From positions 1 through 42,002 of the IMG/VR virus record IMGVR_UViG_3300029171_000017: DNA of 42,002 nt. One strand, written 5' to 3'. Shown here in pieces: positions 1 to 42,002 of this stretch. The translations under genes and the position numbers were made by a program. Within the stretch, counting starts at the first letter, position 1; every line of letters begins with the position of its first letter. Source of the stretch: a virus (lineage: Duplodnaviria; Caudoviricetes). A model generated the notes under the pieces. The model saw nothing but the letters and a program-made list of their open reading frames with translations. It searched no databases and was not told the DNA's origin.

Positions 1-28
1 AGAGAGTGAGATGCACCCTCTCCTTTCC

Positions 29-889
29 CTACAAATACCCCCCAACGATCCCCCGAGACGGATCGCCATAAGTATCCACGACCTCATTCCGCTCTGCCCA
101 GTGATTGAGGAACGCCCGACAAGCATCCTCTGAGCCCATGACGTTGATTTTGCGTCGGCCGTCCGGGCCCGGGAGCCCGTCGCAAAGGACGGAAAGTCCA
201 GTGATAGCCTGAGCGTCAGGGAGTTCAGCAACTTTTCGACCACGCAAGTCACGCACGGTGACGGGGTCGGACGCACATCCCTCGCACACCGAGCGTGACC
301 AATCGTGCTCGTATGTGTGCGGCATATCTTCGACGCCAAGCAAGCATGTCACGGGCGCCGCACTGATTGTTTTTACCGCCGCTTCGATGTCGGCGGCTAC
401 GTCGGCTTCTGGCCGCCGCTGAAAGGCAGCGCGGGAACGGATCCGCCACGCCTTGAGTTCGGCGGGATCGACACCAGGGCATTTGCCCGCATAAGCGGCG
501 CCAAGGCAGTGGTCGGCAGCGGCGATAATACACTGTTCGAGGGTTGGTGGGATCACCAACAACGACAAAACCTGTCCAAGAGAGGAAGCGTCAATGTATT
601 CGGCGGGCGGGCGACCGAATCCCGGATCGCCATCATTATGGTGATCGACAACAATGTGTCGACCATATCCCGGCGCCTTGCACTCCACCCAGACCAGTGT
701 ACCGCCACCAAATGGGCGAACGAAATCACCATCGCGATCAATGATAGAGTCCGCCTTGCACGCGTTGCCCGGGTGGCAGCGCTTGCCCCCAACCGCAGCA
801 AAAGCGTACGGTTGTTCGGCGGCGGACAGGACCGCTTCGATGGCAGACATTTCGGGGTCTGATGCCCCGAGAATAAAAAGGTAGTGCAT
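29..889 (-). CDS. NrN-like DHH-family phosphodiesterase (resembles the type III CRISPR-associated SAM-AMP-degrading NrN)
   Basis: Start moved to ATG 889 (SD AGGAGG upstream; the longer track ORF runs through a terminator). Motifs LFILGASDPEM, WVEC, VVDHHN, SSLGQVLSLL, IIAAAD and C-terminal YGDPSRGIVG occur in the same order as I recall for Bacteroides NrN (LFLLGGHDLEM, GVEL, IDHHN, SALEQVASIL, LVAAND, WGGGINGFIG). Confidence 0.72.
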   Translation of the reverse strand: MHYLFILGASDPEMSAIEAVLSAAEQPYAFAAVGGKRCHPGNACKADSIIDRDGDFVRPFGGGTLVWVECKAPGYGRHIVVDHHNDGDPGFGRPPAEYIDASSLGQVLSLLVIPPTLEQCIIAAADHCLGAAYAGKCPGVDPAELKAWRIRSRAAFQRRPEADVAADIEAAVKTISAAPVTCLLGVEDMPHTYEHDWSRSVCEGCASDPVTVRDLRGRKVAELPDAQAITGLSVLCDGLPGPDGRRKINVMGSEDACRAFLNHWAERNEVVDTYGDPSRGIVGGYL

Positions 890-903
890 AAGTCTGCCTC
901 CTG

Positions 904-942
904 AAAACAAAAGACCACGTGATATCGAATCACGTGGTCTTT
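904..942 (-). terminator. Intrinsic terminator/attenuator between the Csx16-like and NrN-like genes
   Basis: Perfect 14-bp inverted repeat AAAGACCACGTGAT (910-923) / ATCACGTGGTCTTT (929-942); on the minus strand it is followed by a T-rich tract and then the AGGAGG SD. Confidence 0.65.
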
Positions 943-947
943 GAAAA

Positions 948-1250
948 TTATTCGCGAAAGCGCGCCAGCGCCGCACGGACGACCACAAATTCTTCCAACC
1001 CGACGACATGGTCATCAAGCTGGTCAAGGGTGTACGGAGTCGCCGGATGCGGCTCCGCCGCCAAGGTTACGTACGTGACCTTTTCCGCCTGCGCCGCCAG
1101 AGCAAAGTCTGGCAGCGTGGTGAAAATGTGCCTGCCTTGCACGTCGACAAACGACGCACGGGTCACCACGGGGGTACCTTGGGGGACCAGCCCCCGTTGG
1201 ATAAGATACTCCCCCAAGAAGGGGTGTTGGGAAATCACGATATACTTCAT
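948..1250 (-). CDS. Csx16-like (Cas_VVA1548 family) putative ring nuclease
   Basis: Start ATG 1250 (SD AGGAG, ATGA overlap with the upstream stop), 100 aa. IVISQHP..EYL..RG / VQGRHIFTTLP.ALAA / YTLDQL / LEEFVV follows the Csx16 pattern (VSRHP..W...G / GD.VIGTLP.HLAA / ELS.EEL / LEEY.V), with divergent core residues. Confidence 0.6.
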   Translation of the reverse strand: MKYIVISQHPFLGEYLIQRGLVPQGTPVVTRASFVDVQGRHIFTTLPDFALAAQAEKVTYVTLAAEPHPATPYTLDQLDDHVVGLEEFVVVRAALARFRE

Positions 1251-1567
1251 TGCTTTTCTCCTGTTAGGCGCGGTTTTGCGTGCGCCCAAATCTCGCAATC
1301 GCTATTTTGATGACATCCATTTTTCGACGCTAACCGAACAAATTCTGTTAGCGTCTGCCAGCAACCGCAGACCACCGGAATCCCGGTGGTAGTGCGCGTG
1401 AACAATTCCCACCGATAGACGTCAAATCGCCAATCGGTTCGATATCGTCCAGTTACCGGGACTATATCTTCTGGCTGAATGTTCCACTCCGGGAAGTTCG
1501 CCTGAAGAATTTTGGCCGCCCGTATTCGCAAGCGGCCAACGTGATGCGATCTGTTTCGCCTCATCAT
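1247..1567 (-). CDS. Hypothetical protein
   Basis: 106-aa ORF whose stop overlaps the next start codon; no recognisable family. Confidence 0.6.
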   Translation of the reverse strand: MMRRNRSHHVGRLRIRAAKILQANFPEWNIQPEDIVPVTGRYRTDWRFDVYRWELFTRTTTGIPVVCGCWQTLTEFVRLASKNGCHQNSDCEIWAHAKPRLTGEKQ

Positions 1568-1638
1568 AGTATTTTCACCAAAGCCCCTTGCGGATCATTG
1601 ATCGGCCCCATCCACGAACCTGTAGGGATTAGCATGCC

Positions 1639-1866
1639 CTACGCCGAGGGTGGGGGTGTGGTGTTGAATTGATATTTGCGAGTGTAGCAACACCCGCACG
1701 GACGACGCTCCCATTTGTATGGAAACGTCGACAATGCCTTGTGTACTAGCCGCCGCACCTCTTGATGCGGCCCCCCGTACACCCGATTTCCCTCGATTTC
1801 GAGGGAGGGGAACATCTCCAAAATTTTCTTTTGGAGGTGCTTATTCGTGACTCGGACGGATCCCAT
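1639..1866 (-). CDS. Hypothetical protein
   Basis: 75-aa ORF directly downstream of a repeat-borne SD (AAAAGGAGAGA). Confidence 0.65.
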   Translation of the reverse strand: MGSVRVTNKHLQKKILEMFPSLEIEGNRVYGGPHQEVRRLVHKALSTFPYKWERRPCGCCYTRKYQFNTTPPPSA

Positions 1867-1870
1867 TATT

Positions 1871-1924
1871 TCTCTCCTTTTAATAAACAGATCGAAATTG
1901 ACCTGTCATTATTCTTATGCCACA
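1871..1924 (-). repeat. 54-bp direct repeat, copy 1 (promoter+RBS cassette)
   Basis: Identical to 2390-2443; minus strand reads TGTGGCATAAGAATAATGACAGGTCAATTTCGATCTGTTTATTAAAAGGAGAGA, just before ATG 1866. Confidence 0.95.
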
Positions 1925-1966
1925 TTTGTTCTTCAGTATTGAATATTACAAACTAAAATTTAAGTC

Positions 1967-2012
1967 AAAAAAGAAAGGACAGAGACTTCAGAATTATCCA
2001 AAGTCTCTATCC
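1967..2012 (-). terminator. Intrinsic terminator after ORF 2020-2385
   Basis: Stem GGATAGAGACTT / AAGTCTCTGTCC followed by TTTCTTTTTT on the minus strand. Confidence 0.8.
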
Positions 2013-2019
2013 CCAATTT

Positions 2020-2385
2020 TTACTCGATCGAGAAACGGGTAGCCATCTCTTCCTGCGCCATTTTCTTCATTGACTTCAGTGACGCACACATTTTCTCCAT
2101 GAAGGTCTCGAACTGGGCGTCTGTCGACGCCAGCAACAGCTGGGCTGTTGCCTCGTTTTGACGCTCGGTGTTCTCTACCACTACACGAATGTACGCGGCC
2201 TCAGCCGAAGACAGCCCCTCTTCATCCGGGGGACTCCCCGGCATGGTACGGAGTATCTCCACCATGTACTCTTTGCCGAGGGATTTTACGAGATGCACGG
2301 CTTCCCGGCACTGTGACTCCATCGGAGCCAGCACTGCCAAAAGAAACTGGAGCATAGCTTTTTCTTGTGCTTGTGACATATTCAT
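2020..2385 (-). CDS. Hypothetical protein (helical)
   Basis: 121-aa ORF between repeat copy 2 (SD AGGAGAGAG) and a terminator. Confidence 0.75.
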   Translation of the reverse strand: MNMSQAQEKAMLQFLLAVLAPMESQCREAVHLVKSLGKEYMVEILRTMPGSPPDEEGLSSAEAAYIRVVVENTERQNEATAQLLLASTDAQFETFMEKMCASLKSMKKMAQEEMATRFSIE

Positions 2386-2389
2386 GATC

Positions 2390-2443
2390 TCTCTCCTTTT
2401 AATAAACAGATCGAAATTGACCTGTCATTATTCTTATGCCACA
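2390..2443 (-). repeat. 54-bp direct repeat, copy 2 (promoter+RBS cassette)
   Basis: Identical to 1871-1924; precedes ATG 2385. Confidence 0.95.
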
Positions 2444-2495
2444 ATTACCCCTTATTTTTGAAGGAATGAAGGACAAAAATTCTTGCTTCAAGTAG

Positions 2496-2837
2496 CTATT
2501 TTTCGCCACGTTCCAGCCGACAGACTAAGGCTGTTGCTTGTGTGTGTGCGGTAATAGCGTCGATCAACGGTCGGTTATTTTTAGGGTTAATTTTCCATGT
2601 TTTAGCCGCATCGACTATAAGACGGGCTTGACGATCTACAGCCTTTTTCGCCAACGCGATTGCGGCCCACCTTTTTATATCGTCTCGGGCCTGAGGAATC
2701 GGGGGCGCACAATACACACACCAATAAACTCCGTTTTCTAAAATCGTGGCGTTTTGTGAGCAGGGTTTCCATCGCTTTTTGGCAGTTGCGGCAGTGGCTC
2801 GTCCATTGCACGTAATTCTGATTTGCTCGGCATCCAT
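2496..2837 (-). CDS. Hypothetical protein with Cys motifs (possible Zn-binding)
   Basis: 113 aa, SD AAGGA, Cys residues in TCNG, KPCS and WCVYC. Confidence 0.6.
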   Translation of the reverse strand: MDAEQIRITCNGRATAATAKKRWKPCSQNATILENGVYWCVYCAPPIPQARDDIKRWAAIALAKKAVDRQARLIVDAAKTWKINPKNNRPLIDAITAHTQATALVCRLERGEK

Positions 2838-2846
2838 TCGGCGTCC

Positions 2847-3089
2847 TTAGTTCATGAGATTGCGGTGAAATGAGTCTGCATCAAAATTTGATTTATTCGG
2901 CGGTGCATTAATCGGGGGATTTTTGTATTCAATTAATGTCGTAACGTAGTGATGGTAATAATCCGAAAGATCGGTATCGACAGGTGGCGCACTGTTCGTG
3001 CGGATTTTGCCGTGAAGATAGTTCGCCAGGATAAATGGCCAAGCCAGTATGAATAGAGTTGCGCGGAGGACCCATTTGAAGATTTTCAC
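2847..3089 (-). CDS. Hypothetical protein with N-terminal hydrophobic segment
   Basis: 80 aa, GTG start with SD AAAGGA; WVLRATLFILAWPFILA is a likely membrane anchor. Confidence 0.55.
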   Translation of the reverse strand: MKIFKWVLRATLFILAWPFILANYLHGKIRTNSAPPVDTDLSDYYHHYVTTLIEYKNPPINAPPNKSNFDADSFHRNLMN

Positions 3090-3112
3090 CTATTTTTCCT
3101 TTGTTGTAGGTT

Positions 3113-3205
3113 AAAAAAGAACCGATCCCAGGCGAGGCAAGACAACGAACGGAGAGAGAGGAGAGGATGGGTGCCTGAGATCGGTAGTGTTTGTTTGAGT
3201 CAAAA
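3113..3205 (-). ncRNA. Candidate ~90-nt small RNA (or attenuating leader) with a pyrimidine-rich loop
   Basis: Downstream of promoter copy 3; 13-bp stem ACCGAUCUCAGGC/GCCUGGGAUCGGU (3173-3185 / 3121-3133, one U-G pair) enclosing CCAUCCUCUCCUCUCUCUCC, then UCUUUUUU. The 5' end is approximate. Confidence 0.45.
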
Positions 3206-3235
3206 TTTATCTGACATTATTATTATGACACAATT
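3200..3235 (-). promoter_or_regulatory. Third, diverged copy of the putative phage early promoter
   Basis: 30/36 identity to 2411-2446; minus strand AATTGTGTCATAATAATAATGTCAGATAAATTTTGA. Confidence 0.65.
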
Positions 3236-3278
3236 CATCGACTCATTTGCGCCGACTATCAAAATTAGAAGTTGGAAA

Positions 3279-3351
3279 TAGGGAAGGTAGGATTTGAACC
3301 TACAACCAGGCAGAATATGAGTCTGCTGCTCTACCATTGAGCTACTCCCCC
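3279..3351 (-). tRNA. tRNA with CAT anticodon (elongator Met or Ile2)
   Basis: Cloverleaf: acceptor GGGGGAG/CTTCCCT, D arm GCTC-AATGGTA-GAGC, anticodon arm GCAGA-CTCATAT-TCTGC, T arm GTAGG-TTCAAAT-CCTAC, discriminator A. No CCA directly after it; lacks the three G-C pairs of initiator tRNA. Confidence 0.9.
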
Positions 3352-3608
3352 GAAATAGTTATTTTTCGTAGTTGGGTTTCAAATCCGTGTTCTCGCAGCG
3401 CAGTACGATAATCGTCGGCAGCGGTTTTTGACGCAAATTCTCTCGGAAAGAAATATTGCCCATCTAATCGCGCCGTTACTTTCCAATAAATCTCGACGGG
3501 CGGGTCGCACCCAAGGTCTGCCATTTTTTTCGGTACGATCTCTCCATTTTCAATGACAAAAACAATTAGCCCGTTAACTTGATCGATAACGACATGCGAG
3601 ATGGTCAT
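3342..3608 (-). CDS. Hypothetical protein
   Basis: 88 aa, SD-like AGGGA; the stop codon lies inside the 5' end of the tRNA. Confidence 0.6.
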   Translation of the reverse strand: MTISHVVIDQVNGLIVFVIENGEIVPKKMADLGCDPPVEIYWKVTARLDGQYFFPREFASKTAADDYRTALREHGFETQLRKITISGE

Positions 3609-3633
3609 GCAAGGTCCCTGAACGGGAATTTTG

Positions 3634-3667
3634 AGTAATATTATCGAGAATCTTGATTTTATAGCAA
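3634..3667 (-). promoter_or_regulatory. Possible sigma70-type promoter for ORF 3342-3608 and the tRNA
   Basis: Minus strand TTGCTA-N16-GATAAT, directly after the terminator of the upstream structured RNA. Confidence 0.3.
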
Positions 3668-3668
3668 G

Positions 3669-3706
3669 AAAAAAGAAAGGGATGGGACTGCGGCGCGTCC
3701 CATCCC
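3669..3706 (-). terminator. Intrinsic terminator
   Basis: Perfect 10-bp stem GGGATGGGAC/GTCCCATCCC followed by TTTCTTTTTT on the minus strand. Confidence 0.85.
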
Positions 3707-3930
3707 TCGGTGCCGGATTTGGCTTGGTTGCCGCACGCGGCTCACGGCGCCGCTGTCACCCAGCCTTAGCCAGGTGAGTCGCACCCTCCGAGATACTAAT
3801 CTCGTTAACCCCGTTAGCCACCAACACGCGAACGAGCGGTGGCATCCGGCGATTTTAGGCTCAGAGCTGCGTAACCTGTTCTCTAACGAGAATACCCACA
3901 GACTTGTAGCGGCGATCGGCGCCGCAATTA
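3669..3930 (-). ncRNA. Candidate ~260-nt highly structured ncRNA ending in an intrinsic terminator
   Basis: GC-rich, no convincing ORF. Closing helix GCCGGAU/AUCCGGC (3844-3850 / 3712-3718) encloses four hairpins; two more hairpins lie 5' of it; a terminator follows. Confidence 0.55.
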
Positions 3931-4258
3931 AGTTTACTAGGCTGATTTTCTATAATCTTTTCTTGTGAAAGACATGATGCAGCCATCATCGGCATCATCG
4001 TCCGCGTTGAAGATTGTGTCTACAGCGCGATTTTTTATCTCACACAAAACCGAGATTACGAAATCCGCAGCCAACTTAACCAAGTCACTTTGTTGCACAA
4101 GGCTCTCCACAAAATATCTGTGGGAAGGCTGGGCGGTGTATAAAAATATATCAGTTGTTCGGCGCAGAAGTCTTACTTAGACTTCGTCGAGGTAGGCTAT
4201 TAAATAGCACTACACTATTATTGTGCCGCATAAAAGGCATATTTTTGGAGCTACCCTC

Positions 4259-4555
4259 GTGCATAATTTTGTGACTAGTTTTTTCAACGAATTAGAGAAA
4301 ATCGCAGCCCCCCAAAACAACGGCGGAGGCATGGTAGCCACTTCTCCAGTACAGCTGGAGAATCAGGAGTTGACGGAGCAGATCAATAATATCCAGCTAA
4401 AGCTCCAACTGCGTCAAATGATGCAGGCCGCCTCAGCGATGCAGGCCGCAGACCAGCAGGCACCCCAAGCGCCTCCGCAGCCGCAGATGCCGCGCCAGCG
4501 TTCACAAGGAATGCCGGTGGATCCGACCGAGATGAGCGGAGAAGAGAATGTTTAA
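4259..4555 (+). CDS. Small Gln/Pro-rich protein with FFNELEKIA motif (putative head-associated)
   Basis: Likely GTG start at 4259 after GGAG; FFxELEKIA is shared with ORF 34788-35012. Confidence 0.7.
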   Translation: MHNFVTSFFNELEKIAAPQNNGGGMVATSPVQLENQELTEQINNIQLKLQLRQMMQAASAMQAADQQAPQAPPQPQMPRQRSQGMPVDPTEMSGEENV

Positions 4556-5528
4556 ATTAGCAGGTCGTATTATCGATCAATACAGCGATCCACAGTTTGG
4601 TCCGGATGCTTTATTATCTGAGGTCGGCGTCCCAACAGCCGAAGAGGTAGCGGCTTTACCGGACTCGGCGTTTGCCCTCGTGGTTAAGACTGCATCCGGA
4701 AAGCATCGATTTTTTCCTATGCACACCGTTAAAACGGCTAAAGTGTCCGCCGCCTATTTTAATGAGTACGGCTATCAGCTTCCTACAGAGTGGCGAGAGA
4801 AAACTGCTGAAGCACTTAAAACCGCTAAGCAGGTCGTGACGTTGCCGGACGAAACGCCTGGTGTTCCTGTTGTGTCGCAAGAGCAGTTTACGAAAATCGC
4901 TCACGAAGCCTACTTGCAGCTATTCGACCGAATGACACCTGGTGAGCGAGTTAAGGCCGCAGTTGAGCTAACCGATCTCAACATTACTGATGAGCGCGTC
5001 ACAGACTATCAACCAGCCGTGACTTATGGTGGGTTATTTAAACAAGGGATGATCGAGCGTAAGGCTATTTTGGCTGATTCTGTTGAAAAATCAAACGTAT
5101 TGGCTCATTTGCAAATTAAGTTGGCGAAACTTGACGCTCTCCACGGAGCTTTATTGCTGGACGAGTTCGATCAGTATGCGAAAGTGGCTGGACGAACGAT
5201 GGATGCGTTTAAGACTTGCTGGGGAAAACAGACTACACCTGCACACAAACCAGATCGATTGTTAGAAGAGCAGGTACTTATTAATTCATTGAAAGACAAA
5301 TCAGAGTACATATTTGATGATCTAACCTATGAGGCGGCGAAGATCCTAATCAAAGATCCGTGGGCGTATTATCAACAAGCATCTCCAGCAGTCCGAAAAT
5401 ACATGTTAGAAATAGCTCGTAAAGAGATTAATCAATCTCCGAAACCTGTTTGGCAGAAAAAAGACCCGCCGGGAGGACCGAGGACCGCAAAAGCTCGAAA
5501 AGCTACACCGGGTCGGGTTCCGAAATGA
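4548..5528 (+). CDS. Hypothetical virion/head protein rich in K-x-A motifs
   Basis: 326 aa, SD GGAG; KLAG, KTAS, KTAK, KTAE, KIAH, KVAG; VAALPDSAFA...RFFPMH segment typical of phage head-associated proteins. Confidence 0.75.
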   Translation: MFKLAGRIIDQYSDPQFGPDALLSEVGVPTAEEVAALPDSAFALVVKTASGKHRFFPMHTVKTAKVSAAYFNEYGYQLPTEWREKTAEALKTAKQVVTLPDETPGVPVVSQEQFTKIAHEAYLQLFDRMTPGERVKAAVELTDLNITDERVTDYQPAVTYGGLFKQGMIERKAILADSVEKSNVLAHLQIKLAKLDALHGALLLDEFDQYAKVAGRTMDAFKTCWGKQTTPAHKPDRLLEEQVLINSLKDKSEYIFDDLTYEAAKILIKDPWAYYQQASPAVRKYMLEIARKEINQSPKPVWQKKDPPGGPRTAKARKATPGRVPK

Positions 5529-6067
5529 CTCCCGTCGAGATCCTTTCTGAAGTTACTCGCTTCTTTCCGAAGGACTGGGCTCGCTTAGAGCCTGAGTTAT
5601 TTCGTGAAAAGTTCGGTAAAGACTGGACTATGTTCATGGCGATCAAGACAGTCAAAAGTCAGACGGATCTTGTTCTGTCTGACTTGGGCATCTTTGAAAA
5701 CGTAGTGATCGCTCTGTCGGGAATTGAACCTATAATTGGTCAGACACAAATTTGTCAGCCGGGGGAGATTTTATGGGCGACCTCTTTAATTGAGTTAATC
5801 ACTAAAAAAACCCCTAAAGATTATGGTCACGAAGTTCGTACCTACATTCAGGCGTGCTTTTCGGAACACGGGGTGTACGCCTATCCCGAGGAGCTAAAAA
5901 ATTTCGAGCCGGAGGACGATAAGGCCACGAAAGATCGTATCAGATCGCAGCTACAATTCGGCACTAAAGACATCGACTCGGATGATCTGATTAAAGTGCA
6001 GACGGCAAAATTAGGAAACGTTTACGCCCAGGCGGAGAGCATTGCATCTAGACTGAAGATGTTGTAG
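5525..6067 (+). CDS. Hypothetical protein upstream of portal
   Basis: ATG 5525 overlaps the upstream stop (ATGA); 180 aa. Confidence 0.75.
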   Translation: MTPVEILSEVTRFFPKDWARLEPELFREKFGKDWTMFMAIKTVKSQTDLVLSDLGIFENVVIALSGIEPIIGQTQICQPGEILWATSLIELITKKTPKDYGHEVRTYIQACFSEHGVYAYPEELKNFEPEDDKATKDRIRSQLQFGTKDIDSDDLIKVQTAKLGNVYAQAESIASRLKML

Positions 6068-6099
6068 TATCGACCCGCTTTAATTTCGGAGATTCTCCC

Positions 6100-7881
6100 T
6101 TGCCTCCAGTTTCTCAGATGCGCGGCGGTCGGCCCAGCTACCTCGGGGGATACCCGAATCCTTGGTTTGACCCCTCCTCAACTTATATCCCATCGACGAT
6201 GAAAGAGTTGTTTCGATGGTGCCATTATCTGTATTCTTCTCATAGTGAAATTGCTCCTGTAATCAATAAAAAGTGCGCCTATGTTATTACTCGATTAATT
6301 TATGATACGGAGCGCGAACGATCGAAACAGTTGTGGAAAGAGCTTTTAGAGCAGACGCTTAAAATTCGGGAGTTTGAATACAAGCTCTTACTGGATTTAG
6401 AAGTGTACGGAAATTCTTATGCTTCGATTTTGTACCCGTTTGAGCGATATTTCAAATGCACGTGCGGATATCGGTTCTTATCACGGGGACAAAAGTGGCA
6501 GTACCAAGATCATCAATTTCACAGCAAGTGTCCTAAATGCAGTCGATCAGGTATAGTTCAGCCTGAGGATGTACCGATTAGAACGCGTTTACGGGTTAAA
6601 TTAATTCGGTGGAACCCACTACATGTCGATATTCGGCATAATCCTATTACGGACCGCAGTGACTATATTTACCGCATTCCAAAGTATCTGCGGCAGCGGA
6701 TGCTTCGTCCTAAGACTAACCGCGTGTTAGTGGAGGATACACCACTAGAATTTTTGCACGCAATTCGCGACCAGAAAAATGTTCTGCTGGATCCAGCCAA
6801 TATTTACGTGTTTAAGACGCCGTCTGTCTCATCTGAAGATGACTCTTATGGCATGCCTTCTCTAACGCCTGTGTTTAAAGATGCTTGGTTGTTCCAGACA
6901 TACAAGCGGGCACAGGAGGCTGTTGCGTTAGAACACGTTCTGCCGCTCACTATTTTAGTCCCGGAAACTGCGGCGGGCGGCTTGTCCCCACACGCGAATG
7001 TAGACTTAAATGAGTGGTCTCGAAAAGTCATGTCGATCGTGCATAAGTGGCGACGGGATCAGAACTCAATCTACACGATGCCGTTTCCGATGCGGGTTGA
7101 GAATATTCGAGGAGATGCGCAGGCGCTTAATGTTTTCAATGAAATGAACCAGATTCGTCAGCAGATTGCCGGTGGTCTCGACGTGCCGCAAGAATTTATT
7201 TATGGTGGGCTAAACTGGTCGGGATCGTCTATTTCGTTGCGAGTTTTGGAAAATTTGTTTTTAAGCCGCATCGAGCGCCTAAATGACTTCTTAGAAAATT
7301 TCGTCGTACCAAAACTTCGACGATATCTCACACTCCCGAATATCGCGATTCGTCACGCAGATTTCAAAATGGCGGATGATGCCCAACAAAAAACCATTGC
7401 GATGTCGTTGCGGGCTACAAATACTATCTCTGATCGTACGACGATTGAGGAGCTGGGATTTGATGCTGACTTGGAATTCAAGCGCCGTAAGGAAGAGACG
7501 GCCGATCGACACAATGAATTGATTGCCTCCATGAAGGCGAATGCCGAGGCTACCGGTATTTCGACATCGGTGCAGGCGAAGTATCAGGGCAAAGCGATGA
7601 TGAGTCAGTATTCAACTCCAATGGCAAAAACGGCAGCCGGAGAGGGATCGTCCGCGCCAATGACTCCTATGCTCTTATCCCTCATGGCACATCATTTTAT
7701 TAAGAAGCCCGGCTCGCCGATGGAGAAAGAGATTGAACTGGACCAGCTTTCTCAAACTAATCCAAAATTGGTTCAGGCAATTCGATCACGGCTAAAACTA
7801 ATTAAAAATCAGGGTTCAGATAAATATCTGAAGCCGCTTCCTGAGCAGAAGGCGCCGCGACGAGCGGCTTCTCCGGTGTAA
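6100..7881 (+). CDS. Portal protein with Zn-ribbon insertion
   Basis: 593 aa; portal-like motifs LDLEVYGNSY, YGMPSL, IAGGLDVPQEFIYG and ISDRTTIEELGFD; inserted CTCG...CPKC. Confidence 0.8.
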   Translation: MPPVSQMRGGRPSYLGGYPNPWFDPSSTYIPSTMKELFRWCHYLYSSHSEIAPVINKKCAYVITRLIYDTERERSKQLWKELLEQTLKIREFEYKLLLDLEVYGNSYASILYPFERYFKCTCGYRFLSRGQKWQYQDHQFHSKCPKCSRSGIVQPEDVPIRTRLRVKLIRWNPLHVDIRHNPITDRSDYIYRIPKYLRQRMLRPKTNRVLVEDTPLEFLHAIRDQKNVLLDPANIYVFKTPSVSSEDDSYGMPSLTPVFKDAWLFQTYKRAQEAVALEHVLPLTILVPETAAGGLSPHANVDLNEWSRKVMSIVHKWRRDQNSIYTMPFPMRVENIRGDAQALNVFNEMNQIRQQIAGGLDVPQEFIYGGLNWSGSSISLRVLENLFLSRIERLNDFLENFVVPKLRRYLTLPNIAIRHADFKMADDAQQKTIAMSLRATNTISDRTTIEELGFDADLEFKRRKEETADRHNELIASMKANAEATGISTSVQAKYQGKAMMSQYSTPMAKTAAGEGSSAPMTPMLLSLMAHHFIKKPGSPMEKEIELDQLSQTNPKLVQAIRSRLKLIKNQGSDKYLKPLPEQKAPRRAASPV

Positions 7882-7883
7882 TA

Positions 7884-7994
7884 ATGTCAGAAAGTCGACT
7901 GAGAAAAGAGCTGGCCACCAAGGTAGCAGTAACGGCAGGGCAGCGAATAATGACCTCTACTCCTGCCATTAAGTTAGAGCAGGGGGGGCGGTAA
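7884..7994 (+). CDS. Small 36-aa ORF (below track cutoff)
   Basis: MSESRLRKELATKVAVTAGQRIMTSTPAIKLEQGGR fills the gap between the portal stop and ORF 7999 and carries a K-V-A motif. Confidence 0.45.
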   Translation: MSESRLRKELATKVAVTAGQRIMTSTPAIKLEQGGR

Positions 7995-7998
7995 AAGC

Positions 7999-8322
7999 AT
8001 GCAATCGATGCGTCGGATTGAAATTCTTATTCTAAAGAATCCTGCTGATAATCGTCGTTGGCAGATGATCAATAACGATAAAGAACGGTATAGAGTTATT
8101 GAGCAAAAATTTTCGACAAATCGAAAAGACGTGGAGATCGAATACGCCTGTTTGATTATTTATGATGAGATCGGGGAGCAGCTACCTCTCACCAGAGAAA
8201 CAGAAGAATTACGATCGTTTGACACAGCCCGCATACAGCAGTCAGCAGATAAAGAGTTGACTTTTGACGAATTGTTTGGTGCGTCAAGTGAGTCTGAACT
8301 CGACTCTTTTGAGCCGACGTAG
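7999..8322 (+). CDS. Hypothetical protein
   Basis: 107 aa, G-rich SD, acidic C-terminus. Confidence 0.7.
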   Translation: MQSMRRIEILILKNPADNRRWQMINNDKERYRVIEQKFSTNRKDVEIEYACLIIYDEIGEQLPLTRETEELRSFDTARIQQSADKELTFDELFGASSESELDSFEPT

Positions 8323-8347
8323 ACGTATACTGTAGCCAGAGGTTCCG

Positions 8348-11300
8348 ATGCTGGATGTTGAGTCACAATTTCCCCGATTGCTGGATCGAGTGGAGGCGCT
8401 GGTTAAAGGCGTTTTTCCGATTAAGTCTCGTCAGCACTTAATCACAGCCAGTAATTGGCGTTGGGATAATTTGGGGAATTCTGTTCGTGACGATTTAGTG
8501 CGGCATCGACAAGCAAAACTCCGGGAGGAGTCGATCACCGCTAAATTGCTGGCGGATGTTCGAATTTCGGAAATTACGAGTGGGAAAGTAGTTGATCAAG
8601 TTTCCGGATACATCCTTCTTCGCGTACCGCACATCACCGCTCGAAGTTCTTATATTGTTAATGGCAAAGAGCTACAAACAATTAATCAGCTGAGGCTTCG
8701 TCCAGGTCTCTACACCCGTCTGACGGCAGACAACAACGTAGAGACTTTCGTCAACACGTCTGCTTCGGGAACTTACAGAGTTATTCTGGATCGCGAAACG
8801 GGCAAGTTTATTTTTCGGGTCGGTACTAGTGCCCACTTTCCTTTACCGGTGATCTTGCGAGTCTTAGGCGTTTCTGATTCTGAAATGCACAACGCCTGGG
8901 GCGCCGACATTTATAAAAGTTCTGTGGAGAAAGTGGAGCAAGGGCATCAGGTAATGAAGCTCATTGCGAAGCTACGCCCGAATTTAAAAGTCTCCACGCC
9001 GGAAGAGGCTTCCAAATTAATTGCTACATTTTTCGAATCAAAACCATTTGATCCGAAGGTTAACTCCATTACTCTTGGAACACCGTTCGCGGCAATTTCA
9101 GGACCTGCATTGCTGGCCTCTTCAAAGAAATGCTTGGAGGTGTCTAGGGGAAAATCGCCTACAGACGATACGGAAAGTCTGGCATTTAAGAGTCTTCATT
9201 CTGTAGAAGATTTTGTGCCTGAGCGTCTGGAGCGAGTACTTCCGAGTGCCGTGTTCGAGATTAAGCAGAAAGTCGATCGTACTCCTAAGGTGAGCACGGC
9301 TATTCCGGCTGACATATTTACGAAATCCGTGCAGTCATTTTTCACAACTAGTGAATTTGCCCGTCACGTAGATCAATCTAACCCGGTGGATATGATTGGG
9401 GCTAATTTTTTAACTACCACTATGGGTGAGGGTGGTATCGGATCAGAACACGCAGTCACCGACGCGGTGCGCCTGGTTCATCCTTCACATGCTGGAGTGT
9501 TGGATGGAATTCAAACTCCTGAAGGTCAGAAAATCGGTATTACGGGTCACCTAACTGTCGCGGCAAAAAAAGTCGGTAACGATATTCATATTCCGGTCAT
9601 TGACGCGAAGACTGGTCAGAAGAAAAGTATGAATGTTAAAGATTTGGACACGAAAGTTATTGCGTTTCCAGATCAATATGATCTGACAAAGACACCGCCG
9701 AAAGCATTATTTTCGACGGTGAAAGCTCGCAAACAATCGGACTTGAAAACTTTCCCTGCGAAATCGGTGGAATATATTTATTCAAGTCCGCAATCATTTT
9801 TTAGTTCGACCTCGAACATGGTGCCTTTTCTGCACAACGATGACGGTAATCGAGTCGGTATGGCTGACCGACACATTGAGCAGACTATCGGGCTTAAAAA
9901 TCCTGATGTTCCGCTCGTGCAAGCTCGTTATGGTCTTAAAGGTTACGAGGAGGTGATCGGATCTGGTGTAAATCCCAAAAGCCCAGTTAATGGGACAGTG
10001 CGTAAAATCACTGATGAAGGGATTTACATCTCAGATGGCAGAAAAGCGCACCGTGTTCCTTTACACAACATGTATCCGCTAAATTCTGATGGATTCATGC
10101 ACGATACCCCCACTGTAGCGGTAGGTGATAAGGTTACAGCTGGGCAGGCCGTGGCTAATAATAATTTCACCAAGAACGATTCTTTGGCGCTGGGTAAGAA
10201 TCTACGTACGGCGTTTATCCCATATAAGGGATACAATTTTGAAGACGGTATTGTCATTTCCCAATCTGCCGCAGAGAAACTCACATCAATTCATAAGTAC
10301 GAACACAAATTAGAAAAAGGCTCCGACACTAAGGTGGGCCTGAAGCTTTTATTGGCGCATTTTCCTGATCAGCAGAAGACCGTGTCTGACAAGAAAAAAT
10401 ATGACACAGACGGTGTGATTAAACCTGGCGCCACGATTAATTACGGGGAGTTACTCATCCCGGCAGTGCGCAAACAGGTTTTCCATGCAGATTACGACTA
10501 CAAAAAACTGCATAACGCTCTTTCGAATCAGTGGATTGATGTGTCTATTTATTGGGATAATGCACATCCAGCTCAGGTAGTTGACGTGGTTAAAACCCAT
10601 CAATTCGTCAAGATTATCACAAAGAGTGAGGAGCCCGCACAAATTGGGGACAAGCTGTCGGGCCGTCACGGTGGTAAAGGAATTATCACACTTATTATTC
10701 CAGATGGTGAGATGTATCGGGACGGTAATGGCGAGACTATCGATCTGTTGTTTAATCCTACCGGAACCGTAGGCCGCGTAAATCCGGGCCAGCTGTATGA
10801 AGCTGCGGCCGGTAAAGCAGCGCGGGTGTCAGGGAAGACGCACTATGTTAAAAATTTCGAGGCAGGATCTACTTTAGATAAGGTCAAAAAGACCCTGTCG
10901 GCAGCCGGACTGGATCCGCATGGGGAAGAGAAAATCACTGACCCTACCACGGGGCGAGTTATCCCGAATGTTTTAGTGGGTGACATGCACTTTTTGAAAC
11001 TGCGACATCGAGTCGCGAAGAAGTTCTCTGCCAGGGGATACGGTGGTGAGTATACCATCAACGAGCAGCCTGCGAAAACGGATGAAGGTTCGGCTCAGCG
11101 TATCGGTGGACTTGATCTGTACGCTTTATTATCAGGTGGCGCGACAAATTTTGTCAATGACGCCTTCATGATTAAAGGGCAAAAAAACGACGCATATTGG
11201 AGAGCTATTCAGTTAGGACTCCCCGCGCCTGCCCCGGCAGCTCCCTACGTGTCCGAGAAGTTTACGACTTTTCTGCGCGGAGCTGGGATTGATTTGACAC

Positions 11301-14300
11301 GTAAAGGTGACCTAATTCAGGCGTCGCCGATGACTGATGCGAAAGTGCTCTCTTTGTCGAGAGGTGAGATTAAAGAGCCGTCTGTGGTGACAGCCACCGA
11401 CCTCAAACCAGAGAAAGATGGGTTGTTTGATCCCGCAGTGACTGGAGGAATTGGCGGGGAACACTACGCCCATATCGCGCTTCCAGAGGCAATTGTCCAT
11501 CCTTTAATGTGGCGAGCAGTGGCCTCGGTATCGGAAATGTCCGAGAAGGATTTAAAGCAAGTCTCGGAGGGGGCTCTGGGTATTAAGGACGGGAAGTTGG
11601 TGTCTTCTAAAGAGCCAGGTGCTGTGACCGGCGGTGACGGAATTCGAAAGATGCTGGCTAACATTAATGTCGACAGTGAATTGCGTAAAATTGATATCCA
11701 GTATAAAACTACTAAATCGGTTATGAAAAAAGATCATCTGGCTAGACGCCGTCGATTTTTAGAGTCGCTAAAACACCTGTCGCTCTCCCCAGCTGACGCT
11801 TACACCATTAAGAACGTTTCAGTAATTCCGCCGAAATTTCGCGCCATTTATCCTCTGCCGGACGGAGCACTTAATGTCTCTGACGCTAACCACGGATACC
11901 GCGAAATTCTGATGGTCAGCAACGCCCTCAAAAATCTGAAAAACATTAAAGTTGATGATGCTATTCTGGGCGGACTGCGCCGTGACCTAAATAACTCTGT
12001 TGGCGGCCTGGTTGGTACTCAAGAACCGATTACTCGGAGTTCGTACTTTAAAGGGTTTATGGCGACAATCAAGGGCGCTTCGAATAAGCACGGACTGTTT
12101 CAAGGTCGTGTTATGTCGCGTCCACAAGACCTTTCGGCCCGATCGACAATTATTCCGGATCCAAAATTTGGTATTGATGAAGTCGGTATTCCCGAAAAAA
12201 TGGCGCTGACTCTGTACAAGCCTTTCGTGGTTCGTCGGTTAGTAGGCTTAGGCTATCCGCCCCTCGAAGCTCGGGAAATGACTGAGACGGGCGCCGAAAT
12301 GGCGATGAAGGCGTTACACGTCGAAATTAAAGATCGTCCACTGGTACTAAATCGGGCGCCGTCACTACACAAGTTTAGCATGCTCGGGCTAAAGCCGACT
12401 TTGGTGTCTGGTGAGGCTATTAAGATTAATCCGCTAATTGTGTCTGGTCTTAACGCAGACTTTGACGGCGATACGATGGGTGTTCATGTACCGGTAACAG
12501 AAGCGGCCCGAAAAGAGGTTATTGAAAAAATGATGCCTTCTCGGAACTTGTTTTCTCCGGCCAGTGGTCGAGTGGTAAATCAGCCGACGATGGAAACAGT
12601 TCTCGGATTGTACTTGATGTCTAATCCCGTAGGGACTCCAATTGCTGTAGCCTCTGAAAAAGAAGCGATGGCGAAGTATGAGTCCAAGGCGATTGAAGTA
12701 AACGCTGCGCTGAAGATCGGTAATCGCGCTACGTGTGTTGGCCAAATTCTGCTTAATAGGGTTATTCCATCATATGCCCAAATTGACGGGCCGATGACTA
12801 AGAAAGTCATGAGTTCGACAATTGAAACTGTGGCGAAGAAAGATCCGAGTTTTGCTGCCGAGATGATGAATAAGTTGAAGGACTTAGGTAATCACTATGT
12901 TACCGAGGTTGGCTTCTCGGTTAGTTTGCGTGATTTGCATATCGACACGAAAAAGAGAGATAAAATTCTTTCGGACGCGGATAGACGAACAAAAGTCGTG
13001 GGATTCTCGAAAGCCTCAGAAGAGGCAGCTAAGCGAATTTCGGATTTAGTTCATAGTGATAAAGATAATCGTTTCGTGGTAATCTCTACTGGCTCAGGAG
13101 CACTAGGTGGTAAGGCCGGTTCAGTTAACCGGTTACTCGCGACTCCAGTAGCTGTAACCGATCATCGTGGTGTCCCCATTCCTGTTCAAATTAAAAAATC
13201 CTACGCCGAAGGTCATGACTTAGGATCCTACTGGGCCACGCTGCCCGGTGCCCGTAAAGGTATGATGGATAAAGGACTATCTACAGCAGACACGGGATAT
13301 TTGACCAAGCGGTTGGTTCAAGCCAATATTGATACCATCATTTCCGAGACCGATTGTCGGACTACCCGAGGAGTGACGTTAGAACCGGGTAGTCAGGATT
13401 TAGTTGGTCGGGTGGTTGTTAACACACCAGCTCAAGGCTCAATTGCCAATCATATAATCACCCCGGACATTGCGAAAAATCTAAATAAGGCCGTAATGGT
13501 ACGGAGCCCTTTAACTTGCCAGTCTCGTCGGGGTATTTGTGCGCGATGTTTTGGTCTTAACGAAAACGGTCAATTTTATCCGATTGGATTTCATATCGGC
13601 ACGTTAGCGGCTCAGACAATTGGTGAACCCTCTACTCAACTTTCGCTTAAGGCTTTTCATGTCGGTGGCGCGGTTGGCCAAGGTGCAACCAATAAAGGGT
13701 TTAATCGAGTCGATCAGATATTCACCCTGCCGGATAATGTGAAAGGTCGAGCGGTATTATCGGCAGAGACAGGTGCTATCTCTTTTGTGGAGCGCAGCCC
13801 TCTGGGCGGTTGGAACGTATTTGTCAATAAAGCAAAGCATTATATCCCCAATGAATTAGGATTTTCTAAGCGATTGGGTGATAAGGTAAAGGCAGGAGAT
13901 CAGCTTTCGGAAGGCGGGTCTATTCGGCCTCAGGACGTGTTACAGACTACAGGCGACATTAATAAAGTCCGCGACGTGCTTATTAGCGAATTAGATGATA
14001 ATTTCCGATCATCTGGAGTTGCGATTAAACGCCGGATTTATGAAACGGTCGTTAAACCCATGACCCGGTTTGCAAAAGTCACCGACAGCGGTAGCGCTCG
14101 GGATTTTCACGCAGGTGACGTAATTTCAGTAGATCGAATTGAGCAACACAACAGCACGGCCCTGAAAGGAGGGATGGTGCAGTATGAGCCTATGTTAGTT
14201 GGTGTAGGTAAGGTTCCGCATTTAGGTGAAGATTTTGTTGGACGAATGATGCACGATCGAATTATTGATACAGCGCGAGAAGCCGTGACATTAGGTCGAA

Positions 14301-14401
14301 AAACCAATATCGGCAGCACCGGCCACCCTGTTTCTCATCTGGCGTTTCTTGGCTCAAAAAATAATCTGCAACCTATACTCCCGCCTAACAAATCGAAGTA
14401 A
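8348..14401 (+). CDS. rpoBC: Phage DNA-directed RNA polymerase, fused beta-beta' single polypeptide
   Basis: Beta motifs: YIVNGKE, QTPEGQKIG, GYNFEDGIVIS, GDKLSGRHGGKG (10646), LKLRH, AQRIGGLD. Beta' motifs: KPEKDGLFD, VIPPKFR, LNRAPSLH, catalytic NADFDGD (12452-12472), TADTGYLTKRL, RSPLTC...ICARCFG, AQTIGEPSTQL. Confidence 0.96.
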   Translation: MLDVESQFPRLLDRVEALVKGVFPIKSRQHLITASNWRWDNLGNSVRDDLVRHRQAKLREESITAKLLADVRISEITSGKVVDQVSGYILLRVPHITARSSYIVNGKELQTINQLRLRPGLYTRLTADNNVETFVNTSASGTYRVILDRETGKFIFRVGTSAHFPLPVILRVLGVSDSEMHNAWGADIYKSSVEKVEQGHQVMKLIAKLRPNLKVSTPEEASKLIATFFESKPFDPKVNSITLGTPFAAISGPALLASSKKCLEVSRGKSPTDDTESLAFKSLHSVEDFVPERLERVLPSAVFEIKQKVDRTPKVSTAIPADIFTKSVQSFFTTSEFARHVDQSNPVDMIGANFLTTTMGEGGIGSEHAVTDAVRLVHPSHAGVLDGIQTPEGQKIGITGHLTVAAKKVGNDIHIPVIDAKTGQKKSMNVKDLDTKVIAFPDQYDLTKTPPKALFSTVKARKQSDLKTFPAKSVEYIYSSPQSFFSSTSNMVPFLHNDDGNRVGMADRHIEQTIGLKNPDVPLVQARYGLKGYEEVIGSGVNPKSPVNGTVRKITDEGIYISDGRKAHRVPLHNMYPLNSDGFMHDTPTVAVGDKVTAGQAVANNNFTKNDSLALGKNLRTAFIPYKGYNFEDGIVISQSAAEKLTSIHKYEHKLEKGSDTKVGLKLLLAHFPDQQKTVSDKKKYDTDGVIKPGATINYGELLIPAVRKQVFHADYDYKKLHNALSNQWIDVSIYWDNAHPAQVVDVVKTHQFVKIITKSEEPAQIGDKLSGRHGGKGIITLIIPDGEMYRDGNGETIDLLFNPTGTVGRVNPGQLYEAAAGKAARVSGKTHYVKNFEAGSTLDKVKKTLSAAGLDPHGEEKITDPTTGRVIPNVLVGDMHFLKLRHRVAKKFSARGYGGEYTINEQPAKTDEGSAQRIGGLDLYALLSGGATNFVNDAFMIKGQKNDAYWRAIQLGLPAPAPAAPYVSEKFTTFLRGAGIDLTRKGDLIQASPMTDAKVLSLSRGEIKEPSVVTATDLKPEKDGLFDPAVTGGIGGEHYAHIALPEAIVHPLMWRAVASVSEMSEKDLKQVSEGALGIKDGKLVSSKEPGAVTGGDGIRKMLANINVDSELRKIDIQYKTTKSVMKKDHLARRRRFLESLKHLSLSPADAYTIKNVSVIPPKFRAIYPLPDGALNVSDANHGYREILMVSNALKNLKNIKVDDAILGGLRRDLNNSVGGLVGTQEPITRSSYFKGFMATIKGASNKHGLFQGRVMSRPQDLSARSTIIPDPKFGIDEVGIPEKMALTLYKPFVVRRLVGLGYPPLEAREMTETGAEMAMKALHVEIKDRPLVLNRAPSLHKFSMLGLKPTLVSGEAIKINPLIVSGLNADFDGDTMGVHVPVTEAARKEVIEKMMPSRNLFSPASGRVVNQPTMETVLGLYLMSNPVGTPIAVASEKEAMAKYESKAIEVNAALKIGNRATCVGQILLNRVIPSYAQIDGPMTKKVMSSTIETVAKKDPSFAAEMMNKLKDLGNHYVTEVGFSVSLRDLHIDTKKRDKILSDADRRTKVVGFSKASEEAAKRISDLVHSDKDNRFVVISTGSGALGGKAGSVNRLLATPVAVTDHRGVPIPVQIKKSYAEGHDLGSYWATLPGARKGMMDKGLSTADTGYLTKRLVQANIDTIISETDCRTTRGVTLEPGSQDLVGRVVVNTPAQGSIANHIITPDIAKNLNKAVMVRSPLTCQSRRGICARCFGLNENGQFYPIGFHIGTLAAQTIGEPSTQLSLKAFHVGGAVGQGATNKGFNRVDQIFTLPDNVKGRAVLSAETGAISFVERSPLGGWNVFVNKAKHYIPNELGFSKRLGDKVKAGDQLSEGGSIRPQDVLQTTGDINKVRDVLISELDDNFRSSGVAIKRRIYETVVKPMTRFAKVTDSGSARDFHAGDVISVDRIEQHNSTALKGGMVQYEPMLVGVGKVPHLGEDFVGRMMHDRIIDTAREAVTLGRKTNIGSTGHPVSHLAFLGSKNNLQPILPPNKSK

Positions 14402-14406
14402 GATGG

Positions 14407-15582
14407 TTGATTATGATTGAATGCGGCACAGTTCGTGAGTTTGACTCTGATAAAAATGTGTACATCGTCAACCTTGATCGAACTGGTGACGTAATTTCTC
14501 GCGCCATTGTTTCGGGGGCGGAACGTCCGTATCAGATATTATCTCGGGTCGTGTGCGTTCGAGTTGTGGGGTTAGACTGGGCAATAATTGGGGAGGTTTC
14601 TCAGCCGCAGCCGTTGCCGGGAGACAGTCGTCCAAAAACACTAGACGAGACGATTGCTGAATTCGACTCGACCCTTCGAGATACACGAATTTCGAATCGA
14701 GCTGCGGACTTACCGAATTTTCGAGAAATCGGTGCTGATGTTCTCGTGACAGGTGACGCCTCGTTAGAGAATAAAACACTTAATCCCCGAACACGCAGTC
14801 GAGTTAAAGTATTCTCACACGGCTCGATCTTATCTTTCGCTTCCAATTTATGCTTTACGTTATGGCACCGATTAACTGGCCTGATGGTTACCCAGTGCCG
14901 AAGCTGGATCTTGCGGACAATCGGCTACGAGTTTTCGGTCTCAGCCAGCGTCGATAGTCCGCGATTAGTTAAGCGAACAGTGGTGCAAGCCAACCCTTTA
15001 CCAAGTCAGCAAGCCTCGAATTCATTGCCGTTAATCGATCGAGAAACGATCGAAGGATTTATCCCGTCTCCTGATGATACTTACGCAAAATCAGCGTCTG
15101 AAATAGCTGAGCATCCCAAAGCTCGTCGAGGAATTCGGCTTAATCAGTTCGATTATTTATTCGTTGAGGCTGATAACAATCAACAAACTGTACGTTTGCG
15201 ACTTGATAAAATTGAACGAGATGACACCGGAAAGATTACGTCTCGGGTTAATCAGGTCGTTAAAACAATTGGTCGGGTTAGAGATGATGGGGTTACGTTC
15301 AATGACGGACATTATGAAACTTGGGGGGATTGGGCAGAAATAAGCATTAACGCTACCGATAAGATTATTCGAATCAAGCACGTGGAATCCAGTCAGGTAC
15401 TCGAAATCGCGGCGGCGGGTATCACGATGAGTCGGCAAGACCAGTCGATTGTCATGGATGATTCCGGTGTCACAATTAAAGCGAAGAATTTTCGTGTTGA
15501 GGCCGTTGACGATATTGTGGAAATCGCCGGTAAGCTACATTTATCCGAAGGCAACATAGTCGATCACAAGGCGCCTGGATAA
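14407..15582 (+). CDS. Baseplate central spike (gp5/gpV-like)
   Basis: N-terminal OB-fold-like start ([20 protein letters not shown]), C-terminal beta-helix-like strands ([20 protein letters not shown]), PAAR gene nearby. Start may be ATG 14413. Confidence 0.6.
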
Positions 15583-16718
15583 TGGGTTTTCGCGATAAAA
15601 AACCAGTTCAGCGAACTAAAAATAATTCTCCCGATCGTTCTGTTCGAGGAGACATTCCCGTATTTCAAGAGGCGGACGGAACTTTAGGTAGTTCTGGACT
15701 TCGTCCCGATCAATTACTATCTGAGATACAGATCCAGCAGCGCGGCGATCTTTTAATCGGTCTCAAGGATAATCAGGTCGGCATTCTTCCGGTCGGACAG
15801 CCGGATCAGATTCTTGTGGTTAATCCACTGTCCCCTGTTGGTGTATCGTGGGAAGATATAGACATTGGTGCAGGATCGCAGGGTCCACAAGGTCCGGTAG
15901 GTCCTCCCGGTCCTCCCGGTAATCCGGGAACTGATGGTGACGAAGGTCCTCCCGGCCCTCCTGGAATGCCTGGTCTCGCTGGTGCGCCTGGACCGGCAGG
16001 ATCAACTGGCGATACGGGACCCGCAGGAGCTGACGGTCAGGTAGGACCACCTGGCGAAGACGGTGTCGCCGGGTTAGAAGGTCTTCCAGGATTGCCGGGG
16101 CGTCCGGGAAACAGTCCGACAGCGTTCTATGAATTTTCCTCCGACACCTCTTCGACCGACCCCGGAACTGGGGTACTTAAGTTCAATTCGGCGATACTTA
16201 GTAACGTAGATGAGCTATTTTTTAATAACTACACCAAAGAATTGTGGGATTTAGCGGATTTTTATAAAGGACTGGATGATTCATCTCCGTATGGAGCCAT
16301 AATTTATATTACTGACACTACGGATCGATCTAATTTTCTTGTATTTCACGTCTCGACAGCTATTGATAGCTCTGGATGGAATATTTTTGAAGGAGCCATT
16401 ATTGCGTTCGGGGGTACGTTTATCAACGGAATGATATTGTCTGTAGGGTTTTCGTTGCACACAGCAATAACGTTTTCGGCCAGTAGTCGAATTTTAGCTC
16501 GTATCACTTCTGGCGCAGGTCCAGCAGAAGAAGCTACGGGAGCCCAAGTTACCGCGATTCTTTCGAATTTTGTTGGTGATTCCGGAGCAGGTGGGACAAA
16601 AGGGTTGGTGCCTGCTCCCGCTTCCGGGGATGCGGCGAAGGATGCTGTGTTGTCCGCAGATGGAAGCTGGAAAAGTATGCAAGCATTTGTTCTGAGTCGT
16701 GTGTTTTTGTTGGGGTAG
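15582..16718 (+). CDS. Collagen-like fibre protein
   Basis: 27 contiguous Gly-X-Y triplets; fibre-type motifs RGDLLIG...[10 protein letters not shown] and [13 protein letters not shown]...LSADGSW. Confidence 0.85.
15873..16115 (+). repeat. Collagen Gly-X-Y repeat (27 triplets)
   Basis: [12 protein letters not shown] ... GLP GRP GNS, uninterrupted. Confidence 0.95.
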
Positions 16719-16720
16719 CT

Positions 16721-17695
16721 ATGGTCATTATTGACGGAGCTTCTAAATCAATTACTGCCGTGCTAAGCGCAGCCCCTGCCACGACTAATCCAAATTTTGT
16801 CGTAAGCGGCGTGACTTACACCTCTACAGCAACCACAGGTTACCATAACGATGGTGCTCTGAATGGAACTACTCCGGTCACTCTTTTTGCGGCTCCTGGT
16901 AGCTCTACCTACCGAGAGATTAAATCGATTTTTATTTACAACGCAGATACCGCTGCCGTTACGCTCACTATCAGATTTTCCTCTAGCGGCGGGGATCGAA
17001 TAATTGATGTTTTTGAAGTTCCAGTTCAAGCGTCACTCATCTGGTCCAGAGATAACGGGTTCCGACTTATTTCGAACGGACGTATTAAAAGAAAAATTGC
17101 GGCGCCCGTAACTCGGGATCTCACTACGTTCTACCACGTCAATAATAACGCCGGGATTTCAGCCAATTATGCCGCAGCCGGAACAGCCGCATCAATTCTT
17201 ACTGATGGTATCTGCGCTGCGAATACTTTTTACGCACGAAGTTTTGTCGCCCCATATCGAAAAAATCCGGTGTTAGACCGTGTTGGATTATATGTGACAT
17301 CAGGAGTCGCTTCATCTAATGCACGAATTGGAATTTATGCCAATTCTCGCTCGATTAGCACCCACTACCCTGCTGAACTTTTGTTTGATTCAGGGGACTT
17401 ATCAGCTGCCACCAGTAACACCGAACGAACCGCAGCGCCTAATTTAACACTCACTCCAGGGGAGGTCTATTGGGCAATAATTTTTGCTTCGGACGCCTTT
17501 CGTCTCCGCGCTTCAGCCGCACCATTTCGGCCGTTTCCACTAGTCACGGACACTCTTAACTCATCTACACCGCCTAATTTACTGTCTGGATCTGTTACCG
17601 GTTTGACCTATGGAGCATTTCCAGCCATATTTCCGTCTGGTGTTTCTGGGTCGGTCTCCACTCTGTGCATTGTATTTTTGAGGTACTCCGCGTGA
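16721..17695 (+). CDS. Beta-rich virion/fibre-associated protein, paralog A
   Basis: 324 aa, Ser/Thr/Ala-rich; aligns along its length with the next ORF; both end in LRYSA. Confidence 0.7.
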   Translation: MVIIDGASKSITAVLSAAPATTNPNFVVSGVTYTSTATTGYHNDGALNGTTPVTLFAAPGSSTYREIKSIFIYNADTAAVTLTIRFSSSGGDRIIDVFEVPVQASLIWSRDNGFRLISNGRIKRKIAAPVTRDLTTFYHVNNNAGISANYAAAGTAASILTDGICAANTFYARSFVAPYRKNPVLDRVGLYVTSGVASSNARIGIYANSRSISTHYPAELLFDSGDLSAATSNTERTAAPNLTLTPGEVYWAIIFASDAFRLRASAAPFRPFPLVTDTLNSSTPPNLLSGSVTGLTYGAFPAIFPSGVSGSVSTLCIVFLRYSA

Positions 17696-18666
17696 GCGTA
17701 GGATTAGACACAACTACCAAATCTGTTGAGATTATTTTAGGTGCTGCCGTTGTTACTGATGAATGCGACATCACAGCGGCCTGGGTAGACCACAGTAGTA
17801 CCGCAGTTACTCCGGGCAGCACCGACACAATTTCAGCAGGCACCTCAGCAGTCACCGCTGTCGCATCTCCAAGTTCGGGTATTGTGCGGCAGGTATTATC
17901 ACTGTCAGTCCATAACGCGGACACCGAAATCGTGACGGTGACTGTTCGGCTCAATAATAACGGAACTTTTCGTCCTATTGTCACCACGACGTTGTTTCCG
18001 AATGAAACGTTATACTACGGGGCTCATTCGGGGATTTCGGTGTCTTCGGGCGGTTCGATTAAAACAGAAGATGAATTTCAGCGAGCTGGCAGTCTTTTGT
18101 CGGCTTCTCATGTGGGCGGTGCGGCAGGCATCTCAGCTAATTATCAGGCCGGAATTGTCACGTCCGCCGCCGGTTCGACGCTGACCCTCACGAATAATCT
18201 TTTGATAGCCCTGCCGTTTGTGGCGCCACCAAGACTGTCAATTTTAAATCGCATTGGTGTGTACGTGACAACTGGTGTGGCTTCATGTGAGGTTAGATTA
18301 GGTATCTACACAGCAACCTCAGAGACTAATTTGTACCCCAATGCGTTAATTGTGGACTCGGGGGTATTATCCATAGCGACCTCATCGGCAGCCGCTGCGG
18401 CGACAATTAACACGCAACTCATATCCGGTCGACTATACTGGGCGGTCTTGAATGCGAACGTACCGTCTGGATCTCCGGTAATTCGTTCCGCCGTTGTTAA
18501 CGGTCTGTATCCGATATTCGGAGTTCCTGATGCGTTAAGTACTACCGCTCCTCAATGCGGATTGTCAGGAACACGCACCTTTGCCGCGCTCTCAGCGACT
18601 TTCCCAGCTAGCATCGCCGCCTTGGCAGCCCAGGGTCCGGCAATTTCGTTGCGTTATTCTGCATGA
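17692..18666 (+). CDS. Beta-rich virion/fibre-associated protein, paralog B
   Basis: Likely GTG start at 17692 (GTGA overlap, SD GAGG); shares NADT..VT.T.R, AGISANY, FVAP, G.YVT.GVAS, YP..L..DSG and YWA with paralog A. Confidence 0.7.
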   Translation: MSVGLDTTTKSVEIILGAAVVTDECDITAAWVDHSSTAVTPGSTDTISAGTSAVTAVASPSSGIVRQVLSLSVHNADTEIVTVTVRLNNNGTFRPIVTTTLFPNETLYYGAHSGISVSSGGSIKTEDEFQRAGSLLSASHVGGAAGISANYQAGIVTSAAGSTLTLTNNLLIALPFVAPPRLSILNRIGVYVTTGVASCEVRLGIYTATSETNLYPNALIVDSGVLSIATSSAAAAATINTQLISGRLYWAVLNANVPSGSPVIRSAVVNGLYPIFGVPDALSTTAPQCGLSGTRTFAALSATFPASIAALAAQGPAISLRYSA

Positions 18667-18694
18667 GCTATAATTTAGTATTGGAGACTTATCT

Positions 18695-19012
18695 GTGGTA
18701 ATGAAACGAATTTACGGGCCGACAGCAGCGCCAACCTCGCCCACAACCCTTTACACGGTGCCTGCCGGAGTATCCGCCACGTTGCGACATATTCATATTC
18801 AAAACCCTGGCGGCGGCTCGTCCCGAACTATCACCATGTCGATCGGTGCGGACGCAGCGGGTACGCGCATTCTGGACACTTACGCAATTGCTGCGGGTTC
18901 TTATTTATCACTCTACGGCCCGTTTATTTTAGCGGCGGGCGAAGTATTGCAGGCCACAGCCAGTAATGCCGCTTTAGTCATAACGATTGCCGGGGAATTG
19001 ACAGCTGTATGA
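18695..19012 (+). CDS. Small beta-rich virion protein
   Basis: 105 aa; TTLYTVPAG...LRHIHIQN resembles the N-terminal domain of the two paralogs (TLFAAPGS...IKSIFIYN). Confidence 0.65.
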   Translation: MVMKRIYGPTAAPTSPTTLYTVPAGVSATLRHIHIQNPGGGSSRTITMSIGADAAGTRILDTYAIAAGSYLSLYGPFILAAGEVLQATASNAALVITIAGELTAV

Positions 19013-19290
19013 GATCCATTCAGACAAATAATGGTCCAATATCTTGTGGAGATACCCAGAGAGCGGACCGTCGAGTGCGAATTAATGGTCGTCCTATCGT
19101 GATTGTTGGTGATCTATCTGAAGGTCATGAAGGATTTCCGCCGACTCCCGCGATTGAGGGACATAAAAGTGTTTTAGTAAATGGCGTGCCGATTGTTTGT
19201 TTTGGCGATAGGTATGCTAATCATAGTAACGGATCTGCTACTCACACAGATCGACGCGCAGTTGAGGTTACTGGTGTAAGGGCCGGGTGA
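19009..19290 (+). CDS. PAAR-repeat spike tip protein (T4 gp5.4-like)
   Basis: VRINGRPIVIVGD..EGH..FPP.PAIEG..SVLVNGVPIVCFGD...H: PAAR-type repeats with metal-binding His residues. Confidence 0.88.
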   Translation: MRSIQTNNGPISCGDTQRADRRVRINGRPIVIVGDLSEGHEGFPPTPAIEGHKSVLVNGVPIVCFGDRYANHSNGSATHTDRRAVEVTGVRAG

Positions 19291-19303
19291 TGCCGGAGAT
19301 GGT

Positions 19304-21007
19304 ATGTTGAGCTATACAGACGACTCGTTATTCCTTTCTCCGACTTCTTACTTGGAGGCGGAAAAAATCGCTTCCACCACTTTAAGTCGTGATGGTGATT
19401 CTTGGGAAGAGGAGATTATTAAAGAGCTGCACCAGTCACATCCTTATTTAGTGACTCGCAACATTAAAATCTTCATCACAAAAAGTGATCCTGAGAATGG
19501 TGTCGGCATCGGGTCTATTCATTTAGACAATAAACTGGTCATCCCGATTATCATTGATCGATTTAAATTGGCCCCTTTAGATCTGATGTGGGATGAAAAT
19601 CAGCTACTGCCTCTGACACGGCATTCTTTAGAAAAGAAGGTGCAGGAAACGGCTAACGGGAAACCCACAATGCCAGGCACAGGCGAAGCGACCGACGTGT
19701 CGTTGTACAGCCGTATGCAGCCTCCGTTTGATGGGAAATATAGCTACGCCAGCTTCGCCGCTGAGGGCGAGTTACCTGTTATTACGCGAGCACTAGAAAA
19801 ACTCAGCGATGTAGATCGAGAGTGGATTGCCCGTTCCCCGTCATTACGCTCAGTATTTTCTGCTTATGTTACGAAAACTGCGCAGGCTACGAAGGGGAAA
19901 AAGGATGACCTTTTCACACTCACCCCGTATGTGGACTCTCATAAGGGTTTTCAAAAGATTGCCTCTTGTGGTGTTTTCTCTATTCCAACTGACAAGGGGC
20001 TTGTTCCTGGGATAGTCTTCAACAAGATTTTTGATGTTGAAGGCAACATCATGGATAAGGTTGGTTTTATCGCGGCTATTGATGGAAGCGGGCGGCATAC
20101 TGCAATTATGCCAGATCAGTCTGTTATGGGTCGTCCGCTAACGACCGGAACAGTGCAGGTCTCAACTCCAGCTGTCGGGGATTCCGGCATTTTCTTCAAG
20201 ATTGCGTCCGGGGCAATGATCTGTTCCCGACCAATTAAACTGGCCTTTGCCTCAGCGAATAGTTCATTCGGCGCCGTGATGGATGGCAGAACAATAAAAA
20301 TTGCCACATCGAAAGATTTTCAGTCGCCTACTTACGTCGATAAGACGCTCATTATTCCGGAGGATTGGGGCTGGTTGAAGGTTGCGTCTAAAGTAGTGCC
20401 CTTGACTAAAGTTCTGTCCCAAGGCTCTGGTCCGCAAGTTCGTGTGGCGTTTGATGGTCATAATTACGGTGCCGAAGTCGGTGATGCTCAGGAAACTGGT
20501 TCGAAGGAGTGCGTCGCCACATTTCTATCAGACAAGTTAGGGCATAGAGCTGCGAAGTTAGCGATGGCTTCGTTGGTAAACCAGGGAGATTCTGCGACAT
20601 TTTCACTTGCAGCTTGTAAAGTACCGACCTTATCGGCTACCGTAAAACCGATTAATCTTTGCAAAGAGGCGATGTACATCGTACCTTCTGCTGAGTATTG
20701 GCTTCCGTTAGGACCGCGTCAGCAGCGTGTAAAAATTGCTGCGGTTACGGATGATGCGGCTAAACAAACGGTAGACGCCCTATTAGGTTTGAACTTTTTA
20801 AATCAAGAGACCTTGCACCGGTTCCTATCGAAAATCGACTTAATCGATACGGCTCGGAATGAAGTTGCGAAATTATTACTTGCGTCTCGCATGGGTCTCG
20901 ACGTAGACTCTCGCCCGCTGCGAACAGCGATGTTCGCACTTGAGTCGGTCAGTCGAGATCTAAAGGAGCTGCGTAATGGCGCGGAAATTGAAGAGCAAGA
21001 AGGATGA
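19304..21007 (+). CDS. Large hypothetical head-associated protein rich in K-x-A motifs
   Basis: 567 aa, SD GGAG; EKIAS, QKIAS, FKIAS, LKVAS, VKIAA and others; helical C-terminus. Confidence 0.75.
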   Translation: MLSYTDDSLFLSPTSYLEAEKIASTTLSRDGDSWEEEIIKELHQSHPYLVTRNIKIFITKSDPENGVGIGSIHLDNKLVIPIIIDRFKLAPLDLMWDENQLLPLTRHSLEKKVQETANGKPTMPGTGEATDVSLYSRMQPPFDGKYSYASFAAEGELPVITRALEKLSDVDREWIARSPSLRSVFSAYVTKTAQATKGKKDDLFTLTPYVDSHKGFQKIASCGVFSIPTDKGLVPGIVFNKIFDVEGNIMDKVGFIAAIDGSGRHTAIMPDQSVMGRPLTTGTVQVSTPAVGDSGIFFKIASGAMICSRPIKLAFASANSSFGAVMDGRTIKIATSKDFQSPTYVDKTLIIPEDWGWLKVASKVVPLTKVLSQGSGPQVRVAFDGHNYGAEVGDAQETGSKECVATFLSDKLGHRAAKLAMASLVNQGDSATFSLAACKVPTLSATVKPINLCKEAMYIVPSAEYWLPLGPRQQRVKIAAVTDDAAKQTVDALLGLNFLNQETLHRFLSKIDLIDTARNEVAKLLLASRMGLDVDSRPLRTAMFALESVSRDLKELRNGAEIEEQEG

Positions 21008-22052
21008 ACCCGCGTCGCCAGCGTGGCTGACTTATCAGGAAATTTTGAATCGTTACAATCTGTCGATGGCGACAGTTCAAAAATTTATTAGTCGTGGCTT
21101 ATTATCGTCGTGGACTCCTAAAACTGAGAATGGTGTTTCTCAGTATCTTATCACTGAAGCCAACGATTTTATTCTAAGAATGGGGGCTGCCTGTCCTTAT
21201 TCGATACGTGGATATAAGCCACCATTTTTACGATTTCTTTTGCTGAAGTTTCTCTCACTGACAGATGAGCAAATTCTATTGGACATGGCCAGCCGACGAA
21301 TTGGTGGGCGAAGTTTGTCCGTCGAATCACTGTCGGCCCTAAGACGAGGACTGGCTGACAGCTTGCCTGAGTCTGTTCGTCCTTTTTTGACGGGTGTTTT
21401 GCCGAAAACCGCTGAAGATATGGATAGATTAGAAATCTATACGGTGGTGGCCGGAGTACAGACTGCTTATCGAAATCCTGAAATTCTGGATCAGTTTTAT
21501 TTCATCTCTGAGGACCAAGGACATTACTTCACCCAGGTTTCAATGACCGGCAGCGCCCCTTCTGAATGCACCCTGGCTTGTAATAATATCGCCGGGTCGA
21601 CTGTGTTTTCCGGTGTCGGCTTTCATACATTTAGACATCTTTTTGCAGATTTTCGATTTTGTAATGAAAAATCGATAAAGTGGTTCCTTCGAGGTTGCCC
21701 TCCATCACAACGAGAGTTTTATCTGATTGCCAAGACTAATCCGTTGGCATCTTATTTAGTTGAGGTAGGAGCGGAAGTCGATTTTAAGAAGTCGCTGAAG
21801 GTAGCCGGTATTCGTATGACGAGAGCTATGATAAACCAGCTTAGCGTCGGAACTCCAGACAGCATTCAGTTAGCAGTAAAATTGAGCCCAGCAATCGTTC
21901 GTTTATGCGATTTTATTGGAGAGGGTTCTTCGACCAAAGGATTACCGATGCCGATAAGAGATCTCTCGGCAGAGGCGGCACCGATCGCGGAATACGACTA
22001 CAACGAGAAGTTCCCGAACAGTGTTTCGGATGAGGCACGTCGTGCGCAATAA
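20976..22052 (+). CDS. N-terminal HTH protein, possible terminase small subunit
   Basis: SD AAGGAG; WLTYQEILNRYNLSMATVQKFISRGLL resembles an excisionase/MerR-type HTH; lies directly upstream of TerL. Confidence 0.5.
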   Translation: MARKLKSKKDEPASPAWLTYQEILNRYNLSMATVQKFISRGLLSSWTPKTENGVSQYLITEANDFILRMGAACPYSIRGYKPPFLRFLLLKFLSLTDEQILLDMASRRIGGRSLSVESLSALRRGLADSLPESVRPFLTGVLPKTAEDMDRLEIYTVVAGVQTAYRNPEILDQFYFISEDQGHYFTQVSMTGSAPSECTLACNNIAGSTVFSGVGFHTFRHLFADFRFCNEKSIKWFLRGCPPSQREFYLIAKTNPLASYLVEVGAEVDFKKSLKVAGIRMTRAMINQLSVGTPDSIQLAVKLSPAIVRLCDFIGEGSSTKGLPMPIRDLSAEAAPIAEYDYNEKFPNSVSDEARRAQ

Positions 22053-25000
22053 ACCTATTTGTTCTTCATTCTCGTCAATTCACGACGATGAATTTATTGA
22101 CGAGCAGGTGGACGAAGCCAATCTTGACTCTTCATTTTATTCTTGGGACGATGTTGCTGATGCTGACCCTATCTTATCGGAAGAGGACTCCGAGGAAAAT
22201 AATGAAAATAGGGCGGCAGCATTGCGGGCTATTGAGGCTGCAAATTCTCGTCAACTATCTGATTACGTAGAGAAATATATTACTGTCGAATCTCGTCCTT
22301 TCAGGTTTATTTCAGAGTTTCCTGGGATCGGCGGAGTGCGTTCTGTTCATGATAGAACTTATCTACGGCCTCTGTACGATTTGGCGAAGCAATACCCTAT
22401 CGGCAGTCGAAATCAGGTTTGGTCTTGCGGACGTCAGGTCGAAAAATCGGTTCAGTGCTTAAGCCGTGTTTTGATGGCAGACGGATCTTTGCAGCGTGCC
22501 GTAGATATTCGTGTCGGTGACCGTGTTATCGCGATCGATGAACGGTCATACAGAGCGTCAATTCAGACGGTGACTTGGAAATCTTCCGTATATGAGAAAC
22601 CGTCGGTTCGCATTACGACACGACAAGGTCATTCTGCCATTTTCGGTCACGAGCATCCGATCCTCTCCTCAGGTAACTGGGTTAAATCTGAGGATATCAC
22701 CTTAGGTGATCGAGTAGCCGTCATAGCTTCATTTGAACCGGAGACACAGACTGAGGATCGTGATGCAGAGGCTTGGGCGCGTCTTTTAGGCTGGCTCGTT
22801 TCAGAGGGTTACGTCGCAAAGGATATCACGTTCACGAATTCGGATCCTGCTGCCTTAATGGATTTTCAAGCGGCATTGACTGCCGCCATACCAGAAGCTA
22901 CGTGGGGCGTTTCGGCAGTACGAAATGCGTCGGGTATCGAGCATGCCTGGTCCGTTCGCGTACATCGAGCCACATCGACTGTTCTCCAGGCAAGAATTTC
23001 TGAGGCATCATCTTTTAAGAAACGTGTACCGAGTTGGGTGTTTTCTCAACCCCAAAAGATCCGAGCCACATTTATAAATCGGTTATGGGGAGGCGATGGA
23101 TCATGTTTCCAACCAACGAAAAGTAAATACGATATTACGTACACGTCTGTTAGTTTAGATCTGTGCAGGGATCTTCAAGCTCTTCTGTGGGGTTTTGGTG
23201 TCCCGACATCCTTGCGTAAATTCACCCCTTCTATGTATAAGCAGACTGATAAAGTGGCTTGGCAAATCCGAGTCGAAACTCAGCGAGGGGTGCGCCGATT
23301 CCTGACCCAAATCGGCGCTTTTGGAAAGCCTCTTAGTCCACCCGCATCGATCTCAAATAATAATCGTGATACTCTGCCGAAATTGGCTATTCAGGACGAG
23401 ATTCATCGCATCTACACAGAAACAGAATCCAGGGACCGCAATTTACGCAAGGGGATCAGCCTCCATAATTCCGGTTTACGCGTCACGTTGAAGCACGCTC
23501 CAACTCGCAACAAAGTTGCGGGTTATGCGTCGTCCTTTAGTGCCCTCGGTTTGGATGTATCGTCCTTAACTCGGTGGGAGTCCGACGCTTTGTTCTGGGA
23601 CGAGGTTATAGAAGTCTCTGGTGCAGGAGCGACGAAGTGCGTCGACTTCACTGTGAGTGAGCATCACAATTTTATCGTGGAAGGTTTTGTCACTCACAAT
23701 TCCACGTCTCAATCGGCGAAATGTATTACTCTGGGCGCCATTATTCCTTCTTTTAAAACACTATATGTAGCCCCTCGGTTTGGTCAGGTGAGTGTGTTTT
23801 CCAGTCAGCGGTTTAAGCCGATGGCGGAAGATAGCCGAGAGCTGGTCAATGAAGGACTTGTACAGCCCTCACGAACTCTGTGGCAAGTCAGTGCAAAAGA
23901 GTTCACAAATCGCAGTTTTTTTAATTTTCGGTCCTGCTATATCACAGCCGATGGTTGTCGCGGTATTACCGCGCACGCTCTCTTAATCGACGAAGTTCAA
24001 GATATTATTTCAGATAATATTCCTGTGCTGGAGGAGTGCCAGTCTCACTGGGGCTGGGAGACCGGGCTCCGCTATCGGATGTACGCCGGGACGCCAAAAA
24101 CATCTAATAATACTCTAAGCCGTCGGTATCGACTATCGTCGCAATTTGAATGGATTGTGCGCTGTCATGCGTGTAGTCACGACAATTTTTTAGATGATAA
24201 AGTCGTAGGAAAAAACAGCTACATATGCACCCGCTGCGGCAAGCCGATTTTCATGCGGGACGGTCGCTGGGTTCCAATGAACCCCGCTGCCCTATCGAAA
24301 TGCTGGGGTTTTAGAATTTCTCAGATGATGGTGCCGTTTAAAACGCATGCGGACATCAAAGAGAAAATGGAAGATCCAAATGTTTCACAGTTGAAATTAA
24401 ATAATGAAGTTTTCGGGCTATCATACGATGAAGGCGAGTTAATCCTTACCGAAGCTACAATGGTCAAAAGCTGCGTGGCGGCTCATCATAATATGACTCC
24501 GACTGAGGTTGGTCGGCTGGCCTCGTCAGAGCATATTATTGTGGCTGGAATTGACCACGGTACCGGGGAAGGCGATTCTCCGTCATACACAGTTTTGGTG
24601 CTGGGTACCTACGACCGCTCATCGGGAGGTTTGCGTGTTCTTAGCATTACAAAATTCATTGGTCGAATGGCTGCATTAACTCCGCAACCAGGCATACTGA
24701 ACACCATGATGCGAGACGCCAATGTCACCTTGGCTTTCTCGGACTGGGGATTCGGCGCCCATCAAAATGCTCGGCTTGTTGATGAGTTTGGCTGGACCCG
24801 TGGTCCTTCAAAACGAACCCTTGGCGAAGTTCAGTATGTGGCGCAGAGACAATTGGCGGTTTATGATCCGGTGGCTGGCAGATATAAATTAGATCGAAAT
24901 CAGTCGATGATCGCGTGCATCGACTCGATTAAGATGGGGCGCATAAAGTTTTTTAACGAGAGCGCCATGCGACCATTTTTTACGGACTTTGTGACAATCT

Positions 25001-25170
25001 ACTCAGAATTTAACGAGACGTACGGCACGATGAAATTTGATCACGTAGAGCCGGATGATGTCTTTCATGGCGTAAACCTGTGTTACCATGCAAGTTCAGC
25101 GATACGTGGAATTCTAGTTCCAAATGTTTGGGACATGACGAAGCTGGATGTTGATAATATAGGGTACTGA
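22021..25170 (+). CDS. terL: Terminase large subunit (intein-containing)
   Basis: After splicing the Walker A reads GRQVEKST; Walker B LLIDEVQD, motif III AGTPKT, Cys pairs, nuclease motifs AGIDHG, FSDWG and PDDVFH. Exact start uncertain (22021 or 22030). Confidence 0.92.
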   Translation: MFRMRHVVRNKPICSSFSSIHDDEFIDEQVDEANLDSSFYSWDDVADADPILSEEDSEENNENRAAALRAIEAANSRQLSDYVEKYITVESRPFRFISEFPGIGGVRSVHDRTYLRPLYDLAKQYPIGSRNQVWSCGRQVEKSVQCLSRVLMADGSLQRAVDIRVGDRVIAIDERSYRASIQTVTWKSSVYEKPSVRITTRQGHSAIFGHEHPILSSGNWVKSEDITLGDRVAVIASFEPETQTEDRDAEAWARLLGWLVSEGYVAKDITFTNSDPAALMDFQAALTAAIPEATWGVSAVRNASGIEHAWSVRVHRATSTVLQARISEASSFKKRVPSWVFSQPQKIRATFINRLWGGDGSCFQPTKSKYDITYTSVSLDLCRDLQALLWGFGVPTSLRKFTPSMYKQTDKVAWQIRVETQRGVRRFLTQIGAFGKPLSPPASISNNNRDTLPKLAIQDEIHRIYTETESRDRNLRKGISLHNSGLRVTLKHAPTRNKVAGYASSFSALGLDVSSLTRWESDALFWDEVIEVSGAGATKCVDFTVSEHHNFIVEGFVTHNSTSQSAKCITLGAIIPSFKTLYVAPRFGQVSVFSSQRFKPMAEDSRELVNEGLVQPSRTLWQVSAKEFTNRSFFNFRSCYITADGCRGITAHALLIDEVQDIISDNIPVLEECQSHWGWETGLRYRMYAGTPKTSNNTLSRRYRLSSQFEWIVRCHACSHDNFLDDKVVGKNSYICTRCGKPIFMRDGRWVPMNPAALSKCWGFRISQMMVPFKTHADIKEKMEDPNVSQLKLNNEVFGLSYDEGELILTEATMVKSCVAAHHNMTPTEVGRLASSEHIIVAGIDHGTGEGDSPSYTVLVLGTYDRSSGGLRVLSITKFIGRMAALTPQPGILNTMMRDANVTLAFSDWGFGAHQNARLVDEFGWTRGPSKRTLGEVQYVAQRQLAVYDPVAGRYKLDRNQSMIACIDSIKMGRIKFFNESAMRPFFTDFVTIYSEFNETYGTMKFDHVEPDDVFHGVNLCYHASSAIRGILVPNVWDMTKLDVDNIGY
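22447..23700 (+). mobile_element. Intein with LAGLIDADG homing endonuclease (418 aa) in the TerL P-loop
   Basis: Block A SVQCLSRVLMADG (Ser1), block B GHEHPIL, LAGLIDADG blocks LLGWLVSEG and FINRLWGGDG, blocks F/G CVDFTVSEHHNFIVEGFVTHN followed by Ser+1. Confidence 0.93.
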
Positions 25171-25225
25171 GATAGACTCAGATATAGACGGCTTACACTC
25201 TTAATAGTAACTATCTGGGGTCCTT

Positions 25226-26410
25226 ATGATTACTACGACACAGCTTCAGCTAATGGCCAAGCAGGCCGTCGATATTGCGTCCGCCAGCTCAGGGCCAGTT
25301 TCTTTGGATAGTGCCATTGCCAAAATTGCTCAGGACTCAGATTTAAATCAGCATTCTTTGAAGCGATTGACGGAACTGGTAAATCACGAAATGAACGATC
25401 GTTTGCGGAAAACCGCCACCGATCGCACATTTACGTTTAATCTGGCCAGCCTTTCCGGCGTCTTGCAAGAGATGCCTCATCTTCAAAATATGCCGAAGGT
25501 GGCCGCGCATCAGATCCGCTCTCAGCTCGCTAAGCATGTTGGCTCTGAGTCTCGAATTTCCTTGGATAAAGTTGCCTCTGCGATCACTGATTCTCGGCAA
25601 GTATCAGTTCTACAGACTAAACAAAACCTGAAGAAAATTGCCAATTGGATCGAGACACACTATAAGCAGTGTTTGGCAAAGCAGGCCGGGCTGCATGCAG
25701 CGATTGGTGAGGGTTTAGATGAACTCATCCGTTACGCTTCCACATACGTTATGGACGGTAAAGATTTTTCGGATCTGAAGAAATTTGCGTGCAGTGCATT
25801 CCCTCAAAACTTACGTGTGTGGGATGTTCTTTTTGACGAAGTTCACTCAAAAGTTGCTGCTCGATTGTTGTCGCCGAAATCACCTAACACTAAATTAGCC
25901 GCACGACTGGCTCCGCCCGCTAAAGGAGCTGATCTACCTTATCAGGTCATAAATGGTTCATCGAAATTTATGACCTTTCTGGATACGATGAAAAATAAAA
26001 TTTCTGCCGAAGATCAGGCAGCGCAGAGTACTAACCTGCTGAACACCTTCGGTCCCGCTATTACGGTTGGAATGACCCGAGTAGAAACCGTGGATGAGGT
26101 GCGGGATTACCTGAAAGAGCACATCGAGAAATTTGCAGAAAATTGCTCTGATCTGTCTTTCGTAGAAAAAAACATCGAGAAATTGGCGGGAGCCATTATG
26201 TCCGGCCTCGGTGGTTTAGCCAAAGAAGTGGGCCGGGCCGGGGCCGGAATTGCTAAACGAACTTGGCGACCGGCACTTCGTTATGGAGCCCCGTTGGCTG
26301 GCGCCGCGCTTGCTGCGGATGCCCTTGGTGACGCCACGAAAAAGAATTTAGGGGACTACCGTCCGGGCGCTTATCGGGGTGTTGATGCGGGCGGGACTAC
26401 AGGTCAATAA
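25226..26410 (+). CDS. Putative internal head protein, K-x-A rich, Gly/Ala-rich C-terminal helices
   Basis: 394 aa with 13 K-x-A sites by my count; tail after EKLAG is amphipathic/hydrophobic. Confidence 0.7.
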   Translation: MITTTQLQLMAKQAVDIASASSGPVSLDSAIAKIAQDSDLNQHSLKRLTELVNHEMNDRLRKTATDRTFTFNLASLSGVLQEMPHLQNMPKVAAHQIRSQLAKHVGSESRISLDKVASAITDSRQVSVLQTKQNLKKIANWIETHYKQCLAKQAGLHAAIGEGLDELIRYASTYVMDGKDFSDLKKFACSAFPQNLRVWDVLFDEVHSKVAARLLSPKSPNTKLAARLAPPAKGADLPYQVINGSSKFMTFLDTMKNKISAEDQAAQSTNLLNTFGPAITVGMTRVETVDEVRDYLKEHIEKFAENCSDLSFVEKNIEKLAGAIMSGLGGLAKEVGRAGAGIAKRTWRPALRYGAPLAGAALAADALGDATKKNLGDYRPGAYRGVDAGGTTGQ

Positions 26411-26420
26411 GGAGTAACTC

Positions 26421-27227
26421 ATGGCTCTCTCAGATAATTACAGCGCTACATTTTCAGACCTCACGGAAGAAGAGCGGGCTGAAGTGGGTTCTTTTATTGT
26501 CGATTTAATTACTGCTCAGACCTATTCCAACCAGGCAAAAATCGCCAGTTTAATCTCTGGGGCGTTGACAGATTTATCAACCGATGAAGACAGCGTTTCA
26601 CTGTTTTGCAGAACCGCCGATTACGTGGAAGAGTGTGGCGAGACTTTCGATAAAATCGCCATGGCGGCTCTGATGACCGTAGTGGCTCCGATGGTGAAAT
26701 CCGCGTCGGCGGCCGTGCAGGTCGATCCTCACACAGGCGCTCCCTACACCGGAATGCCGGGCGCAACTTCCAAAGCACCAATGTCTCATGCGGATAAGTG
26801 GCGAATCGGCTTGAGCGCAGCGGGACTTGGTATAGCGGCCGCTCCGTTTATTGCCCACGCAGTGAAAGAGCGCCGACGGAAATCACAAATTCGTAATTCA
26901 TTCCAGCAAGTTTTACGAGAACACCCCCACTTACAGCAAGATCCACATATTCACAGGTATTTTCATGCGGTTGCGAACTTTGCTCCCAGCGTTGCTGCTA
27001 ATCCGTTATTAGCTGGGAATGTGCTGAATTCTATGCACCAGATCGGACCTGCGGCTGTCACTCCCCGAGCTATCGGAGAATTGATGAGTGTAGATAAGGA
27101 CATGAGTAGCCGCCAAGGTTATGGTGATCATTTAAGCGGCGTGGCAACGGGTCTTCAAAACGCAGCTAAAAATATTAGTCAATTAGATCAACGACGTGAA
27201 TCGGCGACCAAGGGGGCTAAGTCATGA
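26421..27227 (+). CDS. Putative internal head/ejection protein with hydrophobic helix
   Basis: SD AAGGAG; KIAS, KIAM, KSAS; IGLSAAGLGIAAAPFIAHAV followed by basic residues. Confidence 0.7.
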   Translation: MALSDNYSATFSDLTEEERAEVGSFIVDLITAQTYSNQAKIASLISGALTDLSTDEDSVSLFCRTADYVEECGETFDKIAMAALMTVVAPMVKSASAAVQVDPHTGAPYTGMPGATSKAPMSHADKWRIGLSAAGLGIAAAPFIAHAVKERRRKSQIRNSFQQVLREHPHLQQDPHIHRYFHAVANFAPSVAANPLLAGNVLNSMHQIGPAAVTPRAIGELMSVDKDMSSRQGYGDHLSGVATGLQNAAKNISQLDQRRESATKGAKS

Positions 27228-27991
27228 ACGAACCTACGTTGCGTCGAGAATACACCGCGATTGATCTGCATTCTCCTCCTGGACAGGTGTTTCGAAAAAA
27301 GCCTTTTGCTAATGAAGATTCTGGTGATGCGATCATGGCCAAAACTCCAAGTGATTTTAGTCAGAAATTAGCCGCCGCCGCACTGGACGCAACTAAAGAG
27401 GCTAGAATGACCTTTGGCGCACGTGTTCTTCGCAGAACAGGTAGACAGGTAACGCCTGCCGCCGGAGTTGCGCCAACGCCCCGTGCCGCGCCGATGCCTG
27501 GTTATCCGCAGAACACCTACAGAACACCCGGCAGTATTTCGCAGCACACAATTGGCGGACAGCCGATGGCATTCTCTGGTAGTCATGCAGTGCTACAAGA
27601 TCACCAAGGTCACCGCTTACCTATGAACGAGGCGGAGCAGAGCTATCTGCACAATCGACTGTCGTCCGCCAGTAATCTTGAAGCATATAGAATGCGCACT
27701 CCGGAGGCTAACCGAACTATGTTGGGCGGTTTCGGCGCCCGATTAAAAGATTTTGCTGCTAATCCCGTCACTCAGATGATCGGAGCGCCTATCGCAGCTA
27801 ACGCTGTGCTAAGTCGTATTCCTGGCGGAAAAGATGAGCATGGGAATGATCGTAGCATGGCAGACACCACCGCCGGGCAACTCATCACCCATCTTGGCGC
27901 ACCCTTGGCCGCAGGCGCCCTTTCCGGACGACTTCGACCGAATATGAGCCAACATCTTACTACCATTCCGACACCACAGGTCACCGCATGA
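27224..27991 (+). CDS. Putative internal head/ejection protein
   Basis: ATGA-coupled; KLAA, KEAR; Gly/Ala-rich helices IGAPIAANAVL and LGAPLAAGAL. Confidence 0.65.
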   Translation: MNEPTLRREYTAIDLHSPPGQVFRKKPFANEDSGDAIMAKTPSDFSQKLAAAALDATKEARMTFGARVLRRTGRQVTPAAGVAPTPRAAPMPGYPQNTYRTPGSISQHTIGGQPMAFSGSHAVLQDHQGHRLPMNEAEQSYLHNRLSSASNLEAYRMRTPEANRTMLGGFGARLKDFAANPVTQMIGAPIAANAVLSRIPGGKDEHGNDRSMADTTAGQLITHLGAPLAAGALSGRLRPNMSQHLTTIPTPQVTA

Positions 27992-29400
27992 TCGAAAAAC
28001 GCATCAGTACTGAGTGCAAAGATTGGGGACCAGATACTGTTCTGATTTCTGATCGGCAAACTCTGACGAAAGTTGCCAGTGCGGCACACACACCGTCGGA
28101 ATTGTTAACGGTCATTGACAAATTAAAACCCCGTCCAGAAGGGGTCTACGTACTAATTAACGCTGTCGGCGCCAGCGAATACTGGGGGCAGAATGCCAAT
28201 GGCGATGCTTTTCCAGAGTGGTCACTTTTAGGTCACGAATGTCCTGATGAGGCGAAAGCTATTATTGAGGCGTGGAATAAAAAACAGGAACTTGAGCAGA
28301 AACGCCGCATAATTCCTTCACAAAACAGTTACGGATATAAAACCTTCGTCACGACAGCGAAGCCGTTTATTCTTCACAATAATAAAGATCCGCTGGCGGC
28401 AACCGGTGATGTGATTGCTGCTGCGTATAACCACCACATGCACCGGGTGGAGCTGATCGTTTTTATTTATGAAGCGCGGGACCCGGAGGGTGTAAAATCG
28501 CTGCGCAGTGACCAGCCCGTGGCGTGGAGCATGGGCGCTCGGGTGCCTTTTGACGTCTGCACAGTGTGTCACAGCTTAGCTAAAAATCGATCAGAATATT
28601 GTGCCCACCTGCTTACGTCTATGGGTCAACTTCATACCGATGGGCGCACTGTGGGAATGATTAATTTTTTTCCGCATTTTTTCGATATTTCTCGGGTCCG
28701 TGTTCCTGCGGAACGAAGCGCTTGGACCCTTCGAAAAATTGCGAGCCCGATTTCTATTTCTGCTCCGAAATTACGTCCTGCCTATAAACATGCGGCGATG
28801 GAAAAAAATACATTACCTATTCGAGGCCGCAGTTTAGGCAGTGAACCGATCGATCGGGATTTATTAAATTTCGTTACTCGCCAAGTAGAGGGCGAGGGTT
28901 GTCCAGATCTTCGAATAGACGACGATCCTGTTTGGCAGCGAGCAGTGCAGTGTGAAGGGATGGCGCCAACTATCGCTGCGCTATCTTTGAATGGTGTTGT
29001 TTTGCGGGACGGAGAATTGCAAAGATTTTTACATCTTAGTCGAGAATCTGTCCCTAAATCGCTTGACTTAAATAATGTCCCTAACAGACTATTATTGTTG
29101 GCTCGTTCTCTTGTTCGAGATCGTTCGATGAAAAATCCCGAATTCGAGCAACGAGCTGAGCGATCAACCGGATCGACCAGATCTGCAACGAAAGTGGCAA
29201 GTCGTCAATACGAAGCCTATAAAAAATTACTGGTTTCGGAATTGAGTAGCATCGTAAAAGTTGCATCATCTGTACGAGTTCGAACTGTACTGCAACCGGA
29301 AATCATCGGTGAGATGTTTTTCAAGTCCGCAGTTTCAGTGGTTCCAGAAGTAGCTTGGCTGCCATTCGCAGTGGCAATTACTTCTAAACGATTTGTCTAA
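27988..29400 (+). CDS. Prohead (capsid maturation) protease
   Basis: N.NGDAF, His motif FILHNNKD, Ser motif AWSMGARV followed by CTVC...YCAH and FFDISRV..PA, matching the HK97/herpes-type assemblin layout; lies upstream of scaffold-like genes and MCP. Confidence 0.8.
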   Translation: MIEKRISTECKDWGPDTVLISDRQTLTKVASAAHTPSELLTVIDKLKPRPEGVYVLINAVGASEYWGQNANGDAFPEWSLLGHECPDEAKAIIEAWNKKQELEQKRRIIPSQNSYGYKTFVTTAKPFILHNNKDPLAATGDVIAAAYNHHMHRVELIVFIYEARDPEGVKSLRSDQPVAWSMGARVPFDVCTVCHSLAKNRSEYCAHLLTSMGQLHTDGRTVGMINFFPHFFDISRVRVPAERSAWTLRKIASPISISAPKLRPAYKHAAMEKNTLPIRGRSLGSEPIDRDLLNFVTRQVEGEGCPDLRIDDDPVWQRAVQCEGMAPTIAALSLNGVVLRDGELQRFLHLSRESVPKSLDLNNVPNRLLLLARSLVRDRSMKNPEFEQRAERSTGSTRSATKVASRQYEAYKKLLVSELSSIVKVASSVRVRTVLQPEIIGEMFFKSAVSVVPEVAWLPFAVAITSKRFV

Positions 29401-29410
29401 GGAGTGAATA

Positions 29411-30175
29411 ATGAAAATTGGTGACCTGCTGAATAGTCTGCGGTCCGGGGATGGTGAAACCGAGAAGCTCGCTGCGCAGGATGGTACGCAAGACGCAGAG
29501 ACTCTGGATCCGGAAACTGAAAAACTGGCCAGCGAAATTGCCGAGGCAGGCAAAATTTTTGCGGATAGTTTTTTAGATCGGATTGAGGAAAAGACTGCTG
29601 CTCGCGCCACCGATCGAGCTTCTAGCTCACATGCAATGGGCGGTGCGCGAAACTCGACTTGGGGTAGTGTTGCCGCGAAGCTGCAAAAGCGACACGGCAA
29701 GGCAGTTACCGATGTCGACTCGGGACACACCCGAGCTGAACATGCCTATCCGCGAACAATTGGTAAGTCCAAGTCACCTCGAAAAGGAGTGAAGAACATG
29801 TCTTTGGCTCGAATCAATGCTGCTCGTGAACAGAACGAAATCAACGAAAAATTGGCCGAACTGGAAAACACCTTCGGCAACGACCCGGTTTTCTTGTCTA
29901 CGCTTGATGCCGCCCTGGAGATCGTGACGAACGAAGTTGATGCTTCGCCGTTAGAACATCTTAAAATTGCCACCGATCTCACACTGGATCAGCTCAATTT
30001 GGCTGAGTCTGATGAGGATGTGGAATTTGCCGTCAAGTGCGCTGAAGAGGCCGCGATCGCTGCATTTGACGCTGGGGTTACGATTGAGGATGTTGAAGCG
30101 TTAGACGCCGCTGGCGCCGACGCTTTTGGTCGAATGTTGGCGTCGGTCGTCGGTCCTCAGTTAGGACAGGAATAA
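29411..30175 (+). CDS. Acidic scaffold-like protein (possible internal start at 29798)
   Basis: SD AAGGAG; EKLAA, EKLAS, EKTAA, EKLAE; second in-frame SD+ATG at 29784-29800. Confidence 0.7.
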   Translation: MKIGDLLNSLRSGDGETEKLAAQDGTQDAETLDPETEKLASEIAEAGKIFADSFLDRIEEKTAARATDRASSSHAMGGARNSTWGSVAAKLQKRHGKAVTDVDSGHTRAEHAYPRTIGKSKSPRKGVKNMSLARINAAREQNEINEKLAELENTFGNDPVFLSTLDAALEIVTNEVDASPLEHLKIATDLTLDQLNLAESDEDVEFAVKCAEEAAIAAFDAGVTIEDVEALDAAGADAFGRMLASVVGPQLGQE

Positions 30176-30178
30176 CAG

Positions 30179-30436
30179 ATGCGGTCGCAGTTTATTCGAG
30201 ATCTTTGTGCAGAAGCATCGCGGTCTGAGGATTCCTCCGATCACAGTCCCTCTGTGCAATCGGAGAAAACTGCGACGGCGCAGTCTCTTTTAGAAGAGAT
30301 TGACGCCGCTTTGGGCAATTCGGAAGCATCTGCAAAGACTGCCAGAGCAGGTAAAGTGGCTCTGGCGAAATTGCTGGCTGCTGGCGATTTGCTGAGACGA
30401 GGAGGCGCCTATGCCGATGATCAAAATCGCGGCTGA
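30179..30436 (+). CDS. Small K-x-A protein (scaffold-like)
   Basis: 85 aa, SD AGGA; EKTAT, AKTAR, GKVAL. Confidence 0.65.
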   Translation: MRSQFIRDLCAEASRSEDSSDHSPSVQSEKTATAQSLLEEIDAALGNSEASAKTARAGKVALAKLLAAGDLLRRGGAYADDQNRG

Positions 30437-30773
30437 GACGCTTCTAAAGGTTAGAGAGAAACTGGTGAAAACAGCTGCTGTGGAAAAACTCGCTGAGACG
30501 CTCAGACAAGAAAATGACGTTCTCAGGCGCACCATGCAGTTAGTGGCCAGCGGTCATCTCGATCCGGAAGTGGCGCTCGACAAGGTCGCGGACTACAACG
30601 CTAATCCTGATGCGTTGAGGGCAGCTGAGGCGGTTTCTGAACTTGGTGGAATAGTATCCACAAAAATCGGAACCACTGAAGGAGCCGCTCTGGAATCCGA
30701 TGATGCTGACGGAGGTAGCACTCCCGAAGCACGATTTGCAAGTAGATTGGCCAGTATCACAAATCATGTTTAA
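30411..30773 (+). CDS. Scaffold-like coiled-coil protein
   Basis: 120 aa, SD GAGGAGG; IKIAA, VKTAA, EKLAE, DKVAD; two genes upstream of MCP. Confidence 0.7.
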   Translation: MPMIKIAAETLLKVREKLVKTAAVEKLAETLRQENDVLRRTMQLVASGHLDPEVALDKVADYNANPDALRAAEAVSELGGIVSTKIGTTEGAALESDDADGGSTPEARFASRLASITNHV

Positions 30774-30786
30774 TGGGAGTTCTTAG

Positions 30787-31350
30787 ATGCGAGAAACCAC
30801 CTCCGTAACGGTGCGGTTGAATGCGAAGCTGGAGACTGTGAATCTGATGCAGATTCCTTCTCCGGCAGACGGCAGTGTTATTCAAGACGGGTACTGTGTG
30901 ACCCGAGATAGCAACGGAAAAGCTATCCTTGCTGCCTCCACGACCACAGTCCCTTTTATCGTATACAAAGGTAACAACCGGTCTGACACTCAAGACAGCC
31001 AAGGATCGCCGATGGCGGACTTGGACACCTTGCAATCGATTACTATCGAGACGGGCGGTTTATCGGTAATCGGTAGTGCTGGTATTGAGATTGGTCTTCC
31101 AATCAGCCTATTTGATCCTGCCGGTGTAGCTTCGGCCGCAAGTGTGGTTGTCGGCGACGGCATATCAGTAGGGGCGGGTGGGCTGCTGAAAATTATTGCC
31201 GCCGCTGATATGGATACTGTCACTATTTCGGACGCAAATCCGAAAACGGTCGGACTTCGTATTGCGGGGTATGTGACACGGGTGACTGGACAGATTGTCT
31301 GGTTCCAGTGGTTGGGCGGTACGATTCCGATCTATGGCACCGTCGCTTAA
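30787..31350 (+). CDS. Head decoration/cement protein
   Basis: 187 aa beta-rich protein directly before MCP; VVGDGISVGAGGLL...IAGYVTRV resembles beta-tulip cement proteins. Confidence 0.6.
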   Translation: MRETTSVTVRLNAKLETVNLMQIPSPADGSVIQDGYCVTRDSNGKAILAASTTTVPFIVYKGNNRSDTQDSQGSPMADLDTLQSITIETGGLSVIGSAGIEIGLPISLFDPAGVASAASVVVGDGISVGAGGLLKIIAAADMDTVTISDANPKTVGLRIAGYVTRVTGQIVWFQWLGGTIPIYGTVA

Positions 31351-31373
31351 TCTTAAATAGATAAAAGGAGACC

Positions 31374-32714
31374 ATGATGAGTGTTTTCAATGCGCAGCAG
31401 ATTAACGAGATGTTTGGTGCTGCCCTGGATGGGGGAACTGAAGCCACCGAAAAAATGGCTGAGGCGACCGGACTCTACATTCAAGACAAATTGCGCGAAA
31501 ATTCTTTTGCGCGAAAGATTCTTAGTCCGCAGACAGTCACTCTTAGTGAACTGACTCGTGAAGTTGACGGTGAAGGCTTGTCTTATATTGACGATATCGA
31601 GCCGGATTCGGTGGCGATGGCGATCAATTGGCGCGGCGAGCCCAATCGCACCTACATTGAAGGTAAGCGGTACGCGATCAATCTGTCCACCATCACATCA
31701 GAGCGCATCCAAAAGTCTGAACAGGAATTGCGCTCGTATAAAATGCCTCTGCTGAAAGTGATTGAGCAGAACATTATCAAAGACATCCAGGAGACTATTG
31801 ACGCTCGCTTTATGGCGCACGTCAAAGCTGGTTTGTTTTTGGCCACTGTTCATCGACATAATCAGCTTTTGGCTCGCTCAGAAATTACTTCGACTCGTAA
31901 TTTTAATAACGAGGCGAAACTTTACGCTTATCTCTACAAACACGCGACCACCACAAACGGTATTATCACTAGTAATAGTGGTGCGATGTTTGATTTGTCC
32001 AATCTGAATGCTGACACCACCACCTGGGGCACGTTCACTCAGCCGGTGCGGCAGTCATACTTTGCAAATCTGATTTTAGGTGATCAGACCACATTTTCAC
32101 GGTACGCTGTGTCTGAATTGGCTAAAGTTTTAGCTTCTCGCCAGTTAAAGCTCGGCACAATTTTGATGCACGAAGTGGACTTCGCCGACATCTTGGCTTG
32201 GACCGAAGCGGAAGCTGGTCTTCGAATTACCGAAGAAATTGTTGTGGGTGGATTTAAGTACACCACGATCGGCGGAATCAAATACGTCACTACAGTTCGC
32301 GATAATCCTGATATCGTGGCTCCCGGCCAGATTTTTGGATTTCCGGCTCCAGAATTTTTGGGCCGATACCTTGTTCTTGAAAACACCAAGTTCTTCATGA
32401 AAAAGGAAGGCCGCTTTATCAGTATGGAAGCGTGGGAAGATTTGGGAATCGGCTTCGGTAACATCAAAGGCATTGCCTGCTATCTGATGCGAGGGGCTTC
32501 TCTGACGATGCCTGCGCGTTGGATAGACGCCGCAGGCGCGGCGGAACCGGCAGGATCTGGTGGTAATACTAACGGTTACTGGAGCGGTACAGGCGGATTG
32601 GGCGGTAATCGATTCTTCATTCGCAACGTGACGCCCTCAAACGGTGCTTGGGTGGCGGGCGACTTCAGCGGCGTCAACGCGATCAGTCCTTTCACGAGCT
32701 ATTCGCAAGCGTAA
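31374..32714 (+). CDS. Major capsid protein (HK97 fold)
   Basis: Strong SD AAAAGGAG; YIQDKLRENSFARKIL, EQNIIKDIQETIDARF and AWEDLGIGFGN; head-module position with a terminator downstream. Confidence 0.85.
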   Translation: MMSVFNAQQINEMFGAALDGGTEATEKMAEATGLYIQDKLRENSFARKILSPQTVTLSELTREVDGEGLSYIDDIEPDSVAMAINWRGEPNRTYIEGKRYAINLSTITSERIQKSEQELRSYKMPLLKVIEQNIIKDIQETIDARFMAHVKAGLFLATVHRHNQLLARSEITSTRNFNNEAKLYAYLYKHATTTNGIITSNSGAMFDLSNLNADTTTWGTFTQPVRQSYFANLILGDQTTFSRYAVSELAKVLASRQLKLGTILMHEVDFADILAWTEAEAGLRITEEIVVGGFKYTTIGGIKYVTTVRDNPDIVAPGQIFGFPAPEFLGRYLVLENTKFFMKKEGRFISMEAWEDLGIGFGNIKGIACYLMRGASLTMPARWIDAAGAAEPAGSGGNTNGYWSGTGGLGGNRFFIRNVTPSNGAWVAGDFSGVNAISPFTSYSQA

Positions 32715-32742
32715 TTGCTGCGCTGGGTCTGGTTCATTTTTT

Positions 32743-32784
32743 ACCTCGACTTTGGTGTTATACTGAAGTCGAGGTTATTTTTTT
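32743..32784 (+). terminator. Intrinsic terminator after MCP
   Basis: Stem ACCTCGACTTTGGT / ACTGAAGTCGAGGT followed by TATTTTTTT. Confidence 0.8.
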
Positions 32785-32794
32785 GGAGCCCTCG

Positions 32795-33370
32795 ATGTTG
32801 TTCTCTCATGAGGTCTTTGTACCGATGCCGTCGTGGCGTATTAACAATCGAGATTATCCTGGTAACATGTGGTTCCGGCTTACTCGAAAAGAGGCTGAAT
32901 TAGCTGTTCGAACCTACCCCGCCGCACAGATGCGGCTCTATACGCCCGGCCCTTCGTTGAATCCGATTGCGGTGGCGCCGCTTTCTTCAGAAGCGCCTGT
33001 CCCTTCTGAGTCAGTAATCGCAGATACAGTAGTAATCTCGGAACCGTTGAACGCTCCTGAGACGGTTTCCGAGATTATTACCCAATCTTCAGAGAATTCG
33101 GTAGAACCGGATATTTCTGATGTTTCCAAAGAATCAGATATCGCCTCGAATTTCGATGATGATTTGTTTGATATGGGATCGCCAGAACCAGAGGTCTTGA
33201 CTCCTGAGAGTCGGATCCAGGCTCGATTTCCTGAGATGGCTCCCGCTACTATCGCCGAAATTATGAAAGTCGCGGGCAGCTCTCCTGTGAATTTGGGGGT
33301 AGCGCTAAGTCGAGTTAAAAAAATTGGGCAGAGACGAATCCCTGAAATTGTTAAGATATTGCAATCATGA
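32795..33370 (+). CDS. Hypothetical protein, acidic linker and C-terminal HhH-like motif
   Basis: Start moved to ATG 32795 (SD GGAG, after the terminator); LSRVKKIGQRRIPEI resembles a helix-hairpin-helix. Confidence 0.65.
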   Translation: MLFSHEVFVPMPSWRINNRDYPGNMWFRLTRKEAELAVRTYPAAQMRLYTPGPSLNPIAVAPLSSEAPVPSESVIADTVVISEPLNAPETVSEIITQSSENSVEPDISDVSKESDIASNFDDDLFDMGSPEPEVLTPESRIQARFPEMAPATIAEIMKVAGSSPVNLGVALSRVKKIGQRRIPEIVKILQS

Positions 33371-33909
33371 GTGATCCAATTCTTCCAAGTGGCGCGGGCC
33401 AAATTGCAGTACCGCTTTCGTTTGTCCAACAGGTACGCTTACTGGTTTCAGACGAGCCGGAGTCCAACGATTTAGTTGAGGGACGTGAATTTTCGGACCC
33501 TGTGCTAGCAACACACTTGGTTGCCATCCTTCAGGACTACAACAATACGCCGCCCCCACTACCGTTTATTAGTTTCACGGAGTTGGCTTCACCTCGATCT
33601 CGAATGGGACAGCTGCGCTCCTACATGTTCGAGGCGGCAGCAGGCCGGGCCTTGAAATTTGGCGCAATACGGGGCGCTCGAAATTTTATGCAGTATCAGT
33701 CGGGGAGCGTTAACTTTAACTCGAATGCGAACTGGCAGGGAATGGCGGAGTTGGGCGCTTCGATGTTGCGAGAATGGGATTCTCGAAAAGTAGCTGTCAA
33801 GATTGCGATCAATTTAGAGGGCGGGTATTCAGTGGCCCACTCAGACCTACTTAATCCTCAATTTCTGGAAAATAACGGGATTATTTTAATCACTGGCGGA
33901 GCGTTTTAG
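33367..33909 (+). CDS. Head-tail adaptor/neck protein
   Basis: QVRLLVSD...FSD..L pattern and YQSGSVNF motif; position after MCP. Confidence 0.6.
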   Translation: MSDPILPSGAGQIAVPLSFVQQVRLLVSDEPESNDLVEGREFSDPVLATHLVAILQDYNNTPPPLPFISFTELASPRSRMGQLRSYMFEAAAGRALKFGAIRGARNFMQYQSGSVNFNSNANWQGMAELGASMLREWDSRKVAVKIAINLEGGYSVAHSDLLNPQFLENNGIILITGGAF

Positions 33910-33912
33910 TCC

Positions 33913-34791
33913 GTGGCCCTTCCAAGAATAATTACCGCAGATGTCATCCGTCAAACAGATGTTAGCTATGTAATTTTTTGGAAGGTAGCGCTCCCCTCAA
34001 TTGTTCCGCCGACAGTTCGCCTTCGAATTCATCGATCATATGCTGCCGCCAGCGGCTACGAGGTCATTGCAACAGTTAACTTGACCGATGGTGTTTATAT
34101 TGACTCAGAACATCAGGACTTTTCCAAAGATCTTACGGCATTTTATCGCTTAGAGGTTTTTGACTCGGTCGAATCGGCTACATATGGCCCTTACGAGATT
34201 GAAGCGTCGCCAGATGTGCACGCCCGATTTATGATCCGGCAGATGCGATTAATGCTGCGGAATATCGGCGCCACCCCAGTGCTAATTTATCAGGCCGCTC
34301 GTGGAGACGAGACCAAACGATGCCCGGAGTGCTGGGATGTAGTTTCTCAGATGATTATCGCCTCTAACTGCACTACGTGTGCCGGTTCTGGTTTCGTTGG
34401 TGAGGCTCAAGGGTTTTATCTGCCGGTTTTAACGTTGATGGATATTCGTCCTGCCGATAATGCTAAATCAGTGGAGGATACCGCGCAGAGTCCTCGAATA
34501 TCAACAGGTCGGATGAGCAATTTTCCGCGACTGAGAATTTCCGACGTGGTTCGCGAAGTCAACACCGGGCGCCTGTGGATCGTGGTCAATGTAACGCCCA
34601 TTCAAAAAGATCAGCGGGCTTTAATCAGTCAAGATCCGGTGACCTTGAAGGAAGTGAAGCATCGGGACGTGGAATATGATCTTCCGATCCCGGCTGTGAT
34701 TACGCCGATTTTAACCCGACGCCGAACGCACAAAGAAAAAATACTTAGACTGGTTAATGACACTGCAACTCTGGTGGACGTGTGGGTATGA
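33913..34791 (+). CDS. Neck/head-closure protein with FN3-like N-terminus and Zn finger
   Basis: RIHRS...GYEVIA...YID...FYRL (FN3-like), RCPECWD...CTTCAGSGF, and SDVVRE..TGRLWIV. Confidence 0.6.
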   Translation: MALPRIITADVIRQTDVSYVIFWKVALPSIVPPTVRLRIHRSYAAASGYEVIATVNLTDGVYIDSEHQDFSKDLTAFYRLEVFDSVESATYGPYEIEASPDVHARFMIRQMRLMLRNIGATPVLIYQAARGDETKRCPECWDVVSQMIIASNCTTCAGSGFVGEAQGFYLPVLTLMDIRPADNAKSVEDTAQSPRISTGRMSNFPRLRISDVVREVNTGRLWIVVNVTPIQKDQRALISQDPVTLKEVKHRDVEYDLPIPAVITPILTRRRTHKEKILRLVNDTATLVDVWV

Positions 34792-35012
34792 TTGATTTGA
34801 GCATAGGATTTTTTGATGAGCTGGAAAAAATAGCCATAAAGATCCCCTCGTTACGGCACGTGATGCACTTAGCGAATCCGTCTACTTCTGGATACGTTAA
34901 ACCTCCGAATCCTCATGTGAGGATATCTGGGGGAGCGTCTAATGTCGGCTTCTCTCGCCCTCCGACCCCGTCAACTGCTTACGCTGGGATGGCTCGTAAA
35001 CGGCCGTTTTAA
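34788..35012 (+). CDS. Small protein with FFDELEKIA motif
   Basis: ATG 34788 overlaps the upstream stop; motif shared with 4259-4555; basic Pro-rich tail. Confidence 0.65.
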   Translation: MIDLSIGFFDELEKIAIKIPSLRHVMHLANPSTSGYVKPPNPHVRISGGASNVGFSRPPTPSTAYAGMARKRPF

Positions 35013-35053
35013 CCGTTGTCAAACCCAGGTAAACCCCCATACTTAATTAGGAG

Positions 35054-35269
35054 ATGCCCATGACCCCTGAAGATAAATTTGCTGAAGCACTGGCTAAAAT
35101 CACCGGAACGTTTCAAGAAAAAATTGCTGCGGCCTCGCCGGACGTGTCTTTGCATAATATGAAGCTGGCAGAAGTCATCGATCATCCAAAGTTTTTCGAA
35201 GGCTTTCATGCGCGAATTACTGAACGCATTGGCGATTTTTCCGCTTTTATGAACGCCTTAGATCGGTAA
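35054..35269 (+). CDS. Small K-x-A protein
   Basis: SD AGGAG (start 35054 or 35060); EKFAE, EKIAA, MKLAE. Confidence 0.65.
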   Translation: MPMTPEDKFAEALAKITGTFQEKIAAASPDVSLHNMKLAEVIDHPKFFEGFHARITERIGDFSAFMNALDR

Positions 35270-35275
35270 CCATTT

Positions 35276-35965
35276 GTGGTTGAGTCAGTAAACAGTCGTC
35301 TCGGGGTTGCCGACCTGGGTGAAGAGCACTTAGTCGGCAATCTTCTTTTATACCCAAGAAGAATCATTTTGGAGTTGTTTAGAAAGTTGTTGCAGCAGGA
35401 TGATTTATTTACTCCGAAAACGGCATCGGGTTCCAGCGTTCAACGTAATCCATTTCTATTAGAACTGGCCGCAGATGGGGTGACGCCAACTAAAACCAGC
35501 CGCATCGTTCTGGCGGATTATGGAAGCGAAAAGTTAATTCAGGAAGAGGTTCGACCCCGACTAATTATTGAACGTGGGTCTGGCAGTTTTGCCACGAGTC
35601 GACTCTCATCGCACAACTCACAGACCAGTTTCGGCATGGGCACTGTGCAGGAGTTTTCAGCATTATTTGAATCCTCGATTAACATGCGCTGCGTTAGCCG
35701 CGTCAAAATTGAGAGCGAACTGATGGCAAATATGGTGTTAATGATTTTAGCTATATTCGCTGATCAGATTCGTAAACTATCAGAGTTAGAACACATATCC
35801 ATGCCTCAGGTAGGGACAACGTCTCTTGAAAAGGCAGCAGGGGATGCGGACCAATGGTCAACCCAGGTGCAGGTTGGCGTTGGTCAGGCGATCAACTGGG
35901 ATTTATCAAAAATTTCGACCACAGTTCTGAATGATATTTGTGTAACTGTGGCTGTGCAGGAGTAG
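35276..35965 (+). CDS. Tail completion/terminator-like protein
   Basis: RPRLIIERGS and INMRCVSR...ESELMA pattern; directly before the sheath gene. Confidence 0.5.
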   Translation: MVESVNSRLGVADLGEEHLVGNLLLYPRRIILELFRKLLQQDDLFTPKTASGSSVQRNPFLLELAADGVTPTKTSRIVLADYGSEKLIQEEVRPRLIIERGSGSFATSRLSSHNSQTSFGMGTVQEFSALFESSINMRCVSRVKIESELMANMVLMILAIFADQIRKLSELEHISMPQVGTTSLEKAAGDADQWSTQVQVGVGQAINWDLSKISTTVLNDICVTVAVQE

Positions 35966-35968
35966 AAA

Positions 35969-38900
35969 ATGAATTTTCGTCCGGACATCACGATCAACCA
36001 GATTTTCAGAACTCCTTCACCATCGCCTGCTGCCTCACCGATGCCCGCCGTTCTTGTCGGTATTCAACGACAGATGGTATTTAAAGGATCGGCTGGTACT
36101 TATTTGGGTGGTCAGGCGAACTCCTATGATTTTCCAGATTTAGTTGCAGGTTCGGCCGTTGAGTCCGACGAGCATACCGACACCTTTTTACATCCTCGGG
36201 TGTATATCAGTAACGAATTTGGTGATGCTGAAGTTACCGATGATGTGACGTTTGAGAATCTAAATTCTTCTATCGCAGTTCCGACGTTTGAAATTGCAAC
36301 GAATGCCGAGGCTACCTTTGCGGTGGCATCCGGTTCGTTGGGAAATTACTCATCCACTACTGGTTCGTTTACTGATGCGTCGGCCGATTTTATTGCCGGT
36401 CAGATCGGTGCCGGAGATACAATTAAGCTCAGCGGCGTTGATGCGTTTTCTGTCACTTCTCTCGTGTCGGATAGTGAGTTAGCCGTCACCAGAATTAACC
36501 ACGGTCCTGATGACGCTCGCGTAGAATTAAGCGCGAAAGACTCTCAGGGTGCGCGAGTTTTAACTTACACTGGCACACTTGAGGAGCGATTCGACGGATT
36601 CGTGGCGCAAGGAGTCAAGGTCGGCGATGCTGTAACTTTTAACGGCTGGGAAGAACACACCGCTACTGGAGGTCTATCCTTTACCGCCACAGCTTCTGAT
36701 GAGCGTACGCTGACCGCTACAGGTCAGTTCACTAATGCGGCAATCGGCGACATCGTAGTTGTTCGAGACGATGAGAGCGAATTAGAGCCAGCATTTCATC
36801 TTAAAACTATTACGTCAAACAACGTTGCCGTTGCGGCCAATATTCGAGGAACTCTACAGGATTCTTTAGTCGCTGGTTCATCGGGATATCCTGTTAAGTA
36901 TTTCGAAATTAAGCGGCCGACCACCCGTCGAGTTATTGGTGCTGCTAGCGCGACAAAGCTGTCAACGGGATTTTTCAGTGAACAGGATCCAACACAAGTC
37001 CGCACCTTTACTGACTTAAACGGCGTGTTCGGTGCCGTTCAGGCTAACGACGTGGTCATGGTGTACGCCGCCGATTCCGGCGTTTTGGCTAATATCGTAA
37101 TCACTGGAACTAATACGATCACCCGTGCGGACGGGGGCTCGTGGTTGACTGATGGCTTTGAAGCTGGCATGACTGTCCTGATAGCCAGTTGTGACACCGG
37201 CGGCGGTACTGCGAACTTATTGGAATTAACGATCGACACGGTGTCCGCCACCGTCATTGTTGTCGAGGAATCGACACTGACTAATGATGCGGATGCCGAT
37301 TCTGTGCGAATTATTAGCGCAGATGTTATGCCCTTGTTCGTAGTCATTTCTGTTGACTCTGGGACAACCTTAACAGTTTCCGACTACGCCAAAGGCGTAA
37401 ATCTGACGACTGCTGTCGGCGGACCTTTGGTCTACAGTATTTACTCGTTTACAAACGTCACGTTACCCTCGACTGTGGGTGCAAATGTGTCATTTGAAGG
37501 AACTATTCAAGTCGCAGAACGTCGTGTAATTCAGTGGCGTACAGCCTTCACCTCTGTGACTGTGCCTGAAGTAGGTTCTACCGTCTTTAATGATTCGGGA
37601 ATCTTATTGTTTGAGGTGACGGATGCGGCAGTAAGTGTTCCAGCCAATACTACTAATTTGAATTTCAGCAGTGCCGCCGATACCATTACTCGTACAGCAG
37701 GCTCATGGGTTACTGATGGATATGCTGTCGGTGATTTTATTGAAGTGGTCGGTTCTGAAAATACTGGCGAAAATGACGGCATCTTTAAGATCACCGTCCT
37801 AACAGCCACCGTAATAACCGTCGAAACGGCTGCCTATTCCGGCACGGGTCCTGCGTATACCGCAGGTATCCCTGCCACTAATGCAACCGATACCGCCGCG
37901 ACGGTACAGAAGTTAATTGTGATGGATCATGCTTCGGCGGGATTTGATCTCCCCGATGATGACCTGATCAATGGTATTTTCTTGTCGATCCGTAACGACA
38001 ATTCTTCGGCATATGAGGTAATTCGAGTTAACTCAGAAACCTCGATCACTGTCCGTCATGAGGTCACAGGTGACGAGGTCACCAATGCGGTCGTGATGGG
38101 CCTCATTACGTCGATCACCGTGCCGGATTCGATCACCAACAGCAGCTATACAATTGATAAGACCCTGACTGGGGCTGCACTTTCTGGGGATGTGTTGATT
38201 TCGTACGCGGCTATCCGCAATGACTCCCTTACAGAAATGCGTGAGGTTAATCAGGGCACTGCGGAGAGTATTGCTGGTCCGGCAGTTCCTGGCAATCCTC
38301 TGGGATTTGCTGCTGCTGCGGCGTCTTCACTTGGAGTGCCTGTTTTTGTAGTGCAGGTCGGCGCCGAAACCGCAGCGGCATGGGCATCGGCTCGTGAGGT
38401 GTTATCGACGGACTCGGTCTACAACATTGCTCCCTTGACACAAGACGAAACTCAACTAGGACTTTTTCGCGCCCATGTTGAGACGCTCAGTCAGCCGGAG
38501 CATAAGAGCGAGCGCATTCTGTGGCAGTCTCACCGATTTGATTCAGTCGTGACACGGTACACCATGCCACTCACTGACTCCGCCGTAATTAAATATCCAG
38601 CCTCGGTACAGACGCTGGAAGTTACTCGTGTCGGTGGCTTAACTGAATTGGGGGTCATTGTTGGTGATGTTGTTACGGCAACCTACAACGGATATATTCC
38701 GGCGCAAGGATTCGTAACAGGTTCAATGACAGCTCGAATTCTCTCCATTTTAGAAAGTGGCAGCCTCACAACCCTGACACTACTGCCGGACACGACGATG
38801 CCTGCCACCCTTGCGGGTGGTGTGTCCTTGACTGCGTTGGTTATTACGTCAAGAACATACACTACAACTGCCTTGAAGGCGGCGATCGCGGCGTATCCCG

Positions 38901-39550
38901 GCACGATTGCCAGCCGACGGGTTCGTAATGTGTATCCCGATTCCGCGCTGGTGTCTTTTTCTGACACAACTAATTCGGCAGATCTTTCGACCGGAATATA
39001 CGGCGGTGGAACTGTGACAAGCTACACCATCGGCGGATGGTTCATGGCTGCCCTGATTGCCGCACAACGATCGAGCTTACCGGCTTCCACGCCTTTGACA
39101 AATCGACCGATCTCTGGCGTTCGGAGGCTGATTACTCCGTTCAGAAGCACATCCGATGTGGATACTCTGATCGATGCAGGTAATTACGTGCTTCAGCAGG
39201 CGTCCGAGAATGCCTCCATAACTGCGATTCGTGCTCTCACGACTTTGATCACGAGCCTCGATTTCGCAGAGGAGTCGGTAACTGTTCAGATTGACTCGTT
39301 TGCTCGAAGACTGCGCCGACAAATTCGGCCTTTATTAGGCTCCGCAGTTTTAGACGAGGCATTTTTCGATCTGTTCTCGGTGAATCAGGCTGCTGTGGTT
39401 GATGACATCGTCAACGTTCGTCGAGAGCTGAGAAGTGCGCGATTAGTGGAACTTCGAGAGTCCGATACTCGGGCGGATGCGTTCTATGCCTCCTACCAAG
39501 TGCGTGCTTATTTCTCGGCGTCACAGGCTGAAATTGATATTTACGTCTAA
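35969..39550 (+). CDS. Tail sheath protein (large, with inserted beta domains)
   Basis: 1193 aa, SD AGGAG; N-terminal RPDITINQ.F...PAVLVG, C-terminal VYNIAPLT, HVE.LS.PE...ER, LTNRPISG and EESV....D; precedes the tube gene. Confidence 0.82.
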   Translation: MNFRPDITINQIFRTPSPSPAASPMPAVLVGIQRQMVFKGSAGTYLGGQANSYDFPDLVAGSAVESDEHTDTFLHPRVYISNEFGDAEVTDDVTFENLNSSIAVPTFEIATNAEATFAVASGSLGNYSSTTGSFTDASADFIAGQIGAGDTIKLSGVDAFSVTSLVSDSELAVTRINHGPDDARVELSAKDSQGARVLTYTGTLEERFDGFVAQGVKVGDAVTFNGWEEHTATGGLSFTATASDERTLTATGQFTNAAIGDIVVVRDDESELEPAFHLKTITSNNVAVAANIRGTLQDSLVAGSSGYPVKYFEIKRPTTRRVIGAASATKLSTGFFSEQDPTQVRTFTDLNGVFGAVQANDVVMVYAADSGVLANIVITGTNTITRADGGSWLTDGFEAGMTVLIASCDTGGGTANLLELTIDTVSATVIVVEESTLTNDADADSVRIISADVMPLFVVISVDSGTTLTVSDYAKGVNLTTAVGGPLVYSIYSFTNVTLPSTVGANVSFEGTIQVAERRVIQWRTAFTSVTVPEVGSTVFNDSGILLFEVTDAAVSVPANTTNLNFSSAADTITRTAGSWVTDGYAVGDFIEVVGSENTGENDGIFKITVLTATVITVETAAYSGTGPAYTAGIPATNATDTAATVQKLIVMDHASAGFDLPDDDLINGIFLSIRNDNSSAYEVIRVNSETSITVRHEVTGDEVTNAVVMGLITSITVPDSITNSSYTIDKTLTGAALSGDVLISYAAIRNDSLTEMREVNQGTAESIAGPAVPGNPLGFAAAAASSLGVPVFVVQVGAETAAAWASAREVLSTDSVYNIAPLTQDETQLGLFRAHVETLSQPEHKSERILWQSHRFDSVVTRYTMPLTDSAVIKYPASVQTLEVTRVGGLTELGVIVGDVVTATYNGYIPAQGFVTGSMTARILSILESGSLTTLTLLPDTTMPATLAGGVSLTALVITSRTYTTTALKAAIAAYPGTIASRRVRNVYPDSALVSFSDTTNSADLSTGIYGGGTVTSYTIGGWFMAALIAAQRSSLPASTPLTNRPISGVRRLITPFRSTSDVDTLIDAGNYVLQQASENASITAIRALTTLITSLDFAEESVTVQIDSFARRLRRQIRPLLGSAVLDEAFFDLFSVNQAAVVDDIVNVRRELRSARLVELRESDTRADAFYASYQVRAYFSASQAEIDIYV

Positions 39551-39561
39551 CGAGGTGGTAA

Positions 39562-40308
39562 ATGCCGTCAAATCCTAATTCCAGAAGTTTCAGTAGCTGG
39601 CAATTTGCCTCGCAAAATGTTCAGTCTGAAATTCGAAATGGCAGGTATGTGTCATCCGAGTCGACTCTGCTTTTAGCAGGCCCGGCTCAGCTGTCACATA
39701 TTCTGCATAGCGGTCCTGGTGATGCCATTCAGCTTCAAGGCAGTTTGATTCCTATTGGAATTATTCAGAATGCGTCATTTGCCCAGAATCGACAAGTTAG
39801 TCGATTATTCGAAGTAGGATCCAAGCGAGCCTATTTTGTACCTGGCCGCTTGTTTGCGCAGTTCAATCTTCAGCGGATTCTGTTCTACGGACCGTCGCTG
39901 ATCCGTATGCTCTATGGCGCGGCGCCTATCAGTGAGTTGGGCTTCGGTAATCCACTTCGATTTGACGGTCAAGTCCCTCAAGCGCTGTCTGAGTACAGTG
40001 AATTGTTCGGTGACACACCAAATCAACGACGTCTGATTGAGTCTCCTGGTTTCGGGGAGCCGACTGCCTCCAATAAGCCTAATAGAGACTTTTTCATTAA
40101 CTTGGCGTCGGATCTGTGCAACATCCCAACTGGCCTGTGCTACGTCTTTAAAGATCCGAAAGGTCGCCCCTACGGTGCGGCCTATTTGGAAAACTGCTAC
40201 ATCGAGTCCCAAGCTATGGGAGTTGATTCAAGCAACATCGTGGTGGCGGAATCAGTGTCTGGGCAGTTTGAAAAGATTGCACCAATCCAGTTGGTGACAA
40301 GCTCTTAG
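39562..40308 (+). CDS. Tail tube protein
   Basis: PIGIIQNASFAQNRQVSRLFEVGSKRAYFVPGR and YLENCYI motifs; directly after the sheath. Confidence 0.75.
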   Translation: MPSNPNSRSFSSWQFASQNVQSEIRNGRYVSSESTLLLAGPAQLSHILHSGPGDAIQLQGSLIPIGIIQNASFAQNRQVSRLFEVGSKRAYFVPGRLFAQFNLQRILFYGPSLIRMLYGAAPISELGFGNPLRFDGQVPQALSEYSELFGDTPNQRRLIESPGFGEPTASNKPNRDFFINLASDLCNIPTGLCYVFKDPKGRPYGAAYLENCYIESQAMGVDSSNIVVAESVSGQFEKIAPIQLVTSS

Positions 40309-41138
40309 TCAAAATCCGGGCGGTCCTCACCTTGATCGAGGATCGCCCGTAATTTCATGACGGCGTCTGCCTCTACTTGCCGCACCCATTCTTTACTGAC
40401 AGCAAAATCGACGGCAATTTGATTCAGGGTGTGGCCGCTCATATATCGGCGCATCAGTACATAGACTTCATTAACACTTAGCTCGTTTAAGGCGGTTTTT
40501 AATCGATCCTCATCTTCATGTTTGGCTAATCGATCGCAGATGTTTAATTCCGGTACAATTTTGTCGACAGCCTCATCAAGGATCACTGTGTGCTGAGCTT
40601 GCTCAGCTAAAAGAATGCGCGTGAGTGATGCTTGCCATCGACTCGTACTTGTGGCGTACTGAACAATTTCTTCTACTTCAGGGTCTCGCTCAAGAATTAA
40701 CTTTAGTTCTTTTTGAAGCCGTGATAATTGATCTTGTTTTGCAGGCTGCCGTATCACCTTATTAGTGAATCGAGCGATTTCGTCGCGAATTAGTGAGCTG
40801 ATCCACCATACCGCGTAGGTGGAAAACTTGTAGGGAGTTCCAGCTGGCGTTCTTTTTCGGACATCAAACTTGTCAATCCCATAGATTAATCCGACGGTAC
40901 CGGCTGCGATTACGTCAGCAAACCATTGATTTTTAGGGCTCATGAAACGTTGTGCAACGGTCAGAACCATGCGCATGTTACGTTCGACCATAATGTCGCG
41001 GGAAGGATGAACGTGCCTCTCAACATGCGAACCAGGCAGACAATTTTCATGAATGAGGCATAGATGTTTATACTGCTCAGAATGCGACAGCACTCCCCGC
41101 GACAGAACATCGGCGCCAACGTACATATCCATGGTCAA
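40305..41138 (-). CDS. Sigma70-family RNA polymerase sigma factor
   Basis: Region 2 NMRMVLTVAQRF...GLIYGIDKFD...KFSTYAVWWI, region 3 LERDPEVEEI, region 4 TLNQIAVDFAVSKEWVRQVEADAVMKLR. Start may be ATG 41132. Confidence 0.92.
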   Translation of the reverse strand: MTMDMYVGADVLSRGVLSHSEQYKHLCLIHENCLPGSHVERHVHPSRDIMVERNMRMVLTVAQRFMSPKNQWFADVIAAGTVGLIYGIDKFDVRKRTPAGTPYKFSTYAVWWISSLIRDEIARFTNKVIRQPAKQDQLSRLQKELKLILERDPEVEEIVQYATSTSRWQASLTRILLAEQAQHTVILDEAVDKIVPELNICDRLAKHEDEDRLKTALNELSVNEVYVLMRRYMSGHTLNQIAVDFAVSKEWVRQVEADAVMKLRAILDQGEDRPDFD

Positions 41139-41141
41139 GGC

Positions 41142-41531
41142 TCACAGGGATGATGTGAAGAAGTCCAGGAATCGATCGTGAATATGTTTCGACAAGAGGC
41201 ACGGTACGTGATATACCATGAAGTCCCAATTTTTTCGAAAGATGGGGTTGTGGTCGGCTTCGGCGTAGATTCCGGGGAGCTTGGATAAATGATCCTGACA
41301 GTAGGTAAACAGCAGCTTTCCAATTTTTTCACGGCTTTGTTGCGGGATATTAAATACTTGAAATACAATTTTGTGAGTTTCAGGGCTGGTTACGATTATT
41401 GCGTGTCGAATTTTAATATCAGTATTTCGAATAAGCGTCTCAGAAAATGAAACGCTAGTCATGAGCTTGTCTCCGGACTGTGCTGCGTCCTGCACGTCCT
41501 TGGCTTCGCTTTCACTGAATTTTTGGGTCAT
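41142..41531 (-). CDS. Hypothetical protein
   Basis: Start moved to ATG 41531 (SD AGGAG). Confidence 0.6.
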   Translation of the reverse strand: MTQKFSESEAKDVQDAAQSGDKLMTSVSFSETLIRNTDIKIRHAIIVTSPETHKIVFQVFNIPQQSREKIGKLLFTYCQDHLSKLPGIYAEADHNPIFRKNWDFMVYHVPCLLSKHIHDRFLDFFTSSL

Positions 41532-41964
41532 TGACCAGCTCCTGTAGGATGTAGTTGGTAACATCTTCGCCGGACCGCAAGTAGTTGATCAAAACAAATT
41601 CATCTAACAAACTCAAGGCATGCCGTAAAACCAATCCTATCCAAACTGATCTTGGTATTCCAGCCTCCCAGGCCATGTCTCCGATTTTTAGTCGAAACGG
41701 TTTTGTGACTCTAAAACAACAGCGGGTATTTTGCGCGGCTCGATCGGGCGTTAAGTTTTTGAATAGATCCGGCCTATCAATTCTGATTTGCACTGCCAGT
41801 TTTAGGACATCAATTAATTTTCTGGAAGACGATTTAGCGATTCGTCTAATCAGACGATTAGTGCCTGAAGATAGATCACCTCGAATCATTTGACCCAGAT
41901 GAGGTCTCTCCGGTTTCTGCGGCGGTTTTTTTGTTTTACCCATTCGTGACCGCAGTTTAGGCAT
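41512..41964 (-). CDS. Basic hypothetical protein, possibly DNA-binding
   Basis: 150 aa, Lys/Arg-rich; CFRVTKPFRLKIGDMAWEAGIPRSVWI resembles a ribbon-helix-helix. Confidence 0.55.
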   Translation of the reverse strand: MPKLRSRMGKTKKPPQKPERPHLGQMIRGDLSSGTNRLIRRIAKSSSRKLIDVLKLAVQIRIDRPDLFKNLTPDRAAQNTRCCFRVTKPFRLKIGDMAWEAGIPRSVWIGLVLRHALSLLDEFVLINYLRSGEDVTNYILQELVNDPKIQ

Positions 41965-42002
41965 AGGCAGAGATATGAGAGGCTTCTGTCTTCTTTCAGT
42001 TC

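Follow-up and report, generated by a model that had tools for sequence, protein, structure and literature searches.

An intact NrN-like phosphodiesterase gene beside an apparently eroded Csx16 homologue in a large phage: probably loose neighbours rather than a two-enzyme cassette

The window analysed here is an entire virus contig of 42,002 bases (22% complete) from a large phage that carries its own fused beta-beta' RNA polymerase, a sigma factor and portal, terminase and capsid genes, as recognised by Pfam and phage family scans. Relatives of this phage reach 155-193 kb. The left 4 kb of the contig is occupied by small minus-strand genes, the last two of which encode a Csx16 homologue and an NrN-like DHH/DHHA1 phosphodiesterase (Table 1). 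An initial annotation had proposed that this pair works as a combined anti-CRISPR, and its description of two adjacent, co-oriented genes is confirmed, both lying on the minus strand and each being preceded by a ribosome-binding site. For the NrN-like gene, a 332-aa frame opening on TTG was rejected, as it is merely the longest open frame and the relatives start at the position of ATG 889. The reported lack of cas10 also holds. Neither a Pfam scan of 41 ORFs nor tblastn gave a match to cas10, cmr, cas1, csx1 or CorA within the 42-kb contig, and a repeat search of window positions 1-4300 showed no CRISPR array. Contigs from two sequencing runs, which may be those that yielded this DNA, are identical to window positions 1-1900 and extend 8,140 bases further left; because both runs carry positions 1-1900 without difference, the eroded residues of the Csx16 homologue described below are unlikely to be assembly errors.

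Table 1. Features of the two-gene locus and of other parts of the window
Feature	Position	Strand	Details
NrN-like DHH/DHHA1 phosphodiesterase, ORF of 286 aa	889-29	minus	ATG 889 after AGGAGG
Ribosome-binding site AGGAGG	897..902	minus	7 nt before ATG 889; from sequence
Predicted intrinsic terminator	903..942	minus	14-bp perfect stem (910-923/929-942), 5-nt loop, U-run; between the two genes
Csx16 homologue, ORF of 100 aa	1250-948	minus	ATG 1250 after AGGAG
ORF of 106 aa, function unassigned	1247..1567	minus	stop overlaps csx16 start (ATGA); no usable family or Atlas match
80-nt repeat, copy 1	1864..1943	minus	direct repeat D1, 88% alike; has a ribosome-binding site; heads unit 1866-948
80-nt repeat, copy 2	2383..2462	minus	heads gene 2385-2020
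Fused beta-beta' RNA polymerase	8348-14401	plus	single protein of 2017 aa
Collagen-repeat protein and PAAR protein	15582-16718 and 19009-19290	plus	among virion genes
Terminase large subunit	22021-25170	plus	split by an intein (LAGLIDADG domain)
Sigma-70 factor	40305-41138	minus

The hairpin predicted between the two genes has a computed energy of -26.1 kcal/mol (z -5.25, 0 of 200 shuffles) and was also returned by a terminator scan and as an inverted repeat (I6). On the question of a single transcription unit, a terminator is thus predicted between the genes, yet just 13 nt remain before the ribosome-binding site of the NrN-like gene, which makes read-through plausible. The csx16 gene is coupled to the upstream 106-aa ORF and not to the NrN-like gene. 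Judged by its position, the 80-nt repeat likely carries a promoter, and its second copy marks a modular region. The one-gene module flanked by the two copies (window 1864-2462) lies on a contig of lower depth in the two runs. The ends of this module recur on another contig with 687 different letters between them, so that repeat-flanked units are likely exchangeable promoter-gene-terminator modules. Base composition also sets the two genes apart. Each has a GC content of 59.9%, the highest among the 41 genes, whereas the contig as a whole stands at 48.6%, and the synonymous GC3 is raised with z = 5.1 and 4.9 (less so in two upstream genes, z 3.3 and 3.1). The GC-richness noted in the initial annotation, which looks foreign, is therefore upheld at the gene and codon level; the spot counts on which it had relied (41/60 and 19/60) are exact, but both are 1% extremes, reached by 7 and 6 of 700 blocks. 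Both genes are missing from all 14 related phage records, whose portal proteins are 45-62% identical and two of which are at least 90% complete.

The 286-aa protein is an intact NrN-like DHH/DHHA1 enzyme, since NrN is its best structural match and the motif residues are kept. The AF2 model has a pLDDT of 94, and its top Foldseek match is NrN of Bacteroides fragilis (9lqa, E 4e-8, TM 0.51-0.57). The VIA comparison likewise ranks NrN highest (9lq9, Z 12.8, rmsd 4.1, 209 aligned residues), the next structures being NrnA, RecJ, PggH and GdpP at Z 8.1 or below. The two-domain DHH plus DHHA1 fold is shared by every Foldseek match with E < 0.001 and by the top 20 VIA rows, all of which belong to the DHH superfamily. 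At the sequence level, direct scans of Pfam, NCBIfam and PHROGs gave no name to either the 286-aa or the 100-aa protein, and single-sequence PDB searches returned no match. A profile of the 286-aa family recovers NrN (E 8e-4) in a match that spans the first 90 residues and aligns with two CorA-linked NrN sequences at an hhalign probability of 96.7%, and PADLOC C3a116 matches the protein at E 9e-6; the NrN-like assignment of the initial annotation is in this way borne out. Residues D11, E13, E69, D82-H83-H84 and D126 are all intact. Among the 120 listed homologues, E69, D82, H83, H84 and D126 are invariant (120/120), and D11 and E13 are found in at least 90%. In a profile alignment with NrN, whose residues are known from named mutants, E13 corresponds to E21 and D82-H83-H84 to D85-H86-H87, and the family alignment suggests that D126 is likely the equivalent of D119.

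The kinship with NrN of B. fragilis (PDB 9LQ9/9LQA; PADLOC DHH_CorA, C3a116; PMC10600005) is thus expressed in a common compact DHH/DHHA1 fold, in the D-x-E, E, DHH and distal D motifs and in a C-terminal YG..G.G pattern, but the 286-aa protein falls outside the CorA-linked clade. In particular, PADLOC DHH_CorA gives E 0.053 over 24 aa, versus E 1e-67 and 6e-73 for CorA-linked members, and identity to the two CorA-linked NrN sequences is 26% (52/199 and 51/195). In a FastTree phylogeny with modest support (110 rows, two of them CorA-linked, rows shorter than 220 aa being excluded), the distance to CorA-linked NrN is 4.7-5.2, versus at most 3.8 within the family. The outgroup consists of two rows because a C3a116 search of 401 proteobacterial genomes yielded no CorA-linked copy. 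The protein falls within a group of phage and stand-alone sequences that is well removed from CorA-linked NrN, and the family conserves residues that are absent from the latter, namely G87-D88-x-G90, H127-C128, Y133, C137 and R279. By these sequence comparisons, it belongs to an unnamed sister family of NrN, a separate clade that resides on phages and plasmids. The idea that the phage captured host off-switches finds little in its favour, given that the DHH protein groups with phage and stand-alone sequences and that Csx16 is closest to viral copies.

The 100-aa protein is a Csx16 homologue. A profile built without it, with viral and plasmid Csx16 sequences among its members, scores 49 bits (E 2.5e-17) and covers 90 of 93 positions, the highest score among 2000 shuffles being 7.5, and the nearest viral Csx16 is 43% identical (phmmer E 4e-15), in agreement with the initial assignment. 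More distant models respond weakly: Pfam PF09652 (Cas_VVA1548) gives 12.6 bits, below its gathering cut-off of 25, and a profile confined to 17 proteobacterial copies scores it at 4 bits. With the Csx16/Cas_VVA1548 cA4 ring nuclease (bioRxiv 10.1101/2024.09.24.614671) the protein shares full-length homology and a small Rossmann-like fold, modelled by AF2 at a pLDDT of 88.5. Foldseek gave no match with E < 0.001 for this model, and no solved Csx16 was found for comparison. The AcrIII-1-family structure 2j6c is its second-ranking VIA match at a weak Z of 4.6 (rmsd 2.9 over 72 aligned residues), a score that unrelated folds equal; the value published for Csx16 is 4.8 (bioRxiv 10.1101/2024.09.24.614671). 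Matches of DARPins to the Csx16 profile through a GxxPxHLAA motif were rejected as chance, and a weak match in a further record (G417; E 0.005, 30 positions within a 459-aa frame) was dropped as false.

Across 16 columns conserved in at least 85% of 47 other Csx16 sequences, the 100-aa protein keeps 7, and the others keep 13-16. Three residues of the first half are replaced, R8 (47/47) by Q, H31 (45/47) by R and G44 (47/47) by T, as are R69 (47/47) by P and G70 (47/47) by A; H9, L46-P47 and the hydrophobic core are retained. The viral rows of this alignment were picked by a pattern over positions 44-53, which biases those columns, not positions 8, 31, 69 and 70. The histidine, arginine and acidic residues of Csx16 are reported to be what suggested its ring-nuclease function (PMC8284326). 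Since conserved residues including both invariant arginines are lost, cleavage of cA4 is doubtful, and turnover may be weak or gone, a judgement made from residue conservation. The active ring nuclease that had been proposed is accordingly difficult to reconcile with a protein that has lost two arginines and two glycines which are otherwise invariant, and a histidine that is nearly so.

The family of the 286-aa protein is large and mobile. It comprises 285 homologue clusters, and none of the 120 listed members has a Pfam family. The loci collected comprise 53 viral ones, 60 from genomes of scattered bacteria and 80 from metagenomes, the best out of 262 stretches; the gene is also present on 13 plasmids of 240-840 kb, where it is annotated as 'hypothetical'. 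No match to the 286-aa protein was found among 50,697 phage records, and the CorA type of NrN was found neither in these records nor, with two patterns, in IMG/VR. The 193 viral, genome and metagenome loci were counted with any duplicates included, with at least 1 kb on both sides in 111 of them and at least 3 kb on both sides in 89. CorA is found in none of the 193, the two CorA queries recovering each other at E 4e-76, and six-frame checks detected cas genes at a single locus. No widely recurring neighbour emerged from a Pfam analysis of same-strand ORFs, of which 149 lay upstream and 144 downstream. Phage copies have SSB, primase-polymerase, PD-(D/E)XK exonuclease and DNA methylase genes nearby, and plasmid copies have dUTPase, ribonucleotide reductase, uracil-DNA glycosylase and exonuclease genes. 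Indeed, on six inspected plasmids (L267-L272, from Thioalkalivibrio, Pseudomonas, Variovorax, Azoarcus and Burkholderia), four copies adjoin a nucleotide- or DNA-processing gene, and a DUF4942 gene precedes two of the six. Among 50 cellular carriers (of the 60 genome loci), one of which is an unpublished genome, five have a Cas10 match of at least 70 bits; matches below 40 bits were excluded, as an E. coli control also matched, presumably through its GGDEF domains. AcrIII-1 is found in none of 50 viral carriers and Csx16 in none of the six plasmids.

Co-occurrence of the two genes is rare. Csx16 is directly adjacent to the NrN-like gene in 0 of 193 loci and lies within the flanks of one; it occurs in one of 48 other whole viral records with an NrN-like gene (G414/L009), and the reverse count, an NrN-like gene in one of 36 Csx16-bearing virus or plasmid records, returns the same record. 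A recurrent pair is not what these counts describe. If Csx16 occurs as often as published, in 2 of 28,114 phage genomes, the naive chance of one Csx16 match in 48 is about 0.3%, and it is 5% at a rate of 1 in 1000. In L009, a winged-helix (MarR-like) HTH is fused to an intact Csx16 (5871-6620; Pfam 58 bits) 2.1 kb downstream of the NrN-like gene. The L009 copies of both genes are not the nearest relatives of those in the window, and the co-occurrence thus looks like an independent meeting rather than an inherited cassette. The second link to type III signalling comes from a Fimbriimonadaceae MAG (L094:408-10759, JAHCHO010000002.1), where a divergently oriented family member with intact motifs adjoins csx1 at the end of a type III-B locus (cmr1, cas10 with GGDD, cmr3, cmr4, cmr6, cas1 and csx1, also summarised as cmr1-6/cas1) and is followed by a PP2C phosphatase gene and then by a NERD+UvrD gene (C3a187). 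No match to CorA or Csx16 was found in the fetched locus. This member nests among viral sequences (support 0.84-0.91) and is a candidate new CRISPR off-switch. The two links, Csx16 in L009 and csx1 in L094, therefore both lead to the branch of cA4 and Csx1, and neither leads to CorA and SAM-AMP.

The explanation that we favour, tentatively and at somewhat less than even confidence, is that an intact NrN-like counter-defence phosphodiesterase lies beside a decaying Csx16, the two being separately acquired passengers in a modular accessory region. Separate acquisition is suggested because a terminator stands between the genes, both are absent from the 14 related phages and their GC content is 60% versus 49% for the contig; the equal GC of the two genes, however, would fit joint acquisition. 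The NrN-like enzyme would likely hydrolyse short adenine-nucleotide signals as counter-defence, with cyclic or linear oligoadenylates as more likely substrates than SAM-AMP. By analogy with NrN, PggH and GdpP, a small nucleotide would be clamped between the DHH and DHHA1 domains and one 3'-5' phosphodiester cut by two-metal hydrolysis, the substrate presumably being an immune signal and the downstream gene being made via terminator read-through. Provided that cA4 turnover depends on the missing arginines and histidine, the Csx16 homologue is probably no longer an efficient ring nuclease. The two genes are probably loose neighbours rather than a working two-enzyme anti-CRISPR cassette. The retained NrN fold and motifs, the mobility of the family and the two cA4-signalling links favour this explanation, as does a recorded precedent. 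MAD is a cellular enzyme. It has been described as a DHH-DHHA1 nuclease, non-specific and associated with the membrane, that degrades cA4 (cited in PMC8284326); what it shares with the protein envisaged here is a type III messenger as the target of a DHH-DHHA1 enzyme, and it is set beside the 286-aa protein by description, not by sequence. Against this stand the small number of signalling links, two among 193 loci, to which clumping by habitat or host may contribute, the low count of strong Cas10 matches in cellular carriers, the missing AcrIII-1 and Csx16 partners in viral carriers and plasmids and, in the accessible text of PMC10600005, the report that B. fragilis NrN does not cleave cA2-6 or pApA. 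The erosion of Csx16, too, is read from conservation, with H9 retained. An extension of the favoured explanation, which we consider unlikely, would make the NrN-sister family a novel kind of viral phosphodiesterase directed against type III defence, which would destroy cyclic oligoadenylate, finish ring-nuclease products or cut SAM-AMP. They would travel with Csx16 in some phages, Csx16 being redundant and hence decaying here, and on at least one occasion a type III-B locus would have taken up a member as its Csx1 off-switch, just as AcrIII-1 was recruited to become Crn2.

A less eventful history has to be weighed against counter-defence. The DHH protein may be a mobile-element nano-RNase or nucleotide-recycling enzyme that acts on pNpN, pAp or short DNA and RNA ends and serves replication without an immune role, the decaying csx16 being a chance neighbour in a variable region; we regard this as a serious possibility, if a rather doubtful one. 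The replication and nucleotide-metabolism genes around phage and plasmid copies are what it would predict, the structures that rank after NrN are NrnA, RecJ, PggH and GdpP, and most cellular carriers are without a strong Cas10 match, cas genes appearing at a single locus. It accounts less well for the closest solved relative being a dedicated signal phosphodiesterase (Z 12.8 versus at most 8.1 for nano-RNases), for two phages pairing the DHH gene with the rare Csx16 and for one copy adjoining csx1.

The model of the initial annotation, in which Csx16 would destroy cA4 and NrN would destroy SAM-AMP in one working cassette, appears very improbable as a whole, and a two-messenger cassette specifically is unlikely. 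Both homologies on which it was built hold, the catalytic residues of NrN are kept, the genes are adjacent with equal GC, a second phage has both with an intact Csx16, and there is precedent for SAM-AMP degradation by a phage. However, Csx16 here keeps fewer conserved columns than any of the 47 others, the predicted terminator splits a pair that is adjacent in none of the 193 loci, and the 286-aa protein shares little identity with CorA-linked NrN, which lacks the family-specific motifs. SAM-AMP as the substrate also sits poorly with the missing CorA link and with the E. coli assay of PMC10600005, in whose accessible text CorA immunity depends on NrN activity rather than being countered by it. 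A third possibility is that the Csx16 homologue changed its job, binding another nucleotide, serving as a sponge or aiding the DHH enzyme, with both genes in one pathway. Its full-length open frame, good ribosome-binding site and confident fold would suit such a role, as would the retained H9 and hydrophobic core and the identical sequence in two runs. Loss of both arginines should nonetheless weaken nucleotide binding, and homologue searches, profile searches and the 47-row alignment brought up no other protein with the same substitutions, although the word-indexed homologue searches, which gave one protein each for the 100-aa protein and for the Csx16 domain of L009, may have missed close relatives. 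Nothing in these searches therefore points to selection on the new residues, and we consider this change of job improbable.

Viral destruction of a type III second messenger has been described before, and the novelty claimed for the idea is thereby reduced. Csx16 has been reported in 2 of 28,114 phage genomes (bioRxiv 10.1101/2024.09.24.614671), and a phage SAM-AMP lyase has been published (bioRxiv 10.1101/2025.04.28.651013; PMC12255297), AcrIIIB4 being a candidate phage SAM-AMP lyase unconfirmed in vivo (PMC12255297). The likeness of the present locus to AcrIII-1 (DUF1874) and to the candidate AcrIIIB4 is one of concept; as described in the accessible texts, these are single genes with other folds or chemistry. 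In turn, the 100-aa protein differs from the published Csx16 in falling below the Pfam cut-off and in being without R8, H31, G44, R69 and G70. Among literature titles and abstract openings, a scope outside which most subscription journals lie, no description of a phage NrN-like phosphodiesterase or of an NrN-like/Csx16 pair was found.

The interest of the locus rests on the NrN-sister family, whose activity is putative, rather than on the gene pair. If members of this family do cut type III messengers, the unannotated proteins of its 285 clusters, several hundred from phages and megaplasmids, would become candidate anti-CRISPRs, with a fold that is not among the viral messenger-degrading enzymes of the literature compared here, and the family would show the origin of NrN specificity. 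On the side of Csx16, 32 viral loci were collected, among them 31 IMG/VR loci beyond L009 that look intact (L141-L171), which extend the two published phage cases. Csx16 was also seen on three plasmids, one of which has tandem domains.
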